From the NCBI GenBank assembly GCA_041652815.1, contig JBAZGN010000002.1:238261-302260 (forward strand): a stretch of DNA of 64,000 nucleotides. The letters are read 5' to 3'. How positions within the stretch are numbered: the first letter of the stretch is position 1; every line of letters starts with the position of its first letter. The notes below the pieces were generated by a model. It saw nothing but the letters and a program-made list of their open reading frames with translations. It searched no databases and had not been told where the DNA came from. Source of the stretch: Candidatus Omnitrophota bacterium. GTDB lineage: Bacteria; Omnitrophota; Gorgyraeia; Duberdicusellales; 4484-171. Both the position numbers and the translations under genes were made by a program. Positions 1-64,000 of this stretch are shown one piece after another.

Positions 1-818
1 TTGACTTTAATGATGAGAAAGAAACGCGCGCTTTCTATCAGTATGTACAAAAAGACATTAAAAATGAAGGCTTCTTCGTTGGAGAAGGCTTATATGAACG
101 CCTTGGCCTTCAAGATACAATAGAATATTACCCTCTCGATAAAACTTTTAAACTTAAAGCAGAAAAGATTCGGGGTTATTTTAAAATGGGTATTTACGAC
201 ATCGATAATAATTATTTGATAATAGATTTGGAAAAAGCCAAGAGCCTTTCACCTAACTATTATATGTTTTTAGGGGTGAGGATGAAAGACCCGATGGATG
301 CAAAAAAGATAAAAAATATTATAACCCAGGAATTTCCTCACGGCCTGGCAGTAAATACCTGGATGGATAATCAGGTTTTGCTTTCCGCACTTGCGCTTGA
401 AAAATTAACCATGTTCGTGTTGCTAAGCCTGATTGCGCTGGTTGCATCTTTTAATATTTTCGCTACCCTGATGGTAAAAGTAGTAGAAAAAACTAAGGAT
501 ATTGGAATACTTAAAGCTTTGGGGTTTACCTCAAGAAAGATTTTAGCAATATTCAGCCTGCAGGGTTTATTCCTGGGCTTAATCGGCGTATTTTTAGGCA
601 CAGTTTCCGGGCTTGGTTTATGCCTGCTTATGCAGAAATACCATTTTGTAAAAATTCCCGTAGATATTTATTCCATTGAATATCTACCCGTTTTCATTAA
701 TTACCGCGATATATTCTTAATTGCTGTCTTGGGGCTTTTGTTTTCTTTTATTTCAAGCTTATTCCCCGCTATACGGGCGTCAAGATTATCACCCTGTGAG
801 GCCTTGAGATATGAATAA
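1..818 (+). CDS. LolC/LolE-family lipoprotein-release ABC permease (FtsX domain), 5' partial; the frame is open from the window edge
   Basis: Frame 3 is open from base 3 with no stops. The C-terminal FtsX-like 3-TM region with hydrophobic helices is visible. It is overlapped by the downstream ABC ATPase gene as in lolCDE. Confidence 0.65.
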   Translation, partial: DFNDEKETRAFYQYVQKDIKNEGFFVGEGLYERLGLQDTIEYYPLDKTFKLKAEKIRGYFKMGIYDIDNNYLIIDLEKAKSLSPNYYMFLGVRMKDPMDAKKIKNIITQEFPHGLAVNTWMDNQVLLSALALEKLTMFVLLSLIALVASFNIFATLMVKVVEKTKDIGILKALGFTSRKILAIFSLQGLFLGLIGVFLGTVSGLGLCLLMQKYHFVKIPVDIYSIEYLPVFINYRDIFLIAVLGLLFSFISSLFPAIRASRLSPCEALRYE

Positions 819-1482
819 TTTAGTACAAATCGCACAACTTAATAAGACATTTCATAACGGCCAGGAAGAAGTATTCGCACTTAAAAACATTTCATTGCGG
901 ATTGATACGAAAGACTATCTTGCTATAGTAGGGCCTTCAGGTGCGGGTAAATCTACATTATTACACATAATCGGCGGATTGGATGAGCCTTCGGGTGGAT
1001 GCGTTACATACAAAGGCAGGGACGTCTATGCGATGGGAGAAAAAGAGCGCGCTTTATGGAGGAACCAAAGCGTAGGTTTTGTTTTTCAGTTCTATCATCT
1101 GATAGAGGAATTAAATGTCCTGGAAAATGTTGCTATTGGTTCTTTTGTGCGTTTAAGAAAATCTGCTTTCAAAACTGCCCAAACATTGTTAGAATATTTA
1201 AACATAGAAGAAAGAAAGAATTTTTTTCCATCACAATTAAGCGGAGGAGAACGTCAAAAGGTAGCCTTGGCTAGAGCGCTTATTAATGACCCTGAGATTG
1301 TCTTGTGCGATGAGCCAACAGGAAATCTGGATAAAGATTCGCAGGATAAAGTAGTTGAGCTGCTTGAAAGGCTAAATACAGAAAAACAAAAGACAGTTAT
1401 ACTGGTAACACATAATCTTGAGCTTGCAAAAAGAGCAAAAAGGATGATAACGCTAAAAAGCGGGGAAATGGTTATAAGTTGA
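811..1482 (+). CDS. lolD: ABC transporter ATP-binding protein, LolD-like
   Basis: Walker A GPSGAGKST, signature LSGGERQ, Walker B ILCDEPTGNLD. There is an 8-bp overlap with the upstream permease. Confidence 0.75.
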   Translation: MNNLVQIAQLNKTFHNGQEEVFALKNISLRIDTKDYLAIVGPSGAGKSTLLHIIGGLDEPSGGCVTYKGRDVYAMGEKERALWRNQSVGFVFQFYHLIEELNVLENVAIGSFVRLRKSAFKTAQTLLEYLNIEERKNFFPSQLSGGERQKVALARALINDPEIVLCDEPTGNLDKDSQDKVVELLERLNTEKQKTVILVTHNLELAKRAKRMITLKSGEMVIS

Positions 1483-1484
1483 CA

Positions 1485-1520
1485 TGTTGATAAGTTGATA
1501 GGTTTAAACTTATCAACATA
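1485..1520. terminator. Perfect palindrome ATGTTGATAAG-N13-CTTATCAACAT after lolD; hairpin or factor-binding dyad
   Basis: The 11-bp arms are exact reverse complements. It is followed by an AT-rich stretch and the ilvE RBS. Confidence 0.4.
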
Positions 1521-1558
1521 ATAACCTAATAACATAAAAACCATCAGGAGGTTTTATT

Positions 1559-2434
1559 ATGAAGATTTATTTAAATGGAAAATTAGTTGATAAAGATGAA
1601 GCTAAAATTTCTGTCTTTGACCACGGTTTTTTATATGGAGACGGAGTTTTTGAAGGAATACGCGCTTACGATTGCCTGGTGTTTAAGCTAAAAGAACACA
1701 TCGACAGGCTTTTTGAGTCAGCGCATTCCATAATGCTGCCGGTTAAGTTAAGCAGGGAAAAAATGACGGAGGCGGTTGTTGAAACATTGAAAGCAAATAA
1801 CCTTAAAGACGCTTATATACGTTTGATTATTTCTCGCGGCGAAGGCGACTTGGGGCTGGATCCTAGAAAATGTAAAGGAAACGCAACAATAGTTATCATC
1901 ACGGACAAGGTAGCCCTTTATCCTGGGAAGCTTTATCGTGAAGGAATGGCAATTATTACTGTTCCTACTATCAGAAATATACCGGAAGCATTAAACCCGC
2001 AGATAAAATCTCTTAATTATTTGAATAATATTCTGGCTAAGATAGAAGCTGTTAATTGCGGGTATGAAGAGGCTCTTATGCTGGATCATCTTGGCTACAT
2101 TGCCGAGTGTACCGGCGATAATATTTTCGTAGTTGAGAAGGAAGAGCTTTATACTCCGCCCCAATGCATGGGTACATTACGAGGTATCACCCGTGATGCG
2201 GTTTTGGCTATCGCAAGAAAATTAAAAATTCCTACCCATGAGCACGTTTTAACGCGCCATGAATTGTATAATAGCCAGGAATGTTTCTTAACCGGTACAG
2301 CCGCAGAAATTATTCCTGTTGTTAAAGTCGATGGAAGAGCAATCGGCGAAGCAAAGCCGGGGAAAGTTACTAAATTTCTAATGCAGGAGTTTAAGAAACT
2401 GACAAAAACAGACGGAGTGAAGTATAGTTTATAA
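1559..2434 (+). CDS. ilvE: Branched-chain amino acid aminotransferase (class IV PLP aminotransferase)
   Basis: The N-terminus MKIYLNGKLV...FDHGFLYGDGVFEGIRAY is class IV typical, and the ~290 aa length fits. There is a strong RBS CAGGAGG. Confidence 0.8.
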   Translation: MKIYLNGKLVDKDEAKISVFDHGFLYGDGVFEGIRAYDCLVFKLKEHIDRLFESAHSIMLPVKLSREKMTEAVVETLKANNLKDAYIRLIISRGEGDLGLDPRKCKGNATIVIITDKVALYPGKLYREGMAIITVPTIRNIPEALNPQIKSLNYLNNILAKIEAVNCGYEEALMLDHLGYIAECTGDNIFVVEKEELYTPPQCMGTLRGITRDAVLAIARKLKIPTHEHVLTRHELYNSQECFLTGTAAEIIPVVKVDGRAIGEAKPGKVTKFLMQEFKKLTKTDGVKYSL

Positions 2435-2524
2435 GTTGTTATGTTGTTAAGTTATTAGGTTTATAGATTGTAATATATAACCTGTCAACCTATCAACATA
2501 TTAACCTATCAACCCAATAACCCA

Positions 2525-3010
2525 ATGCTTTGCGATATTTGCCACAAAAATATAGCTACTGTTCATCTTACAGAAATTATCAACGATAAAGTTGTTGAAA
2601 TGCACATCTGCCAGAATTGTACAAAAACAAAAACCCAGGAACTTAAGGAAAATTTAACTATACCGGAACTTTTAACTGGATTGATAAATACAACTGAAGC
2701 TCACAAAAAAGAAGCCCCGCTTAAATGCGAGTTTTGCGGTTTAACTTACGTAGATTTTAAGAAAAAAGCACGGTTTGGCTGTGGTAGGTGCTATTCGGTT
2801 TTCAAAGTGCAGATTCTGCCGCTGCTTAAAAAAATACATGGTTCACTTACTTACGCGGGAAAATCCGCAATTGATATGCAGAAAGATTCTTTTTCAAATA
2901 GCGTGAAGGAATTAAAAATAAGGCTTGAACGCGCTATAAAATTAGAAGAATACGAAGAAGCTGCGCGCCTACGGGACGAACTTAAAAAGCTGGAGCAAAA
3001 ACCCATCTAG
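2525..3010 (+). CDS. mcsA: McsA-like activator of protein arginine kinase (two CxxC zinc-finger pairs + C-terminal UVR motif)
   Basis: CDICH...HICQNC and CEFCG...CGRC pairs are present. The C-terminal EEYEEAARLRDELKKLE UvrB/C motif is present. It lies immediately upstream of mcsB-clpC. Confidence 0.7.
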   Translation: MLCDICHKNIATVHLTEIINDKVVEMHICQNCTKTKTQELKENLTIPELLTGLINTTEAHKKEAPLKCEFCGLTYVDFKKKARFGCGRCYSVFKVQILPLLKKIHGSLTYAGKSAIDMQKDSFSNSVKELKIRLERAIKLEEYEEAARLRDELKKLEQKPI

Positions 3011-3105
3011 ATGCTTGATGCTCGCTACTTGATGCTTGTAGAAAAAATAACGAGTATCTAGCATCTAGGATCGAGCATCAATGTTGAAGTTTTGGTATAA
3101 AAAAC

Positions 3106-4149
3106 ATGTTTGAAGAATTATTAAACAACAAAGATACGTGGTTAAGCGGAAAAGGGCCGTTTTCTGAAATAATTTTTTCATCCCGGGTGCGCCTGGCAAG
3201 AAACTTTTCAGATTATCCTTTCCCTCAACGTGCGACAATCATCCAAAAAGAAAAGATTTTAAAGAGCATGGAATCGGTGTGTACGAAAATCAGCACTTTT
3301 AAAAATATTATTTTTTTACGAATGGAAGAAGCTAGTGAAATAGACAGGCAGTTTCTTCTGGAGCGGCACCTTATAAGCCAGGAACATATGCATGTAGCAA
3401 AAGGTAAAGGGCTTATTCTATCATTAGATGAAAAAATCGCTCTTATGATAAACGAAGAGGACCATTTAAGGATGCAGGCCATGGCTTCAGGATTTGATTT
3501 GAAAAAGTGCTGGGAGGTAATCAACACAATTGATGACTCGATAGCTCAATTTGTAAATTTTTCATTTATGCCTAATTTAGGATATTTGACATCCTGCCCT
3601 ACTAATGTAGGAACCGCTCTTCGGGCCTCCTGCATGCTGCATTTGCCGGCGTTAACTTTTACAAAAAGAATAAATAAAGTTCTTGAGTTGCTTGCAAAGA
3701 TTTCTTTTGCTACAAGAGGATTTTTCGGCGAAGGCACACAGGCTCTTGGAGATTTTTTCCAGATTTCAAACCAGATAAGCCTTGGTTTATCAGAGCTGGA
3801 AGTTATAAATAATTTAGCTGGGGTAGTTAATCAGGTAAAAGAACAGGAAATTGATGCGCGTGAAATTTTATTAAAAAAACATAAGCTTGAGCTCGAAGAT
3901 AATGTCTGGCGGTCATACGGCGTTTTGCGTAATTGCCGCCTAGTTAGCAGCAAAGAAGCATTAAGCCATCTTTCTATATTGTCTTTGGGCCTGGATTTAG
4001 GTATAATTAATAGTATAAACAGAGCGCTGTTGAATAACTTGTTTCTAATGATCCAACCGGCTCATCTTCAGAAGATAGAAGCAAGAGTTTTAAAAGAAGA
4101 AGAAAGGGATTTTATAAGGGCTCAGATTTTAAGAGAGAAATTAAGTTAA
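3106..4149 (+). CDS. mcsB: Protein arginine kinase McsB (ATP:guanido phosphotransferase domain)
   Basis: The phosphagen-kinase signature CPTNVGTALRAS is present. The length is 347 aa. It sits in an operon context with mcsA and clpC. Confidence 0.85.
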   Translation: MFEELLNNKDTWLSGKGPFSEIIFSSRVRLARNFSDYPFPQRATIIQKEKILKSMESVCTKISTFKNIIFLRMEEASEIDRQFLLERHLISQEHMHVAKGKGLILSLDEKIALMINEEDHLRMQAMASGFDLKKCWEVINTIDDSIAQFVNFSFMPNLGYLTSCPTNVGTALRASCMLHLPALTFTKRINKVLELLAKISFATRGFFGEGTQALGDFFQISNQISLGLSELEVINNLAGVVNQVKEQEIDAREILLKKHKLELEDNVWRSYGVLRNCRLVSSKEALSHLSILSLGLDLGIINSINRALLNNLFLMIQPAHLQKIEARVLKEEERDFIRAQILREKLS

Positions 4150-4151
4150 AG

Positions 4152-4246
4152 ATAGAAGCGGATATCCGCGGATCTAAACGCGGATAAACGCAAGCTGATT
4201 GGCGTGCGTAAATCCGCGTAGATATCCGCGGCAATCCGCTTCTACT
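4152..4246. repeat. Intergenic dyad-symmetric element, family R1 (CGCGGAT words), copy A
   Basis: It is ~88% identical over ~90 bp to 59556..59645. It contains the ATCCGCGGAT palindrome and a nested AAACGCGGATAAACGC / GCGTAAATCCGCG inverted repeat. Confidence 0.8.
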
Positions 4247-4268
4247 AAAAAGGGAGGTAATAAGATCA

Positions 4269-6701
4269 ATGTTTAACAGATTTACAGAGAGAGCAAGAAA
4301 AGTTTTGGTTCTTGCGAAAGAAGAAGCAAGGCGTTTTAATCATGATTACATAGGCACAGAGCATATACTACTTGGTTTGGTAAGAGAAGGCGAGGGGGTG
4401 GCTTGTGCTGTTTTGCAGAATTTAGGTATTGATTTGGAGCGCTTGAGAATCGAAATAGAAAAACTGATTTCTCCCGGAAGCTCGGCTTCTGTTTTGGGAG
4501 AAATACCGTTTACACCGCGCGCCAAAAAAGCCTTAGAGCTTGCTGCTGAGGAAGCGCATAATCTGGGGCACAATTACATAGGCACAGAGCATATTCTCCT
4601 TGGCTTAATAAGGGAAGGCGAGGGGTTAGCTTCACAGGTCCTTTTTTCGTTAGGTGTTGATTTACGAAAAATAAGGGAAGAAATAGCAGCTCTTCTTGGA
4701 GGAGGCCAGTCTTATCAGGGGGCTGCCCCGCAGGCTACATCCAAAACCCCGGCATTAGATTCTTTCGGAAGAGATTTAACCAAACTTGCAAAAGAAGGCA
4801 AATTAGACCCGGTTATCGGCCGTAAAGGCGAGATAGAAAGAGTTATCCAGGTGCTTTCACGCAGGACCAAAAACAATCCTGTTCTTTTGGGTGAAGCTGG
4901 CGTAGGCAAAACTGCAATCGTAGAAGGTTTAGCTCAAAGCATAACACTTGGTGAGGTACCGGAGATTCTTCGGAATAAAAGAATAGTTGTGCTTGATTTG
5001 GCGCTGATGATAGCCGGAACAAAATACCGCGGGCAGTTTGAAGAAAGAATTAAAGCAGTAATGGAGGAAATAAAACGTTCCAAAGACGTTATTATTTTCA
5101 TAGATGAGTTGCATACTCTCGTTGGCGCAGGCGCAGCTGAAGGAGCGATAGATGCTTCAAATATTTTAAAGCCGTCCTTGTCCAGAGGGGAAATTCAGTG
5201 TATAGGTGCAACCACCCTTGATGAATACAGAAAATATATAGAAAAAGATGCGGCGCTCGAGAGGAGGTTTCAGCCGATAATCGTTGAGCCGAATTCTGTT
5301 GAAGAAACAGTTGAAATATTAAAAGGCCTACGCGATAAATACGAAGCGCACCACAGAGTTAAATTTTCTAATGAAGCAGTTGAGGCAGCATCAAAGCTTT
5401 CTGACAGGTATGTATCCGGAAGATTTTTGCCGGATAAAGCAGTTGATTTAATTGATGAGGCGGGTGCCCGCGCGCGTTTGGCGGTTTTGACGGCTCCGAA
5501 AGAGATAAAAGACCTTGAAGACAAATTAAATGGAATAGACCGCGAAAAAGAAGCTCTTATAAAACAGCAGGATTTTGAAGCAGCGGCACGGCTTCGTGAC
5601 GAAGAAAAAAAGCTACGGCTGCAGCTGGATTCTTTAAGAAAGGATTGGAGCAAAAAAAGAGACCAGATTATTCCGACTGTAAGCGAAGAAGATATTGCGC
5701 ATTTAGTTGCGCAAATTACAGGTATACCCATCTACAGGCTTGAAGAAAGAGAATCGGAAAAGCTTCTTAAGATTGAAGAAAAATTAACCGAAACAGTCAT
5801 CGGCCAGACAGAAGCCCTCCAGGCTATAGCGCGTTCTATCAGGCGTGCAAGGGCAGGGATAAAAGAGCCGCGCCGGCCAATTGGCTCATTTATGTTTCTC
5901 GGGCCAACCGGAGTAGGCAAGACTTTGCTTGCGCGGGCTCTTGCTGAACTTATGTTCGGTGATGAAGAGGCATTGCTTCAAATTGATATGAGCGAGTATA
6001 TGGAGAAATTCAATGTTTCAAGGCTTATAGGAGCCCCCCCCGGCTATGTAGGTTACGAGGAGGGAGGCCAGCTTACCGAACGTGTTAGAAGAAGGCCGTA
6101 TTCCGTAATTTTGCTTGATGAAATAGAAAAAGCCCATCCAGATGTGTTTAATTTACTTTTACAGATATTGGAAGAAGGCAGGCTTACCGACAGCTTCGCA
6201 AGAAAGATTGATTTTAGAAATACCATTTTGATAATGACTTCTAATGTTGGCGCTGAAATAATCAGGCAGCGTGGTTCCTTGGGTTTTAAGCCTCTGACAG
6301 AAGATATAGGCTACGAAGATATGAAGAACATGCTTCTTGATGAAGTAAAAAAAGCGTTTAAACCGGAATTTTTGAATAGGCTAGATGAGGTTATAGTTTT
6401 TAGGCCTCTTGGTAAAGAAGACCTTGGCAAGATAGTTGACATTGAGCTTTCCTACGTGAACAGCCGCCTGAAAGACCAGGGTGTTGAGGTCCAACTTTCC
6501 AATGATGCCAAGGATTTTTTTGTAGAGAAAGGTTTTGATCCGGTGTTTGGTGCGCGCCCTTTAAAGAGAGTTATACAAAGGTTTTTAGAGGATCCGTTGG
6601 CGGAAGATATAATAAAAGGAGAATTTACAGAGAGATTGAAAAAAGAAAAACCAGTGAAAATAAAAGTAACTAGAAAAGGCGAAGAATTGAAGTTTGAATG
6701 A
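4269..6701 (+). CDS. clpC: ATP-dependent Clp protease ATP-binding subunit ClpC
   Basis: Tandem Clp-N repeats, two AAA+ modules (GEAGVGKT and GPTGVGKT Walker A) and a UVR-like coiled coil between the AAA modules. The length is 810 aa. Confidence 0.9.
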
Positions 6702-7603
6702 AATTTTTTTTCCTTCTTGTATTATTATTGATAACTATACAGCCAGTAAGTTTAGCTTATAATTTTATAGAAATTGATTTAGTCAGGCGTAAGATTGTCT
6801 TAGACGATTTTTGTTTCGGTAATTACAATATAAACGCCGACGTCGGTTTTGATTTTAAGCAGGAAGACGGTTCTTTGATAGTTAATCTGGAAGGAAAAGA
6901 TATCGAGTTATTGCCCAATGGCCTTGATGATGCGTTATTTGGCAAAAGGCAGATGCAATATCTTTCGGCAAAATTGGTGAAGAAAGATAACTTACTTTTT
7001 GTAAATTATTTACGTTCGCCTCAGTTTCTGGCAAGAGGAAAAATTGATCTTGACAAAAACGAGCTACTTTTGGATGTAGATTGTAATTGGCGGGAAAATT
7101 CTTCTTTTATCGAAGGCGACATCGAAGGCAAGATAAAAATCTGGGGCAAGATAAATGATTTTCTTATAAACGGTTCATTGGATATAAAAAATGGCACATA
7201 CCAGGATGTAGATTTCTCGCGCCTGGTTTTTCATTTTTTGGGCAAACCCCCTTTGTTTACTTTAAGTGATTCTGAAATTGTGCTTCTCGATGGAAATATC
7301 TATAAAATAGAAGGCGTTATGAATTTAAGGGATTTTTCCAATATTTTGCCTAAAGCCGAATATATTTCTAAAAAGGTAAACCTCGGAGGATGGGAAATCC
7401 TATCTGAAGAAAAAACCAGCGTAGGGCTTAAGAAAAACGTTGATGATAATTTTGATATTCTTTTGGATACCTACGACAGAGAAGATAGCTCAATGAAAAC
7501 AGGCGCAGAGGTTCGTTACAAATTGCTGAATGATCAATTTTTACGTTTGCGCATGGAGGACGACAGGACTATCGTTGGCTTTGAGCGGCGAAAGGAATTC
7601 TAA
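6698..7603 (+). CDS. Hypothetical exported protein, translationally coupled to clpC (ATGA overlap)
   Basis: The N-terminal hydrophobic signal-like segment is [20 protein letters not shown]. No recognisable domain was found. Confidence 0.5.
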
Positions 7604-7624
7604 TTAAATTAAAACATAGGGGGT

Positions 7625-8428
7625 TTGGTGAGTGCCCGTTCAAAATTAAACGTTTTCGTAGTTGTTCCGTTCCTGAGTAATCTACAAATTTTATTCCAAT
7701 ACATAGGAAGTATAGCTTTTTTTATAGGAGATATTTTCTGGTGGCTTTTTGCCAAGAAGCGCGACCTTAAGGCAGTAAGGAGAGAAATTATCCTTATAGG
7801 CTTAAACAGCCTTCCGCTAGTTTCGCTTATTTCCTTTTTCGTTGGTATAATCATTGCCTTCCAAACCGCTTATCAGCTAAAGCAATTTTCTTCAGAAATT
7901 TATATAGCGTCTTTAGTTGCACTTTCTCTGGTAAGAGAGTTAGGGCCTGTACTCGGTTCGTTGATTGTAGCGGCAAGAAGCGGGGCTTCTATAACCGCCG
8001 GCATAGGCTCTATGAAAATAAGCGAGCAGGTGGACGCATTAGAAGCTTTTGCGGTTGAACCAATAGACTATCTGGTTGTTCCAAAGTTCCTGGCTTTAAT
8101 TATCGCTATGCCGATTTTGATTATTTACGCAGATTTTTTAGGTATTTTAGGCGGGTACCTAGTGGGCAGTTCAAAGTTTGGCATACCTTTTCAGTTTTAT
8201 TTTAAGCTTACTTTTGATGCGTTGAAAATAAAAGATATCGCCAGCGGGCTTATAAAGAGTGTTTGTTTTGGGGCCATAATTGCTTTTGTTTCTTCTTATG
8301 AAGGTTTCAAACCATTTTCTTCCACTGATGTTTCAGCGTCCGTAACGCATTCGGTAGTGCGCTCGTTTATTTTAATAATTATATGTGACTGTATTCTTAC
8401 GGCTTTATTTTATTTTATGTTCGTATAG
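7625..8428 (+). CDS. mlaE: MlaE-family ABC permease (phospholipid/lipid asymmetry transporter)
   Basis: The ~265 aa polytopic membrane protein is followed by an MlaF-like ATPase and an MCE-domain protein. The start is a non-ATG (TTG/GTG) codon. Confidence 0.7.
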   Translation: MVSARSKLNVFVVVPFLSNLQILFQYIGSIAFFIGDIFWWLFAKKRDLKAVRREIILIGLNSLPLVSLISFFVGIIIAFQTAYQLKQFSSEIYIASLVALSLVRELGPVLGSLIVAARSGASITAGIGSMKISEQVDALEAFAVEPIDYLVVPKFLALIIAMPILIIYADFLGILGGYLVGSSKFGIPFQFYFKLTFDALKIKDIASGLIKSVCFGAIIAFVSSYEGFKPFSSTDVSASVTHSVVRSFILIIICDCILTALFYFMFV

Positions 8429-8448
8429 AATAGTATTGCTTATTAAGA

Positions 8449-9222
8449 ATGAATGACATGGTAAAAGAAATGATAAAATTGGAAAATGTTTCCAAATATT
8501 TTGGAGATAAACAGGTATTAAAAGGAGTAAACCTTTCGGTAGGTAGAGGAGAAACATTTCTTATTATCGGAAGAAGCGGGGCTGGCAAGACAGTTCTTCT
8601 TAAAAACATAATAGGTTTACTTAGGCCTGACTCTGGTAAAGTTTTTATTGACGGTGTCGACTCAACCGGGCTTAACAATAAAGAGCTTGAAAAGGTGCGA
8701 TATCAGTTTGGCCTGGTTTTCCAAAGCGCGGCTTTATTTGATTTTCTGACTATTGATGAAAACGTAGGTTTTTTCCTTTATCAGCATACAAATCTTAAAA
8801 AAATTGAGATACGAAAAAAAGTAAAAGAAACTCTTGCTTTGGTAGGCTTAGAGGGGATAGAAGACCATTACCCTTATCAACTAAGCGGCGGTATGAAAAA
8901 AAGAGTGGCTATCGCAAGGGCAGTTATTTATAATCCGAAAATTATAATCTATGATGAGCCGACAACAGGCATTGACCCTATAGCGATTGACAAGGTGGTC
9001 TCGTTGATTGAAGATTTACACAAGCGGCTTTCAATTACCTCGCTGGTAGTCACGCATGACCTTGAGGTCGGTTTAAAAATTTCCGAGCGCATAGCATTTT
9101 TATTGGGTGGAAGGATAATTTTTCAGGGCAAAAAAGATGACCTGGAAAACATTAAGGATCCACGCGTGGTGCAGTTTTTGCATGGCTCTTCAGCCGGGCC
9201 GATAAAAGAGATGGAGGTATAA
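8449..9222 (+). CDS. mlaF: MlaF-like ABC ATP-binding protein
   Basis: Walker A GRSGAGKT, signature LSGGMKKR, Walker B IIYDEPTTGID. Confidence 0.75.
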   Translation: MNDMVKEMIKLENVSKYFGDKQVLKGVNLSVGRGETFLIIGRSGAGKTVLLKNIIGLLRPDSGKVFIDGVDSTGLNNKELEKVRYQFGLVFQSAALFDFLTIDENVGFFLYQHTNLKKIEIRKKVKETLALVGLEGIEDHYPYQLSGGMKKRVAIARAVIYNPKIIIYDEPTTGIDPIAIDKVVSLIEDLHKRLSITSLVVTHDLEVGLKISERIAFLLGGRIIFQGKKDDLENIKDPRVVQFLHGSSAGPIKEMEV

Positions 9223-9407
9223 AATTAGAGTATAATTATGTATTATTTTAATCTTTATTATCCCGCCTCGCCTGTATATGTGGTAAATTTTTCAAGAAAA
9301 ATTTACCACAAGCTCGGCGGGATCAATTCGCACTATCATTTTTTCTGCGCCCTGCCACCGAAGGTGGCGAGGCTTGAAAAAAATGATGTGCTCATTGAGG
9401 AGGTGTA
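9223..9407. repeat. Intergenic dyad element, family R6 (GTGGTAAATTT...AAATTTACCAC), copy A
   Basis: The inverted repeat GTGGTAAATTTTTCAAGAAAAATTTACCAC is followed by a GC hairpin CCACCGAAGGTGG. It is related to 57586..57742. Confidence 0.6.
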
Positions 9408-10115
9408 ATGGCTAACAATCTTTCCAACATAAAAAAGTATTTCTTGGAAATGAGAGTAGGTGCTTTTTTTATCGGCGCGCTAATTTTGCTTTTGATTACG
9501 CTCCTCTCGATAAGAGAAACCACTTTCTGGAAGGGGACCCGTCTTCTAAAAGTAAGATTTAATTTTGCAGAAGGGCTTCGCCCGGCTTCTCCCGTACGGT
9601 TTTGCGGTGTAGATGTTGGTGAGGTTAAGTATGTTGAAGTCAAACAAGATGATGATTTACAGCCGTATGTATTTGTCTATGTAAAGGTAAGTACAGATTC
9701 ACGCATACCGAAGAATTCTTATTTTTTTATAAACTCTTTAAGTTTATTCGGAGAAAAATACCTTGAAATAGTGCCTCCCGTGAAGCCGGAAGGATTTTTA
9801 ACCGGAGGAGAAGTGGTTGAAGGAATCTCTCCAACGCCACTTTTTAACGTAGTTACCAATTTTAACAAGACCATGGAAGAGGTGAATGCTTTCGTGAAAG
9901 ATGGAAAGCTTAAGGAATCATTTGCAAACACAATTACTAATGTAGAAAAGATAAGTGCCGATGTGCGGCAATTAATAGAAGACGTGAGAAACAAAAAAGG
10001 CACTCTCGGCAAATTTTTTTACGATGATTCTCTCTATACTAAGACGGAAGAATTCATTGACGAGTTAAAAGAGAATCCCTGGAAATTACTTTATAAGCCA
10101 AAAGATGCCAAATAG
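9408..10115 (+). CDS. mlaD: MCE-domain protein MlaD-like
   Basis: A single N-terminal TM is followed by an MCE domain. There is a strong RBS GAGGAGG. It is the third gene of the mlaEFD-like set. Confidence 0.7.
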   Translation: MANNLSNIKKYFLEMRVGAFFIGALILLLITLLSIRETTFWKGTRLLKVRFNFAEGLRPASPVRFCGVDVGEVKYVEVKQDDDLQPYVFVYVKVSTDSRIPKNSYFFINSLSLFGEKYLEIVPPVKPEGFLTGGEVVEGISPTPLFNVVTNFNKTMEEVNAFVKDGKLKESFANTITNVEKISADVRQLIEDVRNKKGTLGKFFYDDSLYTKTEEFIDELKENPWKLLYKPKDAK

Positions 10116-10230
10116 CATAGCGCATAGCGCAAAGCGCGAAGCGTGAGAAACAGGAAGCAGAAGTCTTTATTTTCTATGTTCGAAATCTGCTATTTGTTTT
10201 CTTCATTTTTTCCGCTATGCGCCATGCTCT
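10116..10230. repeat. Intergenic dyad element (CATAGCGC / GCGCTATG words), singleton in this window
   Basis: CATAGCGCATAGCGCAAAGCGCG lies at the 5' end. The 3' end is CCGCTATGCGCCATGCTCTATGCGCCATGCG, in the reverse-complement sense. Confidence 0.6.
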
Positions 10231-11580
10231 ATGCGCCATGCGATTATTATGTTTTATTGCTCCAATTGCGGATATAAATCGGTTAAGTGGTTAGGCAAAT
10301 GCCCTCTTTGCGAAGGATGGGAAACTTTTTTCGAAGAAAAGGAAGAGCTGCGTGATGGGGAAATTATTAAAGAAAAGCAAGCGCCTCGCCTTGTAAAAGA
10401 TATAGAAGGAAAAGATTATAACAGGATTGTAACAGGAATAGATGAGTTTGACCGCATAATCGGCGGAGGGCTCGTAAATGGAGAGATAATCCTTATAGGC
10501 GGAGAGCCGGGAGTCGGCAAATCTACCCTTCTTTTAGAAATTTCATCAGCCTTGGCGGCTAAAGCAAAAACTCTCTATGTGAGCGCCGAAGAATCTCCCC
10601 ATCAAGTATCCTTACGCGCAAACAGGCTTAATACCCAGGATAGCAATCTTTACATTCTGGGAGAAGATAATCTTGAAACTGTCTTCGGCTACATAAAAGA
10701 GCATGGTTTTAAATTCATAGTTATAGATTCGATACAAGTTGTCTGGAACGCGCGCTCCGAAGGGCCAAAAGGAAGCGTTTCGCAGCTTAAAGGCTCTGCC
10801 GATTATCTTACTCAGATTGCCAAGTCTTTGAATGTAGTTATTTTTGTCGTCGGCCATGTTACTAAAGAAGGAGTAATCGCAGGGCCTAAACTACTTGAGC
10901 ATATTGTTGACTGCGTTCTTTATTTTGAAGGGGAAATCCTTTCCAATTACAGGATTCTGCGCGCAGTTAAAAATCGATTCGGCCCTACCGGAGATATCGC
11001 GGTATTTGAAATGTTATCCAGCGGCCTTAAAGAAGTCAAAAAGACTACGGATCTTTTTCTTCCCCATAAAGATGAAGCTATTTCCGGAAGCTCCGTCGTC
11101 TGCGTTATAGAGGGGTTACGGCCTTTACTTATTGAGTTACAGTCCCTTGTGAGCAAGGCCAGTTTCGGGGTTGTTAGAAGGCGAAGCCTTGGGTTTGATT
11201 TTAACAGATTTTCTTTACTTATTGCCATAATCGAAAAGAGGCTTAAAATGTCTCTTTCGAGCGAAGATGTGTTTTTAAATGTCGCAGGAGGCCTTAAGAT
11301 AAATGATCCCGCTGCTGACCTGGGAGCAGTAATTGCAATAATTTCAAGTTACAAAGAAAAAGAGCCGCCTCTAAGCAGCGCATTTATTGCCGAGGTAGGC
11401 CTGGCGGGAGAGCTTCGACGTGTCAGCAATATAAATCTAAGGCTTAAAGAAATAGGAAGAGCGGGGTTTGCGCGCTGTTTTATCCCGGAAAGTAATTTAA
11501 AAGATGTCGACGCCAAGTTTAAATTTAAAATAGAAGGGTTTTCTTCTTTAAAAGAAGTTATAGAAAAAATCTGGAGGTAG
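10231..11580 (+). CDS. radA: DNA repair protein RadA/Sms
   Basis: N-terminal C4 zinc finger CSNCGY...CPLCEGW, RecA-like Walker A GEPGVGKST and a Lon-protease-like C-terminal domain. ATG 10249 is an alternative start. Confidence 0.9.
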   Translation: MRHAIIMFYCSNCGYKSVKWLGKCPLCEGWETFFEEKEELRDGEIIKEKQAPRLVKDIEGKDYNRIVTGIDEFDRIIGGGLVNGEIILIGGEPGVGKSTLLLEISSALAAKAKTLYVSAEESPHQVSLRANRLNTQDSNLYILGEDNLETVFGYIKEHGFKFIVIDSIQVVWNARSEGPKGSVSQLKGSADYLTQIAKSLNVVIFVVGHVTKEGVIAGPKLLEHIVDCVLYFEGEILSNYRILRAVKNRFGPTGDIAVFEMLSSGLKEVKKTTDLFLPHKDEAISGSSVVCVIEGLRPLLIELQSLVSKASFGVVRRRSLGFDFNRFSLLIAIIEKRLKMSLSSEDVFLNVAGGLKINDPAADLGAVIAIISSYKEKEPPLSSAFIAEVGLAGELRRVSNINLRLKEIGRAGFARCFIPESNLKDVDAKFKFKIEGFSSLKEVIEKIWR

Positions 11581-11582
11581 GT

Positions 11583-12560
11583 ATGAAAGGTTTATTTATC
11601 ATCAGGGCTTTCTTTGTTTTTATCTGTACGGCCGCAGCATTTAGGCTGGGTGACTTTAATCCGTTATTGGCAACCAGTATAGGTTTTGCAGTCGGTCTAG
11701 TAGTTGTATTCTTCGAAGTTTTCGCGAGAAAAATTTCCTTAAAAGGGCTTTCTTCGGCAGTTTTTGGGATATTTCTCGGACTGCTTGTTGCCTGGATTTT
11801 TAACAGGACACTTGAATTATTTCTCTTGCCTAAAGAAATTACTTACAATATGAAAGTGTTCGTTACGTTCATATTTATTTATTTGGGAGTTACATTAGGG
11901 CTTAAAGGAAGAGGCGAATTTAACCTTATCATTCCTTATGTTAAATTCCAGCGTAAGGAACTAAAGGAAGAAACTATTGTTGTAGATACAAGCATAATTA
12001 TTGATGCAAGGATTCTAGATATAGTTAAAACCGGATTTTTAGAAGCGCGGTTTATTGTGCCGCGGTTTGTTTTAAACGAACTTCAGGCGCTGGCCGATTC
12101 AACCGATCACATGAAGCGCCAGAAGGGAAAACGCGGCATTGAAGTGTTGCACTCTCTTAAAAATGAACCCAATATAGAAATTGACATTTACAATGAAGAC
12201 GTAGAGGGGGTTAAAAGCGTTGACGAAAAGGTGGTTGTGCTTGCGCAAACTCTCGATGCAAAGATTATTACAACCGACTACAATTTAAACCGCATAGCCC
12301 AGTTACAGGGTATAAAAGTTTTAAATATTAATGACCTGGCAAATGCGCTAAAACCTACATTCGTAGCTGGCGAAAAGTTTTCCATAAAACTTATAAAAGA
12401 AGGGAAAGAACATAACCAGGCAGTTGGATACCTTGAAGACGGCACCATGGTGGTAGTAGAAAACGCTAAATGGCTAATTGGTAAAAATGTAGATATAGAA
12501 GTAACATCAGTTTTGCAAAGCCCAAGCGGTCGAATAGTATTTACGAGATTGGCAAGTTAA
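11583..12560 (+). CDS. PIN + TRAM domain membrane protein (YacL-like)
   Basis: N-terminal TM helices, a PIN-like central domain and a C-terminal TRAM-like beta domain. Its synteny after radA matches Bacillus yacL. Confidence 0.65.
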   Translation: MKGLFIIRAFFVFICTAAAFRLGDFNPLLATSIGFAVGLVVVFFEVFARKISLKGLSSAVFGIFLGLLVAWIFNRTLELFLLPKEITYNMKVFVTFIFIYLGVTLGLKGRGEFNLIIPYVKFQRKELKEETIVVDTSIIIDARILDIVKTGFLEARFIVPRFVLNELQALADSTDHMKRQKGKRGIEVLHSLKNEPNIEIDIYNEDVEGVKSVDEKVVVLAQTLDAKIITTDYNLNRIAQLQGIKVLNINDLANALKPTFVAGEKFSIKLIKEGKEHNQAVGYLEDGTMVVVENAKWLIGKNVDIEVTSVLQSPSGRIVFTRLAS

Positions 12561-12767
12561 AGAGATAATAGAGCCCATAAATCTTAGGTTACTCGCCTGT
12601 CACGGCAGGCAGGTTACGTAGGCCACAGGCTTTCAGCCTGCTGGGTAGGTTACGAAGGTTACATAAATAAAGTGATTTTAATGTAACTTCCGTAACTTTC
12701 GTAACTTAATTCTTCCGCCGAAGGCGAAAGAATTAACGTAACCTCCGTAACATTTATTGTAACGAAT
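12561..12767. repeat. Intergenic dyad element, family R2 (GGTTACG / CGTAACC words), copy A
   Basis: It has multiple GGTTACG words, then AATGTAACTTCCGTAACTTTCGTAACTT, with the embedded GC hairpin CCGCCGAAGGCG. It is related to 44449..44593. Confidence 0.7.
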
Positions 12768-13439
12768 ATGCCATCTAATGTCGGTGCTGTAATAGTTTGC
12801 GCAGGCAAGGGTAAGCGTTTAGGTGCTGATAAAGCTGCAATTAAATTAGAAGGTAAACCCCTCTTTTATCATACCTACAAGCTTTTTAAGGACATAAAGG
12901 CGATAAAACAAATCGTTATTGTCCTAAGAAAAAAGAATTTTACCCTTGCGCAAAAACTTATCAAAGACAAAAGAGTTTCTTTAGCTGAAGGAGGCGTGCG
13001 CCGTCAGGATTCTGTTTTTGCAGGGCTATCCCGATTGGATAAAAATATAGGCTATGTGCTTATTCACGACGGCGCGAGGCCTTTTACGCCAAGAGCGGTA
13101 ATAGTTGAAATGCTAAAGAATGTTAAAAAATACCCCGCAGTTATTTGCGCAGTTAAATCCAGAGACACATTAAAAGGCATTCGTGGTAATTTTGTAAAAA
13201 ATACTCTTAATAGAAATGATATAGCGATGGTCCAGACTCCCCAGGCTTTTAAGAAGAGCCTGTTGTTGGATGCATATCAAAAATTTAACCACAGGAATAC
13301 TTTTGACGATGCCGAGCTTTTTGAGTTTATGAAGAAAAAAGTAAGAATAGTAAATGGAAGCCACCGTAATATAAAAATTACCTATCCGCAGGATATGGTT
13401 TTGGCAAAAGCACTATTGAAGACGAAAGGTACCACGTAA
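12768..13439 (+). CDS. ispD: 2-C-methyl-D-erythritol 4-phosphate cytidylyltransferase
   Basis: The N-terminal AVIVCAGKGKRLG nucleotide-binding motif is present. The ~220 aa length fits, and it is followed by ispF. Confidence 0.8.
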   Translation: MPSNVGAVIVCAGKGKRLGADKAAIKLEGKPLFYHTYKLFKDIKAIKQIVIVLRKKNFTLAQKLIKDKRVSLAEGGVRRQDSVFAGLSRLDKNIGYVLIHDGARPFTPRAVIVEMLKNVKKYPAVICAVKSRDTLKGIRGNFVKNTLNRNDIAMVQTPQAFKKSLLLDAYQKFNHRNTFDDAELFEFMKKKVRIVNGSHRNIKITYPQDMVLAKALLKTKGTT

Positions 13440-13523
13440 CAGGTATCACGTAGCACGTCCTGACGTATGTAATTTTTTAAAGACGTGATACTTGATACGT
13501 GTTACCTGATACACTAAAGAATT
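13440..13523. repeat. Intergenic dyad element (ATCACGT / ACGTGAT words)
   Basis: The repeated words ATCACGTAGCACGTCCTGACGT ... GACGTGATACTTGATACGTG lie between ispD and ispF. Confidence 0.5.
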
Positions 13524-14000
13524 ATGAAAGGATACAGGGTTGGCTTAGGTTTCGATGTTCACCGGTTTTCCAAAAAAAAGAGGCCGCTCGTTTTAGGTGG
13601 TGTCGAGATTGCCTCTAATTTTGGCCTTGAGGCTGTGTCTGACGGAGACGTCCTTTTGCATGCGGCGTCTGACGCTATTTGCGGAGCATGCGCCCTTGGT
13701 GATATAGGCGATTATTTCCCGCCACAAAATATAAAATCAAAAGGTATAGATAGCAGAAAAATTGTGCAGTTTATATTGAAAAAAATCAAAAATAAATTTA
13801 ATATCATTAATATCGATGCAACAATAATTACCGAGAAACCAAAGCTATCCGTGCACAAAAAAAGGATTTTAACGTCCCTTCGTGAAATTTTTCAGACAAA
13901 AGCAATAAATGTTAAAATAAAATCTAAGGAAGGATTGGATATTTTGGGTTCAAAGAAAGCTATTTCCTGTTTAGCTCTTGCAGTAGTTAAAAAATGCTAA
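13524..14000 (+). CDS. ispF: 2-C-methyl-D-erythritol 2,4-cyclodiphosphate synthase
   Basis: GLGFDVHRF and the HSDGDV-like motifs are present. The length is 158 aa. Confidence 0.85.
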   Translation: MKGYRVGLGFDVHRFSKKKRPLVLGGVEIASNFGLEAVSDGDVLLHAASDAICGACALGDIGDYFPPQNIKSKGIDSRKIVQFILKKIKNKFNIINIDATIITEKPKLSVHKKRILTSLREIFQTKAINVKIKSKEGLDILGSKKAISCLALAVVKKC

Positions 14001-15379
14001 AAATAAACAATACTTTAAGCCGAAAGAAAGAGCATTTCACCCCGCAAAACCCGCCGCATGTTTCAATGTATACCTGCGGAGTAACCGTATATGATGACTG
14101 CCACATCGGCCATGCCAGAAGCCTCTATATTTTTGATGTAATGCGCAGGTACTTAAAATACAGAGGATATGACGTTAAATTTGTGCGTAATATCACTGAT
14201 ATAGATGACAAAATCATAAACCGGGCTAATGAATTAAAAGTAAACTGGCAGGAATTGGTTAAAAAATATATTGAGAGATACTACGAAGATTTAAACGCAC
14301 TTGGTATTGACAAGGCCGATTTTGAACCGAGAGCCACGGAAAATATCCCGGATATGATTAAGTATATACAAAAGCTTATTGATAAAGATTTTGCTTATGT
14401 CGCCGCAGGCGATGTATATTTTAATGTCAGAAAATTCAATGAATACGGAAAGCTTTCCGGGCAAAAGATTGAGGAAATGGAGGCAGGTGTAAGAATATCT
14501 CCCACTGAACTTAAAAAAGACCATTTAGATTTTGCTCTCTGGAAGGCATCAAAGGAAAATGAACCTTTCTGGGTAAGTCCATGGGGTAATGGCAGGCCTG
14601 GCTGGCACATAGAGTGTTCGGTGATGAGCCAGAAGTTTTTAAAAACCGAGACGCTTGATATACATGCGGGAGGGCGCGACCTTGTTTTTCCGCACCACGA
14701 GAATGAGCTTGCGCAGGCTGAGGCGTGCACCGGCAAGCCTTTTGCAAAATACTGGATACATCACGGGCTTTTAACAATTAACTCACAAAAGATGTCAAAA
14801 TCATTAGGTAATTTTGTAACGATAAAGGATTTTATAAATAAATATAAGAATATTAATTTACTAAAACTATTTTTCTTATCAGCACACTATTCACACCCCA
14901 TAGATTACAACCAAGAAAAGATAGAGGAAACAAAAAAACAAAAAGAAAGCCTAGATAGTTTTTTTAATACAGTGTATATATTACATAGAGGAGAAGCAGA
15001 ACCAACTATTTCCGACAAAGACAAGAATAAGATTGATAGTATTTTTAGTAAGTTTGAAGAAGCTATGGACAATGATTTCAATACAGCTCAAGCATTAAGT
15101 TGTTTGTTTGAATTACGAGATACAGCTCTCAGTTTTTCAAATCTGAAGTCTTTTGAATACGCACGTACAAAAATGAAAGATTTATTCAACATTTTCAATT
15201 TAAGTGTGCAGCCGCAGCTTGAGTTATTGGAAGAACAATATGAGGACCAATATCAACGAGAAAAATTACGCCAACTAAGAGATTTTGATTCAGCAGATAA
15301 AATAAGAAAGAGATGGGAAGAGCTAGGTTATATTTTAGAGGATCATAAAGGAGCGACTGCCTGGAGGAAAAAAGAATGA
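13994..15379 (+). CDS. cysS: Cysteine--tRNA ligase
   Basis: The class I HIGH motif (CHIGHARS) and KMSKS motif (KMSKSLGN) are present. The length is 461 aa. Confidence 0.9.
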   Translation: MLKINNTLSRKKEHFTPQNPPHVSMYTCGVTVYDDCHIGHARSLYIFDVMRRYLKYRGYDVKFVRNITDIDDKIINRANELKVNWQELVKKYIERYYEDLNALGIDKADFEPRATENIPDMIKYIQKLIDKDFAYVAAGDVYFNVRKFNEYGKLSGQKIEEMEAGVRISPTELKKDHLDFALWKASKENEPFWVSPWGNGRPGWHIECSVMSQKFLKTETLDIHAGGRDLVFPHHENELAQAEACTGKPFAKYWIHHGLLTINSQKMSKSLGNFVTIKDFINKYKNINLLKLFFLSAHYSHPIDYNQEKIEETKKQKESLDSFFNTVYILHRGEAEPTISDKDKNKIDSIFSKFEEAMDNDFNTAQALSCLFELRDTALSFSNLKSFEYARTKMKDLFNIFNLSVQPQLELLEEQYEDQYQREKLRQLRDFDSADKIRKRWEELGYILEDHKGATAWRKKE

Positions 15380-16014
15380 GGACAAAATTCATAACCTTTG
15401 AAGGATTGGAAGGCAGCGGAAAGAGTAGTGTGATTAACTTTTTAGAAAAACTCTTGAAAGCCAAAGGGTTTTCGGTAGTCGTATTTCGCGAGCCCGGCTC
15501 AACTGCGGTAGGTGAGAAAATACGCCAGATTCTTTTAGATAAAGCAAATAAAAAATTAAGCCGCCACACAGAACTGCTTTTATATTTGGCGGCCCGGACA
15601 CAGTTAATTGAAGAAAAACTTATGGGCGCTTTTAAAAAATATGATTTTATAATTTGCGACCGTTTTTTTGACTCAACTTTAGTGTATCAGGGTTATGCCT
15701 TAGGCTTGGGCGCTATAGTTGAGAAATCAGTTCAAATGTTTTCTCTTGGCATTACGCCGGATTTAACTCTTGTGTTAGATGTTTCTGCCCGCGAAGGCTT
15801 AAAAAGAATAAAAAATAAAGACCGTATAGAATCGCGGCCAATTGATTTTCATAATAAATTAAGGAAGGGTTATCTTGCGCTTGCTAAAAAGTATCCTGAC
15901 AGAATAAAAGTTATTAATGCACAGGCTAATCTGGAAGAAATTTACAAGCGGACGGAAAAGGCCCTTGTGAATAAATTCAAGTTTATCCGCCTTCGCCCTT
16001 TATTAAGGCACTAA
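15376..16014 (+). CDS. tmk: Thymidylate kinase
   Basis: The P-loop FITFEGLEGSGKSS is present. The ~210 aa length fits, and it overlaps the cysS stop. Confidence 0.85.
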   Translation: MRTKFITFEGLEGSGKSSVINFLEKLLKAKGFSVVVFREPGSTAVGEKIRQILLDKANKKLSRHTELLLYLAARTQLIEEKLMGAFKKYDFIICDRFFDSTLVYQGYALGLGAIVEKSVQMFSLGITPDLTLVLDVSAREGLKRIKNKDRIESRPIDFHNKLRKGYLALAKKYPDRIKVINAQANLEEIYKRTEKALVNKFKFIRLRPLLRH

Positions 16015-16104
16015 TGACTATGGTGGGCTTCCTCCTACGCTAAAGCTTCGGAGGACAAGTCGGCGGATGTCACTATATCGGTGATTTATTAAGGTGTTCC
16101 ATAA

Positions 16105-16896
16105 ATGCAAACTCAGAATAAAATATTAAATTATTTTTCTTTACTTAAAAAGCGGGGCATAATAGGAAAATCTTATCTTTTTATAGGAGATGATTTTTCT
16201 ATTGTGAAAGATATCGCAAAGCTCATAAACTGTACAAATGACGCGGAACATTTTTGTAATACTTGCTGGGATTGCAGTAATATAGAGCGTTATGCTCATC
16301 CTGATCTTTTTATGCTTAAACCCGAGACTCTGACAATTACGATTGAAAATATAAAACAAGCCCAGCAATTCCTGCGGCTCAAAAGTTTTCGCGCGCAAAA
16401 AAAGGTTCTTGTAATTGAGGATGCCCAAAATATGGGAGAAGCGTCTGCCAACGCTTTTTTAAAAACACTGGAAGAGCCGCCAAAAAATTCTTTGATCGCT
16501 ATCTGCGCTTCAAGAATAGACAGCCTTATACCGACCATAGTTTCGCGTTGCAATAAGATTTTTCTTCCTCCTCAAGAAAATAAAACTGAAGATTCCAGGT
16601 TCACTCAAATTTTAGGTTTTCTAAAAGGAGAGCGCCCGGTTTTTAAAGATAGGAAGGATTTTTTATCATTTATTTGGAGCCTTAATCTTGTGCTCAGAGA
16701 CGCTTTCCTGTTTTCATTAGGCAGAAACAATCGTTTGCTTAGGTTTAGTGATTGTGAGATAATCCTTGAAAACATAAGGATAAAAAATGTAAACACTTAT
16801 TGCGCGGCCATAAAAGATATCCTTGAAATTTATGCTAACGGCGCAACAATTAATGAAAATTTAGCTTTAAATTTAATAAGGGAGAGGATTTTATGA
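16105..16896 (+). CDS. holB: DNA polymerase III delta-prime subunit
   Basis: It has an AAA+ clamp-loader-like fold with a degenerate Walker A. Its conserved position after tmk supports the call. Confidence 0.65.
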   Translation: MQTQNKILNYFSLLKKRGIIGKSYLFIGDDFSIVKDIAKLINCTNDAEHFCNTCWDCSNIERYAHPDLFMLKPETLTITIENIKQAQQFLRLKSFRAQKKVLVIEDAQNMGEASANAFLKTLEEPPKNSLIAICASRIDSLIPTIVSRCNKIFLPPQENKTEDSRFTQILGFLKGERPVFKDRKDFLSFIWSLNLVLRDAFLFSLGRNNRLLRFSDCEIILENIRIKNVNTYCAAIKDILEIYANGATINENLALNLIRERIL

Positions 16897-17798
16897 GAGT
16901 AGCTTCAGTGCGCCTACGGGAATCAGGGCAAATCGTAACCTATAGGATAGAAGAAGGCGTAAACGTTAACGATTATGTGATAATTGAAGCCGATAGGGGT
17001 ACTGATTATGGAGAGGTGGTAGAAGTAAGTGATATCTCTGAACCCCAAAAAGAAGAAGCACAATCTTCAGTTAAAAGCATAGTAAGAAAGGTTTCTAGCC
17101 AGGATATGGAACGTATAAAACAGAATGAAGCTGATGCTAAAGAGGCAATGCGCCAGTGTTCAAGAAAGATAGGTGAGTATAAACTATCGATGAAATTGGT
17201 TGATGCTGAATATTCTTTTGACAGGAAAAAGATAGTTTTTTATTTTACTGCCGAAGGCCGGGTAGATTTCAGGGAGCTTGTTAAAGACCTGGCAAAGGTT
17301 TTTAAGATAAGGATTGAGATGCGCCAGATAGGGGTCAGGGACGAGGCTCGTCTTTTCGGAGGAATTGGGCCTTGCGGGCAATCTCTTTGCTGTGTAAAAT
17401 TTTTAAGAAATTTTGAAGCGGTAAGTATGAAAATGGCAAAAACACAGAAGTTGCCGCTTAGTTCCGGAAAAATATCAGGCATATGCGGAAGGCTTATGTG
17501 TTGCCTTTTCTACGAATATAAAACCTACAAGGATTTAGCGAAGGGGCTTCCCAAGGAAGGAGATACCATAGATACACCGCAAGGAAAAGGTAAGGTTACT
17601 TCAGTAAATATTCTAAAAAGGCTTGTATGCGCGGAACTTGAAGACGGCAGAATAGAAAAAATTTCCTTTGGTTGCCCTTGCGAAGCCGGAGCTTCTGCGA
17701 CGTGCAAAGCATCACAGAAAGGGGGCTTTGAGGTTCCCCAGAAAGGCGGTTCTGAAGCGCCTGAGAGAGAGGACGCCGAAGATAAAAAAGAGAAATAG
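16893..17798 (+). CDS. ricT: PSP1 C-terminal domain protein (RicT/YaaT-like)
   Basis: The Cys cluster GPCGQSLCC...CGRLMCC is typical of the PSP1/YaaT family. It lies immediately after holB as in Bacillus. Confidence 0.7.
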   Translation: MRVASVRLRESGQIVTYRIEEGVNVNDYVIIEADRGTDYGEVVEVSDISEPQKEEAQSSVKSIVRKVSSQDMERIKQNEADAKEAMRQCSRKIGEYKLSMKLVDAEYSFDRKKIVFYFTAEGRVDFRELVKDLAKVFKIRIEMRQIGVRDEARLFGGIGPCGQSLCCVKFLRNFEAVSMKMAKTQKLPLSSGKISGICGRLMCCLFYEYKTYKDLAKGLPKEGDTIDTPQGKGKVTSVNILKRLVCAELEDGRIEKISFGCPCEAGASATCKASQKGGFEVPQKGGSEAPEREDAEDKKEK

Positions 17799-17831
17799 CC
17801 CAGGCGTTTATAAAAAGCAGATTTCCAATTG

Positions 17832-18578
17832 ATGTTTATAGATGCTCACTGCCATATTAATGGTCTTGACCCGGAAGAAAGAAATAATATTGCTTCTACC
17901 CGCCGCAGCGGTTATATATTCATAGATTCAAGTATTAATTTTCAAAGTACTTTAAATTCTTTACAATTAAGCGATAAATATCCTTATATTTATTCGGCTA
18001 TAGGGTTTCATCCATTTTCTGTAAAAGAATTCAATGAAAGTACGATTTCAGATTACGAAAAAGTTTTGCACCAGAACAAAAAAATTGTTGCAATAGGAGA
18101 AATAGGCCTTGATGAAACAGCCAAAACATCGCACGAAGCCCAAGAAAAAATTCTTAAAGTATTTTTCCAGCTGGCGAAAAATGTTAATTTGCCTGTACTT
18201 ATTCACAATAGGTTAAAGGAACCGGAAATTTTTGATATCCTCGATGATTTTTTTACATCTTACGAAAAGGTTGTTTTCCATTGCTTTTCTTATGATTATG
18301 GAATGTTGCAGAGAATAACCGAAAGAGGCGGCTATGTTTCTTTTTCCCTCAACATACTCAGAAAAAAGAAAGACATAATCGATTCGCTGATAAAGTGCCC
18401 TCTGGAAAATATTTTACTTGAGACTGATTCGCCGTATATGAAGATTGACGGACACGCATCGAGCCCTCTTGACATAGAAGCGGTTTATTCTTTTGCCGCA
18501 GCAATAAAAAACTTAAAACTGCAAGAATTAAAAGAAGCCGTATGCTCAAACGCGAATAAAGTATTTTCATTCAAATGA
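17832..18578 (+). CDS. tatD: TatD-family metal-dependent DNase/hydrolase
   Basis: The N-terminal MFIDAHCHI motif is present. The ~250 aa length fits. Confidence 0.8.
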   Translation: MFIDAHCHINGLDPEERNNIASTRRSGYIFIDSSINFQSTLNSLQLSDKYPYIYSAIGFHPFSVKEFNESTISDYEKVLHQNKKIVAIGEIGLDETAKTSHEAQEKILKVFFQLAKNVNLPVLIHNRLKEPEIFDILDDFFTSYEKVVFHCFSYDYGMLQRITERGGYVSFSLNILRKKKDIIDSLIKCPLENILLETDSPYMKIDGHASSPLDIEAVYSFAAAIKNLKLQELKEAVCSNANKVFSFK

Positions 18579-19711
18579 AAAAAGTAGTTATTCTAAAAAT
18601 CGAAGATTATAATCGTGGCATATTGAAAGAAAAAATAAAAGTAACCCTCGAGAAGCACTTTCAGATATCAAAGAATTTTAAGCCCCTAGACAAAATAGTA
18701 TTGAAACCAAATCTTTTGATGGAGGCTAGGCCGGAAGAGGCCATCACTACGCATCCGTTGTTTGTTGAGGTTGTGGGAAAAATTTTTAAAGAAATGGGAA
18801 ATGCTGTTTTTGTCGCAGACAGCCCGGGAGGTTTTGTAAGCAACAAGGATATGGATTCAATTTATGAAAAAACCGGCATCAAAGAGGTCGCGCAAACTAA
18901 CAATTTTGACCTTTTGTATCCTACGCAAAGCCTTGTAGTTGGCGATATCCCTATGTGCTGGTGGGCGGCTGATAACGGAAAGAGCGAAGGCAACTTTAAA
19001 ATGATAAACCTTGCTAAGTTAAAAACACACGATGTTATGGTCTTAACTCTGGCAACAAAAAATCTTTATGGCTGTATAAGCGGATTGCATAAAAGCCACC
19101 TGCATAAGATGCACCCGAAAACACGCGATTTAACCGGTGTGGTGTTAAAGCTTTATGAGATGTTAAAGCCTAAGCTTAATATCGTAGACGGCATTCTTTC
19201 ACTTTCCGGTAACGGCCCTGCGAAACAAGGCCGGCCAAGAAAATTAGGATTAGTTATCTTGGGTGATGATGCTCTATACACAGATTATGCTATAAGTAAG
19301 GCACTTGGAATAAAAGATAATGATAATCCTTTGATAAAGGAAGCAAAAATAAGAGGGCTTTTGAAGGAAGATGAACTTGAGATAGTATCGGATCTTCACG
19401 GAGAAACCATCAAAAATTTTGAGTTGCCCGACCATTTTATCGTAAACAGTATACCTTCCCCTTTACTCAATTTGCTTATGCCTTTAATTAGCTTTAAGCC
19501 TGTAATCGATGTGAAACAATGCAGGCTTTGCGGAAAGTGTGTGCAGGTTTGCCCCAAGGGTGCAATACATTTGAACAAAACTCTTCGCATAGATTATAAA
19601 CATTGTATAATGTGTATGTGTTGTTCTGAGATGTGCCCCCATGCGGCTATAGATGTAAAACATAGTCTTTTAATCAAAATAATAAAGGGTATACACAAAT
19701 GTTTTCAATAA
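18575..19711 (+). CDS. DUF362 domain protein with C-terminal 2x[4Fe-4S] ferredoxin domain
   Basis: The CxxCxxCxxxCP motifs are CRLCGKCVQVCP and CIMCMCCSEMCP. Confidence 0.6.
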   Translation: MKKVVILKIEDYNRGILKEKIKVTLEKHFQISKNFKPLDKIVLKPNLLMEARPEEAITTHPLFVEVVGKIFKEMGNAVFVADSPGGFVSNKDMDSIYEKTGIKEVAQTNNFDLLYPTQSLVVGDIPMCWWAADNGKSEGNFKMINLAKLKTHDVMVLTLATKNLYGCISGLHKSHLHKMHPKTRDLTGVVLKLYEMLKPKLNIVDGILSLSGNGPAKQGRPRKLGLVILGDDALYTDYAISKALGIKDNDNPLIKEAKIRGLLKEDELEIVSDLHGETIKNFELPDHFIVNSIPSPLLNLLMPLISFKPVIDVKQCRLCGKCVQVCPKGAIHLNKTLRIDYKHCIMCMCCSEMCPHAAIDVKHSLLIKIIKGIHKCFQ

Positions 19712-20739
19712 AATTTAAAAATTCAAAATTGTTTTTCTTGGACCAGACCAAATTACCGCAAAAGGAAGTTTGGAAAGAATGTAAAAATGTTCGCGAGGGG
19801 TTTCTAGCCATAAAAGAGCTTAAGGTTCGGGGCGCGCCATTAATCGGTGTTTTTGCGGCGTATTGCATTGCTGTTTATGCAAAAAACCTTAAATTAGGAA
19901 AAGAAAGATTTTTAGGCGAGCTTAAACGAGCCATAATGGGACTAAAATTGTGCCGGCCTACCGCAGTCAACCTACGCTGGGCGCTAAGCGAACTTGAAAA
20001 GGTAATTCTTCAAAATAGCGGAAAAAGCATAGATGCAATCAGGAAAGCTCTTCTGGATGAAGCACAAAAAATATACAAGCAGGATATAGAATTATGCGAA
20101 AAAATGGCTGATTTCGGCGTAAAGCTTATTAAAAGCGGTGACAACATACTTACCCACTGTAATGCCGGCTTTCTGGCAACCGCAGGCGAGGGTACTGCTT
20201 TAAGCCTTATTTATAAGGCGCAAAAGATTTACAAAAATATTAAGGTTTATGCCGATGAGACAAGGCCTCTCTTACAGGGCGCGCGTTTAACTGCCTGGGA
20301 ATTAACCAAAAGAAGAATAAACTGCACGCTTATATGTGATAACATGGCAGCTTATCTTATGCAAAAAGGAAAAATCGATAAAATATTTGTAGGTGCTGAC
20401 AGAATTGCCGCCAACGGAGATGTCGCTAACAAAATAGGAACTTATAGCGTTGCCGTAGCTGCAAAGTATCATAAAGTGCCATTTTACGTAGTTGCTCCTT
20501 TTAGCACGTTTGATTTGTCTCTTTCAAATGGAGGACAAATTCCTATCGAAGAAAGAGATAGCTGCGAAGTAAAAACAGTATTAGGTAAAATTGATATCGC
20601 GCCAAAGAATGTGAAAGTGTTTAATCCCGCTTTTGACGTAACGCCTTCCCGGCTTATTACGGCTATCGTAAGCGACAGAGGCATAATTTATCCTCCTTAC
20701 GATAAAAATATAAAAAAGTTACTTAGCAAGAATATTTAA
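19699..20739 (+). CDS. mtnA: eIF-2B alpha/beta/delta-family isomerase (methylthioribose-1-phosphate isomerase or ribose-1,5-bisphosphate isomerase type)
   Basis: The MtnA-like N-terminus is followed by a GAD / ANKIGT-like core. The length is 346 aa. Confidence 0.6.
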   Translation: MFSIKFKNSKLFFLDQTKLPQKEVWKECKNVREGFLAIKELKVRGAPLIGVFAAYCIAVYAKNLKLGKERFLGELKRAIMGLKLCRPTAVNLRWALSELEKVILQNSGKSIDAIRKALLDEAQKIYKQDIELCEKMADFGVKLIKSGDNILTHCNAGFLATAGEGTALSLIYKAQKIYKNIKVYADETRPLLQGARLTAWELTKRRINCTLICDNMAAYLMQKGKIDKIFVGADRIAANGDVANKIGTYSVAVAAKYHKVPFYVVAPFSTFDLSLSNGGQIPIEERDSCEVKTVLGKIDIAPKNVKVFNPAFDVTPSRLITAIVSDRGIIYPPYDKNIKKLLSKNI

Positions 20740-20741
20740 TT

Positions 20742-21596
20742 ATGGCATTTAATGAGCTTAATTGGGTTGATTTTTTAAAGAATAAAGTAAAAAAAAGCAA
20801 TAATGTTTTGGTCGGTATAGGAGATGATTGTGCCCTGGTTAAGTTAGAAAACAGAAATGTTCTTTTAAAGAGCGATTTGTTTATAGAAGATATTCATTTT
20901 AAGCTGCAGGATACTTCTTATAAAACGATAGGTATGCGCGCGGTTGCGAGGGTACTTTCTGATATTGCCGCGTGTGGCGGCATGCCAAAATTTTTAGGCA
21001 TATCAATAGGGATTTCGCGTTTTGTAAGTGAAAAAAACCTCAAAGAAATATTAAAGGGAGCAATTTACTTAAGTAAAAAATATAATTTTCGCCTGATAGG
21101 CGGGGATACAGCTTGTACCGATAAGATTTTTTTGGATGTTTGGGCCATCGGAAGTTGTGATAAGTTTATAAAAAGAAGCACTGCTAATGATGGCGATTAT
21201 ATTTTTGTAACCGGAAAATTAGGCGAACGTAAATTTAATGAAAGTTTTACCCCCCGCCTTAATGAAGCAAAATACCTCGCCTCAAATTTTAAGATCAGCT
21301 CAATGATTGATATTTCAGACGGGTTTGCGCTTGACCTCGCCCGGTTGCTTAAAGAAAGCAGGAAAGGCGCGCTTATACATAAGAACAAGATACCGGCCGT
21401 ACACGGCGAGAGCGATTTTTATAGAGGCGAGGATTATGAACTTATTTTCACGGTAGATAAAAATGAGCGAAAAATGGATTTATTAAAGTCAAAATTTTAT
21501 TTTCTGGGGACTGTTGAAAGCCGTAAGTTTGGATATAAAATAGAGGATAATAATAAATTGAGTAAAGTAAATATAACAGGATACACACATTTCTAA
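20742..21596 (+). CDS. thiL: AIR-synthase-related protein, thiamine-monophosphate kinase-like
   Basis: The N-terminal GDDCALV...EDIHF pattern is present. The ~285 aa length fits. Confidence 0.5.
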   Translation: MAFNELNWVDFLKNKVKKSNNVLVGIGDDCALVKLENRNVLLKSDLFIEDIHFKLQDTSYKTIGMRAVARVLSDIAACGGMPKFLGISIGISRFVSEKNLKEILKGAIYLSKKYNFRLIGGDTACTDKIFLDVWAIGSCDKFIKRSTANDGDYIFVTGKLGERKFNESFTPRLNEAKYLASNFKISSMIDISDGFALDLARLLKESRKGALIHKNKIPAVHGESDFYRGEDYELIFTVDKNERKMDLLKSKFYFLGTVESRKFGYKIEDNNKLSKVNITGYTHF

Positions 21597-21615
21597 GAAT
21601 TGGAGCATTGGTTTT

Positions 21616-22071
21616 GTGGGGTTAGAAAAAAATACCGTTTATACGAGGTCCTTTGAAGAAACAATTTCGCTTGGTAAGAAATTTTCCGCTACCTTAACTA
21701 AAAAAGACGTTGTTGTTTTAGAGGGGGCCTTAGGCGGCGGTAAAACGACTTTTATAAAAGGGGTAGTTAAGGGGCTTGATATAAAAGCAAAAGTTTTAAG
21801 CCCCTCATTTACTCTTGTGCGGCAATATGGCACAGGCAGGTTAAGCTTTTACCATATTGATCTTTACCGGCTAAAAGAAAATGAAATTTTTAATATTGGT
21901 ATTGAAGATTTCCTTTACGCAAAGGATACAATCACTGTGATTGAATGGGGAGAGAAAATCGAAGATTTTATTCCTGCGTATATAAAGATAGAATTTTCTT
22001 TATTGGATCAAAATGTCCGTAAAATAGATTTTTCTTTGAAAGGTTATAAAGGTAGGGAAATGAAAATATGA
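21616..22071 (+). CDS. tsaE: tRNA t6A biosynthesis protein TsaE (YjeE ATPase)
   Basis: The P-loop LEGALGGGKTTFIKG is present. The start is GTG. Confidence 0.75.
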   Translation: MGLEKNTVYTRSFEETISLGKKFSATLTKKDVVVLEGALGGGKTTFIKGVVKGLDIKAKVLSPSFTLVRQYGTGRLSFYHIDLYRLKENEIFNIGIEDFLYAKDTITVIEWGEKIEDFIPAYIKIEFSLLDQNVRKIDFSLKGYKGREMKI

Positions 22072-22177
22072 ACCTAATATTTACACCGCTAAAACGCAAA
22101 ATGCCGCGAAATCACAAAGTTTTGCGGTTTTGTTTTTGCGTCTTTGCGGATTTTAGCGGTTTTGCGGTGTTCACACA
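22072..22177. repeat. Intergenic dyad element, family R3 (ACACCGC...GCAAAA / TTTTGCGG...GCGGTGTT), copy A
   Basis: It starts with TACACCGCTAAAACGCAAAA and ends with TTTTGCGGTGTTCAC. It is related to 26256..26410. Confidence 0.65.
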
Positions 22178-22849
22178 ATGAATATCTTAGCGATTGATTC
22201 ATCATCGGAAAACCTTTCAATCAGCCTGCTCTGGCGGGGAAAAATTTTGTTTGATTTTAACAGGCATCTTAAATTTGGCGCCTCACAGCTTGTCTATTTT
22301 ATTGATAAAAATCTTCGTAAACACCATATAAGCCTAAAGGATATAGATATTTTTGCAATTGGCCAGGGGCCAGGGTCTTTTACCGGGCTTAGAGTATCTT
22401 TCAGTGTAATTAAAGCTTTTATGATATCTTTAAATGTGCCGGCAGTTTGCGTTGGAAGTTTCTACTCTATGGTTTACCCGTTCAGTAAAGGCCATAAGAA
22501 GATCGCAGTTGTTTCAGATGCCAGAAGAGGCCTTGTGTATGCTGCTACATTTATAGTAAGGAATAACTTGCTGCAAAGAGAAACAAAAGAGCATTTGGCT
22601 GCGCTACGGGATTTTGTGCGCGGTAAATCAGAATATTTTTTTATAACCTGCGATGAGCATTTATATAAGGAGTTGTCTGGAATAAATCAGGAAATAAATT
22701 TTAGTCAAACAGTAGTCTATCCTAAGGCAAAGTATTATTTGAAAATTGCACAGGATCTGGCTAAGAAAAAAAGATTTGTTGCGATTGGTGATTTAGAGCC
22801 GTTATATTTGCATCCGAAAACCTGTCAAATAAGGAAAAAATATGTTTAG
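22178..22849 (+). CDS. tsaB: tRNA t6A biosynthesis protein TsaB (YeaZ)
   Basis: The N-terminal MNILAIDSSSENLSISL is present. The length is 223 aa. Confidence 0.7.
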   Translation: MNILAIDSSSENLSISLLWRGKILFDFNRHLKFGASQLVYFIDKNLRKHHISLKDIDIFAIGQGPGSFTGLRVSFSVIKAFMISLNVPAVCVGSFYSMVYPFSKGHKKIAVVSDARRGLVYAATFIVRNNLLQRETKEHLAALRDFVRGKSEYFFITCDEHLYKELSGINQEINFSQTVVYPKAKYYLKIAQDLAKKKRFVAIGDLEPLYLHPKTCQIRKKYV

Positions 22850-23987
22850 GCCATTGTGGATAGAGATAGATTTAAAAGCTTTACGGGAAAACTTTAACTT
22901 TATAAGAAAATCAGTTGGCAGCCACGTAAAAATAATTGCAACTATCAAACAGCAGGCTTACGGCCACGGTTTAATTCCCGTTGCGAGAGAGTTATCCTAT
23001 CTTAACGTAGATTGTTTTGGTGTTGGGTCAATTGAGGAGGCAGTTTCGCTTCGAGAAAATGGATTTAAAGAGCCAATACTTACCATAAGCGCTATACTTC
23101 CAGACTATGTAGAAGAAATTTTAAGATACAAAATAACACCTACTATTGCCGATTTAAATTTTGCAAAAAGGCTGAATAAGGCAGCGGCAAGGTCAAATGC
23201 CCAGGTTCCCGTGCATGTTAAAATTGATACCGGCATGGGTAGGCTTGGTTTATACTATAAAGAAGCTTATGGCCTTATACGTGAATTAAAACGCCTTAAA
23301 GCCATTAATATGGAGGGTGTGTATACGCACTTTCCTGTTGCAGATACAGACCCTGATTTTACTAATTCTCAGATAAATGTGTTTAACAAATTCATTTCAC
23401 GCCTTGCGAAAGAAGGAATTACGTTTAAATATCAACACTGCGCAAACAGTTTAGGTGTTGCGCATTACCCGCATTCGCATTTTAATATAGTCAGGCCAGG
23501 CCTTATACTTTATGGGATTAAACCTTCTGCGAAGGCTATCCTAAATCTAAAACCGGTGCTTTCTCTTAAATCAAAAACCATATTTATAAAAAAGATAAAA
23601 AAGGGCATGAGCGTAAGCTATGGCAGGACGTTTGTCGCAACTAAATCTACAAATATCGCAACCATTTCTATAGGTTATGCGGATGGATATCCTTGGTCGC
23701 TGTCAAACAGCGCAAAGACAATAATAGGGGATAGTTTTTTCAATCTGGCAGGAAGAGTTTGCATGGACCATATAATGGTAAATTTGGGCAGCAATTCCGG
23801 TATAAAGGTGGGAGATGAGGTGGTTTTAATCGGGAAGAAGAATAATCTGAAGATAACAACAGAGGAAGTAGCAACCTGGGCCAAAACTATTCCCTATGAA
23901 ATAGTCAGCCGGCTTTCCTTAAAAATACCCAGGCTATATAAAAACGCCAACGAGAAACAGCTATGTTTCCTTAGGAATCAATTTTGA
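22842..23987 (+). CDS. alr: Alanine racemase
   Basis: The PLP-lysine region VKIIATIKQQAYGHG is present. The length is 381 aa. Confidence 0.85.
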   Translation: MFRPLWIEIDLKALRENFNFIRKSVGSHVKIIATIKQQAYGHGLIPVARELSYLNVDCFGVGSIEEAVSLRENGFKEPILTISAILPDYVEEILRYKITPTIADLNFAKRLNKAAARSNAQVPVHVKIDTGMGRLGLYYKEAYGLIRELKRLKAINMEGVYTHFPVADTDPDFTNSQINVFNKFISRLAKEGITFKYQHCANSLGVAHYPHSHFNIVRPGLILYGIKPSAKAILNLKPVLSLKSKTIFIKKIKKGMSVSYGRTFVATKSTNIATISIGYADGYPWSLSNSAKTIIGDSFFNLAGRVCMDHIMVNLGSNSGIKVGDEVVLIGKKNNLKITTEEVATWAKTIPYEIVSRLSLKIPRLYKNANEKQLCFLRNQF

Positions 23988-24091
23988 TTTAAGCGATAAT
24001 AATTAGAGGGCAGATAAACGTATCTGCTCAACACGCTGAAGGCCTGTTAGACTTCCATCTGCCATCCAAATTAAATTTTCAGTTTGATTAG

Positions 24092-25180
24092 TTATTTCAA
24101 GAAAATAAGCCCGGTTATGCCGGCACTTACAAAAAACAGAGGGGCAAGCCAGGGTGAGAAATTAGCAAGTATTATTCCACCTTTGCCAAGAGCTATTCCA
24201 AAATACATAAAGGTATAATAAACAAAGCTGCATATTATACCCACTCCAAGAGAAGAAAATCCGGCCCGTCTCTTTTTTATTTCCAGGGCCAACGGTAAAA
24301 TTCCTATTACCAGAAACAAAGTAGAAAGCGGTTCAACGATTTTTCTGTTGTAGTCTATCGTGAGGTTGGCAAGCTTATCAAAAGCTTTTATCTGCTTTAA
24401 TTGCCGTATTTCTTTTTTTAGATTTTTCAATGAAGCAAACTGGAAAAGTATACTTTTCTTAAAAACCAGGGTTTCGGGTTTTTCTTCGAGTTTTATTTCT
24501 TTTTTGGCCCAATAAACCGGCATTCCGGTTATATTACCCGCACTGTCAAGCTTATATTCCATTACCCCGTTTGCTTCCCATTTATTCTCCGCATAAACCA
24601 TGCTTTTAGCTATAGTTTTTTTAGTAATATTCTTTCTTTCGTTTTCTTCAAACATTATTACATCAGATAATGTTTTTTTCTGAGGGGAGAACTTTCCCAC
24701 AAAAAAAATCGTATTCATCGAAGAAAATGCAAGATTTGTTTCGTCTGATTGTGAGGAATAAGTTTTCTTTATCGAATGAATTTTTATATCTTCTATTTTT
24801 TTCTGCGCGCCGATAAGTATTTTTTCCTGTATAAAAAGAGAGCCGGATGAAACTATAATTGAAAAGAATATTATGGGAAAAGCTATTCTTAAAACACTTA
24901 TTCCGGAAGCGCGCATGCTTAAAACTTCATTGTGGCGGCCGAGTTCACCAAAAGTGTAAAAAACGCTTATCGGCAGAGAAAAAGGGCTTACGGTTAAAAA
25001 TATCAAAGGAATCATGTTGAGGTAGTAAGAAATAAGAACGGAGGCCGGGGGTTTAGATTTCAAAATATCTGAAAGGGTGTAAGAGATGTCTATAATAAAA
25101 TAAAGCGTAATAAAAACAAAGAGTATGAATAGATAACAGTAAACAATATTTTTTAAAATATATTTATCTAAAATGCGCAT
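24092..25180 (-). CDS. lptG: LptG-like LPS export permease (YjgP/YjgQ family)
   Basis: The N-terminus MRILDKYILKN, 6-TM topology and periplasmic beta-jellyroll insert are present. It is in tandem with a paralog. Confidence 0.65.
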   Translation of the reverse strand: MRILDKYILKNIVYCYLFILFVFITLYFIIDISYTLSDILKSKPPASVLISYYLNMIPLIFLTVSPFSLPISVFYTFGELGRHNEVLSMRASGISVLRIAFPIIFFSIIVSSGSLFIQEKILIGAQKKIEDIKIHSIKKTYSSQSDETNLAFSSMNTIFFVGKFSPQKKTLSDVIMFEENERKNITKKTIAKSMVYAENKWEANGVMEYKLDSAGNITGMPVYWAKKEIKLEEKPETLVFKKSILFQFASLKNLKKEIRQLKQIKAFDKLANLTIDYNRKIVEPLSTLFLVIGILPLALEIKKRRAGFSSLGVGIICSFVYYTFMYFGIALGKGGIILANFSPWLAPLFFVSAGITGLIFLK

Positions 25181-26255
25181 TTTTGTATAAAAAGAAGCTT
25201 CCTATCGCGGCAATTATGATATTGGGCAGCCACATACCTATAGCTGGGCTTAGCATGCGGTACTCGATAAGAGTTTCTGCGGGTATAAAAAGCAGAAAAT
25301 ATACAAGCGCCGTAAAGGCTGCGATTCCGAAATTTATGGACTTTTCCCTGTGCCTTACAAGCAGGGATACGCCAAAACCAAGCAGCGTAAAAGTAAGCAT
25401 AGAGAAAGAAAAACTTATTCGTTTATGAAATTCTGCCAATAGTTCTCGTGTGTCAATTCCCATTTGTTTATAGTTTTTTATTTTTTCCAGCAATTCTTTT
25501 ATCGTCATGTCCGCTGCTTTTTTATCTACTTTAACCGCTTTTTTATCGGAGATAGGTATATCCATAAAAAATATTTCGAAATTAAGACGGAATAATTCCT
25601 TTTTATCGTCGGAAGAATTTTCATCTCTGAATCCGTTTTCAAGCTTCATTTTAAGGATATTTTTTTCAACAACGAATTCTCCTTTCTTTGCGTAAGTTAC
25701 GCGGCTAACGCCTTCTTTGTCGCTTATTTCGTAAATAAATACATTTTTCAATTTATTCCCGTCTTTATCCGATACGTAAAGAATGTAATTCGGGAAAGTT
25801 TCCATAAACACGCCAGGTTCTATCAAAGAAGAGATGTTTTTAGGCTGTACATTTTTCATCTGCACACGGTAACTGTAATGAAAGTAAGGGTCGATTCTAT
25901 CATTGATGATATAAAGGCAAAGAGAAAGGGCAAAACCGATAATTAGAAAAATATTAAGGAGCTTTAAAGACGAAACGCCCGCTACATTCATCGCAACTAT
26001 TTCGTTATCGGAGATAATCCTGCCCATCGATAAAAGAATGCCGAACAGAAAAGAAAACGGCAAAGTGTAACGTAAGAGGTTTACCAAATACGGCGCGCAT
26101 ATCTTTAAAGCCATACCCAAATCCATGCCTTTTCGTATTACAAGTTGGGAAGCCATCATCAAATTTACAAGCAGCATCAATAAGGTTGCAAAAAGCAGAG
26201 AGAAGAAGAAGGTAGTAAAAAAATCCTTTAAAATGTAATTACGTAATATTTTCAT
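25164..26255 (-). CDS. lptF: LptF-like LPS export permease (YjgP/YjgQ family)
   Basis: The N-terminus is MKILRNYILKD. It is paired and overlapping with lptG. Confidence 0.65.
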   Translation of the reverse strand: MKILRNYILKDFFTTFFFSLLFATLLMLLVNLMMASQLVIRKGMDLGMALKICAPYLVNLLRYTLPFSFLFGILLSMGRIISDNEIVAMNVAGVSSLKLLNIFLIIGFALSLCLYIINDRIDPYFHYSYRVQMKNVQPKNISSLIEPGVFMETFPNYILYVSDKDGNKLKNVFIYEISDKEGVSRVTYAKKGEFVVEKNILKMKLENGFRDENSSDDKKELFRLNFEIFFMDIPISDKKAVKVDKKAADMTIKELLEKIKNYKQMGIDTRELLAEFHKRISFSFSMLTFTLLGFGVSLLVRHREKSINFGIAAFTALVYFLLFIPAETLIEYRMLSPAIGMWLPNIIIAAIGSFFLYKNAHFR

Positions 26256-26410
26256 ATATTTAAAGTGTTAAAAACTTTTTCTACACCGCAAACCCGCTAA
26301 AGACCGCAAAAAATGCAAAAGGAGAAATATCGATATACTGTAAAAATACAATGGAAATGCAATTTATTTTTTGCGATTTTGGTCTCCTTTGCGCCTTCGC
26401 GGTGTTTTCT
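26256..26410. repeat. Intergenic dyad element, family R3, copy B
   Basis: It runs TACACCGCAAACCCGCTAAAGACCGCAAAAAATGCAAAA ... TTTTTGCGATTTTGG ... GCGCCTTCGCGGTGTT. Confidence 0.6.
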
Positions 26411-27121
26411 CTATGTTTTTGAAAAAGCTATCACTGTAATCGCAGCCCCTTTTTCTTTAAGCGCATAAGCGCATTCTTTTACGGTTGAACCGGTAGTAAA
26501 AATATCATCTACTAGTATAACTTTTTTGTTTTCCAGGCCTGCCTGCGCCGAGAAAGCGCCTTTTAGGTTCTTAAGCCGGCTGATTTTATCCAGTTTTGCC
26601 TGGGATGAGCTTTCTCTAGTAGCATAGATTATATCATCTTTAAAGCAAATTTTGAAATAATTTGCTAAATATTGTGCAAGCAGGCCTGCCTGATTATAGC
26701 CTCTGTCGCGTAACTTGGTTTTATATAAAGGGACTGCTGTTATAATATCATAACCGCAGGGCTCAAAACCAATTCGTGTTAAATGTTTAATCATCAAAGA
26801 AGCAAACAACTCAACAAGGAAATCGTAATTTTTATATTTAAAAGAATGTATTAAATCTACGACAGGATTTTTATATTTTGTTATGCAAATCAATTTTTCG
26901 TAAGGGAATTTTTTCTTTAAACACTTGGCGCAGATTTTTTCTTTTTTATTTGTTAGCCGGTTTGAACAAAAAGGACACAGTGGAGGATAAATAAATTCTA
27001 TTTGGTTAAGGCATTTTGGGCAAAGATACCCTTCAATTATTTTTTCTTCGCAGGCGAAGCAAATTTTTGGTAAAAGAATATCTTTTATTGCCATCAAATA
27101 ATTTTTCAGCATAACCCACAT
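26411..27121 (-). CDS. comFC: ComF-family protein (N-terminal zinc ribbon + phosphoribosyltransferase domain)
   Basis: There are N-terminal CxxC...CxxC pairs. The C-terminal PRTase motif is VILVDDIFTTGST. Confidence 0.7.
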   Translation of the reverse strand: MWVMLKNYLMAIKDILLPKICFACEEKIIEGYLCPKCLNQIEFIYPPLCPFCSNRLTNKKEKICAKCLKKKFPYEKLICITKYKNPVVDLIHSFKYKNYDFLVELFASLMIKHLTRIGFEPCGYDIITAVPLYKTKLRDRGYNQAGLLAQYLANYFKICFKDDIIYATRESSSQAKLDKISRLKNLKGAFSAQAGLENKKVILVDDIFTTGSTVKECAYALKEKGAAITVIAFSKT

Positions 27122-27332
27122 TCTAAGGTTTTTTATGCAATTTGCAAACCTTATTGATGCACAGATGAGATATTCGTCTAACGGTTGCCTGCCCGCCGCA
27201 GGCGGGCGAGTTCGTTACGGTTGCGTTAAGCGCAGGGCGTCATTAAGACGCAACCGATAAACGATAGATGAAACGAGTCGCACAACCGATGGACGATTTA
27301 CGATATACTAAATCTGTGCCATAAACCTCACA
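27122..27332. repeat. Intergenic dyad element, family R4 (CAACCGAT / CGTTAC words + GC hairpin GCCTGCCCGCCGCAGGCGGGCGAG), copy A
   Basis: It shares the CAACCGATGGACG...ACGATATAC 3' module with 32084..32297. The GC hairpin module is present in reverse-complement orientation there. Confidence 0.7.
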
Positions 27333-27386
27333 TTGCAAAATTACGCTTGTGGTAGTAAAATATGCCTTCAAAAAGGGGGGTATTTT

Positions 27387-28028
27387 ATGAACAAAAAGAT
27401 AGTTTTTTTCATTATGGCTATTACATTTTTATGGTCAGCCAGCTTATTTGCTGAAGCAGTAAAATTAATTAAATTGCCTCAACCTGATATGCAGGGAGGA
27501 AAACCCTTAATGCAGGCTCTAAAAGAAAGAAAATCCAGCCGTGAATTTTCTAATAAGTTGCTTTCTCCCCAAATGCTTTCAGATTTATTATGGGCTGCTT
27601 ATGGCGTAAATAGAGTTGAATCAAAGGGAAGAACCGCCCCTTCGGCTATGAATGTCCAGGAAATAGATATATATGTTGCACTTTCTTCAGGCTTATACTT
27701 ATACGATTCTTTCAAAAACACACTTGAGCTTATTGTGGCGCAGGATATAAGAGGTGTAACCGGCACTCAGCTTTTCGTTAAAGAAGCGCCGATAAACTTA
27801 ATTTTTGTTGCAGATTTTTCCCGCGCAGAAAAATTGGAAGGGGATAAGGAAGCCATCGCAGCCTGCGATACGGGCTTCATTAGCCAGAACGTTTATCTTT
27901 ATTGTGCATCCAGCGGGTTATCAACTGTTGTGCGAGGTTGGTTTGATAAAAAAGAGCTTTCTCAAGCTATGAAGCTTAAACCCAATCAAAAAATAATTCT
28001 TACGCAGACAGTCGGATATCCGAAATGA
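27387..28028 (+). CDS. Nitroreductase-family (SagB-type dehydrogenase-like) protein with N-terminal signal peptide/anchor
   Basis: The hydrophobic N-terminus MNKKIVFFIMAITFLWSASLFA is present. The nitroreductase-fold core is KERKSSREF...LLWAAYGVNR. A strong RBS precedes ATG 27387. Confidence 0.55.
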   Translation: MNKKIVFFIMAITFLWSASLFAEAVKLIKLPQPDMQGGKPLMQALKERKSSREFSNKLLSPQMLSDLLWAAYGVNRVESKGRTAPSAMNVQEIDIYVALSSGLYLYDSFKNTLELIVAQDIRGVTGTQLFVKEAPINLIFVADFSRAEKLEGDKEAIAACDTGFISQNVYLYCASSGLSTVVRGWFDKKELSQAMKLKPNQKIILTQTVGYPK

Positions 28029-28049
28029 AATAATCTACGATAAGCTTAT

Positions 28050-29198
28050 ATGGATAAAATATATTTTGACTACAATTCAAGCACTCCTTTGGATAAAAGA
28101 GTTTTCAAGAAAATGCTTCCATACCTTGGGGCTAATTTTGCAAATCCGTCGGCAATTTACAGTATTGCCCAAAAGGCAAAGAATGCCATTGAGGATGCAA
28201 GAATTTCTGTTGCGAATCTACTTGGGGCAAAGCCAAAAGAGATAATTTTTACAAGTGGCGGCACAGAAGCAAATAACTTAGCGATAAAAGGATTTTGTTT
28301 TGCAAATCGCGCAAAGGGCAACCATATTATTACTTCAAAAATAGAGCATTCTTCGGTTTTGAATGTTTTTAATTTCTTAGAAACAAAAAATTTTAAGGTA
28401 ACATATCTTGATGTTGATGAATATGGCATAATCAATATGGAGCAGCTTGAAAGCTGTATGGACAAAGAAACCATTTTGCTTTCCATAATGCACGTAAATA
28501 ACGAAATTGGAACTATTCAGCCTATTGAAAAGCTCAAGGCTATCTGCAATAAACGTAAAGTCTGTTTCCATACAGATGCTGTACAGAGTTTCGGTAAAGT
28601 GGAGGTTGACGTAGCCTTCGCCGATTTAATTACTGTTTCTTCCCATAAAATTTATGGCCCCAAAGGTGCGGGTGCATTGTATGTTGGTAGTGGCATAAGC
28701 ATTGAACCGTTATTGCACGGTGGCCATCAAGAAGAGGAATTGCGTCCGGGTACAGAGGCGGTTGCATCAATCGTAGGTTTCGGAGAAGCGTGCCGATTAA
28801 GGTTGCAGGAAATGAAAGCAGAACAAATTAAAGTGAAAAAGATGAGAGATGCTCTAGAGGCGGGCATTCTTAAGACAGTAAAGGGAATAAAAGTAAATGG
28901 ACATCCTCAAAATCGGTTATATAATACTCTGAATATTTGTATTGAGGGCGTTGAAGCCCAGAATCTTGTAATAAACCTGGATATGAGAGGATTTTGTGCC
29001 TCAAGTGGCTCCGCCTGCCAGGCAAGGGTGCCGGAAGTTTCCTATGTTCTTATTGCAACAGGTATGAGCCAAAAAGATTGTGCTGGCGCTTTACGCTTAA
29101 GTTTGGGTAAGTTTAATAAGGAAAGTGATATTCACGCTTTACTTAAAGTATTACCGGAAATTATAAAAAATTTACGGGCATCAGCAAGCCATGGATAA
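28050..29198 (+). CDS. Cysteine desulfurase (class V PLP aminotransferase, IscS/NifS-like)
   Basis: The PLP-lysine region SSHKIYGPKG and the active-site Cys loop SSGSAC are present. The length is 382 aa. Confidence 0.8.
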   Translation: MDKIYFDYNSSTPLDKRVFKKMLPYLGANFANPSAIYSIAQKAKNAIEDARISVANLLGAKPKEIIFTSGGTEANNLAIKGFCFANRAKGNHIITSKIEHSSVLNVFNFLETKNFKVTYLDVDEYGIINMEQLESCMDKETILLSIMHVNNEIGTIQPIEKLKAICNKRKVCFHTDAVQSFGKVEVDVAFADLITVSSHKIYGPKGAGALYVGSGISIEPLLHGGHQEEELRPGTEAVASIVGFGEACRLRLQEMKAEQIKVKKMRDALEAGILKTVKGIKVNGHPQNRLYNTLNICIEGVEAQNLVINLDMRGFCASSGSACQARVPEVSYVLIATGMSQKDCAGALRLSLGKFNKESDIHALLKVLPEIIKNLRASASHG

Positions 29199-30096
29199 AT
29201 TAATAAAAAAAATTTTAGAGTTAAAGGAAGAAAAGAAAGCGCTGATTTTAGCGCACAATTATCAGATTTCCCAGATACAGGATATTGCTGATTTTGTGGG
29301 GGATTCTCTTGAGTTGTCAAAGACTTCCAAAGGAGTATCTGTTCCTTTAATTGTTTTCTGCGGAGTCAGGTTTATGGCTGAAACCGCAAAGATACTGTCA
29401 AAAGATAAAAAAGTACTTTTGCCTGCCCAAACTGCAGGCTGCCCACTTGCCGAAACCATAAACGCCAAGGATGTTTTGAATTTGCGCAAATTACACCCTA
29501 GCGCCTGGGTTGTAAGTTATGTAAACACATCTGCCGAGGTAAAAGCTGTAAGTGATGTTTGCTGCACTTCCAGTAACGCGATAAATGTGGTCAAGAATGT
29601 TCCGACAAAAGATGTAATATTCGTGCCTGATAAAAATCTTGGCTGGTGGGTGAGAAAGAATGTGCCGGAAAAAAATGTGATATTGTGGAATGGCAGTTGC
29701 TATGTGCACGAACAATTTACCTTAAATGATTTGCTTGAAGCAAGAAAGAAATTTCCCGAAGCGGAAATTATAGTTCACCCCGAATGTAAGAAGGAAATTC
29801 TTGAAAGGTGCGATTTTGTTGCCTCCACCGCAGGAATGTTAAAAAGGGCAAAGCAGTCAAACGCAAAAACAATCATTATCGGGACAGAAGAAGGTTTATT
29901 ACATAAACTGAAAAAGGAAAATCCCAACAAGCAATTTTTCTCTCTCGGGATTTCGCGGACCTGCCTAAATATGAAAAAAACAACACTGAATGAGCTCCTT
30001 ACTTCGTTAGAAAAAGAAATATACGAAATCAATCTAGAGGAAGATATTATCGAAAAAGCTGGAATTGCTTTGGAGCGAATGGTTCAATATATTTAG
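29191..30096 (+). CDS. nadA: Quinolinate synthase
   Basis: The N-terminus ...ILAHNYQ and the 301 aa length are typical of NadA. There is an 8-bp overlap with the upstream desulfurase. Confidence 0.85.
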   Translation: MDKLIKKILELKEEKKALILAHNYQISQIQDIADFVGDSLELSKTSKGVSVPLIVFCGVRFMAETAKILSKDKKVLLPAQTAGCPLAETINAKDVLNLRKLHPSAWVVSYVNTSAEVKAVSDVCCTSSNAINVVKNVPTKDVIFVPDKNLGWWVRKNVPEKNVILWNGSCYVHEQFTLNDLLEARKKFPEAEIIVHPECKKEILERCDFVASTAGMLKRAKQSNAKTIIIGTEEGLLHKLKKENPNKQFFSLGISRTCLNMKKTTLNELLTSLEKEIYEINLEEDIIEKAGIALERMVQYI

Positions 30097-30140
30097 CGCT
30101 TTACCTTCCTTATGCCCCATCTAATTTCTAATATTCAACA

Positions 30141-31214
30141 ATGAAGAAGAAAGCTAAAGTAGCAGTTGGTTTAAGCGGAGGAATCGACTCAAGTTTCGCC
30201 GCCTATCTCTTGAAAAAACAAGGCTATGATGTCTGTGGTTTTACTCTAAAATTTTATCCGCAGGATAACCGTTGCTGCGATTTGGATGGTTTATATCAGG
30301 CGCAGCGTCTCTGTAGTAAGCTTAATATACCCCACTATACGATAGATACTACGGATTTTTTTAAAAAAGAAATAGTTGATTATTTTATTACAAGCTATCT
30401 ATCAGGGCTTACTCCTAATCCCTGTTCTTTTTGTAACCGGCTGGTTAAGTTTGGATATCTTTTTGAAAAAATAAGAGCAATGGGCTTTGACTATCTTTCA
30501 ACCGGCCACTACGCCAATATAGTAAAAAGAAAAGAACATTTGTTGTTAGGGTGTGCAAAGGATACTATCAAGTCACAGGAATATTTCTTGTCATTGATAA
30601 AGCCAGAGATTCTTCCCTGTCTTATTTTTCCTTTAGGCAGGTTTACTAAAGACAAAGTAAAAAAAATAGCCAAAAAAGAAAAACTTATGTTCCAGGAGAG
30701 GAAAGAAAGCCAGGATATATGTTTTGTGAAAGAAAAACAATATTATGGTTTCATAGAAAAGATGCTCCAAGCCCCGCAGAAATATTACGGCGATATTCGC
30801 CATATAAACGGTAAAGTCTTAGGCAGGCATAAAGGCATATATTATTTTACTTACGGCCAGCGTGCGGGCCTTGGGATAAGCTGGCATGAACCATTATATG
30901 TTTTAAAGGTTGACGAGAAAGACAATTCTGTTATTGTGGGAGAAAGAAAATACCTGAGCAAAGAAAGTTTTAGCGTAAGAAACATAAATTCTTTCATCGA
31001 TTGGAAGAATTATTTTCCGGACAATAATTTAACCGATATTAAGGTAAAAATACGCTATAATTCAAAATTTTATGATTGTATTCCGGAATTAAAAGGAGAA
31101 AGAATTTTAGTTAGCCTTAAAACTGCAGCAGAAGCAGTAACTCCCGGACAAATTGCGGTTTTTTACCACAAAGATGCGGTTTTGGCCGCCGGCGTTATCG
31201 AGAAAGATGTTTAG
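30141..31214 (+). CDS. mnmA: tRNA-specific 2-thiouridylase
   Basis: The PP-loop VAVGLSGGIDSS is present. The length is 357 aa. Confidence 0.85.
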   Translation: MKKKAKVAVGLSGGIDSSFAAYLLKKQGYDVCGFTLKFYPQDNRCCDLDGLYQAQRLCSKLNIPHYTIDTTDFFKKEIVDYFITSYLSGLTPNPCSFCNRLVKFGYLFEKIRAMGFDYLSTGHYANIVKRKEHLLLGCAKDTIKSQEYFLSLIKPEILPCLIFPLGRFTKDKVKKIAKKEKLMFQERKESQDICFVKEKQYYGFIEKMLQAPQKYYGDIRHINGKVLGRHKGIYYFTYGQRAGLGISWHEPLYVLKVDEKDNSVIVGERKYLSKESFSVRNINSFIDWKNYFPDNNLTDIKVKIRYNSKFYDCIPELKGERILVSLKTAAEAVTPGQIAVFYHKDAVLAAGVIEKDV

Positions 31215-31288
31215 GATGCCAGATGCTCGATTCTCGATGCTGGATGGTAAAACGAGTATCCAGTATCGAGGGTCAGTTACGTATTATA
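31215..31288. repeat. Intergenic dyad element, family R5 (GATGCTCGA / TCGAGCATC, AAAACGAGTATC words), copy B
   Basis: It is related to 3011..3105 and, in inverted orientation, to 33600..33679. Confidence 0.6.
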
Positions 31289-32083
31289 ATGAAACTATTA
31301 CAAAAAAAATATCTTAAGCTTAAACGCCGGATAAATAATTTAGGTTCCGCGGTTATTGCGTTTTCCGGAGGCCTTGACAGTACTATTTTGGCAAAAATTT
31401 GTTTTGATTGTTTAGGAAGAAACGCTATTGCCGTAACCGCCAAATCTGCCACTTACACATCTAGCGAGTTAAAAGAAGCAACCAAGGCTGCAAAATTAAT
31501 AGGGATAAAGCATATAGTTATAGAAACTGATGAATTTAAAAATGAAAAATTTATAAATAATCCTCTAAACAGGTGTTATTGGTGTAAACGCGAATTGTTC
31601 ATTAAATTGAAAAAGTTTGCCCGCGCGTATAAAATAAAAAATATTTTAGACGGTACGAATCTTGATGATTGTTCTGATGTGCGGCCGGGATTCGCGGCAA
31701 ATAAGGAATTTAACGTAATAAGCCTTTTCCTTGAATGCGGTTTGGCTAAAAAAGATATAAGACAATTGGCTGAAAGGTTAAATATTTCCGTGAAAACATC
31801 TAACGCCTGCCTTGCCTCGCGCATACCTTTTTACGAGAAAATCACTCCCTTGAAATTGGCAAAAATAGAAAAAGCAGAAAATATCTTAAGGAAATATTTC
31901 GGAAACAAAAACATATTACGTGCGCGTGACCATGGCGGAATTTTACGCATAGAAATGGAAAATAAAGAATGGACTAAGCTTGGTAATTCTGGTATAAATA
32001 ACCTTGTAAAAAAATTGAAAAAAATTGACTACAAATATATAACCGTTGATTTGGAAGGGTATATTCCGGCAGGACTTAGATGA
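31289..32083 (+). CDS. PP-loop ATP pyrophosphatase, LarE-like/TIGR00268-type
   Basis: The PP-loop AFSGGLDST is present. Start ATG 31289 was chosen because the upstream in-frame extension runs through the repeat element. Confidence 0.6.
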   Translation: MKLLQKKYLKLKRRINNLGSAVIAFSGGLDSTILAKICFDCLGRNAIAVTAKSATYTSSELKEATKAAKLIGIKHIVIETDEFKNEKFINNPLNRCYWCKRELFIKLKKFARAYKIKNILDGTNLDDCSDVRPGFAANKEFNVISLFLECGLAKKDIRQLAERLNISVKTSNACLASRIPFYEKITPLKLAKIEKAENILRKYFGNKNILRARDHGGILRIEMENKEWTKLGNSGINNLVKKLKKIDYKYITVDLEGYIPAGLR

Positions 32084-32297
32084 AATACACAGACGATCAC
32101 AGATTGGAAAGCAGATTATCACAGATAGACTTGCGTTAATCGGTTGCGGTTACGCCGCTTGTATCGGTTGCGTTAATCGTCAATCGTCTTTTTGGACGCA
32201 ACCGAATAACGAACGATGAGATAAGCTCGCCCGCCAAAGGCGGGCAGGCAACCGATGGACGGAAGACGATATACCAAGTGTATTAAGGAGGATAAAG
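32084..32297. repeat. Intergenic dyad element, family R4, copy B
   Basis: It contains CTCGCCCGCCAAAGGCGGGCAGGC (the reverse complement of the copy A hairpin) and CAACCGATGGACGGAAGACGATATACC. Confidence 0.7.
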
Positions 32298-32912
32298 ATG
32301 AAAAGATTTGATTTTGCTGCGATTATATTTTCGTTAAGTATTGTCCTAGTTGGTTGTTCGAATGCACCTACTGAAGTTATGATTGATAGTTTCGAGGGGC
32401 CGCTGACAAAGGAAACAGTTGATTACGGAGCCGCAGAAGGCTCTTTTCTAAAAGTAGAAGCTGATACCAATATCAAGATATGCGATATGCAGTCGCTCAA
32501 AATAGAGTATGAATTAAAACCTTCCGGCTATATGTGGATAGCGCGTGGGTATAATCTTGATGTAAAAGGCGCAGCTAAATGGAATGTTTTGCCTGAAAAT
32601 ATAAAATGGCGTAGCTTTAACGCTATAAGTTTACAGATGTACGGCACAAATAGCGGCGGGGTGGTTGCCTTTGACATTAAAGATAAAGGCGGAGAAATCT
32701 GGCGATACATAATTGACGATGATTTTACCGGATGGAAAGAAATAACCTGCAAGTTTAAGGATTTTTTTGTCCGCAAAGATTGGCAGCCGGATAGCGCAAC
32801 TAAAAATGAGACAATAGATTTTCCGATTATGAGTTTCCAGTTTGAACCGCGCCTTCCGGGAAAGGGTATTTACTATTTTGATTGCATAAAGGTTGTCAGG
32901 GCAAAGAAATAA
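32298..32912 (+). CDS. Hypothetical lipoprotein (lipobox LVGCS)
   Basis: A signal peptide with a Cys lipobox is present. There is a strong RBS AAGGAGG. Confidence 0.45.
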   Translation: MKRFDFAAIIFSLSIVLVGCSNAPTEVMIDSFEGPLTKETVDYGAAEGSFLKVEADTNIKICDMQSLKIEYELKPSGYMWIARGYNLDVKGAAKWNVLPENIKWRSFNAISLQMYGTNSGGVVAFDIKDKGGEIWRYIIDDDFTGWKEITCKFKDFFVRKDWQPDSATKNETIDFPIMSFQFEPRLPGKGIYYFDCIKVVRAKK

Positions 32913-32915
32913 GCC

Positions 32916-33599
32916 ATGAGCATTAAAAACAGATTGAAGAGATGGTTTAAGCTCAGATTTTTCGTAACTTATCCTTTCGGTTTATTTGTTTTATTTTTCT
33001 GCAGCCCCACTACGGAATCTTTTAACTCCGGCATTTGGTTTGTGATTGCGGGTTTAATTATGCGGCTTTGGGCAAATGGTTATGCTATCAAGACGCATAA
33101 ACTTACAACTTCAGGGCCTTATTCTATTGTGCGTAACCCTTTATATCTTGGCACGATGCTGATTGCGATAGGTTTTATGATACTGTTAGATACTTCTTAT
33201 GTGGGATTAGTTTTTATAATAATTATGGCAGCAGTATATTACCGTACTATCAGATACGAAGAGCGGGCATTGACGGAAAAGCACGGAAAAATTTATCTTG
33301 ATTATAAAGATAAAGTGCCGATGATATTGCCTACTTTTTTCAGGTATAAAAAAGGTGAAAAGTGGCCGTTTAGCTTTAAACGCATAATTGAAAATAAAGA
33401 ATATAAACTTTTTATATGGGTAATTAATATTACGATAATCTTTAGATTAAAAGGGTACTTCTTAATAGACCATGAAAGCATAGATGCAAAGAAATGGTTT
33501 CTCATTGCTTTATTTATAATTTTAGCCGCTATAGACATCGGCGGAGAAATCTTTAAGTGGAATAAGAAAAGAGCGAAGAGAATGGGGAACACACAATAG
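32916..33599 (+). CDS. Isoprenylcysteine carboxyl methyltransferase/phospholipid methyltransferase-family membrane protein
   Basis: The family motif GPYSIVRNPLYLG...YEERAL is present, along with multi-TM topology and a C-terminal extension. Confidence 0.55.
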   Translation: MSIKNRLKRWFKLRFFVTYPFGLFVLFFCSPTTESFNSGIWFVIAGLIMRLWANGYAIKTHKLTTSGPYSIVRNPLYLGTMLIAIGFMILLDTSYVGLVFIIIMAAVYYRTIRYEERALTEKHGKIYLDYKDKVPMILPTFFRYKKGEKWPFSFKRIIENKEYKLFIWVINITIIFRLKGYFLIDHESIDAKKWFLIALFIILAAIDIGGEIFKWNKKRAKRMGNTQ

Positions 33600-33679
33600 A
33601 TGCCCGATACTAGATTCTAGATACTCGTCGTTTTTATCACGGGCATCTAGCATCAAGTATCTAGAATCTATTTAGTAAT
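33600..33679. repeat. Intergenic dyad element, family R5, copy C (inverted)
   Basis: It runs GATACTAGATTCTAGATACTCGTCGTTTTT...CATCTAGCATCAAGTATCTAGAATCTA. Confidence 0.55.
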
Positions 33680-34870
33680 ATGACATACGATATCGCAATA
33701 ATCGGAGCCGGCCCCGCAGGTTTAACTGCCGCAATAAATGCTGCTTCTTTAAGAAAAAGCATAATTCTGCTTGAGAAACAAAATTCAGTTGGGAGAAAAC
33801 TTTCTGTCTGTGGTGCAGGTAGGTGTAATTTTCTTAATGAGAAACTTGATGAAAGCTTCTACAATAACGCAGCCCAAAAACTTGTGAAGTCGGTTTTTGG
33901 CCAATTTGGAAAGAACGAGATACTTGAGTTTTTCGATAAGCTCGGGCTTAAATATTATTCAGACCAAGGGCGTTTTTTTCCTGTTACTAACCAATCAGCT
34001 TCGGTTTTAAAAGTATTGGAAATTTGGCTTAAGAAACTTATGGTTCCTGTTGAACTAGGGTTTGAAGTGGTTGAGGTAACTAAAAATAAAGATGGTTTTC
34101 TTATAAAATCAAAGGCTTCGCAAAAAATAAGTTGTAAAAAAATCATATTTGCAACAGGAGGCAAGGCTTATCCTGCTTTAGGTTCAAGCTTAAGCCTTTA
34201 TGATGTAGCAGCTAAATTTGGCCACTCAATAATTACTCCTGTGCCGGCTGCTGTACCTTTAGTTGTCAAAGGCCCCTTTTGCCATTTTTTGCAGGGGCAA
34301 AAAATATATGCAAAAGTAAAGTGTGTAATTGATAATAAAATGACTGCGCAAGCCAACGGAGAAATGCTTTTTACCAAATACGGCTTATCCGGCACAGCAA
34401 TACTCGATATAAGCGAGGAAGCATCTATTGCCATAAACCGGTATAGCAAAAATGTAAAGATAGAAGTAGATATGGTGCCTTTTATCGACAAGGAAAAGCT
34501 GGAATCGGAATTAACTAAAAGAATAAATAATGGATTTAACGGCGAAGATTTAATTGCAGGAATATTGCCGAATAAATTCGTGAAAGTATTAAAAGATTTG
34601 CTTGAGGAAAAAAATATCAAGGCATTACCATCTGTTCTTAAGGGAAAAATTTTTGATGTGCTTGGTACGAGAGGTTGGAATGAAGCAGAATTTACATCCG
34701 GCGGGATAAATACTGACGAAGTAGATGAAAAAACTCTTGAGTCAAAACTGATAAAAGGCTTATATCTGGCAGGTGAGATTTTAGATGTAACCGGCAGCCG
34801 CGGAGGATATAATTTAGCCTGGGCCTGGGCTTCCGGATATTTAGGTGCAAAATATGCAGCAAATGCGTAA
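33680..34870 (+). CDS. HI0933/BaiN-like FAD-dependent flavoprotein
   Basis: The N-terminal Rossmann motif is DIAIIGAGPAGLTAA. The ~400 aa length fits. Confidence 0.7.
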   Translation: MTYDIAIIGAGPAGLTAAINAASLRKSIILLEKQNSVGRKLSVCGAGRCNFLNEKLDESFYNNAAQKLVKSVFGQFGKNEILEFFDKLGLKYYSDQGRFFPVTNQSASVLKVLEIWLKKLMVPVELGFEVVEVTKNKDGFLIKSKASQKISCKKIIFATGGKAYPALGSSLSLYDVAAKFGHSIITPVPAAVPLVVKGPFCHFLQGQKIYAKVKCVIDNKMTAQANGEMLFTKYGLSGTAILDISEEASIAINRYSKNVKIEVDMVPFIDKEKLESELTKRINNGFNGEDLIAGILPNKFVKVLKDLLEEKNIKALPSVLKGKIFDVLGTRGWNEAEFTSGGINTDEVDEKTLESKLIKGLYLAGEILDVTGSRGGYNLAWAWASGYLGAKYAANA

Positions 34871-35438
34871 AATAATTTTGGCTTCAAAATCAAAAGCAAG
34901 AAAAGATTTGCTTAAAGGAATAGGGCTTAAGTTTTCTGTTTATGTTTCCGGGGCCAAAGAAACCCATAGCTTAAGCAAAGGCTGCCATCATCTTGTTGTA
35001 AAAAACGCACTCATAAAAGCGAGAGATGCGGCAAAAAGGTTTAACGCAGGCGTAGTTATAGCCGCAGATACGGTTGTTTTAGCAAATAATAAAATAATTG
35101 GAAAACCCAAGAATTTGAATGAGGCATTTAAAACGCTTAAAACTATTTCAAAGAAACCGCAATGGGTTTATACGGGACTTGCCGTAATTGACATAGATAA
35201 AAATAAAATATTTACGGATTACGAAAAAACAAAGATTTATATGCTAGCTTTAAGCGATAGGCAGATAAGAAATTATTTTAAAAAAGTTTCTCCTTTGGAT
35301 AAGGCCGGAAGTTTTGATATCCAGGGGCTGGGGGGCATATTTATTGACCGTATTGAAGGTTGTTTTTATAATGTAGTAGGGCTACCGCTTGCTAAATTAG
35401 CAAAGCTGCTTAAAAAGGCAGGAATTGAGATATTCTGA
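34863..35438 (+). CDS. maf: Maf-family nucleoside triphosphate pyrophosphatase
   Basis: The N-terminus is MRKIILASKSKAR. It has an ATGCGTAA overlap with the upstream gene. Confidence 0.8.
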   Translation: MRKIILASKSKARKDLLKGIGLKFSVYVSGAKETHSLSKGCHHLVVKNALIKARDAAKRFNAGVVIAADTVVLANNKIIGKPKNLNEAFKTLKTISKKPQWVYTGLAVIDIDKNKIFTDYEKTKIYMLALSDRQIRNYFKKVSPLDKAGSFDIQGLGGIFIDRIEGCFYNVVGLPLAKLAKLLKKAGIEIF

Positions 35439-35543
35439 TAGAGAACAGATAGCAGAGTACAGAGAACAGAGAAAAAATAAGAGAGTTTGTTCTGTAATCT
35501 GTACTCTGTTTTCTGTACTCTTTCCGAGCGTAGCGAGGAAAAC
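35439..35543. repeat. Intergenic dyad element (ACAGAG / CTCTGT words)
   Basis: GAGAACAGATAGCAGAGTACAGAGAACAGAG lies opposite CTGTAATCTGTACTCTGTTTTCTGTACTCT. Confidence 0.55.
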
Positions 35544-36446
35544 ATGAAACATTTTCACAGGCCAAAACAAACACTATCTGCTGCGGATGAGCTTTTTGAG
35601 TATAAGTCTCTTGAGAAAAAAAAGCTAAAAATAGCCGCTGCAATAACCTGCATTACTATGCTTGTTGAAATAATCGGCGGCATATTTACCAATAGTTTGG
35701 CTTTAATAAGCGATGCCGGGCATATGTTTACGCATTTTTTTGCACTGGCAATAAGCGGTGCTGCGCTTGTCTGTGCCGACAGGCCGGTGTGCCACCACAG
35801 AACCTTTGGTTTTTATAGAATAGAAATTTTGGCTGCGTTTTTTAACAGTATATTTATCTTTGCGGTAACGGCTTGGATTTTTATTGAAGGCGTGCATAGA
35901 ATCATCCAGCCTAAGACAATAATAGGCTTTGAAATGTTTATTATTGCCGTGATAGGCTTGGTAGTAAATTTGATAACGGCATGGATTCTTCATGGAGCAG
36001 CTAAAGAAAGTTTGAATATAAAAAGCGCATTTGTGCATATGCTTGCGGATACATTTTCATCGGTTGCAATAGTTATAGGCGCAATAGTAATTTATTTTAC
36101 AAAATGGAATATAATTGACCCCATTTTAAGTATTGCTATAGCTTGTGTAATTTTAATTTGGGGCTGGGGGCTTTTTAGGGATTCTGCCAATATACTTCTT
36201 GAGGCAGCTCCTAAAGGTATAGACAGCGATAAGGTACGTACAGTGCTTATGGAACAAGTAAAGGAAATAGAGGAAATAACCGATATGCACATTTGGGAAA
36301 TAACTTCAAAAATGTATTCAATGACTGCACACATTAAAATAAAAGGCGATGAAAAATGCGTGGATGTTAAGAAAATACTTGGCCGCATAAAGCAGATTGT
36401 AAACGATGAATTTGACATTGAGCACACAACTATTGAGCTTGATTAA
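35544..36446 (+). CDS. Cation diffusion facilitator (CDF) family metal efflux transporter
   Basis: It has six TMs with HxxxD-type motifs (HMFTHFF, HMLAD) and a C-terminal cytoplasmic domain. Confidence 0.8.
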   Translation: MKHFHRPKQTLSAADELFEYKSLEKKKLKIAAAITCITMLVEIIGGIFTNSLALISDAGHMFTHFFALAISGAALVCADRPVCHHRTFGFYRIEILAAFFNSIFIFAVTAWIFIEGVHRIIQPKTIIGFEMFIIAVIGLVVNLITAWILHGAAKESLNIKSAFVHMLADTFSSVAIVIGAIVIYFTKWNIIDPILSIAIACVILIWGWGLFRDSANILLEAAPKGIDSDKVRTVLMEQVKEIEEITDMHIWEITSKMYSMTAHIKIKGDEKCVDVKKILGRIKQIVNDEFDIEHTTIELD

Positions 36447-36509
36447 TTTGAACAAAATAAGATAATGTAATAAGGTATAATTTATTAATTATTAAAAAGG
36501 ACAACAAAC

Positions 36510-37370
36510 ATGTGGGATTATTCGGAAAAAGTAAAAGAATTCTTTAAGAACCCTCTTAATGTCGGCGAAATAGAAAATCCTGATGCAATAGGGGAAGTTG
36601 GTAGTATCATTTGCGGTGATGCCCTCAAGTTAACTCTACGTATAGATAAAAAAACAGAAAAGATAATTGATGCAAAATTTAAAACCTTTGGTTGCGCCAG
36701 CGCAATTGCATCGTCATCAGCCTTAACCGAAATTATTAAAGGAATGACCATCGATGAAGCCTCTAAAGTTACTAACCAGGATATCGCTGATTATCTTGGC
36801 GGGCTTCCTGAAGAGAAAATGCATTGTTCGGTTATGGGAATGGAGGCGCTTGAGGCTGCTATTGCAAATTACAGGGGAGCCCCGGCAAAAAAAGAAATGA
36901 TTGGCGAAGAGAAAATAGTATGCAAATGTTTTAGCGTAACCGACCAGAAAATAATACGTGCTATAAAGGAAAATAACCTAAAAACAGTTGAAGAAGTTAC
37001 CCATTATACCAAAGCCGGAGGCGGATGCGGAAAGTGTAAGCCGCAGATACAAAGCCTTCTTAATGAATTTTGGGAGAAGGAAGAAACAAAAGTTATCCAG
37101 CATAAAGAGGCGCCTAGAAAGAAAACGCTTACCAATCTCGAAAGAATATCTCTTATTAAAGAAACAATGGAAAGAGAAATCAGGCCTCAGCTTAAAGCTG
37201 ACGGCGGTGATGTTGAGCTGGTTGATGTGGATAGAAATAAAGTTTATGTAAAATTCTTAGGCGTATGTTTAGGGTGCCCTTCCGCCGGGATTACGCTAAA
37301 AGAATTAGTCGAAGCCCGGCTGCGGGAATTTATTGATAGCGACATAGTAGTTGAGGAAATTAAAGAATGA
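36510..37370 (+). CDS. nifU: NifU (N-terminal IscU-like scaffold + BFD-like [2Fe-2S] + C-terminal NifU domain)
   Basis: The IscU motifs are GCASAIASS and HCSVMG. The BFD-like segment is CKCFSV...CGKC. The C-terminal motif is CLGCPS. Confidence 0.8.
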   Translation: MWDYSEKVKEFFKNPLNVGEIENPDAIGEVGSIICGDALKLTLRIDKKTEKIIDAKFKTFGCASAIASSSALTEIIKGMTIDEASKVTNQDIADYLGGLPEEKMHCSVMGMEALEAAIANYRGAPAKKEMIGEEKIVCKCFSVTDQKIIRAIKENNLKTVEEVTHYTKAGGGCGKCKPQIQSLLNEFWEKEETKVIQHKEAPRKKTLTNLERISLIKETMEREIRPQLKADGGDVELVDVDRNKVYVKFLGVCLGCPSAGITLKELVEARLREFIDSDIVVEEIKE

Positions 37371-38524
37371 AAACCGTATATTTAGATAATAATGCAACAA
37401 CTTGCGTAGCACCCGAAGTATTTGGAGCAATGCAGCCATTTTTAACCGAAAACTATGGAAATCCTTCCAGTATGCATACTTTTGGCGGAAAGATAAAAAA
37501 GAACATAGATAGCGCAAGGGAAAGTGTTGCTGACCTAATAGGCGCAAACGATGTAAATGAAATAATATTTACAAGCTGCGGTACAGAAAGCGATAACACC
37601 GCTATAATTGGGACATTAAGGTCTTACCCCGACAAAAAACATATCATAACCACAAAAGTAGAGCACTCGGCAGTACTTAGCCTTTGTAAATATCTTGAAA
37701 CGCAGGGTTATAGAATTACGTATCTTGATGTTGGCAGCGACGGGCTGCTTGATTTAAACGAGCTCAAAAGCGCAATCGATTATGATACTGCAATGATTTC
37801 TATAATGCATGCAAATAATGAGACAGGTGTGCTTTTTCCGATAGACGAGATTGCTGAGATTGCAAGGTTGAGAGGAGTAGTTTTTCATACAGACGCAGTA
37901 CAATCTGTAGGAAAAATAAATTTGGACATGAAAAAAATTCCGGTAGATTTTTTATCTTTATCAGGGCATAAGCTCCATGCGCCAAAAGGCGTGGCAGCTT
38001 TATATGTCCGTAAAGGTACAAGGTTTTCCCCGTTTTTAATCGGAGGCCATCAAGAGCAGGGTAGGCGCGGTGGCACAGAGAATGTTGCCTCAATAGTTGG
38101 TTTAGGTGTTGCCTGTGCACTTGCCCAAAAAAATATGGATGAAGAAATTACCCGCGTTAAAAACTTGCGTGATAAACTGGAAAACGGAATTGTAGAAAAA
38201 ATTTCCAACGTCCGTGTGAATGGGCATAAAGAATTACGCCTGCCAAATACAACCAATATAGGTTTTGAATTTATAGAAGGTGAATCTATCCTGCTTAAGC
38301 TTGATGAAAAAGGCATCGCCGCGTCATCCGGCTCAGCCTGCACTTCAGGTTCGCTTATGCCTTCCCATGTTCTACGCGCAATGGGTATACCATTTACCTT
38401 TATACAGGGTTCGATAAGGTTTAGCCTTTCCCGCTATAACGGGGAAGAGGATATCGACTATACTATCGAGCATCTACCTTCAATTATAAAACTTCTGCGA
38501 GAAATTTCTCCCTACGGAAAGTAA
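37367..38524 (+). CDS. nifS: Cysteine desulfurase NifS
   Basis: The PLP-lysine SGHKLHAPKG and active-site SSGSACTS are present. It is coupled to nifU. Confidence 0.85.
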   Translation: MKTVYLDNNATTCVAPEVFGAMQPFLTENYGNPSSMHTFGGKIKKNIDSARESVADLIGANDVNEIIFTSCGTESDNTAIIGTLRSYPDKKHIITTKVEHSAVLSLCKYLETQGYRITYLDVGSDGLLDLNELKSAIDYDTAMISIMHANNETGVLFPIDEIAEIARLRGVVFHTDAVQSVGKINLDMKKIPVDFLSLSGHKLHAPKGVAALYVRKGTRFSPFLIGGHQEQGRRGGTENVASIVGLGVACALAQKNMDEEITRVKNLRDKLENGIVEKISNVRVNGHKELRLPNTTNIGFEFIEGESILLKLDEKGIAASSGSACTSGSLMPSHVLRAMGIPFTFIQGSIRFSLSRYNGEEDIDYTIEHLPSIIKLLREISPYGK

Positions 38525-38589
38525 AAAAGCATACCAGTATTAAGTTTTATCATCTAATCAGCTTCCTTTAAAAATTTTCTAAAATAGCC

Positions 38590-38618
38590 TTGACATCTAT
38601 TAAAATATATTGTATACT
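38590..38618 (+). promoter_or_regulatory. Sigma70-like promoter TTGACA-N17-TATACT upstream of the Rrf2 regulator gene
   Basis: Consensus -35 and near-consensus -10 elements sit at ideal spacing in an AT-rich UP-like context. Confidence 0.45.
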
Positions 38619-38660
38619 CTACTAAGTTTATAGAGATAGTATAAATAAGAAGGAGAAAAG

Positions 38661-39101
38661 ATGAAAATAACTTATAAAGGTGATTATGCGCTAAAGGCAG
38701 TTTTGGTTTTATCTGTAAGGTATGGCAGTGGTGTTGTGACTATCCATGACTTGGCAAAAGAGGCAGATATCCCGATAAAATTTCTCGAGCAGGTGCTTTT
38801 AGAGCTTAAAAGGGGCGGGTTTGTCGAGAGCAAAAGGGGTAAAATCGGAGGATATCTTTTAGCCAAGCATCCAGCTGAGATAAAAATAGGGGATGTGGTT
38901 AGGTTTGTTGATGGTCCGATTGAGCCGATAACTTGCGTAGAGAAAGATTATTCCGGTTGTCGAGACGTTTATAAGTGCGCATTTCGCGGTATATGGCAGG
39001 ATGTCTCAAGAGCAATCAGCGGTATAATTGATAACATTACATTTGATGACTTAGCCAGCCAGACAAAGAAACGGCAGGAAGTGTGTTCATATTCAATATA
39101 A
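38661..39101 (+). CDS. Rrf2-family transcriptional regulator (IscR/CymR-like)
   Basis: The N-terminal wHTH is MKITYKGDYALKAVLVL. The C-terminal Cys residues are present. The length is 146 aa. Confidence 0.75.
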   Translation: MKITYKGDYALKAVLVLSVRYGSGVVTIHDLAKEADIPIKFLEQVLLELKRGGFVESKRGKIGGYLLAKHPAEIKIGDVVRFVDGPIEPITCVEKDYSGCRDVYKCAFRGIWQDVSRAISGIIDNITFDDLASQTKKRQEVCSYSI

Positions 39102-39134
39102 AATAAAATGGTAATTAGTCAGTTGGAATAAAAG

Positions 39135-39323
39135 ATGGATAAGAATAAGACCGATAAAAATATTGTTAATGATGCAATAATAAAAGATATAAGTGATTCG
39201 GTCCATAATTTGAAATATGGTACTGTAACTATAACTGTTCATAACTCAAAAATAGTTCAGGTGGAAGTTGCCCAAAAAAATCGTTTTGATGATGTTTGGT
39301 TAATTGAAGGAGGTGGGATATAA
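39135..39323 (+). CDS. YezD-like small protein (DUF2292)
   Basis: The motif KYGTVTITVHNSKIVQVE is present. Its position after an Rrf2 regulator is typical. Confidence 0.5.
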   Translation: MDKNKTDKNIVNDAIIKDISDSVHNLKYGTVTITVHNSKIVQVEVAQKNRFDDVWLIEGGGI

Positions 39324-39441
39324 AATAAAAAAGTTTTTCTTAACCGGACAATCCGGACAGTATTTATAATAAATATGCATATGTAGCAGGTATTACCGGT
39401 CAACTGGATAGTCTTGCTGAAAAGATTTAGGAGGCTATCCA

Positions 39442-40299
39442 ATGAAAAAGCTTTTAATCGCATTACTTATAACTGGCGCTATCGTAAATATTCCTGTTCT
39501 TTCTTATGCAGGTCCCCCGTTTAATAGTCTTGAAGGCGAGGGTGGTGTGGCATTTAATCCATTGGCATATGTCGCTGATTCTACAGAAGAAGGCAGCCAT
39601 TTAACAGTCAAGGGTGTGGATATTATAGGTAAGCCGCGGTTCGGCGCCTGGTATGTAAATCTTCCCGATTCAAAAATTGACTGGACCGCTTTCGGCGTTG
39701 CTGATACTTTATTTAAGAGGATTGAGATTTCCTATGGTTATGAAACAATTAATTGGGAAAATCATCCGACATTTCACAAGAATAATATCGGAGCCAAGGT
39801 GCTGCTTTTGGATGAAAATTCCTTTGGTTCGCAGTTTGTTCCTGCATTTTCAATCGGAACTATCTATAAGACGACCAGCGCCAACAGCTTGCACCAATTG
39901 GGATTACCACTGCGCACAACCGGTGTTGACTGGTATGCGGTAGCAACGAAAACAATTACGCAAACCCCGCTGCCTGTGATTCTTTCCGGAGGCATACTTT
40001 CTTCTCAGGAGTATGTTACCGGTGTGCTTGGATTTGATACGGATAGAGAAATAACTGGGTTTGCTAATATTGATGTGGTTTTGCCACACGGTTTTGTGGT
40101 GGGCTATGAGTTTAAGCAGGGAGAGCAATTTGATGACGGATATAAAAACGCTAACTATTGGGACGCGCATTTGGCGTGGCTCGCGAACAAAAATCTTACC
40201 ATTATTGCAGCTTATACTTATACGGGAAATGTTAAGACCGAAACAACAAGGACTGGGTTGGGCGGAGGGTTTGTGATAAGCGCTCAATATGCTTTTTAG
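39442..40299 (+). CDS. Outer-membrane beta-barrel protein (putative porin), signal peptide, C-terminal ...YAF
   Basis: It has a signal peptide, an alternating amphipathic pattern and a terminal aromatic residue. Confidence 0.5.
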   Translation: MKKLLIALLITGAIVNIPVLSYAGPPFNSLEGEGGVAFNPLAYVADSTEEGSHLTVKGVDIIGKPRFGAWYVNLPDSKIDWTAFGVADTLFKRIEISYGYETINWENHPTFHKNNIGAKVLLLDENSFGSQFVPAFSIGTIYKTTSANSLHQLGLPLRTTGVDWYAVATKTITQTPLPVILSGGILSSQEYVTGVLGFDTDREITGFANIDVVLPHGFVVGYEFKQGEQFDDGYKNANYWDAHLAWLANKNLTIIAAYTYTGNVKTETTRTGLGGGFVISAQYAF

Positions 40300-40304
40300 T
40301 AATG

Positions 40305-40338
40305 ATTATTCCGGGTAAGTACGCTTACCCGGAATAAT
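40305..40338 (+). terminator. Hairpin ATTATTCCGGGTAAGT-ACGCTTACCCGGAATAAT after the OMP gene
   Basis: It is a 14-bp near-perfect stem, but it lacks a clean U-tract. Confidence 0.4.
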
Positions 40339-40355
40339 TTAAAAGAGGAGGTTAA

Positions 40356-41648
<1,293 letters not shown>

Positions 41649-41662
41649 TTAAGGAGGAAAAC

Positions 41663-42598
41663 ATGGCTAGAATTTTTAATAATATAGTTGATACAATTGG
41701 TAATACCCCGCTGGTAAGATTAAATCGTCTTACCGAGGGATTAAACGCGACAGTGGTTGTTAAATTAGAGTCTTTTAACCCATTATCAAGTGTAAAAGAC
41801 CGTATAGGCGCAGCAATGATTGAGGATGCTGAGAAAAGAGGGATTCTTAAAAAGAATTCCGTAATCATTGAGCCTACAAGCGGTAATACCGGCATTGCGC
41901 TTGCGTTTGTTGCTGCAGTAAAAGGGTATCGTTTAATTCTTACTATGCCCGAAACTATGAGCGTTGAGCGCAGGCAGCTCTTAAAGATATTCGGCGCGGA
42001 GCTTGTGCTCACAGACGGAACTAAAGGTATGAAAGGCGCCATAGAGAAAGCGGAAGAATTGGCTAAATCTATTCCAAACAGCTTTATGCCTCAACAGTTT
42101 AATAATCCTGCAAATCCTGAAATTCATAGAAAAACAACTGCGCAGGAAATATGGAACGATACAGACGGTAAGGTTGATATTCTTATTTCAGGTGTTGGTA
42201 CCGGCGGAACGCTTACGGGTATTTCTGAAGTGATTAAGAAAAAGAAAAAAAGTTTTAAGGCAATTGCGGTTGAGCCTGCTGATTCTCCGGTTCTATCCGG
42301 TGGTAATCCCGGCCCACACAAAATCCAAGGTATAGGCGCAGGATTCCTGCCGCAGGTTTTAAACAAAGATATTATTGACGAGGTTATCCGTGTTACTAAC
42401 GATGATGCCGGAGAAACATCCAGGCGGCTTGCCAAGCTTGAAGGAATTCTTGCGGGAATTTCCAGCGGTGCAGCTGTTTGGGCGGCTTTAGAAGTAGCGA
42501 AAAGAAAAGAAAATAAAGAAAAACTTATTGTAGTTATACTTCCTGATACAGGGGAGAGGTATCTTTCTACCTGGCTTTTTCAGGATGCTAAATCTTAA
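41663..42598 (+). CDS. cysK: Cysteine synthase A (O-acetylserine sulfhydrylase)
   Basis: The PLP-lysine SSVKDR and the GTGGT loop are present. Confidence 0.85.
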
Positions 42599-42718
42599 TT
42601 TAAAAATTTGGACAAAAGCAAAATAACGTAATAAAATATGTGAAGTCTAATTTATGTGTTTTTGTCTTATTGGATAAATGTGTACTAAAATTGAATCTGG
42701 TTTTTGAAGGAGCAAACG

Positions 42719-43855
42719 ATGACTAAAACGAGCGTTGGCGCGGTTGAGACAAAATATTTTACTTTTGCAACTCCGCCCGAGGAGTTTATTCTTGAGAGTA
42801 AAGAGAGATTAAGCCCGGTTGTGCTTGCCTATGAAACATATGGCACGCTTAACCCGGATAAATCAAACGCGATTTTGATTTTACATGCTCTTTCCGGGGA
42901 TGCTCACGCGGCAGGATATTACAAAGATGAGGAAAAACCCGGTTGGTGGGATAATATGATTGGCCCGGGACGGGCTTTTGACACAGAAAAATATTTTGTT
43001 ATCTGTTCGAATATACTTGGAGGTTGCCGCGGCTCAACCGGCCCTTCTAGCATAAATCCTAAAACCAATAAACCATACGCCTTGGATTTTCCAGTTATAA
43101 GCATAGGCGATATGGTAGCAGCGCAAAAAGCATTGATAGATTATCTTGGCATTGATAAGTTGCTTACGGTTGTGGGTGGCTCAATGGGTGGAATGCAGGC
43201 TTTGGCGTGGCTCGTTAAATATTCCGATAGAATACGTAGCGCGATACCGATAGCCTGTGCGCTTAAACATTCTCCGCAGCAAATCGCTTTTGATGAGGTT
43301 GGCAGGCAGGCGATAATGGCTGATCCGGACTGGAAATCAGGGAATTACTACGGAGGAAAACCTCCGGACAAAGGCCTGGCTGTTGCAAGGATGCTTGGGC
43401 ATATTACCTACATGAGCGATATTTCTATGGCTGAAAAATTCGGGCGGCAGAAAAAAAATAACATTCAGCCTTTTAAGTTTACTGCCGATTTTGAGGTCGA
43501 GGGTTATTTGCATTACAGGGGGGATAATTTCGTAAAAAGGTTCGATGCGAATTCTTACCTTTACATTACTAAAGCCATGGATAATTTTGATGCATCGAAA
43601 GATAAACCATTGCACGAAGTGCTTTCCGGAAAACCCCTTAAGGTTTTGGTAATAGCATTTAAATCTGATTGGTTGTATCCGGTGTATCAGTCAAAAGAAA
43701 TCGTAAAAGTATGCAAACATGCCGGCATTGGAGCAAGCTTTTGCGAGGTTGATTCTACGTATGGCCACGACGCCTTTCTTTTAGAAACTGAAGAGGAAAC
43801 TCACCTTATTTCTCATTTTCTAAAAAGTGTTTCACAAAAACGAGGTAAAACATGA
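42719..43855 (+). CDS. metX: Homoserine O-acetyltransferase
   Basis: The alpha/beta hydrolase nucleophile motif GGSMGG is present. The RBS GAAGGAG precedes ATG 42719. Confidence 0.85.
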   Translation: MTKTSVGAVETKYFTFATPPEEFILESKERLSPVVLAYETYGTLNPDKSNAILILHALSGDAHAAGYYKDEEKPGWWDNMIGPGRAFDTEKYFVICSNILGGCRGSTGPSSINPKTNKPYALDFPVISIGDMVAAQKALIDYLGIDKLLTVVGGSMGGMQALAWLVKYSDRIRSAIPIACALKHSPQQIAFDEVGRQAIMADPDWKSGNYYGGKPPDKGLAVARMLGHITYMSDISMAEKFGRQKKNNIQPFKFTADFEVEGYLHYRGDNFVKRFDANSYLYITKAMDNFDASKDKPLHEVLSGKPLKVLVIAFKSDWLYPVYQSKEIVKVCKHAGIGASFCEVDSTYGHDAFLLETEEETHLISHFLKSVSQKRGKT

Positions 43856-44448
43856 AAGAAAACGAAATTATTAAAAGCGACCACAAAGCGATACTTGATA
43901 TGGTTGAGCAAAATTCATCAGTGCTTGATCTTGGTTGCGGCGGCGGAGAGCTACTTGAGCTTTTAACCCTGAGAAAAAATGTACGCGGCCAGGGCATAGA
44001 AATAGATGAGCAGGCGATATACAGGTGCGTGGCAAGGGGTTTAAGCGTGCTTCACGGCGATATAGATACCGGGCTTTCAGAATATAAAGATAAAGCTTTT
44101 GATTACATAATACTTAACCAGAGCCTCCAGCAGTTAAAGCACGTTGAAACTGTGCTTTTTGACGCGTTGAGAGTAGGTAAAAAAGTAATCGTTGGTTTTC
44201 CAAACTTTGCCTATTACCGGGCGCGCCTGCGCCTTTTCTTTAGAGGCAGAGTTCCTGTAACGGCGTCTCTTCCTTATACTTGGTATGAGACACCAAACCT
44301 GCACTTTTTGAGCACACTTGATTTTCTTGATTATTGCAGGGAAAAGAAAATCAAAGTTGAGCGCAAGGTGTATATTGCTGGAGAAAACCGTATATTCCTA
44401 TTGCCTAATTTTTTTGCGAACATAGGGATATTTCTTATTTCAAAATAA
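43852..44448 (+). CDS. metW: Methionine biosynthesis protein MetW
   Basis: The SAM-MTase-like motif is LDLGCGGG. It is coupled to metX. Confidence 0.75.
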   Translation: MKENEIIKSDHKAILDMVEQNSSVLDLGCGGGELLELLTLRKNVRGQGIEIDEQAIYRCVARGLSVLHGDIDTGLSEYKDKAFDYIILNQSLQQLKHVETVLFDALRVGKKVIVGFPNFAYYRARLRLFFRGRVPVTASLPYTWYETPNLHFLSTLDFLDYCREKKIKVERKVYIAGENRIFLLPNFFANIGIFLISK

Positions 44449-44593
44449 AAGGTTACGAATGTTACGCAGGTTACGAATGTTACGCAGGTCACACTTAATC
44501 ACGATGGTTCAATGTAACTTTCGTAACTTCCCGTAACCTGCCTCGCCTTGCTCGGCAAGGCGGGCATCCGTAACCCTCGTAACCCAAATAACA
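44449..44593. repeat. Intergenic dyad element, family R2, copy B
   Basis: It runs GGTTACGAATGTTACGCAGGTTACGAATGTTACGCAGG ... AATGTAACTTTCGTAACTTCCCGTAACC, with the GC hairpin CCTCGCCTTGCTCGGCAAGGCGGG. Confidence 0.7.
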
Positions 44594-46357
44594 ATGAATA
44601 TAATTTTAGTTGGTAATGCCAATGTTGGTAAAAGCGTTATCTTTAACGCGCTTACCAGAAGCTATGTCACTGTTTCGAATTACCCGGGCACAACCGTAGA
44701 CATATCAAAAGGCATAGCGAAACTCGGGCTACAGAATTTTACAGTCTACGATACGCCCGGGATAAACAGCCTCATCGTTCATTCCGAAGATGAAAAAGTA
44801 ACCCGCGATATACTTTCAAAAAGCGATATCACCTGCGTTGTACAGGTTGCTGACAGTAAAAACCTCAAACGTTCGCTTGTGCTCACCCTTGAGCTTATTG
44901 AATTGGGCCTGCCACTGGTGCTTAACCTAAATATGAGCGATGAAGCAAAAGAACGCGGCATAAGCATAGACATAAAAAAACTTTCTCAAAAATTGGGTAT
45001 AGATATTGTCGAAACAGTAGCGGTAACCGGAGAAGGTATTCCTAAATTAAAAGAAGCAATCTCCCGGGCGAAAACTACGCAACCGCCTAAAGGCTTTACT
45101 GTTTTTTCTTCTGATGAAATAGCCTCACTTAGGAAAAAAAATCAGAAAATTGAAGAATTATTGAGAGATATTTTGCGTATTTCAAAACCAAAAGCCAAAA
45201 GCGCGTCTGAATTTATAGGCGCTCTTACTGTAAGCCCCATAAGCGGAATACCAATACTTATTGTTGTGCTTTTTATAATGTATCTTTTTGTTGGTAGGTT
45301 AGCTGCTGTGTGGGGTGTAGATTTTTTTGAAAATAAGATATTCGGCCAATATATTAACCCGTTTTTAGGTGGTATTATAGATAAATTTATTCCAATACCA
45401 ATCGTCAAAGAATTTTTGATGGGTCAATATGGTATTATCAGCATGGCTGTTACTTACGCATTTGCCATAATATTTCCGATAGTAACTGCATTTTTTTTAT
45501 TTTTTGGAATACTCGAAGATTCAGGATACCTGCCGCGGCTTTCTGTGCTATCGGACAAGGTTTTTAGGATAATCGGGCTTAACGGCCGCGCAATACTTCC
45601 AATGGTGCTCGGCCTTGGCTGCGGCACAATGGCAACGCTGACCTCGCGGATATTGGAAACAAAAAAAGAGCGTATTCTGGTTAGTATTATACTTACGCTG
45701 GCGATTCCCTGTTCTGCACAGCTGGGCGTGATTATGGCAATGCTTAGCCAGTTTTCGCTAAGGGCATTTCTTCTTTGGTTTTCCACGATTCTTTTCGTCA
45801 TAATCACTATTGGATTTTTATCTTCGAGATTAGTTCCGGGTAAGCGTAGCCCATTTATTCAGGAATTACCTCCGATGAGGTTTCCCCAGATTGCAAACAT
45901 TATTGTAAAGACCGGCGCCCGCCTTAAATGGTACTTAAAAGAAGCAGTGCCTTTATTTATCCTTGGAACATTTATACTCTTTGTATCCGATAAAATAGGA
46001 TTGTTAAATTTAATAGAAAGAGTTTTAAGCCCATTTATTGTAGTCTGGCTGCATTTACCCAAAGAGACAACGGCTGCATTTATTATCGGCTTTTTACGAA
46101 GGGATTACGGCGCCGCCGGATTGTATCAATTGGCAAGAGCAGGCGTACTTGATAAAATACAAATTTTCGTAAGCCTTATTGTAATAACCTTGTTTGTGCC
46201 CTGTATTGCGCAGTTTTTCGTAACAGTTAAAGAAAGAGGCCTTAAAGTTGCGCTTATGATTGCCGGTTTCGTATTTCTTTTTGCATTTTTGGCAGGAGGG
46301 CTCTTGAATCATTTGTTGCGTTATTTGATTTTGGTGAAGGGGATAGCAGTGTTATAA
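44594..46357 (+). CDS. feoB: Ferrous iron transporter FeoB
   Basis: The N-terminal G domain (GNANVGKS, DTPG) is followed by a polytopic membrane domain. Confidence 0.8.
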   Translation: MNIILVGNANVGKSVIFNALTRSYVTVSNYPGTTVDISKGIAKLGLQNFTVYDTPGINSLIVHSEDEKVTRDILSKSDITCVVQVADSKNLKRSLVLTLELIELGLPLVLNLNMSDEAKERGISIDIKKLSQKLGIDIVETVAVTGEGIPKLKEAISRAKTTQPPKGFTVFSSDEIASLRKKNQKIEELLRDILRISKPKAKSASEFIGALTVSPISGIPILIVVLFIMYLFVGRLAAVWGVDFFENKIFGQYINPFLGGIIDKFIPIPIVKEFLMGQYGIISMAVTYAFAIIFPIVTAFFLFFGILEDSGYLPRLSVLSDKVFRIIGLNGRAILPMVLGLGCGTMATLTSRILETKKERILVSIILTLAIPCSAQLGVIMAMLSQFSLRAFLLWFSTILFVIITIGFLSSRLVPGKRSPFIQELPPMRFPQIANIIVKTGARLKWYLKEAVPLFILGTFILFVSDKIGLLNLIERVLSPFIVVWLHLPKETTAAFIIGFLRRDYGAAGLYQLARAGVLDKIQIFVSLIVITLFVPCIAQFFVTVKERGLKVALMIAGFVFLFAFLAGGLLNHLLRYLILVKGIAVL

Positions 46358-46443
46358 TATTACGCAGATGATCACAGTTAAAATCATCTGTGATCATCTG
46401 TTTTGCTATCTGCGATCATCTGCGTATAAAAAAGGAAAATAAA
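46358..46443. repeat. Intergenic dyad element (CAGATGATCACA words)
   Basis: GCAGATGATCACAG...ATCATCTGTGATCATCTG...CTGCGATCATCTGCG lies between feoB and the regulator gene. It may be the operator for the DtxR-like repressor. Confidence 0.5.
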
Positions 46444-47097
46444 ATGGATTATAACCAAAGAATCGAAGAGGCTTTAACTATAATCTGGGAAGAAAGAGAA
46501 AAGAAAATCTCCAATAAAGATGCGATAGCAAAAAGATTCTTGGAGGCTGTTAACGAAGACGTTTCCGAGAGTCTATTAAGCGAAGGATTTGTTTTAATAG
46601 AAAAAGATATTATAAAATTTAGCAATAAAGGCGAATCTAAGGCGAGAGATATCATTAGGCGCCAGCGTTTGGCAGAACGCCTTTTGATGGATGTGCTTGA
46701 ACTTGGTAGGAGGGAAGTTGATTCTTCAGCCTGTGCTTTTGAGCATATATTGTCGAAAGAGGTTGAAGAAAGCATCTGTACGCTTTTGGGCCACCCTAAA
46801 GAATGCCCTCACGGTTTAAGTATTCCAGCGGGTGCATGCTGCGAAAAAGCAAAAGGCTTAATTGAAAGTATTGTCATACCGCTAACCAAGCTTAAAGTCG
46901 CAGAGACGGGAAAAATTGTTTATGTCTTGACAAGAAATCACCCTCAACTCCACAGGCTTATGTCTTTTGGCATTGTGCCGGGTGCAAGAATAAAGCTTCA
47001 CCAAACCCAGCCATCTGTTATAATACAGGTTGAAGAAACGCAAGTAGCGCTGGAAGAAGAAATAGCGAAAGAAATTTATATTAAGAAGATAAGCTAA
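46444..47097 (+). CDS. DtxR/MntR-family metal-dependent repressor with C-terminal FeoA/SH3-like domain
   Basis: It has an N-terminal wHTH plus dimerisation region with metal-site His/Cys/Glu. The C-terminal SH3-like segment is KIVYVLTRNHP...IKLHQTQ. Confidence 0.5.
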   Translation: MDYNQRIEEALTIIWEEREKKISNKDAIAKRFLEAVNEDVSESLLSEGFVLIEKDIIKFSNKGESKARDIIRRQRLAERLLMDVLELGRREVDSSACAFEHILSKEVEESICTLLGHPKECPHGLSIPAGACCEKAKGLIESIVIPLTKLKVAETGKIVYVLTRNHPQLHRLMSFGIVPGARIKLHQTQPSVIIQVEETQVALEEEIAKEIYIKKIS

Positions 47098-47144
47098 CAT
47101 TTATAATAAATTGATACCTAAGCTATTTGTAATTTAAGATAGCA

Positions 47145-47282
47145 AATTAAACAGGGGAGGTCGTGAAACGACCTGAGAGTTCCCGTAAACGGGATTACCC
47201 TTTGAACCTGTTCCGCTTTAGGCGGAACCACCTAAATATCTGTATGGGGTGGTGGTCTGGATAATGCCAGCGTAGGGAGTAG
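47145..47282 (+). promoter_or_regulatory. TPP (THI-box) riboswitch
   Basis: The GGGGAGG...CTGAGAG J3-2, ACCCTTTGAACCTG and CTGGATAATGCCAGCGTAGGGAG core are present. It lies upstream of thi4-thi4-thiM-thiE. Confidence 0.7.
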
Positions 47283-47297
47283 GTGTAATCATAATTA

Positions 47298-47330
47298 ATC
47301 CTTGTGTTGCTGGCACAAGGATTTTTCATT
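47298..47330 (+). terminator. Intrinsic terminator (riboswitch expression platform) ATCCTTGTG-TTGCTGG-CACAAGGAT + TTTTT
   Basis: It is a 9-bp stem plus a U-tract immediately 3' of the aptamer and 5' of the thi4 RBS. Confidence 0.6.
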
Positions 47331-47346
47331 TTAACAGGAGGTTGCG

Positions 47347-48147
47347 ATGTTTGAAAGGGTAAGTGAGGCGCAAGTAAGCAGGGCGATTGTCGGTGAATTT
47401 ACTAAATGGTTTCAGGAATATATTGTTTGTGATGCAATTATCATAGGCGGCGGACCAAGCGGGCTTGTAGCGGCGAAAGAATTGGCAAGCTCAGGATTTA
47501 AAACTTTAGTAGTTGAGAGTAATAATTATATCGGTGGAGGTTTCTGGATTGGTGGATATTTGATGAATACCTTAACCTTTCGATCGCCTTCCCAGGAAAT
47601 CCTTGATGAGCTTAAAATTCCATATAAAGAGGTAGAGAATAATTTGTTTGTTTCTGATGGGCCTTCGGCATGCTCCAAACTCATTTCTGCCGCATGTGAC
47701 GCGGGGGTAAAAATTCTTAACATGACAAAATTTGACGATGTTGTGCTTCGAAACAACAGGGTGGAAGGGGTTGTTATTAATTGGACGCCAGTATCGGCAT
47801 TACCAAGAGCTATAACTTGTGTAGATCCTATTTCGTTGGAGTCCAAGATTGTTATTGATGCTACAGGGCACGATGCATGGGTTTGTAAAAGTTTGGAAAA
47901 AAGGCATTTAATAAAGCTTGAAACTTTTGGCCCTATGGATATTAATACTTCGGAAGATGCTGTAGTTGAAAAGACAGGAGAGATTTATCCGGGCTTGTTT
48001 GTGTCAGGTATGGCCGTATCTACAGCGTATGGTATACCTCGTATGGGCCCGACTTTTGGTGCGATGTTGTATTCCGGTAAAAAAGTGGCAAGTCAGGTAA
48101 AGAAAATATTATCAGCTAATTCCCAAGATTTACTTCATGTCAAATAA
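47347..48147 (+). CDS. thi4: Thi4-family thiazole synthase, paralog 1
   Basis: The FAD/NAD Rossmann motif IIGGGPSGL, the ATGHDA motif and the C-terminal GMAV...GIPRMGPTFGAM motif are present. Confidence 0.75.
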   Translation: MFERVSEAQVSRAIVGEFTKWFQEYIVCDAIIIGGGPSGLVAAKELASSGFKTLVVESNNYIGGGFWIGGYLMNTLTFRSPSQEILDELKIPYKEVENNLFVSDGPSACSKLISAACDAGVKILNMTKFDDVVLRNNRVEGVVINWTPVSALPRAITCVDPISLESKIVIDATGHDAWVCKSLEKRHLIKLETFGPMDINTSEDAVVEKTGEIYPGLFVSGMAVSTAYGIPRMGPTFGAMLYSGKKVASQVKKILSANSQDLLHVK

Positions 48148-48201
48148 CCCCATTGACATGCTGTTAATGACGAAACAGATTTTTATAAAAAAGGAGTAAA
48201 A

Positions 48202-48975
48202 ATGCAGCTAGATGAAATTAAAATTTCCAAAGCTATCATTGAGTCGTTTAACAAAAAATTGATAGATGCCTTGGATGTTGATGTGGCGATAGTTGGAGCA
48301 GGCCCTGCTGGAATGGTTTGCGGCTATTATCTGGCAAAAGCTAATAAGAAAGTTGTGCTTTTTGAGAGAAAACTTTCAGTTGGAGGAGGAATGTGGGGCG
48401 GTGGAATTATGTTTAATGAAATTGTAGTACAGGCTGCGGCCAAAAGAATCTTGGATGATTTTGGCGTTAAAAGCCGGCTTTATGAGAAAGGTTATTACCT
48501 TGCTGATTCGATTGAATCTGTTTCAGTTATCTGTTCGAAAGCGGTTCAGGCAGGATTGAGGATTTTCAATCTAATTAGCGTTGAAGATGTAATGGTGCGG
48601 AGCAAAAAAGTAACCGGGCTTGTGTTAAACTGGACAGCAGTTGAAATGGCGAATTTGCATGTTGACCCGATTACAATGCGGGCTAAATTTGTAGTGGATG
48701 CGACAGGCCATCCAGCAGAAGTGGCAAGGATTGTTGAAAGAAAATCAGGCATAAGGCTTGAAACTAAAACCGGTAAAACCATGGGCGAAGAATCAATGTG
48801 GGCAGAAGTCGGAGAAGATACCATTGTGAAAAATTCCAAAGAAATTTGCCCCGGCTTATATGCATGCGGTATGTGTGCAAATGCCGTATTCGGCGGGCCA
48901 CGCATGGGCCCGGTATTTGGCGGAATGCTTTTGGCCGGAGAGCATGTTGCAAAAGACTTGCTCAAGGTGCTTTAA
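48202..48975 (+). CDS. thi4: Thi4-family thiazole synthase, paralog 2
   Basis: The [15 protein letters not shown] and GMCA...[12 protein letters not shown] motifs are present. Confidence 0.7.
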
Positions 48976-49012
48976 AGTTATAATATAATTTATTGTGTGG
49001 GGGTGCGTTAAT

Positions 49013-49816
49013 ATGATTAAAACAAAAATTGATGTGTGTAGTTTATTAAAGAAAATCAGAAAAGAGAAGCCAATTGTGCACCATTTAACCAATTGGGTTA
49101 CGATTTATGATTGTGCAAACATAGTAAAAGCGGTGGGTGCTTCTCCGGTTATGGCGCACGCCAAAGAGGAAGTCGCTGAAATGGCGAATATTGCCTCAAG
49201 CCTTGTTTTAAATATCGGAACGCTAACGCCCGAATTTGTTGAGGCAATGAAAATTGCTGCCAGAAGTGCAAATAAAAAGGGAATTCCTGTTATCCTTGAT
49301 GTTTGCGGCGCAGGCGCAACGCGGTTACGCGATGAAAAATCTTTTGAGTTGTTAAATGAAGTAAAGATAGATATTATTAAAGGAAATGCTTCCGAAATTG
49401 TGAGGCTTTCCGGAGAAAACATTCGGACAAAAGGCGTAGATTCTGCCGAGGTCGAGCAAGATATACTTGCTGTTAGTGGGTGGCTTGCAAACAGGTTTAA
49501 AGCCGTTATTGTAGCCACAGGCAAGCATGACATTGTAAGAGGTAAAGACAAGAGCTATATTATAAAAAATGGCCATCCGATGATGACGCATGTTGTAGGA
49601 ACTGGCTGTATGGCAGCATCGGTTATCGGAGCATTTGCCGCCGTTAGCAAAGATTTAATTTATGCAGCCTCATCTGCGCTTGTATGTTTTGAGGTTGCTG
49701 CAGAGCTTGCTGCTAAAAAATCCAAAGGCCCGGCTTCGTTTAAGGAGGAACTATTTGATCGTATTTTCAATTTAGACGAAAGAACAATCAATAAAATGCA
49801 AAAGATATATTTATGA
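49013..49816 (+). CDS. thiM: Hydroxyethylthiazole kinase
   Basis: The ThiM-like core includes the ...MMTHVVGTGC region. RBS GGGGGTG is 5 nt before ATG 49013. Confidence 0.8.
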   Translation: MIKTKIDVCSLLKKIRKEKPIVHHLTNWVTIYDCANIVKAVGASPVMAHAKEEVAEMANIASSLVLNIGTLTPEFVEAMKIAARSANKKGIPVILDVCGAGATRLRDEKSFELLNEVKIDIIKGNASEIVRLSGENIRTKGVDSAEVEQDILAVSGWLANRFKAVIVATGKHDIVRGKDKSYIIKNGHPMMTHVVGTGCMAASVIGAFAAVSKDLIYAASSALVCFEVAAELAAKKSKGPASFKEELFDRIFNLDERTINKMQKIYL

Positions 49817-50418
49817 AAGGTTATTATTTTATTACAGGTAGCTTTTTAAGCCGGCTTGGAAACGTAAGTGACGTTAAAAATGCTTTGAAGGCAGGAGTAA
49901 AAATCGTGCAGTACCGTGAAAAAAATGCGGCTACTTACGAAATGTATATCGAAGCGCTTAAGTTAAGAAAAATCTGCAAAGACATAATTTTTTTGATAAA
50001 CGATAGAGTCGATATAGCTTTGGCATCCGGCGCAGACGGCGTTCATCTTGGGCAAAGTGATTTACCGTATCGAATGGCAAGAAAATTATTGGGAAAAAAG
50101 AAAATCATTGGAGTTACCGTGCATAGTTTAAAAGAAGCTAAGGTGGCACAGGCTAAAGGCGCTGATTACGTGGGTATTGCGCCGATATTTCCTACCTCAA
50201 CAAAACCGGATGCAAGAAATCCCGTAGGAATAGAATTAATACAGGAGATAAAAAAGCATATAAACTTACCTATAGTAGCTATAGGCGGTATAAATCTTTC
50301 AAATGCCAAGGAAGTGATTGCATCCGGAGCCAATTGTGTATGTGCTATATCTGCAGTGGTTGCCAGCAAAAACGTAAAGCGTCAAATAAATAAATTTCAA
50401 AAGATGTTTAATGCTTAG
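49813..50418 (+). CDS. thiE: Thiamine-phosphate synthase
   Basis: The TIM-barrel ThiE motifs INDRVDIAL...GADGVHLGQSD are present. The length is 201 aa. Confidence 0.85.
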   Translation: MKGYYFITGSFLSRLGNVSDVKNALKAGVKIVQYREKNAATYEMYIEALKLRKICKDIIFLINDRVDIALASGADGVHLGQSDLPYRMARKLLGKKKIIGVTVHSLKEAKVAQAKGADYVGIAPIFPTSTKPDARNPVGIELIQEIKKHINLPIVAIGGINLSNAKEVIASGANCVCAISAVVASKNVKRQINKFQKMFNA

Positions 50419-50515
50419 AAGAATCGTATAAGGTTATGTATAGCTTTACTGTGCTGCTTTCCGCCTTATAAATTTTCCTCTTTAAATAAAGCCTAATTAC
50501 GGTAAAATAATAATC

Positions 50516-53221
50516 ATGTCAAACGAGAAAAATTTTTACAATTTATCTATTCAGGGCATTGCTGAGGCGCTTAACGCCAACATCGATAAAGGGCTTAGTA
50601 GCGATGAAGCCAGCAAGCGGCTATCAGATTTTGGGCTTAATCAGCTTGAAGAAAAAAAGAAGATTTCTCCTTTTGAAATTTTCTTTGAGCAATTTAATGA
50701 TTTCATAATATGGATTTTGATAGGCGCCGCGGTTGTGTCAGGATTCTTAGGTGAATGGATAGACGCGCTCGCGATAGTTGCGATTGTTATATTAAATGCA
50801 ATTTTAGGTTTTATTCAGGAATACCGCGCAGAAAAATCACTCGCTGCCTTAAAAAAATTATCTTCACCTACCTCAAAAGTTATTAGAAACGCAGAGCGCC
50901 AGATTGTTTCGTCTTTACATCTTGTGCCGGGAGATTTAATTGAGCTTGAAGCAGGAGACAATGTTCCTGCTGATTCAAGAGTTATTTGGCATACCTCAAA
51001 TTTTAGCGTGCTCGAGGCAAGCCTTACAGGCGAGTCAACTCCGGTTGCAAAAACGTTACACGCCTTAGAAGAGAAAAAAATTCCCTTGGCGGATAGAGCG
51101 AATATGGTTTATATGGGAACCTCCGTAGTTTCCGGTAAAGCAAAGGCATTGGTTACTGAAACCGGAATGCGCACTGAACTTGGAAAAATTGCAACCATGG
51201 TTCAGCAGATTGGACGTGAAACCACGCCTTTACAGAAAAAACTTGAAACATTCGGAAAGTGGATAGTTTACCTTTGTTTTGCGCTTGTTGCTATTGTATT
51301 TATATTAGGCATTGTGCGTGGAGGAAAAATACTGGATATGTTTTTAACCGCAGTAAGCCTTGCGGTTGCGGCAATTCCGGAAGGCCTTCCCGCGGTAGTA
51401 ACTATTGCTCTAGCTTTAGGCGTGCAAAGAATGGTTAAGCGCCACGCGCTTATTAGGAAATTGCCGTCCGTTGAAACGCTTGGTTGTGCTACGGTTATTT
51501 GTTCTGATAAAACAGGTACGTTAACTAAGAATGAAATGACAGTGCAGGCAGTATTTGCCGCTAATTGTCTTTTTAAGGTAACCGGTATAGGATATGCGCC
51601 TGACGGGAACTTTCTGTCTTTCGAAAAAGAAATAAACCCTTCGCAATACCCTGATTTACTCAAGACGTTAACTTTAGGCGTATTATGTAATGCAGCTACA
51701 TTAATAAAAAAAGATACAGGCTACAAAATAATCGGTGACCCTACGGAAGGCGCGCTTTTAACCTGTGCTGCCAAGGCTGGGATTTTAAAGGAAGATATGG
51801 AAAAAGAATTTAATTTTTTCGATGAAATACCTTTTGATTCCGAAAGAAAAAAAATGACTGTCATCCGTAATTCTGCTGACGGAAAGAGGTTTGCTTTTGT
51901 AAAGGGTGCACCCGACATATTACTTAATGATTGTAAGGTGATTTACGAAAATTCAAGCACAAGAACTCTCTCTGCCGAAGACAGAAAAATAATATTAAAA
52001 GTAAATAATGATTTAGCAGATTCCGCAATGCGCGTTTTAGCGGTTGCCTATAAAGAAGTTTCGCCAGCTGAGAAAATCGAAGCGGAAACAATAGAGAACA
52101 ATCTTATTTTTTCAGGCTTAGTTGCTATGATTGACCCTCCGCGTGAAGAAGTAAAATTCGCAATGGAGGAATGTAAAACTGCCGGCATAAAAACAGTTAT
52201 GATTACTGGCGACCATAAAAATACAGCTGTGGCGATAGCGAAAGACCTGGGTTTTTTTAAGGAAGGCTCCATAGCTTTGGCTGGTGAAGAACTCGATAGA
52301 TTAAGCGAGGATGAATTTAGGAGTAAAATTGAAAAAATACCGGTATACGCAAGAGTTTCCCCGGAAAATAAATTAAGAATTGTGCGCGCATGGCGTGCGC
52401 GCCATGAGGTCGTTGCTATGACCGGCGACGGTGTAAATGACGCCCCGGCAGTAAAAGAAGCTGATATAGGCGTTGCCATGGGGATTACCGGCACCGACGT
52501 TACAAAAGAAGTTTCGGATATGGTAATTACCGATGATAACTTTGCTTCAATTGTCGCAGCAGTAGAAGAAGGCAGGGGTATTTACGAAAATATAAAGAAA
52601 TTTATTCATTATTTACTCTCCTGTAATACTGGAGAAATTCTGGTTATGTTTATTTCTTCTTTGGTTGGTTTGCCGGCGCCACTTCTTCCTATACATATAC
52701 TTTGGGTTAATCTTGTAACTGACGGATTTCCTGCGCTCGCTCTTGGCGTTGACCCGGTTGACCCTAACATTATGACAAAGCCGCCCCGTCCTACTAATGA
52801 ACCGGTAGTTACAAAACAAAGAGCAATTCTTATGCTTATGCAGGGCGCTTTTATTGCTTTTTGCAGTTTATTTGCTTTTATATTTGTGTTATTTATTGAG
52901 AAAGAAGGAATTGTTCGTGCGAGAACCGCGGCATTTATAGTTCTTGCCTGTAGCCAGTTGTTTCATTCATTTAATTGCCGGAATATGACGGAATCACTTT
53001 TTAAAATAGGAATTTTTACGAATAAAAAACTTATCCTGGCAAATTTTATATCATTTTTTTTACTGATGGCAGTTGTATATGTCCCATTTTTACAAAAAAT
53101 TTTTAAGACAGAGCCTTTAGGCAGCTTTGATTGGGTTTTGGTTGTGGCCATTTCTTCTTTCCCGTTGTGGGCAATGGAAATTGTAAAGATAATTAATAAG
53201 AAAAGAGGGTTTCTAAAATAA
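50516..53221 (+). CDS. P-type ATPase, type IIA (Ca2+-transporting, SERCA/PMR-like)
   Basis: The phosphorylation motif DKTGTLT, the hinge motif TGDGVNDAPA, the ion-site motif PEGLP and ten TMs are present. The length is 901 aa. Confidence 0.85.
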   Translation: MSNEKNFYNLSIQGIAEALNANIDKGLSSDEASKRLSDFGLNQLEEKKKISPFEIFFEQFNDFIIWILIGAAVVSGFLGEWIDALAIVAIVILNAILGFIQEYRAEKSLAALKKLSSPTSKVIRNAERQIVSSLHLVPGDLIELEAGDNVPADSRVIWHTSNFSVLEASLTGESTPVAKTLHALEEKKIPLADRANMVYMGTSVVSGKAKALVTETGMRTELGKIATMVQQIGRETTPLQKKLETFGKWIVYLCFALVAIVFILGIVRGGKILDMFLTAVSLAVAAIPEGLPAVVTIALALGVQRMVKRHALIRKLPSVETLGCATVICSDKTGTLTKNEMTVQAVFAANCLFKVTGIGYAPDGNFLSFEKEINPSQYPDLLKTLTLGVLCNAATLIKKDTGYKIIGDPTEGALLTCAAKAGILKEDMEKEFNFFDEIPFDSERKKMTVIRNSADGKRFAFVKGAPDILLNDCKVIYENSSTRTLSAEDRKIILKVNNDLADSAMRVLAVAYKEVSPAEKIEAETIENNLIFSGLVAMIDPPREEVKFAMEECKTAGIKTVMITGDHKNTAVAIAKDLGFFKEGSIALAGEELDRLSEDEFRSKIEKIPVYARVSPENKLRIVRAWRARHEVVAMTGDGVNDAPAVKEADIGVAMGITGTDVTKEVSDMVITDDNFASIVAAVEEGRGIYENIKKFIHYLLSCNTGEILVMFISSLVGLPAPLLPIHILWVNLVTDGFPALALGVDPVDPNIMTKPPRPTNEPVVTKQRAILMLMQGAFIAFCSLFAFIFVLFIEKEGIVRARTAAFIVLACSQLFHSFNCRNMTESLFKIGIFTNKKLILANFISFFLLMAVVYVPFLQKIFKTEPLGSFDWVLVVAISSFPLWAMEIVKIINKKRGFLK

Positions 53222-53225
53222 AAAA

Positions 53226-53756
53226 ATGAGCATAACCACGAAAACAGGCGATAGCGGAAAAACTTCTTTATTTTTTGGAGAAAGGATTTCTAAAGATGAT
53301 TTGAGAGTAGAGGCGTATGGAACGCTCGATGAGTTATGTTCATTCATGGGCATGGCAAAGAGCCTGGTTAAAGATAAGGCTACTAAAGGAATTGTAGAGG
53401 GCATCCAGCGCGATTTATTTATAATTGGTGCAGAAACAGCAACCCTGCCCAAATCCTTGAATAAACTTAAAAAAAGAATAAATACTAATTATGTATCAAA
53501 ACTTGAAAAGCTCATAAGGCACTGGGAGAGCAAAAAGAAATTCGAAGCCCGTTGTTTTTATTTACCGGGAGAAAACCTAATTTCCAGCTCTTTTGATATA
53601 TCAAGGACTATTGCGAGAAGGGCAGAACGCCTGCTGGTTGCTTTAAAAAGAAAGAAAATTATTAAAAATCCTGATATAATTATTTATCTAAACAGATTGT
53701 CCGATCTTTTATATCTTTTTGCGCGTAATTACGAAAAGAAGCCTAAAAGAAAGTAA
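53226..53756 (+). CDS. PduO-type ATP:cob(I)alamin adenosyltransferase
   Basis: The N-terminus is TKTGDSGKTSL. The ~176 aa length fits the PduO-type fold. Confidence 0.75.
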   Translation: MSITTKTGDSGKTSLFFGERISKDDLRVEAYGTLDELCSFMGMAKSLVKDKATKGIVEGIQRDLFIIGAETATLPKSLNKLKKRINTNYVSKLEKLIRHWESKKKFEARCFYLPGENLISSSFDISRTIARRAERLLVALKRKKIIKNPDIIIYLNRLSDLLYLFARNYEKKPKRK

Positions 53757-53777
53757 CTCGAAAATAAGGAGGTGTTT

Positions 53778-54176
53778 ATGAGAACCGTATTTAACTTTTT
53801 GTTTATTTTGTCTGTTTTTTGCTCGTTTCCGGCAAACGCCGTTGACTATGATGATACTTATTCAAAGGATGAAATAGGTTATGATAAATTTCTTTCCGTT
53901 CAGGATGACTATAAACTTGTTATGAAAGATAATGATATATACGTATATGATATAGCAGGCTTAAGCCGGCGGCGCATAACCCATACGGCAAAGTTAAATA
54001 AGCCAATGGCAACTTTTTCAAAGGACAGAGGTTATATCTTGTATGCGGAATATTCGAAAGAGGGTGAAAATGAGGGAGAGTTAAAATATTACAGGGTTAA
54101 ATTTGACCAGGACGATGATTCCCGGCAGCTTATTTCCAGTGACGAATATAACGCCTTAGCTTCCGGAGGCAAGTAA
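53778..54176 (+). CDS. Hypothetical exported protein
   Basis: A signal peptide and the RBS AAGGAGG are present. There is no known domain. Confidence 0.45.
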   Translation: MRTVFNFLFILSVFCSFPANAVDYDDTYSKDEIGYDKFLSVQDDYKLVMKDNDIYVYDIAGLSRRRITHTAKLNKPMATFSKDRGYILYAEYSKEGENEGELKYYRVKFDQDDDSRQLISSDEYNALASGGK

Positions 54177-54292
54177 AATAAAAATACGGATTTTATATAT
54201 TGATTGTTAACAGGTAAAAATACAAAAATTTACACCATTGGACACATCAAGCCACAAATAATTACGTACCGGCAGGCAGCCTTGTTTTTGGC

Positions 54293-54320
54293 TTGACAAA
54301 CATATCGGCAGGAGTATATT
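54293..54320 (+). promoter_or_regulatory. Sigma70-like promoter TTGACA-N16-TATATT driving a noncoding transcript
   Basis: It has a consensus -35 element and a good -10 element. There is no ORF downstream before the terminator. Confidence 0.4.
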
Positions 54321-54327
54321 AAAGGCA

Positions 54328-54497
54328 CAATCAGGCAATCGTCCCGAGTTTGAAGGGCTAAATCCAGGACGTTCCGCCTTCGCCCTTTGTTAGGGTAGTA
54401 GAAACTCTGACGGGCTACGGCGGACCAGCCCAGATAGATAGATTAAGGTGGCTGGAAAAACAATTAAAACCTTTGCATAAAGAGCAAAGGTTTTTTT
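54328..54497 (+). ncRNA. Candidate structured small RNA / unknown riboswitch-like leader (~170 nt) bounded by promoter and intrinsic terminator
   Basis: There is no ATG in the transcript. The GGGCT/AGCCC and TCCGCC/GGCGGA pairings are present. The terminator CCTTTGC-ATAAAGA-GCAAAGG + T7 lies at 54469..54497. Confidence 0.35.
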
Positions 54498-54516
54498 ATT
54501 TTATAGGAATTGAAAT

Positions 54517-55650
54517 ATGTTGATTAAAGCAAATATTAGCCTGGAAGAAAAACTTTCTATATTATCAAATGACTCGAAATATGACCTTGCCTGTGCCTGC
54601 GCTCCTTCTAAAGAGGAACATCGTAAGCGCTCGAAGGAAGATAAATGGATATATCCGGTTGTATTTCCTAACGGAGGCAAAACTTTTCTTTTTAAAACCC
54701 TTCTTTCCAATGAATGCATCAATAATTGTAAGTATTGCCCTTTAAGGATAAATGCAGATACAAAACGCTTAAGGTTAGAACCAGAAGAGCTTGTTAGGCT
54801 ATTTCTATCGTATTATAAAAGCGGAAAAGTATCCGGACTTTTCCTAAGCAGCGGCGTTATAAATAACCCCGACGTTACAATGGAACGTATCAACCATGCG
54901 GCAGTTTTACTGCGCCGTCAAAATTTCAGAGGTTACATTCATTTAAAAATTATTCCGGGAGCCTCAGACGCAGCTATCCGTAAGACGATTGCCTTGGCCA
55001 GTGCCGTATCGCTTAACATTGAAACAGCCGGAGAAGTAAATTTCAAAGAGCTTTCTACGACAAAGAACTATCTGCGTGACATAATAAACCCAACAAACCT
55101 TATCAGTAGATTAACTCAAAGGGGCTCTTTCTATCAAAACGTAAAACATACTACACAGTTTGTTGTCGGCGCATCCAAAGAGACAGATAAAGAGATTGTA
55201 GGCTATAGCTGGAAGCTTTATAGGGAGTTTAACCTTGACCGCGTATATTTTAGCAGTTATCAGCGCGGCGCAGGCGCGCAGGATTGTTTCGGCGAACGTT
55301 CCAGCTATACGAACAACCAATTGCTTACTCGGGAACACAGGCTTTATCAGGCAGACTGGTTGCTGCGTAAATACGGATTTCAAGCCTGCGAAATCCCTTT
55401 TTGTCCGGATGGTAACCTTTCTCTGGAGACTGACCCAAAAGAAATGTGGGCGCGAAGGCATCCGGAATCCTTCCCGATAAACATAAATAAAGCAGATAGA
55501 TTGAGCCTTCTTCGTATACCAGGTATCGGTATAGTTCTGGCAGAACGCATCCTTGCCTTTAGGAAAAACCGCGTAAAGTTGAGCTCTCTATCTGATTTGG
55601 GAAAAGTAAATAAAAACTTGAGAAAAGCCTTATCTTATATAGCTTTTTAG
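54517..55650 (+). CDS. Putative DNA modification/repair radical SAM protein (CxxxCxxC + C-terminal helix-hairpin-helix)
   Basis: CINNCKYCP is the radical SAM cluster motif. The C-terminal HhH is LLRIPGIGIVLAERIL. The length is 377 aa. Confidence 0.7.
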   Translation: MLIKANISLEEKLSILSNDSKYDLACACAPSKEEHRKRSKEDKWIYPVVFPNGGKTFLFKTLLSNECINNCKYCPLRINADTKRLRLEPEELVRLFLSYYKSGKVSGLFLSSGVINNPDVTMERINHAAVLLRRQNFRGYIHLKIIPGASDAAIRKTIALASAVSLNIETAGEVNFKELSTTKNYLRDIINPTNLISRLTQRGSFYQNVKHTTQFVVGASKETDKEIVGYSWKLYREFNLDRVYFSSYQRGAGAQDCFGERSSYTNNQLLTREHRLYQADWLLRKYGFQACEIPFCPDGNLSLETDPKEMWARRHPESFPININKADRLSLLRIPGIGIVLAERILAFRKNRVKLSSLSDLGKVNKNLRKALSYIAF

Positions 55651-55726
55651 CATAGGCAATACTAGTTGACAAATCCCCAGATAGGCGTATCATAAACATA
55701 CAAACAAACAAAAGATTAGAGTTCTT

Positions 55727-55768
55727 AGCCGTAAGGATAGGATAACTAACTTTACGGCTTTTTTATTA
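55727..55768 (+). terminator. Hairpin AGCCGTAA-N16-TTACGGCT + TTTTTT in the csp leader / after the radical SAM gene
   Basis: It has an 8-bp stem and a U-tract. It lies between a TTGACA-N16-TATCAT promoter-like site (55666..55693) and the csp RBS. Confidence 0.4.
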
Positions 55769-55803
55769 ATAGCGCACTTAGGTTGCGCAAAAAAGGAGGT
55801 TCA

Positions 55804-56013
55804 ATGCATACAGGTAAAATCAAAAAACTAGTCAGGGAAAGAGGTTTTGGCTTTATTAGTGACACTGACGGAAGCGAAGTGTTTTTTCACAAAAGCAGCT
55901 TGCTTGAGGCTCAGTTTGATTCTTTGAACGAAAACCAGGAAGTCGAATTTGAAACCCGTAAAGGCCCAAAAGGCCCAAGTGCTGTCAGCGTCCGTGTAAA
56001 AGCCCAACAATAG
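55804..56013 (+). CDS. Cold-shock protein (CspA family)
   Basis: The RNP1-like RGFGFI and the beta-barrel core are present. The length is 70 aa. The RBS AAAAAGGAGG precedes it. Confidence 0.8.
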   Translation: MHTGKIKKLVRERGFGFISDTDGSEVFFHKSSLLEAQFDSLNENQEVEFETRKGPKGPSAVSVRVKAQQ

Positions 56014-56022
56014 TTTATCGAT

Positions 56023-57309
56023 ATGAAAATAGCGTTTATCGAGCCTAGCCCTGTTGAGAGCAATGTTTACAGTAAATTGCACATGCCATTGCTGGGCCCT
56101 CTTTATTTGGGAGCAATCCTTAAACAACGAGGGCACCAGGTTTCGATTTTTAACGAAAATATTTACCGCCCCGATTATTCAAAACTTGATGCGGATTTAA
56201 TCGGAATTTCTATTCTTACCTCAACTTCTAAACGCGGCTATGAAATAGCCAAAAAATTTCCAAAAGAAAAAGTAATTATCGGAGGAGTCCATGCGAGTTT
56301 GCTCCCTGAAGAGTCTCTGCAATATGCGCGGCAAGTTGTTATTGGAGAAGCAGAAGAAGTTATCGCTGACATAGTTGAAGGCAGGATGAAAGATCCTATC
56401 GTGCGCGGTAGGGAAGTTAAAAATCTGGATAGTCTGCCGCAGCCGGATTTTTCTCTGGTAAAAGGCTATAAAATTCCGGCAATGATTATGCCGGTTTCTA
56501 CATCCAGAGGTTGCCCTTTTGACTGTAGTTTTTGTTCGGTAACAAAACTTTTTGGACGAAATTACCGTTTTAGAAGCGCGCAAAGTGTTATGCAGGAATT
56601 ATTAACGCGGAGAACCGGTACTTTATTTTTCTGCGATGATAATTTTACCGCTCATCCAAAGCGTACAGAAGAGTTATTGAAGCTTATGATGGAAAATAAG
56701 ATAAATAATTGGACATGTCAAGCGCGTTGCGATGTTGCTAAGAATGATAAATTGCTTAATATGATGGTTCGTGCCGGCTGCACCACGGTTTGCGTGGGCT
56801 TTGAGTCGGTTAACAACAAAACACTTGAGGCATACCACAAAAAACAAACAATAGAAGATATAATAAAAGCCATAAAATCTTTTCATAGAAAAAAAATTAA
56901 AATTCACGGTATGTTCATTTTAGGAGCAGATCAGGATAGCGCAAAAACCGTATGGGAAACATTAAAGTTTGCGATAAAGCAAAAAATTGATACTATTCAG
57001 ATGTCAATCCTAACGCCTTTCCCTGGGACTAAAATTTGCGAAGAGCTGGAACGGGAAAAAAGGATTTTTAGCCGCGACTGGAGCCTTTATGACGGCCAGC
57101 ACATTGTTTTTAAGCCAAAGCTACTGTCTGCGAGAGAACTTCAGCTAAACGTTGTAAGAGCGTATGCCAAATTTTATTCGCTTTCTAATTCTTTAGCTTT
57201 ACTTTTAGGGCTACGCTTAAGAAATGCTTTCTTTAGATTTATGGGCAACAGGATTGTTAAGAAATGGGTTGCTCATAACCGAAAGATGCAGTGGATACTG
57301 CAAGGATAG
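56023..57309 (+). CDS. B12-binding domain radical SAM protein (class B, DUF4070-like C-terminus)
   Basis: The N-terminal cobalamin-binding Rossmann-like domain is followed by SRGCPFDCSFCSV. The length is 428 aa. Confidence 0.75.
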   Translation: MKIAFIEPSPVESNVYSKLHMPLLGPLYLGAILKQRGHQVSIFNENIYRPDYSKLDADLIGISILTSTSKRGYEIAKKFPKEKVIIGGVHASLLPEESLQYARQVVIGEAEEVIADIVEGRMKDPIVRGREVKNLDSLPQPDFSLVKGYKIPAMIMPVSTSRGCPFDCSFCSVTKLFGRNYRFRSAQSVMQELLTRRTGTLFFCDDNFTAHPKRTEELLKLMMENKINNWTCQARCDVAKNDKLLNMMVRAGCTTVCVGFESVNNKTLEAYHKKQTIEDIIKAIKSFHRKKIKIHGMFILGADQDSAKTVWETLKFAIKQKIDTIQMSILTPFPGTKICEELEREKRIFSRDWSLYDGQHIVFKPKLLSARELQLNVVRAYAKFYSLSNSLALLLGLRLRNAFFRFMGNRIVKKWVAHNRKMQWILQG

Positions 57310-57318
57310 TTTTAAGAT

Positions 57319-57459
57319 ATGCAAAAAATAAAAACTTCAAGTAAAGGAAGAAGATGCAAATATCCTACCTGCAATATAGTTCTCAGTATCTATAACCACG
57401 AACGCTACTGTTATCTGCATAAGTGTAAAATGCTTCTTAAGCCAGCGAAAGTTAAATAA
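57319..57459 (+). CDS. Possible small basic Cys-rich protein (46 aa; C-x4-C ... C-x4-C zinc-ribbon-like)
   Basis: The ORF lies 10 bp after the B12-rSAM stop. It was not in the ORF track because it is under 60 aa. Its RBS is weak. Confidence 0.25.
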   Translation: MQKIKTSSKGRRCKYPTCNIVLSIYNHERYCYLHKCKMLLKPAKVK

Positions 57460-57585
57460 CCATCTTTTCCTCCAGCTCAACATCTTCATTAAAGCATAAA
57501 CTTTCTGCAGCATTACTAATATTCTAAAATCTTCAATTGATATATTTTTAATTCGGAAGTAAAATAATCTAGGATTTATAAACAT

Positions 57586-57742
57586 GTAATTGCTAGAAGC
57601 AGATTGCCGTGGATATTCGTTTCTATATTTACCCCTCGCGCCTATATATCGTGTAAATTTTCTCGGCCTACGGCCAGGAAAATTTACACGAAGCGCTTCG
57701 GGGTTAATTTTCCGCCTCAGGCGGAAAATTAAGGAGGTCCAT
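57586..57742. repeat. Intergenic dyad element, family R6, copy B
   Basis: It runs CGTGTAAATTTTCTCGGCCTACGGCCAGGAAAATTTACACG, then GCGCTTCGGGG and the CCGCCTCAGGCGG hairpin. Confidence 0.6.
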
Positions 57743-58081
57743 ATGAAAATAGAGGATTTGACCGGTAAGTTGGTTCTGTTTAAATTTTCTGAAGAAATAC
57801 GCTCAGATTTGTCGCTTTTTCAAATTTATAAAGACGAAATTTGGGCTTTGGTTACCGGCGTTGATGATATGGGCATATGGATAGAAAACCCGGCATATGA
57901 GCTTGGAATATGGTGGGATGAAAAAGGAAATTTAATACCACCGCACAAACAGGTGAAAGAAAAAGTAAAAACTGATATATTTATGCCCTGGCGTTATATA
58001 AAGGTTCTCATGAATGTGGTCGATGAAAGGTTTCAAAAGTCTAAAAACGAAAGGCTTCCGGGATTTCAGTCTTATAAATAA
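57743..58081 (+). CDS. Hypothetical protein (112 aa)
   Basis: The strong RBS AAGGAGG precedes ATG 57743. The upstream in-frame extension in the ORF track runs through the repeat. Confidence 0.45.
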   Translation: MKIEDLTGKLVLFKFSEEIRSDLSLFQIYKDEIWALVTGVDDMGIWIENPAYELGIWWDEKGNLIPPHKQVKEKVKTDIFMPWRYIKVLMNVVDERFQKSKNERLPGFQSYK

Positions 58082-58178
58082 TATAAACGGATTTTGTTAT
58101 AAACTAACTAGAAATTGAGATAACCCTTTTTTTAAAAATTTAGTATGCTGCAGAAAAATAAGTGATACGTTAAAAATA

Positions 58179-59555
58179 ATGAAATTTATCCCCCCTTTTA
58201 TTAATAGTTTCAGGGTAAAAGTAACTCTTACTTTAATCTTCTCATTGTTGTTTATTGCGGGATTGGATAATTTTATTCTTTACGAATATAACTTACGTCT
58301 GCAATTCAAAAATTTACAGGATAAATTAAAAACTATCGCCAGTACGGCAGCCATAGATATCGATGCGGATTTAATTGGGAAAGTCCCATTGAATAGGGAA
58401 GGAATAAACAGCCAAGCCTATGAAACAATAGCCGAACAGCTTAACAAAATTAAAAAAGCAAACCCGCAATTAAAATATATTTATACTCTTGCCAAAACCG
58501 GCACGCCCGGCATTGCGCAATTTATCGTTGATCCTTCGCCTTATATAGGCACGCGTACATCTTTGCCGGGAGATAAATACGATGCCTACCGTTTTCCGGA
58601 AATGCTCGAGGCTTACGGGGGCCCTACCGTAGACAAAAATCTTGTAATTGATGAATGGGGAGCAACGCTCTCGGCTTATGCGCCGATTTATGGTAAAAAT
58701 TTAAAAGCTGTTGCGATTTTGGGGGTGGATATAGATGCCAATGAAGTTTATACGCTGCAAAAGGCTGCCCGGTTAAAAACGCTTTTTATTCTAATACTTG
58801 TAATAGCTGTTTCAATATTGCTTGGAGCTTGGATTTCAATGGATGTTACGCGGCCGGTTCAGAATCTTGTTGAAGGCACGCGTAGGATTGCGGCCGGAAA
58901 TTTGGATTATAAAGTTGAGATTAAAAGTAAAGACGAGATAGGAGAACTAGCCGAGGCATTTAACGCTATGGCTGGGAATTTAGCAGCTTCGCGGGAAAAA
59001 CTGCACGATTATTTCTATCGTGTAGTCCAGGCTATGGTAAGGAGCCTTGAAGCAAAAGACCACTATACGCGAGGCCATTCCGACAGGGTAAGTGAATATT
59101 CCGCAGATATAGCAAAAGCTATTGGGTTTTCCGATGAAAAAGTAGAAATGCTTAAAAAGGCAGCGCAGCTGCATGATATAGGAAAATTAGGAATTCATGA
59201 GGATATTTTGAATAAAAAAAGCGCGCTTTCAGAGAATGAATGGGATTTAATTCATCAGCATCCTGCTGTAGGAGAAGAAATCTTAAAGCCCATTTTTCTG
59301 GACGAAGAAATGCTTGCCGTTGTAAGGAGCCACCACGAGCGGTATGATGGAAAAGGATATCCCGATGGCTTAAAGGCAGAGCAGATTAATATTTTTGCTC
59401 AAATTGTTTGTGTCGCTGATAGTTATGATGCAATGACATCATCCCGTTCCTATCGGGCTGCTTTAAGTAAAGAGGAAGCAATAGAGCGCCTTAAAAAAGA
59501 TTGCGGCGCTCAATTTAACCCGGAAATTGTAGAGGCATTTATAAAAGTATTATAG
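58179..59555 (+). CDS. HD-GYP phosphodiesterase with periplasmic sensor domain, TM and HAMP
   Basis: A signal/TM, a periplasmic domain, a second TM and HAMP are present. The HD-GYP motifs are HDIGKLGI and HHERYDGKGYP. Confidence 0.75.
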   Translation: MKFIPPFINSFRVKVTLTLIFSLLFIAGLDNFILYEYNLRLQFKNLQDKLKTIASTAAIDIDADLIGKVPLNREGINSQAYETIAEQLNKIKKANPQLKYIYTLAKTGTPGIAQFIVDPSPYIGTRTSLPGDKYDAYRFPEMLEAYGGPTVDKNLVIDEWGATLSAYAPIYGKNLKAVAILGVDIDANEVYTLQKAARLKTLFILILVIAVSILLGAWISMDVTRPVQNLVEGTRRIAAGNLDYKVEIKSKDEIGELAEAFNAMAGNLAASREKLHDYFYRVVQAMVRSLEAKDHYTRGHSDRVSEYSADIAKAIGFSDEKVEMLKKAAQLHDIGKLGIHEDILNKKSALSENEWDLIHQHPAVGEEILKPIFLDEEMLAVVRSHHERYDGKGYPDGLKAEQINIFAQIVCVADSYDAMTSSRSYRAALSKEEAIERLKKDCGAQFNPEIVEAFIKVL

Positions 59556-59645
59556 TAGCGGATTACCGCGGAACTAAACGCGGATAAACGCATGCTAATT
59601 CGCTTGCGTAAATCCGCGTAGGTATCCGCGGCAATCTGCTTCTAT
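59556..59645. repeat. Intergenic dyad element, family R1, copy B
   Basis: It is ~88% identical to 4152..4246. Confidence 0.8.
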
Positions 59646-59660
59646 AGCAAGGAAAAACAA

Positions 59661-61064
59661 ATGGCGGTTTCGATACAATTTTGTGGAGGAGCCAAGACTG
59701 TTACAGGCTCAGTCCATCTTATTACTACAAAACATTCCAAGGTTATCCTTGACTGCGGGCTGTTTCAGGGAAAGCGTGACGAATATTTTGCCATAAACTC
59801 GCAATTTCCGTTTAACCCGCAGAATCTTGATGCTTGCGTGTTATCACACGCGCACATAGACCATTCCGGCAATATCCCTACACTGGTAAAAAAGGGTTTT
59901 AGGGCCTCAGTTTATTGTACGCCTGTGACAAGAGATTTATGCCGCTATATGCTTCCTGACAGCGGCCACATACAGGAAGAAGATATAAAATACGTTAATA
60001 AAATAAATAGACGCCGTGGCTTGCCGCCGCGCGCGCCTCTTTATACGAAAGAGGATGCCGAAAAGGCGCTTAAGTATTTTCGTGCTCTTGATTATGACCA
60101 TACTATGCGAATCGCTGACGATGTAGATTTAAATTTTTATGACGGCGGCCATATTCTAGGTTCAACCATAACGGTATTGGATATTATGACAGGTTCAAGG
60201 CAGCCTATAAGAATCGCCTATGCTGTGGATTTAGGCAGGGAGGGTATGCCTCTTTTGGATGATCCGGAAGTCCCGCCAGGCATTAACTATTTAATTATGG
60301 AAAGTACCTATGGTGGAAGGCGCCACGAGACATTGGAAGAAGCGGAAATTAAACTTGCCAATACCATTAACAAAACAGTGCAGCGCGGCGGGAAGGTTAT
60401 TATTCCTTCTTTTGCTCTTGAGCGCACGCAACTGATTGTTTACTTTATAAGTGAATTAATAAAAAGAAAAATGGTGCCGAAAATTCCCATATACGTTGAT
60501 GGGCCTTTGGCGGTTAGTCTTACCCAGGTATTTAGAGAAAACTGGAAATATTTTGATGAAGCAACAAAAAAATCTTTTCGCGAGCACAAAGACCCTTTTA
60601 GCCATGATAATATTGAATATATAAGTAAAGTGGATGATTCCAAAAAACTTCACGATATAGATAAGCCGATAATAATTATATCTGCATCCGGCATGTGCGA
60701 AAACGGCCGCATCCAGCATCATTTGAAAAATAACATTGAAAACCCTAAAAATGCAATTATTGTTGTTGGGTTTATGGCGAAGGATACTTTGGGCAGGCGT
60801 ATAGTTGAGAAACAGGCTACCGTGCGTATTTTTGGCCGCCCCTATGATTTAAGGGCAGAGGTGGTTGTGATAAACGCTTTTAGCTCTCACGCTGACTGTG
60901 ACGGGTTGGTTGAATATGCCGGCAAATGCCGTGGTAATTTAAGGCAGATATTTTTAGTTCACGGAGAAGCTGACCAGGCAGAAATTTTGAAGAATAATAT
61001 CAGGAAGAAGTTCCGTTTAAAGGTAAGCATCCCGGAGAAAGGTGAAGCAGTTTATTTAAGATAA
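59661..61064 (+). CDS. MBL-fold beta-CASP family ribonuclease (RNase J/CPSF-like)
   Basis: The MBL motif HAHIDHSG is present, along with a beta-CASP region and a C-terminal RMMBL-like segment SSHAD. The length is 467 aa. Confidence 0.7.
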   Translation: MAVSIQFCGGAKTVTGSVHLITTKHSKVILDCGLFQGKRDEYFAINSQFPFNPQNLDACVLSHAHIDHSGNIPTLVKKGFRASVYCTPVTRDLCRYMLPDSGHIQEEDIKYVNKINRRRGLPPRAPLYTKEDAEKALKYFRALDYDHTMRIADDVDLNFYDGGHILGSTITVLDIMTGSRQPIRIAYAVDLGREGMPLLDDPEVPPGINYLIMESTYGGRRHETLEEAEIKLANTINKTVQRGGKVIIPSFALERTQLIVYFISELIKRKMVPKIPIYVDGPLAVSLTQVFRENWKYFDEATKKSFREHKDPFSHDNIEYISKVDDSKKLHDIDKPIIIISASGMCENGRIQHHLKNNIENPKNAIIVVGFMAKDTLGRRIVEKQATVRIFGRPYDLRAEVVVINAFSSHADCDGLVEYAGKCRGNLRQIFLVHGEADQAEILKNNIRKKFRLKVSIPEKGEAVYLR

Positions 61065-61074
61065 ATTATTTCTT

Positions 61075-61200
61075 GCGCACGGGAGCCCCGCAGGGGCGAC
61101 GTCCCGAACCGCCACGGTGGTGCAAGGCACCACCAGCCCGCGGGCTACCGAAAGCGAGCCCGCGGTATCTGGCAACGGAATAAGGCAGCCGCTTTACTAA
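61075..61200. repeat. GC-rich (visibly >65% GC) multi-hairpin island in an AT-rich genome
   Basis: The hairpins are CCCCGCAGGGG and GGTGGTGCAAGGCACCACC. The GCCCGCGGGC palindrome and GAGCCCGCGG are also present. Confidence 0.5.
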
Positions 61201-61202
61201 TT

Positions 61203-61233
61203 TTGTTACAAAATCAAATCTTTCTGTTATAAT
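61203..61233 (+). promoter_or_regulatory. Promoter-like TTGTTA/TTACAA ... TATAAT immediately upstream of the HEAT-repeat gene (possibly leaderless)
   Basis: The TATAAT -10 element lies 8 nt before ATG 61242. Confidence 0.3.
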
Positions 61234-61241
61234 ATGCCAGT

Positions 61242-62306
61242 ATGAAAAGGGTAAATCCGGTTTTAATATTCTTTATTGCCGCAAATTTAATGCTAAATGC
61301 AACTTATGCCCAGCCGAAAATACCTCAAGACAAAATTCCTTCTGACGTTGTACCTGGTTTAAAGAAGCAAATAGAAAAACTGTATTCGGAAAATCCCCTG
61401 GAGCGAAAACATGCTGTGATAACGATAGGGGAATACGGAAAAGAGGCAGAAGCGGCAATCCCTTTTCTTATAGAGCTTATGGCGGATTCAAATTGTTGCC
61501 CCGAGCCTGGAGTTATATATGAACATACTCCGCTTGTGAATGAAGCAGTTAACTGGGCTCTCATTCAGATAGGAACAACTTGCGTTAAACCGCTGATAAA
61601 TGTTTTGGATAGCAGTTCGCCGCTTGTGCGGCGTAACGCGGCATATTGTTTAGGGCAGATTGCCGACAAAAGAGCGCTTTTGCCGCTTATAACATTATTA
61701 GACGATAAGGACCCAGCAGTTAAATGGCAGGCAATACAGGCGCTTGCCGGATTAAAAGACAAACGTGCAACCGAGCCTTTGCTTAATTTATTAAACGATG
61801 AACATTTACGCGCGGATATAATATATGTTTTAGGGCAAATTGGAGATGGCAGCGCAATAGATACTCTAAGTTTTTATCTAAAAGATAAAAACTTAGAGGT
61901 TCGCATTGCAGCCGCTTCAGCTTTAGGAAGCATCGGCCATAAAAGTGCGGTATTTTATTTAGTTGATGCGCTTTCTGACAGCGATAGCCGGGTTAAAATT
62001 GCGGCGATTCTTTCTTTGGGGCAAATAGGCGATCCAAGCGCGGTAGATGCATTGGCTTCGGTTGTGAATAGCGAAAATACGGAATTAGGGGTTCGTGCAA
62101 TTGACGCTTTAATGCAGATAGGAGGCGTTCCCGCAGCTGAAGCTTTGATATTATTTCTTGATAATAAAAATCCGGATATTCGGAAAAATGCTTCCTGGGC
62201 TTTGTATAGCATATGTGGTGCAGGGGTTAGTTTTGGAGAAGATGCAACTAAATGGAAAAATTGGATTAACGCAAATAAAAGCAGGCTTAAAAATAAAAAA
62301 TCTTAA
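61242..62306 (+). CDS. Exported HEAT/PBS-lyase-like repeat protein
   Basis: A signal peptide is followed by about nine repeats of LGxIGDxxAIxxLxxxLxDxxxxVRxxAxxAL. Confidence 0.6.
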   Translation: MKRVNPVLIFFIAANLMLNATYAQPKIPQDKIPSDVVPGLKKQIEKLYSENPLERKHAVITIGEYGKEAEAAIPFLIELMADSNCCPEPGVIYEHTPLVNEAVNWALIQIGTTCVKPLINVLDSSSPLVRRNAAYCLGQIADKRALLPLITLLDDKDPAVKWQAIQALAGLKDKRATEPLLNLLNDEHLRADIIYVLGQIGDGSAIDTLSFYLKDKNLEVRIAAASALGSIGHKSAVFYLVDALSDSDSRVKIAAILSLGQIGDPSAVDALASVVNSENTELGVRAIDALMQIGGVPAAEALILFLDNKNPDIRKNASWALYSICGAGVSFGEDATKWKNWINANKSRLKNKKS

Positions 62307-62343
62307 ATTTCTGTGCTAATTTATGTGTTGAGAAGGAGGGTTT

Positions 62344-62730
62344 ATGATTAAAAGGTTGTTTGGTCTAATGTTTGTTACGGTTTTGTTGTTGAATTTTACC
62401 GGTTGTGTTGCAGTTGTCGCCGGAGCTGCTGGCGGGGCAGGAACAGCTTTTTGGTTGGAAGGTAAAATCAAAGAGGAAGTAAAAGCGCCTATCCCTAAAG
62501 TTGTAAAAGCCACCACTTCTGCGTTAAAATCAATGAGGCTTGAGATCACAAAAACTACAGTTAAGGATGAGGTGGCACAAATTAAGGCTGAATATACTGA
62601 CAAGAGAGTTGTTTGGATAGACATAAAAAAGCTGACGCAAGATTCATCGCAAATTGAGATACGCGTAGGCATGAAGGGCGATAAGGAAGCGTCTACGAAA
62701 ATTTTAGAGAGAATCAAAAGATACCTTTAA
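62344..62730 (+). CDS. Hypothetical lipoprotein (lipobox FTGC)
   Basis: A signal peptide with Cys is present. The RBS is GAAGGAGGG. Confidence 0.45.
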   Translation: MIKRLFGLMFVTVLLLNFTGCVAVVAGAAGGAGTAFWLEGKIKEEVKAPIPKVVKATTSALKSMRLEITKTTVKDEVAQIKAEYTDKRVVWIDIKKLTQDSSQIEIRVGMKGDKEASTKILERIKRYL

Positions 62731-62744
62731 TTTACCCCGACGTA

Positions 62745-62763
62745 TCGTCGGGGTTACGGAGAA
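62745..62763. terminator. Perfect palindrome CCCCGACG-TAT-CGTCGGGG after the lipoprotein gene
   Basis: It has an 8-bp GC-rich stem with no U-tract on either strand. Confidence 0.35.
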
Positions 62764-63114
62764 ACTTCAAGCAAAATTCAAGGGTATTTATTCGATGCCC
62801 CAATACGTCACACAAAAACATGAGGTTTATTATTCTCCGAAGCCGCACTGAAGGTTAATTCCAAACGGCGAAGGATAATAAAATTCAACCCGCCAGAATT
62901 CACCAGTCCGGTAAACTTTTATATTATTTGTATCGTCTAATTGTTATTATTTCTCTGAACTCCTTTTTAAACTTTATTGACACTGTGGTAAGATTATGGT
63001 ATCCTTTATCTATATAGTTATACTTTTCATACCAGTTATACTAAAGATTTTTTAATTCCCTACAGTGGGTTTATAAGGTTTTGATTTCTATGGCAAATCT
63101 AAAAAGGAGGAGAA

Positions 63115-63351
63115 ATGAGTAATTCCCCAAAATTTTACGGAAAAGTTCCGGTAGGAACTAAAGGGCAAATCGTTATTCCCCTCGAGGCGAGGAAAGCGAT
63201 GAATATCAATCCAGGCGATAGCCTAATTATTATTTCAGGCCCGCCGCATCATAATAAGGTTATCAGCATTATGCCTGAGGAAGAATTCAGTAAATTTTTA
63301 AAATTTTTCGAGGCACACATTACTAATCTTAAAAAAGCAGTTTCTGAATAA
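63115..63351 (+). CDS. AbrB/MazE/SpoVT-family DNA-binding domain protein
   Basis: The swapped-hairpin motif is GKVPVGTKGQIVIPLEARKAMNINPGD. The RBS is AAGGAGG. A TTGACA promoter-like site lies ~135 bp upstream. Confidence 0.65.
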   Translation: MSNSPKFYGKVPVGTKGQIVIPLEARKAMNINPGDSLIIISGPPHHNKVISIMPEEEFSKFLKFFEAHITNLKKAVSE

Positions 63352-63423
63352 TAAAAAAACATTATGCGCGTTGTATTTTTTCTCGGATGAGATAATATAA
63401 TTATATAAGTTTAAAAAAATAGT

Positions 63424-64000
63424 ATGCGGATAAGCTTTGTTATATTTTTATTGTTTTCTTGTTTTTTTTATCCATCAACGTTGGTGATGGCCGAGGAAGC
63501 ACTATCTTGGCATACTTGCGTAAAAGAGGCTGCGAAAAACCATCCAGATTTAATTTCTGCCGAAGAAGGCATAAAACAATCAGAAGCTACTAAAAAAGTT
63601 ACCGCCAGCGCACTTTTTCCTCAAGTAAACAGCAATCTGGATGTGTCTACTGGAAGAACTGATAACGGAACGGTCTCTGCGGCAGGAGATAACTATACCT
63701 ACGGAGTAACCGGCAGCCAACTTATCTTTGACGGAGCCAAAACCATAAATAATGTGAATGCGGCTAAAGAAAATATAAAAGCAGCCAAAGAAAATTTTCG
63801 TTTTACTTCCGTAGATGTAAGGTTGCGCCTAAGAAAAGCTTTTGTTAATTTACTAAAAGCACAGGAAGGCGTGCATATCGCCAAAGATATTTACAAAATA
63901 AGGAGTAAGAATTTAGCGTTAATTATGCTACGGTATCGTTCCGGCCTTGAACATAAGGGTGCGCTTTTGACTGCGGAAGCTAATTTATCGAAAGCAAAAC
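63424..64000 (+). CDS. TolC-family outer membrane efflux protein, 3' partial (runs off window)
   Basis: The frame is open from ATG 63424 to the window end. A signal peptide and the OEP repeat signature L..A...V..A..N...G are present. It is absent from the ORF track because there is no stop in the window. Confidence 0.6.
   Translation, partial: MRISFVIFLLFSCFFYPSTLVMAEEALSWHTCVKEAAKNHPDLISAEEGIKQSEATKKVTASALFPQVNSNLDVSTGRTDNGTVSAAGDNYTYGVTGSQLIFDGAKTINNVNAAKENIKAAKENFRFTSVDVRLRLRKAFVNLLKAQEGVHIAKDIYKIRSKNLALIMLRYRSGLEHKGALLTAEANLSKAK

Follow-up and report, generated by a model that had tools for sequence, protein, structure and literature searches.

Dispersed palindromic repeats of bacteria are usually genus-specific and homogeneous within each genome, and the family described here, R4, falls outside this picture of burst and decay. 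Insertion of the IS200/IS605 type leaves no duplication of its target. For the traits of the ERIC repeats used for comparison here, see also Hulton 1991 and Wilson & Sharp 2006. Effects at the RNA level, through an RNase E site, are reported for ERIC, and for the Correia elements in-situ inversion has been reported, along with folding of their transcripts and cleavage of these by RNase III (PMC10969869). REPs of the GTAG and CGTC types measure 20-40 bp and have stems of 8-9 bp (PMC3733652), and MITEs are largely genus-specific in published surveys (PMC11602168).

The DNA considered here, referred to as the window, is a stretch of 64,000 nt from a Candidatus Omnitrophota bacterium (assembly GCA_041652815.1, contig JBAZGN010000002.1, positions 238,261-302,260). 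Two of its intergenic spacers carry related elements, for which the name R4 is kept from the original prediction; these two window copies are called copy A (W-A) and copy B (W-B). Judged from sequence, R4 is an undescribed family of predicted hairpin-forming repeats common to the chromosomes of Omnitrophota and Planctomycetota. We see about an even chance that the single copy in each of the two spacers is an insertion element comparable to ERIC and Correia, non-coding and made of nested palindromes. The phyla that carry R4 are mostly uncultured and the non-coding elements described from them are almost nil.

Two R4 copies in the window

The original prediction placed the elements at 27122..27332 and 32084..32297 and pointed to words common to both spacers. 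All of the words quoted are present and non-random: CGGTTGCG occurs eight times in the window against 1.23 expected, with five of the eight inside the two spacers, and CAACCGATGGACG is found exactly at 27283-27295 and 32249-32261, followed in each case by N4-ACGATATAC (direct repeat D17). The GC hairpin described below went unmatched in all shuffles. The extents, however, were too generous. Profile matches place a smaller shared element at 27174-27306 and 32134-32272, and a profile search of the window returned these two copies only.

In copy A the whole inserted unit, composed of the R4 core and its outer arms, runs from 27152 to 27322 on the plus strand and is absent from the orthologous site in the contigs L037 and L038. 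It stands between two direct repeats AAACCT, neither assigned to a strand, at 27146..27151 on the left and 27323..27328 on the right. The filled site reads TTTGCAAACC, then a 178-bp insert ending in CCATAAACCT, then CACATTGCAAAAT, and the empty allele of L037/L038 reads TTTGTAAACC-T-CGCGTTGCAAAGT. The outer arms, GCACAGAT (27159-27166) and ATCTGTGC (27312-27319), pair in the predicted fold. The core, at 27174..27306, scores 86.8 bits on the plus strand against 20.2 on the minus strand with nhmmer. Its outer-helix 5' arm CGTCTAACGGTTG (27175..27187, plus strand), the reverse complement of CAACCGATGGACG with two mismatches, is paired in the folds. The accessory GC hairpin (27187..27210, plus strand, 0 mismatches) lies in the 5' arm, bordered by the outer helix and by TTCGT, and has an 8-bp stem. 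There follow, all on the plus strand, the inner hairpin CGGTTGCG-TTAA-loop-AAGA-CGCAACCG (27218..27256), the asymmetric segment ATAAACGATAGATGAAACGAG (27257..27277; family consensus nnnGACGATAGACGAAACGAG), which is seen in the alignments and marks polarity, and the outer-helix 3' arm CAACCGATGGACG with its tail ATTT-ACGATATAC (27283..27308; D17).

Copy B is preceded on its left by a tract of CACAGA(T) words (32086..32128, plus strand); copy A has its outer arms made of these words, and they also flank L002. The core lies at 32134..32272 (nhmmer 95.5 bits on the plus strand against 20.3 on the minus strand). It comprises, on the plus strand, a canonical 5' arm GCGTTAATCGGTTGC-GGTTACGCCGCTTGT (32133..32162), the inner hairpin (32165..32204) and a degenerate asymmetric segment AATAACGAACGATGAGATAAG (32205..32225). 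The words CTTGT and ATAAG still pair in this copy, as the canonical CTCGT and ACGAG do. Here the accessory GC hairpin is on the minus strand (32226..32249, 0 mismatches), in the 3' arm from ATAAG to the outer helix, and makes a 7-bp stem in the plus-strand fold. The outer-helix 3' arm GCAACCGATGGACG and the tail GAAG-ACGATATAC complete the copy (32248..32275, plus strand; D17).

Both window copies present their parts in the same order and orientation, namely 5' arm, inner hairpin, asymmetric segment and 3' arm. The elements had been taken for mosaics of shuffled and inverted modules. That they are related and modular is borne out, but they are built on one conserved scaffold with parts in fixed order and orientation.

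The R4 scaffold and its folding

The canonical form of R4 has about 123 nt (roughly 125) and consists of nested GGTTGCG/CGCAACC heptamers together with the asymmetric segment GACGATAGACGAAACGAG. The window copies have 133 nt (A) and 139 nt (B) because each bears an extra hairpin, and copies across the family span 97-170 nt. The family consensus can be written as GCGTTAAACGGTTGCGGTTGCGnnGCTCGTATCGGTTGCGTTAA-(variable loop)-AAGACGCAACCGnnnGACGATAGACGAAACGAGnnGCGCAACCGATAGACGAAATACGCAACC, with two to four GGTTGCG heptamers on the left arm and matching CGCAACC heptamers on the right. Since the heptamers are complementary between the arms, either single strand can fold as a long branched hairpin. 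The nested helices comprise an outer CGGTTG/CAACCG, a middle CTCGT/ACGAG and an inner CGGTTGCG/CGCAACCG helix, and GACGATAGACGAAACGAG, which is conserved, unpaired and found on the 3' side only, gives R4 its polarity. The inner hairpin is invariant in 17 aligned copies, a set picked by that very motif; copies outside the strict pattern vary in the inner helix, so that this invariance is partly an effect of ascertainment. The nested inverted repeats are strong, whereas the sequence immediately beside the flanking direct repeats is unconserved between lineages, with TATTGATGCACAGAT... in the window and TTTCAACGAAGAGG... in locus L012. A left end TTTCAAYGAAGARGG is common to L012 and L021.

The non-coding character of the element is indicated by indels in loops and hairpins of 20, 25 and 31 nt, which are not multiples of three. 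A small open reading frame inside R4 was considered and rejected, as the frame varies between copies and the one left open in L021 is closed by a TAA in L026.

When folded as RNA, copy A reaches -64.1 kcal/mol (z -5.5) and copy B -64.6 kcal/mol (z -5.4) relative to shuffles, and the two strands, taken as single-stranded DNA, have fold energies of -30 to -35 kcal/mol. Under the three-helix model 92.7% of cells pair, compared with 23-50% when the partners are slid. Covariation, assessed with RNAalifold and with explicit pair counts, does not go beyond chance, with 215 of 500 shuffles reaching the observed pairing. Moreover, A:C mismatches and G:U pairs occur at about equal frequency, so that no transcribed strand is marked. 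What the data show is a conserved palindrome, for which an RNA structure is only putative.

An accessory hairpin that changes arms

The GC hairpin of copy A had been reported to recur in copy B as its reverse complement at another place, and this is exactly what is found: GCCTGCCCGCC-NNN-GGCGGGCGAG occurs on the plus strand in A and on the minus strand in B with no mismatch. Its 21 specified bases are identical in the two copies, although these share only 64% of profile columns, and over a 36-nt stretch of arm and hairpin copies A and B are 86% complementary (I4). In copy A the plus-strand hairpin replaces the 5' strand of the junction between outer and middle helices, canonically GGTTGCGnnG, and in copy B its reverse complement stands in place of the 3' strand there, canonically nnGCG. 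This junction holds accessory hairpins in further members of the family, on the 5' arm in W-A and L018 and on the 3' arm in W-B, L002, L016 and L033. The hairpins of these other members have sequences unrelated to each other: GCCGTAAGGC on the 5' arm of L018, TCCCCGAAGGGGA and CCCGATAGAATCGGG on the 3' arms of L002 and L016 respectively, and an AT-rich one on the 3' arm of L033. These alignments indicate that the junction of the outer and middle helices is permissive and that the GC hairpin there is an accessory stem-loop, optional because unrelated hairpins fill the same junction in other copies, on either arm. Its flip between A and B may have come about by arm-to-arm recombination, gene conversion, template switching or nested inversions. 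Since the arms are inverse complements, exchange between them, within or between copies, would invert or transfer sequence lying between or beside them.

Distribution of the family

The family was searched for with the inner-hairpin pattern, an exact motif of 22 bases that biases the sample towards well-preserved copies, and a profile built from 17 copies was then run on the loci. Among GTDB representatives (one genome per species) the strict pattern occurs at seven sites: an Omnitrophota MAG has three of them, a Pirellulales MAG two, and a Sedimentisphaerales MAG and an unclassified bacterium one each. In metagenomes it gave 20 stretches, of which three (two distinct sites) are chance matches and several repeat the genome hits. 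The true hits all carry the whole scaffold of about 123 nt, well beyond the motif searched, as seen in the multiple alignment. Further copies outside the strict pattern were recovered with the profile in L003 (2229-2339 and 5501-5609), L008 (2534-2651) and L012 (10105-10201), bringing L003 to three copies, inside 3.4 kb of a pilin gene cluster, and L008 and L012 to two copies each. Altogether about 25 distinct R4 copies are on contigs of Omnitrophota, Pirellulales and Sedimentisphaerales, plus one short form in a phage.

The taxonomy of the loci was taken from record titles and from the names of homologues. In this way the window is assigned to Omnitrophota by the names of its nearest LarE homologues, and L012 to Sedimentisphaerales by those of its nearest ValRS homologues. 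The G+C content of the hosts ranges from 39% to 56%, with 39% in Omnitrophota and 50-56% in Planctomycetota. Copy number looks low, with one to three strict matches per MAG among the GTDB representatives. R4 copies differ from each other (64-92% identity), and the identity over profile columns is 0.727 within Omnitrophota, 0.718 between Omnitrophota and Pirellulales and 0.644 between W-A and W-B. An amplification burst, with many near-identical copies in a genome, is not what is seen, as identity within a lineage is about the same as identity across phyla. In a comparison made for signs of purifying selection, the orthologous copies of L003 and L018 are 97.5-98.7% identical, and adjacent stretches are 97-99% identical too, so that the flanks in the same 400 bp are equally conserved.

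Rfam gave no match to the element at gathering score in the window, nor at E<=1 in L002-L008 and in positions 27000-32400 of the window. With blastn, no R4 copy was found in plasmid and phage collections, and the copy A unit had no match in 5,426 genomes of E. coli. Two R4 patterns found nothing in viral contigs; of the matches to a third, taken from the 5' arm, four in GC-rich or low-complexity sequence are due to chance and one, L044 (IMG/VR), is a real short form. This phage copy lies in the structural module, in sense orientation, just after the gene for the major tail protein.

Gain, loss and inversion at orthologous sites

Presence/absence polymorphism was found at three sites, those of copy A, of copy B and of the interval between valS and a bifunctional nuclease (BFN) gene. 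The site of copy A, filled with the 178-bp insert in the window and in contig L001, is empty in L037/L038, where 1 bp takes its place. In L029/L031 it holds a different palindrome of about 95 bp, and in L039 one similar to that. L033 carries R4 at this site with flanks and outer arms collinear with those of the window and with the core on the opposite strand (71.5 bits on the opposite strand against 30.2, compared with 86.8 on the plus strand against 20.2 for copy A). Going by this alignment, the difference between L033 and copy A is an in-situ inversion with apparent breakpoints in the inverted repeats of R4 itself. A flip of the core is known from this one pair, W-A and L033.

Copy B lies between larE and the gene for a CBM11-lipoprotein, in a spacer of 214 bp. 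In L029, L033, L037, L039 and L040, which are Omnitrophota with LarE 69-77% identical, the spacer is without the element and has 47-63 bp. In L001 it has 98 bp and contains an unrelated palindrome; this contig is 98.6% identical to the window up to the copy B spacer and 89% identical after it. Six related genomes are therefore without copy B. A search there for a precise target duplication found the related spacers too diverged for alignment. At the third site, between valS and the BFN nuclease gene of Sedimentisphaerales, L012 has the insert, in a spacer of 195 bp; L049 and L041 lack it, with spacers of 10 and 11 bp respectively, and L048 has a different insert.

Direct repeats of 5-7 bp flank the inserts, AAACCT at copy A, GTAAACC at the L029 insert and GAAAGG at the L012 insert. 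AAACCT is present once in the empty site of L037 and GAAAGG once in that of L049, and these are the only two independent comparisons of filled and empty sites. Moreover, at the copy A site two unrelated inserts have the same flanking repeat. Since the sequences abutting the repeats are unconserved, unlike the terminal repeats bound by transposases, the direct repeats could be microhomology at the junctions rather than target duplications.

Genes around the copies

Both elements had been said to follow the end of a gene. This is confirmed for copy B, with LarE upstream, but does not apply to copy A, because the comFC-like ORF (26411-27121) is on the minus strand with its start facing the element. 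The spacer of copy A is thus a divergent promoter region. Two candidate divergent promoters, with TTGCAA as candidate -35 boxes, flank copy A, and that of the nitroreductase gene (27333-27361) is downstream of it, which leaves the element between the two and outside both predicted transcripts. The predictions place neither promoters nor terminators inside copy A or copy B. An intrinsic terminator was likewise rejected, as there is no terminator-like site at either element, the hairpins being followed by CGAGTT (A) and GCAACC (B).

Across the family most copies are between co-directional genes, starting 5-35 nt past a stop codon. Relative to co-directional flanking genes, called with a simple ORF finder, about 13 copies are sense and four antisense (two-sided binomial p of about 0.05). 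The neighbouring genes are unrelated to each other. Those with Pfam support encode pilins, ValS, a histidine kinase and response regulators, 5-FTHF cyclo-ligase, iPGM and the bifunctional nuclease; frr-, nusB-, mutM- and HAD phosphatase-like neighbours were read from terminal residues or first codons only, and one copy is upstream of a tRNA array. R4 thus shows no constant association with a gene or an orientation: its neighbours are diverse, and the copy A site holds both orientations.

The original prediction had linked the elements to genes for exported proteins, and the signal-peptide-like and lipobox N-termini of the genes downstream of the window copies can be read by eye. However, this link did not survive comparison, as orthologues of the CBM11-lipoprotein gene do without the element in five contigs and have another palindrome in L001, the nitroreductase site is empty in L037/L038, and the other copies flank unrelated genes. 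A role as a 5'UTR fares no better for copy A, which is outside both predicted transcripts.

No transposase is next to R4 at any copy in the loci examined. A lead towards a Y1 transposase was dropped, since Y1_Tnp proved to be a domain inserted in the ValRS of some Sedimentisphaerales and unconnected to R4. Composite transposons made from inverted pairs of R4 were also rejected, as the genes that such pairs enclose include no transposase; they are a kinase and response regulators in L008, a pilin in L003 and housekeeping genes in L012.

Insertion element or host function

If R4 is an insertion element of the ERIC/Correia kind, new copies would be made by transposition-like or microhomology-mediated insertion, with the help of a putative enzyme. 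Most sense copies between co-directional genes would be transcribed, and the RNA may form a stable hairpin that affects the processing or stability of the mRNA, as proposed by analogy with ERIC, Correia and REP. Copy A, between divergent promoters, is probably just DNA. MITEs are usually homogeneous in any one genome, and against a plain MITE is the finding that identity within a genome or lineage (0.73) is about that between phyla (0.72). Such equal divergence in these alignments runs contrary to a recent MITE burst and resembles the outcome of long-term selection on fixed words. The even divergence, the unconserved sequence next to the flanks and the lack of a partner enzyme in the loci seen keep alive a host-functional reading, which we regard as possible but tentative. 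R4 would then be a structured RNA or else a module, in DNA or RNA, recognised by a protein that these phyla have conserved. Selection would act on the heptamers and GACGATAGACGAAAC, and copies would be recruited where useful, for instance to punctuate the space between cistrons and so set the ends or the stability of mRNAs. The pattern of divergence agrees with this, being star-like, with fixed words next to saturated linkers and loops, as do the asymmetric segment kept in nearly all copies, the restriction of extra hairpins to a few junctions (as in structured RNAs) and a core that is preserved while the sequences beside the direct repeats are unconserved. Position points the same way, with some 13 sense copies to four antisense, starts 5-35 nt past a stop codon and the phage short form in sense just after the major tail protein gene. 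Set against these are covariation no better than in shuffles, a ratio of A:C to G:U that marks no strand, the four antisense copies themselves, the unrelated neighbours, the orthologous genes that do without R4 and the lack of a match to any Rfam family. In addition, copy A and its L033 counterpart, which differ in orientation, are each upstream of both candidate promoters. A stronger version, which we find rather doubtful, holds that R4 is not selfish at all and represents an ancient functional nucleic-acid module, with the heptamers and GACGATAGACGAAAC selected in every copy, as a new class of structured RNA or as a protein site. The nested inverted repeats would in that case additionally permit flip-flop inversion of the core.

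R4 could also have a REP/BIME-type (REPIN-like) origin, in which it would be spread by a domesticated RAYT of the IS200 family, encoded elsewhere and acting on the folded single strand. A long vertical partnership with a conserved enzyme could explain words that are fixed across phyla, and R4 has the expected inverted cluster of short units, single-stranded DNA folding on both strands and intergenic copies mostly among co-directional genes; several copies begin with CGTC or CGTT, which recalls the CGTC-tagged REPs. However, the heptamers are not palindromic, the element has 123 nt where REPs have 20-40 bp (PMC3733652), no Y1 transposase is beside any copy (Y1_Tnp being found only within ValRS), direct repeats flank the filled sites and copy number appears low, which together make such an origin unlikely. 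Far more improbable is that R4 regulates in cis, as a 5'UTR or leader, genes for exported proteins in particular. Both window copies do precede genes whose products are signal-peptide-like or have a lipobox, but orthologues of both genes are without the element, other copies precede a tRNA array and varied genes, the candidate promoter of the nitroreductase gene is downstream of copy A, and the core of L033 is inverted. The insertion element of the ERIC/Correia kind is the reading preferred here.

Words that are fixed across phyla in copies that are equally diverged suggest a conserved trans-acting partner or a host function. R4 appears to be a natural quasi-palindrome whose core flips and whose accessory hairpins pass from one arm to the other. 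It is compact and searchable, and could serve to mark intergenic turnover and recombination breakpoints. Cultivable Sedimentisphaerales or Pirellulales would make it accessible to RNA-end mapping or protein pull-down.

Comparison with known repeat families

The ERIC or IRU repeats of Enterobacteriaceae and Vibrionaceae resemble R4 in being imperfect intergenic palindromes of about 125 bp that occur in either orientation, at low to moderate copy number and at strain-specific sites. They also share with R4 an unusual conservation across genera and size variants due to internal insertions and deletions. The two have no sequence similarity, as judged from the blastn search of 5,426 E. coli genomes, and R4 is built from nested heptamer repeats. 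Moreover, R4 crosses phyla whereas ERIC is confined to related families, and the direct repeats are 5-7 bp in R4 but TA in ERIC. The Correia elements (CREE) of Neisseria are, similarly to R4, small intergenic inverted-repeat elements that are gained and lost between strains. However, they belong to one genus, with more than 100 near-identical copies per genome, and have defined terminal repeats of 26 bp, a TA duplication, promoters and an IHF site, while the copies of R4 have diverged to 64-92% identity and their outermost sequences are unconserved.

REP, BIME and REPIN elements with their RAYT are, like R4, inverted clusters of short units that fold as single strands. They too are intergenic, between co-directional or convergent genes, with different elements sharing a hot spot according to strain. 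The units of R4 are not singly palindromic, though, and have no GTAG tag, with CGTC in some copies only; in addition, no RAYT is near the copies examined, R4 has direct repeats at its flanks and its copies are far fewer. The pneumococcal BOX elements (see PMC3049150) may also be compared with R4, as intergenic repeats of modular build in which the number of internal modules varies and stable secondary structure can form. BOX consists of ordered direct modules (A, B and C) in one genus, whereas in R4 the palindromes are nested on a fixed scaffold to which hairpins are optional additions. By analogy of form and behaviour, ERIC and the Correia elements appear to be the closest known counterparts of R4.

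Indels and nesting in R4 copies

Comparison of the orthologous R4 copies at L013 1095-1185 and L018 4182-4345 with that at L003 4868-4989, in contigs from relatives about 90-95% identical, showed that substitutions are far rarer than indels. Relative to the L003 copy, one has lost 25 nt between two ACGAAAC repeats; the other has gained two inserted hairpins, one of 20 nt and one of 25 nt. The Pirellulales R4 copy directly adjoins, on its left, 35 bases (AAATTCAAAATCCTAAACTCGAAATACGAG...) that recur elsewhere within the same contigs (repeat at L003 4792-4826, L011 7329-7363 and L018 1708-1742), and because of this recurrence R4 may be nested in Pirellulales inside a larger, lineage-specific repeat.

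Other palindromes at the R4 sites and elsewhere in the window

Across the spacer that holds copy B, between larE and the CBM11-lipoprotein gene, identity between the window and its close relative L001 falls from 98.6% to 89%, and this spacer therefore marks a recombination breakpoint. In L001 the place of copy B is taken by an unrelated palindrome, whose arms are CGTGCAAAGC/GCTTTGCACG and GCGCATGGCGCATAGCG/CGCTATGCCCTATGCGC and which lengthens the LarE reading frame by 10 codons; it is at L001 7920-8047, the orthologous counterpart of window 32074-32285.

At the copy A site, between the comFC-like and nitroreductase-like genes, other Omnitrophota contigs have a palindrome other than R4, about 95 bp long and with arms CCGTTAGACC/GGTCTAACGG (L029 5577-5671, L031 4325-4419 and L039 ~6076-6150), which is bordered by the same GTAAACC direct repeat and whose arms have the word GTCTAACGG in common with the R4 outer arm. 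A further AT-rich palindrome of about 200 bp, with GGTAACG/CGTTACC words at both sides, lies between the nitroreductase promoter region and the start codon in two Omnitrophota relatives (L029 5760-5990 and L033 5760-5960); this nitroreductase upstream palindrome is absent from the window.

Besides R4, the window contains at least four further families of long imperfect intergenic hairpins, each with its own short repeated word: CCGCGGAT (4152-4244 and 59552-59644), CTAGAT/GATGC (3008-3082 and 33596-33670), ACAGAG (35434-35527) and GTTGATAAG (1468-1541 and 2443-2513). Nested-palindrome spacers seem to be a general trait of this Omnitrophota genome.

Similarities to known elements

The window also gave a weak match to the preQ1-II riboswitch at 30593-30689, within the mnmA coding region (E 0.66); at 24.9 bits, below the gathering score of 47, this is almost certainly a chance match.

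In several Sedimentisphaerales, ValRS is longer by about 230 aa and has a weak match to the Pfam domain Y1_Tnp (IS200-like transposase), listed between the matches to the synthetase core and the anticodon-binding domain. This was found in P0173 (L041 6001-9723) and in the proteins P0138, P0147, P0153, P0194-P0196, P0200, P0201 and P0228, and looks like the insertion of a transposase-like domain into an essential enzyme.

A short R4-like element is present on the minus strand of a viral contig (L044 970-1051; IMG/VR contig IMGVR_UViG_3300025154_002802), with both arms but without the inner hairpin. It lies in sense orientation in a phage structural module with 42% G+C, where it separates the gene for the major tail protein from the one that follows.

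Follow-up and report, generated by a model that had tools for sequence, protein, structure and literature searches.

A probable TPP riboswitch with a two-hairpin insert between P4 and P5 in the thi4-thi4-thiM-thiE leader of a Candidatus Omnitrophota bacterium

The leader of the first thi4 gene in the analyzed window (the whole 64,000-nt stretch of Candidatus Omnitrophota DNA given above) combines the conserved motifs of a TPP (THI-box) aptamer with 46 nt of additional sequence, raising the question of whether an aptamer expanded in this way still operates as a TPP riboswitch and of what the additional sequence represents. The aptamer occupies 47153..47278 of the window, with all conserved core motifs intact. 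Its elements and those immediately upstream are listed below; the names P4a and P4b were coined in this analysis.

47111..47140, + strand: promoter-like TTGATA-18 nt-TAAGAT (sigma-70-like), from a consensus scan only
47143..47295, + strand: whole span of the RF00059 (TPP) match, nominal P1 strands included, 46.6 bits
47153..47158, + strand: 5' strand of P2, AGGGGA, with its partner at 47195..47201
47159..47173, + strand: P3 hairpin GGUCG-UGAAA-CGACC (GGTCGTGAAACGACC), from RF00059 and the family model
47173..47179, + strand: CTGAGAG, read in the sequence
47174..47178, + strand: UGAGA of J3-2, the pyrimidine-sensor T-loop motif, equal to the invariant consensus
47181..47194, + strand: optional P3a hairpin UCCCG-UAAA-CGGGA, present in the Rfam consensus structure
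47195..47210, + strand: 3' strand of P2, J2-4 and 5' strand of P4, UUACCCU-UUGAA-CCUG, an invariant THI-box block
47197..47210, + strand: ACCCTTTGAACCTG, read in the sequence
47211..47256, + strand: 46-nt insert between the 5' strand of P4 (CCUG) and P5, that is, in J4-5
47211..47227, + strand: P4a, the first inserted hairpin, UUCCGC-UUUAG-GCGGAA, from MFE and centroid folds
47228..47256, + strand: P4b, the second inserted hairpin, CCACC...GGUGG, followed by 1 nt, from folding and covariation
47257..47278, + strand: P5 CUGG-AUAAUG-CCAG, J5-4 CG, 3' strand of P4 UAGG, and GA, invariant in the family
47257..47279, + strand: CTGGATAATGCCAGCGTAGGGAG, read in the sequence

The upper-case consensus blocks of RF00059 (GGGG, CUGAGA, ACCCuUuGAACCUg and CGuAGGGA) are all matched at this locus. 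The blocks that make up the ligand pocket, namely UGAGA in J3-2 (whose role is described in passages of PMC2258182 and PMC3764141), the GGGG/ACCC of P2, GAACCUG, the CG of J5-4 and UAGGGA, are likewise present, and they are invariant in a family of 11 related leaders that is introduced below. Helices P2, P3, P4 and P5 follow one another in canonical order, and the outer pair of P2, the P3 helix and one P5 pair covary within the family. The P2 outer pair takes the forms AU, CG and UG in an unfitted MAFFT alignment and AU, GU, UG and CG in a model-fitted alignment, in which all five P3 pairs show changes on both sides and P3a, reported in passages of PMC2258182 for 552 of 907 TPP aptamers, also covaries. 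P4 is nearly invariant, and covariation there therefore says little either way. P1 presents three of five standard pairs in the Rfam alignment and, by eye, no consistently pairing register in the 11 leaders; the promoter-like site implies a predicted transcript start near 47147, which leaves about 6 nt 5' of P2. Thermodynamic folding alone, whether as single-sequence MFE or with RNAalifold on the full leader, did not reproduce P2 and P4 and mis-paired the THI-box core (UUCC with GGGAA-type sequence), and these methods were used for the peripheral stems and the terminator only.

The 46-nt insert starts directly after the equivalent of G60, replaces the usual 2-nt J4-5 bulge and ends 1 nt 5' of P5, so that the internal loop between P4 and P5 becomes a four-way junction of P4, P4a, P4b and P5. 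Folded alone, it forms two helices (z = -3.5 against shuffled sequences). The first-pass annotation had already recognized a THI-box aptamer, some 45 nt holding two additional hairpins, and a terminator platform followed by the thi4 RBS, all of which agree with the present results. It had assigned the insert to J2-4, however, when the insert actually lies in J4-5, past the CCUG strand of P4. It was also right that a first extra hairpin exists, but the sequence of that hairpin is TTCCGCTTTAGGCGGAA (17 nt) and not TTCCGCCTTTAGGCGGAA, which has one C too many, and the further hairpin that it listed after J3-2 is nothing unusual, being the standard optional P3a.

At the gathering threshold, an Rfam scan of the whole window returned no match to RF00059. 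With permissive filters the model scored 46.6 bits, short of the gathering score of 54.3 yet well beyond chance (E = 4e-8 for a 451-nt stretch and 5.6e-6 for the whole window), through an alignment in which a local end jumps eight consensus positions of the P5 loop (L5) and absorbs 52 nt. The P5 hairpin CUGG-AUAAUG-CCAG is intact, yet it lies beyond the reach of the model across the insert, and the score falls below the gathering value because the 46-nt insert makes the model skip L5. Among 18 insert-bearing loci from the genome scan reported below, 17 also fell below the cut-off, with only L077 (57.2 bits) being called. Judging from the printed alignment and from these 17 loci, the insert alone is probably the cause of the deficit. 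The first-pass annotation had proposed that an Infernal score below the gathering threshold would speak against the riboswitch; the score is formally below it, but this is not a valid refutation, because the local end discards L5 and 17 of 18 similar loci also miss the threshold.

We assembled a family of 11 distinct related leaders from Candidatus Omnitrophota MAGs and metagenomes. The nearest look-alikes of the window leader among the genome-scan matches listed were the Candidatus Omnitrophota MAGs L109, L097 and L101, and a scan with a family-specific pattern added eight further loci from metagenomes. The Thi4 protein of the window was also found on contigs of JGI sample 3300014205 and of two ENA assemblies, with a leader identical to that of the window wherever the leader is covered. 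Across the family, identity to the window is 77-95% in the 5' core and 95-100% in the P5-P4 block, 60-96% in the expression platform and 52-67% in the insert. In L125, the flanks are 92-100% identical to those of the window and the insert (55 nt) is quite different.

The inserts of the family span 39-55 nt, and all 11 form two top-level helices and no more, joined by a linker of 0-1 nt, with 0-2 nt 5' of the first and 0-3 nt 3' of the second (z between -2.9 and -7.5 against shuffled sequences). RNAalifold, without being told of them, recovers both insert stems with compensatory changes (CG:6 UA:5; UA:3 CG:3 AU:3 GC:1). In L101 and L128 the MAFFT alignment places the 5' arm of P4a one column off, and in L121 and L125 it likewise displaces the 3' arm of P4b; for that reason alignment-free folding and a model-fitted alignment were also used. 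In the unfitted alignment, the canonical fold with P4a and P4b pairs in 93.7% of cells, compared to 33-56% when the partners are slid, and four of five P4b pairs carry double changes. In the model-fitted alignment the share of pairing cells is 96.1%, and double changes are seen in 23 of 33 pairs, among them 5/5 pairs of P4b and all five modelled pairs of P4a (four in the stem and one inner). Since a fitted alignment leans towards its model, the unfitted count is the conservative figure. Furthermore, a covariance model trained on the other 10 leaders, with the window left out, recovers 47153..47278 at 129.5 bits (E = 3e-33); the locus is the sole match of the family model in the 64 kb and contains no non-standard pair. 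The family model also finds two-hairpin aptamers in Synergistaceae, Spirochaetales, Luteitalea and Syntrophomonadaceae, and a second copy in L097. The comparison of orthologous leaders advocated in the first-pass annotation finds the two hairpins kept in every leader with compensatory changes, and this conservation and covariation lend weight to its suggestion of a functional aptamer or a variant subclass.

Downstream of the aptamer, the leader contains the elements of an expression platform:

47265..47278, + strand: antiterminator 5' strand UGCCAGCGUAGGGA, common to the P5 3' strand, J5-4 and the P4 3' strand
47297..47323, + strand: terminator stem-loop AAUCCUUGUG-UUGCUGG-CACAAGGAUU, from a terminator scan and family covariation
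47299..47315, + strand: antiterminator 3' strand UCCUUGUGUUGCUGGCA, equal to the terminator 5' arm and loop
47322..47332, + strand: terminator T-run TTTTTCATTTT, from the sequence and the terminator scan
47336..47349, + strand: RBS AGGAGG (47336..47341) and the ATG of the first thi4 (47347), beyond the terminator stem

The terminator stem covaries in the family (for example UA:6 CG:5 and GC:8 AU:3 with RNAalifold), and its 5' arm and loop are unusually conserved, apparently because they are complementary to the 3' strand of P5/P4. In the window, the duplex of 47265..47278 with 47299..47315 has a predicted energy of -18.2 kcal/mol (z = -4.2), and the corresponding duplexes of the 11 leaders range from -14 to -19 kcal/mol (z between -2.2 and -4.2 relative to shuffled partners). 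With the aptamer strand left free, the antiterminator is the MFE structure of the 3' segment of the window (-19.3 kcal/mol, versus -14.3 for the terminator), and the terminator forms in folding once that strand is made unavailable. The full-length switch between antiterminator and terminator is seen in the MFE structures of 5 of the 11 leaders; in the other six, the full-length MFE retains the terminator even with the aptamer strand free, and switching there would therefore have to be kinetic. In the nascent RNA, before the terminator 3' arm has emerged, the antiterminator helix forms in 11/11 leaders.

These alternative helices suggest an antiterminator/terminator OFF switch. When TPP is absent, UGCCAGCGUAGGGA would pair with UCCUUGUGUUGCUGGCA to form the antiterminator, and the operon would be read through; when TPP is bound, the same strand would be locked in the aptamer, the terminator would form and transcription would stop at the T-run before the RBS. 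Because the RBS lies outside the terminator, control would be mainly transcriptional.

The genes placed under this predicted control form an operon that spans 47347..50418, directly downstream of the aptamer and terminator:

47347..48147, + strand: thi4 (Pfam Thi4)
48202..48975, + strand: thi4 paralogue (Pfam Thi4)
48995..49816, + strand: thiM, hydroxyethylthiazole kinase (Pfam HK)
49813..50418, + strand: thiE, thiamine-phosphate synthase (Pfam TMP-TENI)

The leaders of the relatives likewise precede thiamine genes, lying before either thi4 paralogue, and the second Thi4, ThiM and ThiE of the window are about 90%, 82% and 75% identical, respectively, to their counterparts at the Omnitrophota loci, which marks the source of the window as closely related to those MAGs. 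Upstream of the riboswitch lie metW, feoB and a DtxR-type repressor with a FeoA domain.

Several features of these genes and of the related contigs were recorded alongside. The tandem Thi4 paralogues are about 36% identical to each other, and the relatives have one or both of them. Both proteins carry a DATGH motif, which we take to be that of the non-cysteine, sulfide-dependent type. In L097, each thi4 paralogue has a separate riboswitch copy: the second two-hairpin TPP aptamer of that contig (4359-4487, minus strand; 100.7 bits with family model R1) has a slightly altered J2-4 (UCAUAACCUG) and its own terminator, and lies upstream of a thi4-1-type gene. In L109 (307-314) and L127 (7452-7459), a copy of GAACCTGA, the same sequence as J2-4 and the 5' strand of P4, occurs about 10 nt upstream of P2, and could be a chance match, part of the promoter or a decoy for the 3' strand of P4.

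Elsewhere in the window, positions 44594-47097 hold feoB and then a gene in which a C-terminal FeoA domain is joined to a DtxR-type metal-binding/dimerisation domain (Pfam Fe_dep_repr_C) and which sits directly upstream of the riboswitch; an inverted repeat (46361-46426) lies between the two. Tandem 9-nt units (AGGTTACGA / ATGTTACGC) occur at 44450-44485, just after metW, and dense GTAAC/CGTAAC units flank a GC hairpin in the intergenic region at 12640-12760; either set may represent a dispersed repeat or an array of protein-binding sites. The leader at 57652-57742, preceding an ORF with its ATG at 57743, contains a long hairpin followed by AATTTTCCGCC-TCA-GGCGGAAAATT immediately before the RBS. 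The small stem of this leader equals P4a of L122 and L124 and is probably a generic GC hairpin, and the leader may be a regulatory 5' UTR. Weak, sub-threshold Rfam matches to MIR8643 (10112-10244; 33.5 bits versus 135, E = 0.006) and BtsR1 (47006-47042; 16.9 bits versus 66) were taken as chance.

We also analyzed the distribution of comparable inserts with a scan of one genome from each species, which looked for THI-box cores whose GAACCTG is separated by 24-54 nt from the GG of P5. At least 120 loci were returned, and 119 of the 120 listed carry hairpin inserts at the P4-P5 site, which are thus present in at least 119 species from many phyla. The only exception is L098 (Thiodictyon MAG, minus strand, ~650-740), which was considered as an aptamer nested within an aptamer and rejected; it is a canonical aptamer whose P1 region contains a chance ACCC..GAACCTG, making it a false positive of the scan. 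The other matches listed belong to Paenibacillus (34), unclassified Bacillota (20), Syntrophomonadaceae (13), cyanobacteria (13), Dethiobacteria (11), Sumerlaeota (6), Omnitrophota (3) and single members of about ten other groups. The 121 inserts folded (matches listed plus the window) have a median z of -3.3, with 85% below -2 against shuffled sequences, and comprise 110 with one hairpin and 11 with two. Among the matches listed, inserts of both kinds typically start with UU, AU or AA. The median one-hairpin insert is 28 nt long; inserts of this kind usually leave 3-4 unpaired nt on the 5' side and 0-1 nt before P5, and the two-hairpin inserts have spacers of 0-2 nt.

Taken together, these data make it very likely that the locus is a genuine TPP riboswitch that turns off thi4-thi4-thiM-thiE when TPP is abundant, with the insert as a self-contained side-arm. 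Conservation, covariation, gene context and the alternative helices indicate that the riboswitch is probably functional, and from these sequence features TPP binding and the regulatory outcome are predicted. G60 in J4-5 and C77/G78 in J5-4 are conserved nucleotides at the pyrophosphate site (PMC3764141). The 0-1 nt linker between P4a and P4b suggests that P4a stacks on P4b and that P4 stacks on P5 as usual. In that arrangement the insert would be a self-contained side-arm and the pyrophosphate pocket would stay as it is, and such a separate arm would explain the invariant pocket nucleotides. The sequence of the insert appears to drift freely, with only its ability to fold on itself being kept. 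The insert may nevertheless affect affinity, because it adjoins nucleotides that contact the pyrophosphate (PMC3764141).

A stronger role for the two hairpins can be proposed tentatively, although it is on balance unlikely: they would be a functional module whose four-way junction buttresses the pyrophosphate-sensor arm or tunes its affinity, Mg2+ dependence, folding speed or thermostability, and would define a true structural subclass. The persistence of both hairpins in 11/11 family leaders and in the second L097 copy, before two different thi4 paralogues, is in line with such a role, as is a family linker of 0-1 nt, which suits a coaxial stack and recurs in 9 of the 10 two-hairpin inserts among the matches listed, including three Omnitrophota loci. 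Two-hairpin inserts are also found in Acidobacteriota (L069), Synergistota (L054), Spirochaetota (L085) and Bacillota (L093 and L096), and the pocket nucleotides G60, C77 and G78 are next to the site. Against this, neither loop nor stem sequences are conserved, insert length varies from 39 to 55 nt, L125 combines flanks nearly identical to those of the window with a wholly different insert, and most lineages have one hairpin or none; moreover, variable insertions acting as inert stem-loops are already a general rule in passages of PMC2258182. A broader notion is that TPP riboswitches have repeatedly expanded at J4-5 under selection, with the Omnitrophota-type double hairpin forming a perfect four-way junction in which the P4a/P4b stack acts as a brace or tuner. 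It would then be a distinct subclass that evolved independently in several phyla and that annotation at the Rfam threshold mostly overlooks; this is possible but on balance unlikely.

The sub-gathering RF00059 score and the weak P1 might instead point to a decayed, non-functional THI-box, in which the insert broke the P4/P5 geometry and the low score marks a relic. This is very improbable: all conserved core positions are intact, the architecture and its compensatory changes are kept in 11 leaders that differ in host and downstream paralogue, and the complementarity between terminator and antiterminator is conserved. In addition, the P5-P4 block remains 95-100% identical beside a drifting insert, which indicates purifying selection on the core.

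It is also highly unlikely that the insert came from a dispersed palindromic (REP/MITE-like) repeat, one copy of which had jumped into the aptamer. P4a-like TTCCGCC-NNN-GGCGGAA hairpins do occur at three other sites of the window, and L125 differs from the window only in the insert. A search allowing up to three mismatches gave six P4a-like matches against 0.3 expected, a total that includes two self-matches and takes the palindromic site at 57710 twice. However, P4b occurs only once in the window, 47211..47256 belongs to no repeat family in the 64 kb searched, the remaining P4a-like sites amount to short generic GC hairpins within other leaders, target-site duplications are absent, and the inserts of the family diverge gradually at stem bases. 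A repeat of this kind was rejected as the source of the insert, near-identical copies of the unit not having been found in the 64 kb.

Finally, although the insert begins right after the G60 equivalent, beside the pyrophosphate pocket, a shift of specificity from TPP to, for example, a thiamine precursor or analogue is extremely unlikely because no pocket nucleotide differs (UGAGA, the equivalents of G60 and C77/G78 in the CG of J5-4, the P5 U-turn loop and ACCC/GGGG are all unchanged), and the regulated genes are the ordinary thiazole branch and thiE.

The main value of this riboswitch variant lies in annotation and in the structural tolerance of the aptamer rather than in new biology. Threshold-based annotation under-calls TPP riboswitches with one or two P4-P5 hairpins, and with 17 of 18 insert-bearing aptamers below the gathering score, the TPP regulons of such groups are probably under-annotated; thiamine regulons have likely been missed in Paenibacillus, Dethiobacteria, Syntrophomonadaceae, some cyanobacteria, Sumerlaeota and Omnitrophota. 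Furthermore, these natural variants show that the J4-5/J5-4 loop can be converted into a three- or four-way junction beside the nucleotides that contact pyrophosphate and Mg2+, which makes them useful for aptamer engineering, structural scaffolding and revision of the family model.

Compared with known systems, riboswitch class, ligand, context and control logic are textbook, and it is the two-hairpin, four-way-junction architecture that is unusual. The locus shares with the TPP/THI element of RF00059 (E. coli thiM and B. subtilis tenA leaders) P2, P3, the UGAGA T-loop, ACCC...GAACCUG, the P5 U-turn loop, the CG in J5-4, UAGGGA and a position upstream of thiamine biosynthesis genes, and its terminator-based OFF platform is like that of many Firmicutes TPP examples. 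It differs from RF00059 in having 46 nt and two hairpins in place of a 2-nt J4-5, a pyrophosphate arm built on a four-way rather than a two-way junction, a weak P1, and a predicted switching strand that is the 3' strand of P5/P4 and not P1. Many riboswitches tolerate long, non-conserved "variable insertions" that form stable stem-loops at specific sites, and real matches with insertions at unusual positions score low (Barrick & Breaker 2007, in passages of PMC2258182). P4a and P4b resemble the insertions described there in their non-conserved sequence, stable stem-loops and low covariance-model scores, although for TPP the passages concerned name P3a and not a P4-P5 insertion site. A search of the full-text literature found no explicit mention of a P4-P5 hairpin insert in a TPP aptamer; an earlier depiction, for instance in figures, is possible. 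The single-hairpin J4-5 aptamers of Paenibacillus, Dethiobacteria, Syntrophomonadaceae, cyanobacteria and Sumerlaeota use the same site, with a hairpin that abuts P5 (0-1 nt) and, as in the canonical J4-5, UU, AU or AA as the usual first nucleotides. They form a three-way junction with 3-4 unpaired 5' nt, in contrast with the two hairpins and 0-1 nt spacers of the window. Lastly, in eukaryotic TPP riboswitches, as described in passages of PMC3597705 and PMC2258182, the strand that switches partners also belongs to the P4-P5 pyrophosphate domain and not to P1; its partner there is a 5' splice site, whereas in the window the predicted partner is an intrinsic terminator, through its 5' arm and loop.

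Follow-up and report, generated by a model that had tools for sequence, protein, structure and literature searches.

Why should a single bacterial operon carry two thiazole synthase genes side by side? The question is raised by a 64,000-nucleotide stretch of Candidatus Omnitrophota DNA (hereafter the window), for which a preliminary description had claimed a riboswitch-controlled operon with two Thi4 homologues, clearly diverged from each other, upstream of thiM and thiE. This arrangement was found as claimed, and both Thi4 reading frames are complete, at 266 and 257 aa. The features concerned are the following.

19699 to 20739: MtnA, the only IF-2B family protein of the window (TIGR00512, 424 bits)
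20742 to 21596, plus strand: thiL, thiamine-phosphate kinase (TIGR01379, 185.3 bits against a cut-off of 184.15)
47143 to 47295, plus strand: TPP riboswitch aptamer (RF00059) with a 52-nt insertion in P3
47297 to 47333, plus strand: intrinsic terminator (hairpin and T-run), the riboswitch expression platform
47333 to 48190, plus strand: one-gene indel (copy A with its ribosome-binding site and spacer), which the closest syntenic relatives lack
47347 to 48147, plus strand: copy A, predicted Cys-type Thi4 thiazole (ADT) synthase, 266 aa, GenBank MCK9615411.1
48202 to 48975, plus strand: copy B, predicted non-Cys (His153) Thi4 of the sulfide-dependent catalytic type, 257 aa, GenBank MCK9615412.1
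48995 to 49816, plus strand: thiM, hydroxyethylthiazole kinase (PF02110, 271 bits; NF006830, 328 bits)
49813 to 50418, plus strand: thiE, thiamine-phosphate synthase (PF02581, 219 bits; TIGR00693, 216 bits)

The aptamer matches the full RF00059 model (1-105/105) with an E-value of 5e-8, and its score of 46.6 bits lies below the gathering cut-off of 54.3 because of the insertion in P3. It was detected only by a local E-value search, while the Rfam search of the whole window at the gathering threshold gave no match. The orthologous aptamer of locus L166, which has no such insertion, scores 74.7 bits and passes the gathering cut-off. The window aptamer shares 86-88% identity with the elements that precede copy B in the syntenic loci L165, L166 and L168, and the terminator is kept in the same three loci. 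In the window the terminator consists of a 12-bp stem and a 3-nt loop followed by TTTTCATTTT, with a folding energy of -14.2 kcal/mol (z -2.3). Compared with the syntenic operons in which a riboswitch precedes B, thiM and thiE, the window has the aptamer, the terminator platform and the thiM-thiE genes that follow in common, but it differs in the P3 insertion and in having two thiazole synthase genes instead of one. The spacer between copies A and B is 54 nt long and showed no significant structure in a folding test. No internal terminator was found in the structure scan of this spacer, and promoter-like matches between the copies were no commoner than in shuffled sequence. Ribosome-binding sites are good for both genes. 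As the two copies share a single riboswitch, there is therefore no sign of condition-specific regulation of A versus B.

Both proteins were then compared with Thi4s of either chemistry. Copy A matches PF01946 over the full model (225 bits, 1-235/235; cut-off 26.2) and TIGR00292 (247 bits; cut-off 148.3), and copy B, likewise over its full length, reaches 268 and 315 bits with the same models and cut-offs. The motifs quoted in the preliminary description were located in both: the dinucleotide-binding motif is GGGPSG at residues 34-39 of copy A and GAGPAG at residues 32-37 of copy B, ATGHDA and ATGHPA are present, and PRMGPTFGAM of copy A has its counterpart in copy B. The ribose-hydroxyl glutamate is Glu57 in A and Glu55 in B. 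In the suggested alignment, the sulfur-donor position is Cys158 in copy A and His153 in copy B.

Cys158 of copy A aligns with Cys172 of Arabidopsis THI1 in a gap-free loop (ITC158VDP versus QSC172MDP). In the yeast sequence, the counterparts of Cys158, Asp160 and His175 are Cys205 (QCC205MDP), Asp207 and His237. The metal ligands Asp160 and His175, together with Arg232, align with Asp160, His175 and Arg239 of TaTHI4, the enzyme of Thermovibrio ammonificans. The donor Cys, within CVDP, is invariant in 120/120 homologs of copy A and in 81/81 GTDB-locus homologs; a second cysteine, Cys109, is also invariant in the family and is absent from other Thi4 clades. By its donor position, copy A carries the cysteine of the Cys-dependent ('suicide') Thi4s (EC 2.4.2.60), whose hallmark is one turnover per molecule that leaves the Cys as dehydroalanine. 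It shares this donor Cys and the metal ligands with the Cys-type enzymes cObThi4 (Ca. Omnitrophica bin.255, NQT28552.1), MB1Thi4 (Methanobacterium) and HvThi4 (Haloferax), and over the available N-terminal ~127 aa, about half of the protein, it is 68% identical to cObThi4 and 62% identical to MB1Thi4.

Copy B is closest in character to enzymes without a donor cysteine. Its Asp155, His170 and Arg234 align with the same three TaTHI4 residues, and the conserved Asp/His ligands, Arg and Glu are shared with TaTHI4 (7RK0), MjThi4 (4Y4M) and the M. igneus enzyme (4Y4N). The match to TaTHI4 gave 306 bits and 54% identity, and those to the methanogen enzymes about 229 bits. The donor position His153 (NLH153VDP) is as in the methanogen enzymes, and H[VI]DP was found in 120/120 homologs of copy B, whereas TaTHI4 has Met158 at this place. 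With no Cys at the donor position, copy B falls with the sulfide-dependent catalytic Thi4s (EC 2.4.2.59). In TaTHI4, Asp160 and His175 are the ligands, Arg239 holds the glycine-imine carboxylate and Glu56 binds the ribose hydroxyls in the structure; the residue at the Cys position was reported to be irrelevant to catalysis, and the enzyme complements ΔthiG in a sulfide-responsive manner (PMC8454699). From its similarity to TaTHI4, copy B may be expected to turn over repeatedly, using free sulfide and either Fe(II) or another metal. While L170 and L172 have YHS/TRASH genes close by, no TRASH gene adjoins copy B in the window.

The expectations of the preliminary description that the pair is a duplicated Thi4 and that Thi4 is unusual in bacteria did not hold. 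Copies A and B are only 36% identical over 259 aa, and they fall into separate Cys and His groups among representatives at 50% identity. For each of them, other genomes contain hundreds of relatives that are 75-94% identical, and the two are not mutual closest relatives. Since each belongs to its own old clade, the pair is not a recent duplication. Thi4s of both kinds are frequent in Omnitrophota, Planctomycetota, Elusimicrobiota, Chloroflexota and other phyla (PMC8454699; PMC13325395). Every catalytic residue tested is kept in both copies, and substitution rates indicate strong purifying selection on each: copy B has a dN/dS of 0.03-0.05, and copy A has a dN of 0.13-0.14 with saturated synonymous sites. 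The idea of a catalytic enzyme with a sacrificial or regulatory partner was borne out in part, as a sacrificial plus catalytic pair fits the residues Cys158 and His153, while a regulatory partner is not indicated.

The analysis establishes what the genes are, which active-site residues they have, that they are linked to a riboswitch and under purifying selection, and how rare the arrangement is. The operon probably encodes two functional ADT synthases with different sulfur chemistry, both under one TPP riboswitch. At low TPP the terminator (47297-47333) would remain unformed, and A, B, thiM and thiE would be transcribed together. Copy B would convert NAD+, glycine and free sulfide to ADT at a metal centre formed by Asp155 and His170 over multiple turnovers, as the Thi4s of Thermovibrio and Methanocaldococcus do. 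Copy A would carry out the same ADT chemistry with sulfur taken from its own Cys158, after which it would be either sacrificed or recharged by a persulfide or thiocarboxylate relay; such recharging has recently been proposed for prokaryotic Cys-Thi4s. A Cys at the donor position is not sufficient by itself for suicide activity, since TaTHI4 M158C gained none (PMC8454699). ThiE would then couple the thiazole phosphate to the pyrimidine, ThiM would salvage free thiazole and ThiL would complete TPP. With two enzymes, the thiazole supply could hold steady when levels of free sulfide, metal or oxygen fluctuate, so that different sulfur regimes may be the physiological reason for keeping both.

Comparison with related loci showed how rare the pairing is. 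The closest syntenic relatives (L165-L167) have a riboswitch followed by B, thiM and thiE, with no A at this site; copy A is therefore a clean one-gene indel. Nucleotide homology with L165, L166 and L168 (82-88%) ends at window positions 47326-47332 and resumes at 48191 (L168) or 48211 (L165, L166). With A-thiM-thiE loci, too, the unit of riboswitch and A can be aligned collinearly, the identity being about 74%. Operons of the A-thiM-thiE type were found in L005-L008, L016 and L023, and B-thiM-thiE operons exist as well. A TPP riboswitch scoring over the Rfam cut-off stands upstream of A alone in L005, L006 and L011, of A' in L168, and of B alone in L085, L092 and L166. Of 80 B loci, at least 48 have a TPP-like motif upstream of B; among 80 A loci, such a motif immediately precedes A or a thiM-thiE-A operon in 13. 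Direct A-B adjacency was seen in just one of 160 other loci (0/80 A loci, 1/80 B loci). L097 shows the order riboswitch-A-B and L168 the order riboswitch-B-thiM-thiE-riboswitch-A', and Cys and His types also lie less than 10 kb apart in Dehalococcoidia and Thermoplasmatales loci. In a comparison of the GenBank accession neighbourhoods of cluster members, co-occurrence of A and B in Omnitrophota MAGs was seen for the window's own pair (MCK9615411/12) and, ambiguously, for one MCX57xxxxx pair; the contig and WGS prefixes of long contigs showed zero overlap.

Genomes with both a donor-Cys and a non-Cys THI4, as in the window organism, have been described for Methanobacterium AL-21/SWAN-1 and Pyrococcus NA2/CH1 (PMC4215014) and for barley, wheat and oat (bioRxiv 10.1101/2020.04.29.067249). 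The cereal enzymes are expressed in different tissues, and the archaeal pairs have no reported operon link, whereas the bacterial pair of the window is adjacent, co-transcribed and under a single TPP riboswitch. Both Thi4 families are already known, and what deserves attention is their rare pairing in one operon.

The same rarity could suggest that the tandem is no more than a passing, neutral stage in the gain or loss of a gene, with one copy on its way out as Omnitrophota lineages switch between A-based and B-based operons. The clean one-gene indel that sets the window apart from L165, L166 and L168, the presence of both single-enzyme operon types in the phylum and the near absence of direct adjacency elsewhere are all in keeping with this account. 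It also counts against the reading of two functional synthases that copy A is missing from L165-L167 at the same site and is therefore dispensable there, barring a copy elsewhere in those genomes. However, both reading frames of the window are uninterrupted and encode the full set of catalytic residues, both are preceded by good ribosome-binding sites, and both families are under strong purifying selection. Pairing at one locus occurs in three arrangements (the window, L097 and L168), both types stand within 10 kb of each other in the Dehalococcoidia and Thermoplasmatales loci, and the Cys and His pairs of Methanobacterium and Pyrococcus persist (PMC4215014). We consequently consider transient redundancy rather unlikely.

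Two functional enzymes with different sulfur chemistry being the preferred reading, a more specific version of it can be advanced only tentatively: the Cys-type Thi4 of anaerobic bacteria (here copy A) might not be a suicide enzyme but turn over many times, a persulfide relay restoring the sulfur of its Cys158, and co-transcription with B might then provide two non-redundant sulfur entry routes. The relay to Cys158 would possibly run through the invariant Cys109 and nearby sulfur-trafficking genes of the NifS, LarE and MnmA type. If this version is true, the co-transcribed pair would bring both protein-bound persulfide and free sulfide into thiamin.

The surroundings of A-family genes also bear on whether copy A is primarily a thiazole synthase at all, or instead a Thi4-fold protein of general sulfur trafficking whose place in the thi operon is due to chance or to a need for sulfur. 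Outside thi operons, its commonest neighbours are Rrf2 (31/80), CysK (26) and NifS (24), followed by O-acetylhomoserine sulfhydrylase (23/80) and NifU (20/80), and the invariant Cys109, absent from other Thi4 clades, would suit such a role. Neighbours of this kind are shared with other prokaryotic Cys-type Thi4s (CysK, NifS, NifU, MnmA, LarE, DUF6775-like, Rrf2). Copy A of the window differs from these in that it immediately follows a TPP riboswitch and immediately precedes a non-Cys Thi4, and in that ThiS, ThiF and DUF6775 genes were not found in the 64-kb window. Against a role in general sulfur trafficking, many A-family genes have a TPP riboswitch right in front of them, A-thiM-thiE operons exist and all ADT-synthase residues are conserved. 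Both cObThi4 and MB1Thi4 complemented E. coli ΔthiG (PMC13325395), and Cys165 of HvThi4 was needed for thiamin prototrophy (PMC4215014). A role outside thiazole synthesis is hence quite improbable for copy A.

Still less probable are mixed octamers in which A would be a subunit that donates sulfur to B or regulates it. Thi4s are octamers (PMC8454699) and the two genes are co-transcribed with a short spacer, but the proteins share little more than a third of their residues, each is found alone in most genomes and operons, and each has a full active site. The proposal that one copy is a misnamed ribose-1,5-bisphosphate isomerase or NMP-salvage enzyme is rejected as having next to no likelihood: some His-type Thi4 entries in the PDB are still so named (4Y4M, 4Y4N), but this stems from an early misannotation, the true isomerase family being IF-2B/e2b2 (PMC4215014), and A and B match Thi4 models and no IF-2B model, A-type and B-type genes both stand behind TPP riboswitches, and MtnA, the sole IF-2B protein here, scores 198 bits with TIGR00511, whose cut-off is 314.

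Thiazole synthesis by a sacrificial enzyme comes at a very high cost, and catalytic THI4s are targets for crop engineering. In 2026, the Hanson laboratory questioned whether prokaryotic Cys-Thi4s destroy themselves at every turnover (PMC13325395). The operon bears on this question of whether they are truly suicidal, as it offers a compact natural test system in which Cys-type and sulfide-type chemistries are combined in one anaerobic host under one TPP riboswitch, and the close relatives L165-L167, without A at this site, form a comparison set. Otherwise its parts are well known, and only their arrangement is unusual. Automatic annotation at present assigns one 'sulfide-dependent' name to both Thi4 types, and the distinction between Cys-type and sulfide-type is therefore hidden.

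Some further observations concern the window as a whole. Among ORFs of at least 150 aa and small intergenic ORFs of the 64-kb window, ThiS, ThiF, ThiG, ThiH, ThiO, ThiC and ThiD were not found, nor were DUF6775 and TRASH genes. The 62-aa ORF at 39135-39323 has GGGI and not GG at its C-terminus. The GC content is 40.7% for copy A, 43.3% for copy B and 38.9% for the window, with GC3 resembling that of neighbouring genes, so neither GC nor GC3 gave a signal of foreign origin for A or B. The thiL gene is a distant member of the same pathway and lies outside the operon. The true start of thiM is likely the ATG at 49013, and the window ThiM is 88% identical to that of L165 (266 aa).

Two adjacent Thi4 genes in one riboswitch-controlled operon ahead of thiM and thiE had been proposed in the preliminary description of this window, which belongs to a Candidatus Omnitrophota metagenome-assembled genome. 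ORF calling recovered both (copies A and B), precisely at the positions given there, as intact reading frames matching the Thi4 family models end to end (TIGR00292 cut-off, 148 bits). The opposite strand at these genes carries only short ORFs of the shadow kind. The operon comprises the following elements.

47143-47295, + strand: TPP aptamer, complete (local Rfam scan, model 1-105, 46.6 bits, E 5e-8)
47215-47266, + strand: 52-nt P3 insertion in the aptamer, forming extra hairpins
47297-47333, + strand: terminator, 12-bp hairpin plus T-run
47347-48147, + strand: copy A, Thi4, 266 aa (PF01946 225 bits, TIGR00292 247 bits)
48202-48975, + strand: copy B, Thi4, 257 aa (PF01946 268 bits, TIGR00292 315 bits)
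48995-49816, + strand: thiM, 3' of copy B
49813-50418, + strand: thiE, 3' of thiM

A whole-window Rfam scan at the gathering threshold gave no match. The aptamer falls below the cut-off of 54.3 bits because of its P3 insertion, which is shared with the syntenic loci L165 and L168; its counterpart at the matching site of L166, which has no such insertion, reaches 74.7 bits. The syntenic loci carry elements at this position that are 86-88% identical to the aptamer and terminator of the window, and Rfam riboswitches above the cut-off precede A alone, B alone and A' (the A-type gene of L168 and L169) in related loci. Folding of the 54-nt spacer between A and B revealed no significant structure, so A, B, thiM and thiE most likely form a single transcript. 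Two related loci, L097 (6874-6950) and L099 (6875-6955), carry c-di-GMP-I-type riboswitches directly 3' of a B-type Thi4.

Copy A is of the Cys type. Cys158 in its motif I-T-C158-V-D-P aligns without gaps with Cys172 of Arabidopsis THI1 (PDB 1RP0 numbering). The loop length is plant-like, the C-terminal motif PRMGPTFGAM has the eukaryotic form, and the donor Cys is kept in 120/120 closest database homologs and in 81/81 homologs from GTDB species genomes of bacteria and archaea. Cys158 presumably also aligns with Cys205 of yeast Thi4. Yeast Cys205 is the established sulfur donor (PMC4215014). The Thi4 of Ca. Omnitrophica bin.255 (NQT28552.1), which complements E. coli ΔthiG (PMC13325395), is 68% identical to copy A over the 127 N-terminal residues compared.

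Copy B carries N-L-H153-V-D-P, like the methanogen enzymes, and His occupies the donor position in all 120 of its homologs. Against Thermovibrio ammonificans THI4 (7RK0), a catalytic, sulfide-using enzyme, it scores 306 bits. Both copies retain the residues described for the latter (PMC8454699): its ligand pair Asp160/His175 corresponds by alignment to Asp160/His175 in A and Asp155/His170 in B, its Arg239 to Arg232 in A and Arg234 in B, and its Glu56 to Glu57 in A and Glu55 in B. Contrary to what had been supposed, the two copies are not duplicates of each other: they share 36% identity, and in a set of 1.8 billion proteins reduced to representatives at 50% identity the nearest groups are Cys-type for A and His-type for B. 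Cys158 in A and His153 in B do fit the earlier suggestion of one sacrificial and one catalytic enzyme. With dN/dS of 0.03-0.05 for B, and dN of 0.13-0.14 with saturated synonymous sites for A, both copies are strongly constrained.

Thi4 had been called unusual in bacteria; however, 80 GTDB loci with 60-84% identity to A came from Omnitrophota, Planctomycetota, Elusimicrobiota, Chloroflexota, Aminicenantes, Methanobacterium, Thermoplasmatales and other groups. Omnitrophota A genes often lie in riboswitch-A-thiM-thiE or thiM-thiE-A operons, and A genes outside such operons adjoin Rrf2, CysK, NifS, NifU or O-acetylhomoserine sulfhydrylase genes. A B-type gene was adjacent to A in none of the 80 loci and within 10 kb in three. 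B stood alone in 77 of its 80 closest metagenome loci, the other three being B-thiM-thiE, thiM-thiE...B and riboswitch-A-B (L097); a TPP-like motif lay 5' of B in at least 48 of the 80.

The closest relatives of the window share its MetW-FeoB-DtxR-riboswitch context at 82-84% nucleotide identity. L165-L167 read riboswitch-B-thiM-thiE without A, and L168/L169 read riboswitch-B-thiM-thiE-riboswitch-A'. Homology ends at the terminator end (47326-47332) and restarts at 48191 (L168) or 48211 (L165, L166), which makes copy A a clean one-gene indel, due either to an insertion in this genome or to a loss from its relatives. Composition gave no sign of foreign origin for A or B. In L165 the interval from the DtxR gene to the riboswitch is longer by about 780 bases (2916-3685), which contain tiny ORFs only, and a further insertion separates the terminator from B.

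The best-supported reading is that two working adenylated thiazole (ADT) synthases would stand under one TPP switch. Copy B would use free sulfide catalytically, and copy A would draw on its own Cys158, which would either be sacrificed or have its sulfur replenished by a relay; keeping both may buffer thiazole supply against shifts in sulfide, metal or oxygen. That A is specifically a relay-recharged, non-suicidal enzyme seems unlikely; recharging might then involve Cys109 (47671-47673, GPxAC109SKLI), which is invariant in 81/81 A-family proteins and replaced by Thr, Pro or Val in plant, methanogen, Thermovibrio and haloarchaeal-like Thi4s. The representative protein P0295 (255 aa, 48% identical to A) keeps the Cys109 equivalent and has Met at the donor column; it would be a non-Cys member within a Cys-type neighbourhood.

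The A indel and the rarity of the arrangement could also mean that the tandem is a transient intermediate of gene gain or loss, but the constraint on both copies and the recurrence of A/B pairing in three arrangements make this improbable. A non-thiamin sulfur role for A is very hard to reconcile with the riboswitches, the thiM-thiE linkage and the published complementation (PMC13325395). A mixed A-B octamer found no support, nor was the proposed regulatory partner borne out. The suggestion that one copy is a ribose-1,5-bisphosphate isomerase was rejected, since that name was an early misannotation and the true isomerase family is IF-2B (PMC4215014).

Cys-type prokaryotic Thi4s have been surveyed (>400 genes, at least 26 phyla including Omnitrophica) together with their sulfur-relay neighbourhoods (PMC13325395), as have non-Cys Thi4s (PMC8454699). 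Both types share one genome in Methanobacterium and Pyrococcus (PMC4215014) and in barley, wheat and oat (bioRxiv 10.1101/2020.04.29.067249). A full-text literature search found no description of adjacent Cys and non-Cys Thi4s in one riboswitch-controlled bacterial operon. The A-B operon thus combines known parts in a rare way and does not represent a new type of system. GenBank entries on a 448,591-bp contig (MCK9615411.1 and MCK9615412.1) match the two proteins at 100% identity, and each is auto-named 'sulfide-dependent adenosine diphosphate thiazole synthase'. TIGR00292, an equivalog model, draws no line between Cys-type and non-Cys Thi4s, so copy A probably bears this name in error.

A sulfur-trafficking stretch (28050-32083 and 36510-42598) lies 5-19 kb 5' of the thi operon; its genes, and others of the window, are given here.

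First set: NifS-like cysteine desulfurase, NadA, MnmA, LarE (sacrificial sulfur transferase)
Second set: NifU, NifS, Rrf2 (38661-39101), DUF3034
Third set: homocysteine synthase, CysK, MetX, MetW
After MetW, towards the thi operon: FeoB, DtxR-FeoA regulator
20742-21596, + strand: thiL, 284 aa, shorter than usual (185.3 bits, a narrow pass of the 184.15 cut-off)

The gene kinds of this stretch are the commonest neighbours of A-type Thi4s in other phyla. Fe(II) transport genes (FeoB, FeoA, the DtxR-FeoA regulator, sometimes a YHS protein) lie directly 5' of the riboswitch-Thi4 unit, a layout seen in the window (44594-47097) and the Omnitrophota loci L165-L169 and L172-L174 with either A or B as the first gene; they may relate to the Fe(II) requirement of Thi4 enzymes. 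No thiG, thiS, thiF, thiH, thiO, thiC or thiD was found within the 64-kb window. Upstream, mtnA (S-methyl-5-thioribose-1-phosphate isomerase, IF-2B family) is directly followed by thiL (mtnA-thiL, 19699-21596) and then tsaE. A P-type ATPase gene comes after thiE, and 3' of it lie a cob(I)alamin adenosyltransferase gene (53226-53756) and a pair of radical-SAM genes (54517-57309), one of which also encodes a B12-binding domain.

Follow-up and report, generated by a model that had tools for sequence, protein, structure and literature searches.

The leader of a radical SAM gene in a 64,000-nucleotide stretch of DNA from Candidatus Omnitrophota (referred to below as the window) is, judging from its sequence, one copy of an undescribed family of Candidatus Omnitrophota leader RNAs. 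It is probable (we put the likelihood at roughly 60%) that this family acts in cis as a conditional transcription attenuator, and the genes located downstream are most likely controlled by whether the leader's own terminator forms. Omnitrophota-like DNA contains the leader, with its promoter and terminator, at over 100 loci, which is far above chance expectation. The Omnitrophota constitute an uncultured candidate phylum whose members are very small and may depend on a host, and the family fills an Rfam gap in the annotation of their genomes. Literature searches revealed no prior description of this leader family.

The leader of the radical SAM gene

All features of the leader lie on the forward strand of the window. 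The promoter proposed in a first-pass annotation of this DNA (54293..54320) was verified: it is of the sigma-70 type, with TTGACA (54293-54298), a 16-nt spacer and TATATT (54315-54320), it matches the consensus at 11 of 12 positions, and it is one of only two so good within 3.5 kb. From its position, transcription is predicted to start near 54327. The 5′ tail of the putative transcript (the GCACAAUCAGGCAAUC region, 54327..54340) is weakly conserved, with AAUYAGG present in many copies, and a -10-like CACAAT (54326-54331) is placed inside the transcript start region.

The tail is followed by the conserved hairpin GUCCCGAGUUUGAAGGGCUAAAUCCAGGAC (54341..54370), which contains an exact match to GTCCYGNGTTWGAAGG at 54341-54356. 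Its stem, P1, is formed by 54341-54346 and 54365-54370; the fifth position is a C/A mismatch, and the stem encloses a loop (54347-54364). This loop carries the segment GUUUGAAGG (54348..54356), in which GUU and AAGG do not vary in the 90 copies compared among the matches listed. The terminal GAAGG of this segment (54352-54356), which mimics a ribosome binding site (RBS), is the putative 5′ strand of a pseudoknot or antiterminator.

Two optional hairpins are inserted at this point in the window: (i) hairpin A (54373..54424), comprised of UCCGCC...GGCGGA and an inner stem, which is missing from minimal members of the family, and (ii) hairpin B (54425..54455), comprised of CCAGCC...GGCUGG. Together (54373-54455) they account for about 80 of the 170 nt of the window transcript and constitute lineage-specific insertions outside the conserved core. 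TCCGCC (54373) and GGCGGA (54419), whose complementarity was noticed previously, are indeed present, and the same form of hairpin occurs in the relatives L035, L093 and L161, as well as in L085 and L191; L035 and L093 also have a short UCAGC(U/C)..GGCUGA hairpin at the place of hairpin B. A second complementarity proposed earlier, between GAAGGGC (54352) and GCCCTT (54382), involves two sequences that both exist, but their pairing is not kept in relatives. GGGCT, thought to occur three times, was found twice (at 54355 and 54412).

The inserted hairpins are followed by an A-rich linker, AAAAACAAUUAAAA (54456..54469; family consensus NUUAAAAAAGUAAAA), and by the sequence CCUUUG (54470..54475; CCUUCG in the family), referred to as the switch strand, which makes up the 5′ side of the terminator stem and is complementary to the GAAGG of the loop. 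The intrinsic terminator (54466..54497) contains the stem AAAACCUUUGC/GCAAAGGUUUU, the loop AUAAAGA and a U7 tract, with a predicted hairpin energy of -12.7 kcal/mol. At the DNA level (AAAACCTTTGC / GCAAAGGTTTT, 54466-54494), it has 11 pairs and a 7-nt loop, and the T7 run ends at 54497, which agrees with its earlier description as a textbook terminator. This is the single terminator of the CCUU type in the 64-kb window, and the idea that it represents the general style of this genome was rejected on these grounds. The transcript folds better than its own shuffled versions (z = -3.6).

The region between the promoter and the gene (54293-54516) contains zero ATG codons, one GTG and a few TTG codons, which open only trivial frames, as expected from the earlier statement that no start codon precedes the terminator. 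The gene itself (54505..55650, including the RBS AGGAA at 54505-54509) starts with ATG at 54517, 20 nt past the T-run, as annotated. The encoded radical SAM protein (377 aa) carries a helix-hairpin-helix domain at its C terminus and is a TIGR03916-like putative DNA modification/repair enzyme, whose TIGR03916 score (294 bits) is lower than the curated cut-off (343.5). Genes encoding PduO and a B12-radical SAM protein flank the leader site.

Searches against Rfam 15, performed with the whole window at gathering thresholds, with positions 54150-54560 at E <= 10, and with ten other copies of the leader at E <= 5, yielded no family matching the leader. Only chance matches were obtained: PsrR1 and His_leader matched the terminator, and HgcG matched the AT-rich spacer of the opposite strand. 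ARAGORN found no tRNA or tmRNA gene in 53000-56000. A cobalamin riboswitch was considered in view of the PduO and B12-radical SAM neighbours, and was rejected, as no Rfam match was found and the motif shows no association with B12 genes at other loci.

The first-pass annotation had also raised the possibilities of a 6S-like standalone sRNA and of an unclassified riboswitch whose terminator controls the radical SAM gene in relation to its cofactor, SAM. The second idea comes near to the explanation that we prefer, in that the leader appears to be a structured noncoding RNA unit with a terminator platform; the connection with SAM, or with the chemistry of radical SAM enzymes, did not hold, since the leader precedes 53 unrelated gene families among the matches listed. 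That the window gene uses SAM, and that its transcript of approx. 170 nt has a suitable length, would speak for a SAM-sensing riboswitch serving a SAM-dependent enzyme, or for a 6S-like RNA. Against this, about 80 nt of this length is the lineage-specific insertion, neither kind of family was detected at E <= 10 at the window locus or at E <= 5 in the ten other copies, and 90% of copies among the matches listed stand before genes unrelated to SAM (the radical SAM gene accounts for approx. 10%). Genes for methionine/SAM biosynthesis or transport are absent from the 53 downstream families among the matches listed; SAM-I (RF00162) and other SAM riboswitches, for which no model match was obtained, were rejected. 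The segment GCUAAAUCC, earlier likened to the 3′ strand of SAM-I, is simply the apical loop of the family hairpin, which varies between copies. 6S RNA (RF00013) was likewise rejected: besides the missing Rfam match, minimal members have only ~85-110 nt, two or more copies may occur within 5 kb, and the architecture is that of a cis-leader, each copy examined preceding a co-oriented gene, unlike a standalone housekeeping gene. Gene context and the Rfam searches have already refuted the SAM and 6S readings, which we consider extremely improbable.

Copies of the leader and their conserved structure

Copies were collected with a strict sequence pattern, and a scan of metagenomes gave at least 120 matches. 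An AAACCUU terminator, which is not forced by the pattern, was present in 108 of the 128 pattern matches listed, corresponding to at least 99 distinct copies; a strict pattern of this kind inflates the apparent invariance of the hairpin and hides divergent members. One genome-derived copy is labelled Planctomycetia, and the assignment of the metagenome copies to the Omnitrophota is provisional. The sequence of the window copy is also present in JGI 3300014205 and ENA ERZ27247363. A viral origin was rejected, as merely ~8 copies were found in IMG/VR. The element precedes the orthologous radical SAM gene in seven other Omnitrophota-type genomes, so the segment is conserved in relatives; the encoded proteins share 65-88% identity, a distance at which neutral DNA should be randomised.

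The layout of the family is uniform: a promoter ~13 nt upstream, the hairpin, a 15-nt A-rich linker and the terminator. In most members, the -35 and -10 elements are located ~48 nt and ~26 nt before the hairpin, respectively. The first ~45 nt of the RNA form a hairpin of 6-7 bp, with the consensus GUCC-YGNGUUNGAAGG-loop-CC-N-GGAC, whose loop shows an invariant GUU(N)GAAGG, and the 5′ strand of the terminator, CCUUCG, is fixed. Minimal members, such as that at L004 5840-6010, comprise ~85-110 nt, with a core of ~65 nt that contains many invariant unpaired nucleotides. The linker is 15 nt long in 65 of 90 copies and 16 nt long in 11 of 90 among the matches listed; in these matches the linker and the switch strand are nearly invariant, although they lie outside the search pattern.

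Comparison of the aligned copies argues for a conserved RNA structure. Paired cells amount to 95.4% in the family alignment versus 86.2% in shuffled alignments, and the covariation score of the helices (0.313, compared with 0.155 after shuffling) was not reached in any of 500 shuffles and fell to 0.02-0.07 when the partners were slid. Compensatory variants of P1 include GUGG/CCAC, GUCG/CGAC, GUGUC/GGCAC, A6-U and a covarying closing pair, and the upper stem of the terminator covaries strongly across the family. A mutual-information scan of the family revealed no pairing beyond P1 and the terminator. With at least 99 copies, co-oriented genes and covarying helices, the leader has the attributes of a structured 5′-leader domain, as expected of a riboswitch in general, and the intrinsic terminator of the window (an 11-bp stem with U7) has its counterpart in 108 of the 128 pattern matches listed.

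Several other identities of the conserved segment were considered and rejected. The hairpin is traversed by a frame that opens with UUG, but a leader peptide is contradicted by the variable length of the hairpin (27-30 nt), by position 11, which can be A (creating UAG), and by the full conservation of the linker, all of which point to a non-coding sequence. A LexA-like palindromic DNA operator was dismissed because conservation is strand-asymmetric and the sequence between the arms is not palindromic. An integron attC or another integration site does not agree with the occurrence of a single copy per locus instead of an array, and with the promoter and terminator being integral parts of the element; no integrase gene or flanking repeat was seen in an unsystematic look at the loci examined. 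A sigma-dependent pause element at the transcript start would fit the TATAAT-like sequence in the radical SAM subgroup, which is not conserved family-wide. In architecture only, the leader is reminiscent of the pistol ribozyme, in which a short hairpin loop pairs past an A-rich linker, but there is no Rfam pistol match, and the leader has an integral promoter and intrinsic terminator and gives no sign of cleavage.

The proposed switch and its possible triggers

In the mechanism that we propose, a strong constitutive promoter would start an RNA whose hairpin loop displays GUU(N)GAAGG. The hairpin is followed by the A-rich linker (preceded in the window by the two optional hairpins), the invariant CCUUC(G), the rest of the terminator and, ~20-40 nt further on, the gene. 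In the presumed default state, CCUUC would pair with the 3′ strand of the terminator, transcription would stop, and a short RNA would be released (~170 nt in the window, ~85-110 nt in minimal members). In the induced state, the GAAGG of the loop and CCUUC would form a pseudoknot of the H type, whose stem would be crossed by the A-rich linker; formation of the terminator would be blocked and RNA polymerase could read into the gene. Anything that stabilises the pseudoknot could serve as the trigger.

The two U residues of CCUUCG are never replaced by C in 81 aligned sequences, despite a G partner in 46 cases; a C-G pair would be more stable than U-G at these positions, and the 3′ strand drifts between A and G. 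The AAGG of the loop does not vary, and its complement in the terminator, CCUU(C/U), is likewise invariant (90 copies among the matches listed). Since both strands are invariant, with nearly no covariation, the GAAGG:CCUUC pairing is one that we infer. Its sixth pair is mismatched (A/G or A/A) in 20 of 90 copies among the matches listed, and its fifth pair in five of six promoterless tandem copies. The pseudoknot helix of 5-6 bp would contribute about -4 to -6 kcal/mol, compared with -13 to -25 kcal/mol for the terminators, a difference which implies that a stabiliser or kinetic control would be needed.

A variant class of the leader makes use of the same CCUUC strand in a second type of expression platform. 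In these copies, CCUUCUUUUG...CAAAAGGGGG sequesters an RBS located 4-5 nt before AUG instead of forming a terminator, and the switch may therefore act on translation. CCUUC is thus common to both platforms, and the constraint on its sequence is the argument for the alternative pairing.

It is about equally likely that the trigger is a small molecule or an RNA-binding or antitermination protein. In the first case, the hairpin loop, the linker and CCUUC would constitute a small pseudoknot aptamer in the style of the fluoride, preQ1 and SAM-II riboswitches, and the ligand, possibly a metabolite of stress or infection or a nucleotide second messenger, would turn the genes on. This is a tentative proposal. 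The ~65-nt core with its many invariant unpaired nucleotides and fixed 15-nt linker, the use of one sensor with two kinds of platform, the tandem copies and the lack of a conserved partner-protein gene nearby speak in its favour, while the simple structure (a single hairpin plus a putative pseudoknot that does not covary) and a gene set which suggests no ligand candidate speak against it. Ligand clues are scarce, as only 2 of 94 downstream genes among the matches listed encode transporters (MFS), and no clear case of a biosynthetic enzyme is found among them. A metabolite riboswitch usually serves genes with a common metabolic theme, which the controlled genes lack; second-messenger riboswitches, such as those for c-di-GMP, control very diverse gene sets.

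The leader resembles the fluoride (crcB), preQ1-I and SAM-II riboswitches in three respects: (i) a small core with a hairpin loop able to pair downstream across an A-rich linker, (ii) a downstream strand that is also half of a terminator or anti-RBS helix, and (iii) the occurrence of transcriptional and translational platforms within one family. It differs from them in lacking any sequence or covariance-model similarity, in a pseudoknot that has no covariation support, and in its genes, which are related to defence and repair rather than to transport or biosynthesis; moreover, a ligand of the leader may not exist. A more specific version, in which the leader is a new riboswitch class for a small molecule signalling DNA damage or phage, e.g. 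a nucleotide-derived alarm signal, is rather unlikely. If correct, repair genes and restriction, CRISPR, CBASS-type and abortive-infection genes would be switched on together, as an RNA-based counterpart of SOS with innate immunity wired to a single signal.

In the second case, a trans-encoded RNA-binding antiterminator or RNA polymerase-modifying factor, comparable to NusG paralogues of the LoaP/RfaH type, lambda N/Q, BglG/ANTAR-type or cold-shock proteins, would recognise the hairpin together with the linker and allow the polymerase past the terminator; operons acquired for defence and repair would in this way be induced jointly. This proposal, which deserves the same reserve as the small-molecule one, is favoured by the simple hairpin with an invariant loop (typical of protein sites), by the near-fixed distance of the promoter, and by a regulon made up largely of horizontally acquired accessory genes, as for RfaH and LoaP. 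The strong promoter followed by a short terminated RNA and then by genes is reminiscent of the lambda pR′-tR′ module, as is the -10-like element located where transcripts of the radical SAM subgroup begin. In contrast, there is little overall conservation in the 5′ tail or close to the promoter, RNA-RNA pairing accounts better for the constraint on CCUUC, and no homologue of NusG/RfaH, Hfq or CsrA was found in any motif locus; tblastn with E. coli RfaH and NusG, which covered the motif-bearing loci, gave no homologue there.

In the lambda pR′-tR′ region (regulated by Q; phage "6S"), a strong constitutive promoter also yields a short terminated RNA before genes that depend on read-through, and in LoaP/RfaH-type systems one common leader also heads many horizontally acquired operons. 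However, the terminator of the present leader lies within the conserved motif and is apparently disarmed by RNA-RNA pairing, and no Q-, N- or NusG-paralogue gene is found near any copy. The ops element of RfaH acts as DNA, whereas conservation of the leader is strand-asymmetric, as expected of RNA.

Genes downstream of the leader

Among the matches listed, the next gene was co-oriented with the leader in 94 of 94 cases, compared with 75 of 83 upstream genes (Fisher p = 0.002); as ~90% of upstream genes are co-oriented, i.e. the strand bias is high, this statistic is significant and not overwhelming. In the same matches, start codons are located at a median distance of 36 nt past the U-run (<=40 nt in 54 of 94 cases), which leaves no room for a separate promoter. 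Clustering of the 83 upstream genes among the matches listed gave 64 clusters, and conserved synteny, or a housekeeping RNA gene, was rejected for this reason.

These observations bear on the idea that the leader is a standalone multicopy trans-acting sRNA, the ~100-nt terminated RNA being the product and the downstream genes being expressed by leakage. With a consensus promoter and a strong terminator, a discrete RNA would be expected in large amounts, the A-rich tract and U-tail recall Hfq-type small RNAs, and the same "seed" (GUUNGAAGG) is present in all copies. However, the co-orientation and proximity of the downstream genes, the lack of conserved synteny on either flank, the platform that sequesters an RBS, and the conservation of second copies that have no promoter make a standalone sRNA improbable, although the RNA may have a role in trans beside that in cis. 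The second copies in question, six in number, are found in tandem ~195 nt downstream and have no recognisable promoter, so they could be reached only via read-through of the first terminator.

The 53 unrelated downstream families among the matches listed may be divided according to predicted function. They contain (i) genes of DNA repair and recombination, encoding the TIGR03916-like radical SAM enzyme, DinD, RmuC, RadC and UvrD, with UvsE (UV endonuclease) in the L009 operon, (ii) anti-phage and restriction systems, including DNA methylases/restriction enzymes, Cas3 and CBASS-type effectors, (iii) envelope-stress genes, encoding SIMPL, HtrA and LprI, and (iv) genes for membrane proteins. This set looks like a damage and invasion response regulon, and appears to consist largely of horizontally acquired accessory genes. 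As a functional analogue only, it resembles the LexA/SOS system: dinD, rmuC/yigN, uvrD-like helicase genes, the TIGR03916-type gene and UV endonuclease genes (the latter in L009) are SOS genes in other bacteria. The leader differs from a palindromic operator in that it is transcribed and carries a terminator, and its GTCC...GGAC arms are 22 nt apart, with a non-palindromic invariant sequence between them. Induction by DNA damage is also known for CBASS defence systems (CapW, CapH/CapP).

If our model is right, one RNA leader, and not DNA-binding repressors, controls many anti-phage and repair genes of Omnitrophota, most of them horizontally acquired. To our knowledge, no other RNA attenuator or riboswitch-like element has immune defence as its regulon, and the leader would then be the first. 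The ~65-nt core is well suited to in vitro transcription and to fishing for ligands or proteins, which would give a handle on the signal that raises defence, and the motif is a practical marker for new defence genes in Omnitrophota, these being whatever follows it.

The order noncoding RNA, terminator, defence gene is shared with the type III toxin-antitoxin RNAs (ToxI) and with the abiF motif RNA RCd22 (PMC12373285), in which the RNA-to-protein ratio is set by the terminator. Those RNAs are antitoxins for one protein family, and ToxI is built of tandem repeats (direct repeats of ~34-36 nt ahead of a cognate endoribonuclease toxin), whereas the leader has no repeats (none were found in 54100-54700) and precedes, among the matches listed, 53 families whose proteins, methylases and membrane proteins among them, are mutually unrelated.

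Many of the downstream genes encode nucleases, toxins or methylases, for which low expression may be needed. The leader could accordingly be a constitutive attenuator or insulator, whose leaky terminator fixes a low dose of toxic defence proteins and blocks read-in from upstream; the ~100-nt block would then be a portable promoter cassette or a homology anchor for the swapping of defence genes. The high variability of both flanks, as in defence islands, and the existence of orphan terminator copies (L093 886-962, L006 5897-5983 and L192 4962-5055) are consistent with such a role. It is nevertheless unlikely, as a dose-setter or anchor would need neither the invariant loop, the fixed linker and the strand-asymmetric constraint on the terminator, nor an alternative translational platform that keeps the CCUUC logic; an unsystematic look at the loci examined revealed no integrase gene or flanking direct repeats. 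Finally, L137 and L188 each carry two copies of the leader, 2.5-4.6 kb apart and before different defence genes; the second copy of L137 is without an evident promoter, and that of L188 has its own.

The leader of the radical SAM gene

The radical SAM gene (377 aa, start at 54517) is preceded by a promoter composed of TTGACA (54293-54298), a 16-nt spacer and TATATT (54315-54320) (11/12 match; two matches of this grade in all within the 3.5 kb scanned). The predicted transcript, whose fold surpasses those of shuffled versions (z = -3.6), comprises a 5′ tail (54327-54340), a hairpin (54341-54370; loop GUUUGAAGG at 54348-54356), two inserted hairpins (54373-54424 and 54425-54455), a linker (54456-54469) and an intrinsic terminator (54466-54494) with an 11-bp stem (AAAACCTTTGC/GCAAAGGTTTT), a 7-nt loop and a T7 run to 54497. 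No ATG occurs between the promoter and 54517. The promoter, the terminator, the lack of a start codon and the gene directly behind were already recognized in the first-pass annotation and were confirmed; GGGCT, reported there three times, was counted twice. Only 19 nt, including the ribosome-binding site (54505-54509), separate the U-run from the ATG (54517), and thus the gene can be transcribed only via the leader terminator.

The gene product is TIGR03916-like (putative DNA modification/repair radical SAM protein with a helix-hairpin-helix tail; score below the curated cut-off) and shares 65-88% identity with proteins encoded by Candidatus Omnitrophota genome bins, three of which also contain the upstream genes (Ca-ATPase, PduO adenosyltransferase and a 134-aa hypothetical protein). 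The locus is flanked by genes for a PduO-type cobalamin adenosyltransferase (53226-53756) and a B12-binding radical SAM enzyme (56023-57309); neither a cobalamin riboswitch nor any other Rfam family was found across the whole 64-kb window. A weak, incomplete match to the model of the archaeal HgcG snoRNA (54150-54226, minus strand; 20 bits versus a gathering score of 77), located in the AT-rich spacer behind the upstream gene, was judged to be due to chance. Between the two radical SAM genes lies a cold-shock-domain gene (55783-56013) with a near-consensus promoter ~90 nt upstream (55666-55693; TTGACA, 16 nt, TATCAT; 11/12); the long 5′ UTR of this gene might function as a thermosensing leader of the cspA type. 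The G+C content of the window is 38-40%. Every 2-kb bin (1-64000) has a positive GC skew, and ~90% of the motif-flanking genes of related loci lie on the motif strand, pointing to strongly biased gene orientation in these genomes.

Conservation and structure of the RNA family

The leader is a real, conserved element. Conservation in relatives, which the first-pass annotation had proposed to examine, was evident from nhmmer/BLAST searches and alignment: the element recurs 5′ of the orthologous radical SAM gene in seven other genomes, in which only the promoter, the 30-nt hairpin, the A-rich linker and the terminator (including its stem-base sequence) are conserved. A search of public metagenomes with the hairpin alone (GTCCYGNGTTWGAAGG N3-33 CCNGGAC) gave at least 120 matches. 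Among the 128 matches listed, 108 have an unforced AAACCTT terminator within 400 nt and two end at a contig edge; the rest lack promoter and terminator and are therefore considered chance occurrences (the sequences read were G+C-rich). At least 99 distinct copies were obtained, of which 81 served to build a covariance model, R1, that detects the window copy at 54327-54502 (41.6 bits, E = 3e-6). Since the collection was seeded by the strict hairpin pattern, the hairpin appears more invariant than it is and too few divergent members are included; taxonomic range and the number of copies per genome are estimates from a single scan each of metagenomes and genomes.

The Rfam 15 scan suggested in the first-pass annotation revealed nothing similar to the window copy or ten other copies, and no earlier description was found in the literature. 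Rfam and gene context exclude the SAM-sensing and 6S-like identities considered there, and the "SAM-I-like" segment lacks Rfam support; the general idea of an unclassified riboswitch with a terminator platform came close, but its link to SAM was wrong. A leader peptide, a DNA operator, an attC-like site, a tRNA/tmRNA and a tandem-repeat antitoxin RNA were also checked and rejected.

In the family, the -35 and -10 boxes are located ~48 and ~26 nt before the hairpin, respectively, which implies a ~13-nt 5′ tail. The hairpin stem P1 consists of the pairs G1-C, U2-A, C3-G, C4-G and G6-C, and of a covarying seventh, closing pair (C-G 22, A-U 18, U-G 13, U-A 4). Compensatory P1 variants came from copies detected by the model and not by the pattern: GUGGUA/UGCCAC (in locus L188; L numbers denote other loci bearing the leader), GUCGUA/UGCGAC (L085, L189, L191) and GUGUC/GGCAC (L137). 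Position 5 and its partner (54345/54366 in the window) form a C/C mismatch in 62 copies, a U/U mismatch in 11 and a true pair (U-G or C-G) in only 7; such like-with-like variation is unusual in a helix, and the mismatch may point to a site of recognition or binding.

The hairpin loop contains an invariant GUU, 0-3 variable nt and AAGG (main class: GAAGG), to which viral-contig scans add the forms GUUGGAAGG, GUUCGAAGG and GUU-GAAGG. Complete copies are present on a few IMG/VR contigs classed as viral (L204-L208, L210, L211), followed by a small conserved gene (MGKNQHVVK...) or by genes behind a second promoter-like TTGACA; these contigs could be Omnitrophota prophages or phages, or mis-binned host DNA. 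The linker (consensus NUUAAAAAAGUAAAA) is 15 nt long in 65 and 16 nt in 11 of the 90 copies listed. Longer linkers, where read, contain inserted hairpins, often UCCGCC-loop-GGCGGA; those of the window (54373-54455, ~80 nt of the transcript) are absent from minimal members, i.e. copies without inserted hairpins. The terminator has the 5′ strand CCUUCG, a freely covarying upper stem, the 3′ strand CGRRGG and a run of U5-7. Covariation among relatives, also proposed earlier as a check, was found over the whole alignment, with a score of 0.313 versus 0.155 in shuffles (0/500) and 0.02-0.07 with slid partners; the proportion of paired cells is 95.4% versus 86.2% in shuffles.

Modular hairpins (UCCGCC-loop-GGCGGA or UCCCGN...NCGGGA) were observed in the window (54373-54424), L035, L093, L161 (up to four in series), L085 (about 303-368) and L191, mostly in the linker, and in L085 inside the hairpin loop. 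They resemble a portable structural module or protein-binding unit. Orphan family-type terminators (AAAACCUUCG...CGRAGGUUUU) without the hairpin occur close to complete copies (L093 886-962; L006 5897-5983; L192 4962-5055) and may have been left behind by duplication or by recombination at the leader.

Position relative to genes and the candidate regulon

The leader is a multi-copy 5′ element and, with a probability of roughly 60%, judged from sequence comparisons, a cis-acting conditional transcription attenuator. Among the matches listed, the next gene (called by a simple ORF rule) is co-oriented with the leader in all 94 loci with enough sequence, compared with 75/83 for the upstream gene (Fisher p = 0.002; binomial p = 7e-5). 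The median distance from U-run to start codon is 36 nt (≤40 nt in 54/94), too short for most downstream genes to have their own promoter. Neither flank is syntenic (53 clusters among 94 downstream genes, 64 among 83 upstream genes in the matches listed), and L137 and L188 each carry two copies, 2.5-4.6 kb apart; the leader is therefore multi-copy and not a single housekeeping RNA gene.

Six loci (L101, L103, L128, L135, L142, L145) contain a second, variant copy ~195 nt downstream, preceded by a conserved spacer of ~95 nt. For these copies no plus-strand promoter was found, and they could thus function only with occasional read-through of the first terminator. The spacer (L101 2032-2125 and five equivalents) is about 83% conserved despite different downstream genes, has its own hairpins (CGGCU..AGCCG and UACUAG..CUUAGUA) and gave no Rfam match. 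In L085, L189 and L191 the second copy lacks a classical terminator; there, CCUUCUUUUG pairs with CAAAAGGGGG, the ribosome-binding site, 4-5 nt before the AUG. The use of transcriptional as well as translational platforms by a single sensor is a hallmark of RNA switches that act in cis. A small RNA acting purely in trans is unlikely, being contradicted by the co-orientation, the nearby start codons, the promoterless tandem copies, the variants masking the ribosome-binding site and the non-synteny; an additional function of the terminated RNA is conceivable.

The first downstream genes, among the matches listed (numbers of loci where counted), encode (i) envelope/stress proteins: SIMPL/DUF541 membrane protein (11, and 3 further downstream), LprI (2), HtrA, alpha-2-macroglobulin and MFS (2), (ii) DNA repair and recombination proteins: radical SAM (9, plus L161 and L009), DinD (4; NCBIfam E = 1e-107), RmuC, RadC, UvrD-like helicases, SMC/RecN-like ATPases and a Cas4-like nuclease, (iii) restriction-modification proteins: Dcm, Dam, N4/N6 and Eco57I-type methylases (11 in total) and MTaX1-HNH, (iv) other defence proteins: Cas3, SNF2 helicase, patatin, SAVED-HNH and Fic/RhuM, and (v) proteins of unknown function: DUF3857-transglutaminase (4), DUF2130 (3), DUF4238 and DUF4268. 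Many of these genes match PADLOC models, and their shared theme is DNA damage or invasion, plus envelope stress. In other bacteria, dinD, rmuC, uvrD and the TIGR03916 family are members of the LexA regulon. The genes of L188 form a defence island (motif, RhuM/Fic, AbiEi/AbiEii, motif, NgoPII endonuclease, Fic). In L009 a single leader precedes SIMPL, an inserted REP transposase, the radical SAM gene and the UV endonuclease gene uvsE; the transposase-like gene (REP-associated tyrosine type, 5244-5933) lies within the leader operon. That one leader is shared, across a candidate phylum, by genes for DNA repair and for defence against phages makes the finding of greater interest than the first-pass proposal.

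The predicted switch and its trigger

The 5′ (switch) strand of the terminator is constrained beyond the needs of pairing: the two U positions of CCUUCG face A at 116 and G at 46 sequence-positions and are never C, while the 3′ strand alternates freely between A and G. The only conserved complement of the switch strand is the invariant loop AAGG/GAAGG. We infer a GAAGG:CCUUC pairing which, with P1 and the 15-nt A-rich linker, would have an H-type pseudoknot topology. The pseudoknot would take the 5′ strand away from the terminator or, in the translational variant, from the helix masking the ribosome-binding site, turning the gene on. Essentially no covariation was found for this helix. Its sixth pair is mismatched in 20 of the 90 copies listed, and its fifth in most promoterless tandem copies, with a compensating A-U in one (L145); in the window, where the switch strand is CCUUUG (54470-54475), the fifth pair is G-U. 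A fixed "leaky terminator" or a portable promoter cassette would account for the defence-island setting and the orphan terminators, but it leaves the invariant loop, the linker length and the strand-asymmetric constraint unexplained, and we regard it as improbable.

The predicted pseudoknot helix has little stability (-3.8 kcal/mol for the window copy, -6.1 for the consensus) compared with the terminators (-12.7 and -24.6 kcal/mol, respectively), so the predicted attenuator would need some stabilizer during transcription. A small molecule is a tentative candidate, in keeping with the many invariant unpaired bases and fixed linker, the tandem copies and two platform types, and the lack of a linked protein gene; no NusG/RfaH, Hfq or CsrA homologues were found within any motif locus searched. 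A protein or polymerase factor, also proposed with reserve, would suit the simple hairpin, the fixed promoter distance and the heterogeneous, largely acquired regulon, which resembles those of RfaH/LoaP. The order of promoter, short terminated RNA and genes likewise resembles lambda pR′-tR′.

In the radical SAM-linked subgroup, a -10-like hexamer was observed at the first transcribed bases: CACAAT in the window (54326-54331), TATAAT at the same relative position in L008 and L184, and CATAAT in L004 and L005. It is not kept family-wide, and the likeness to lambda pR′, where an equivalent arrangement causes sigma-70-dependent promoter-proximal pausing, is confined to this subgroup.
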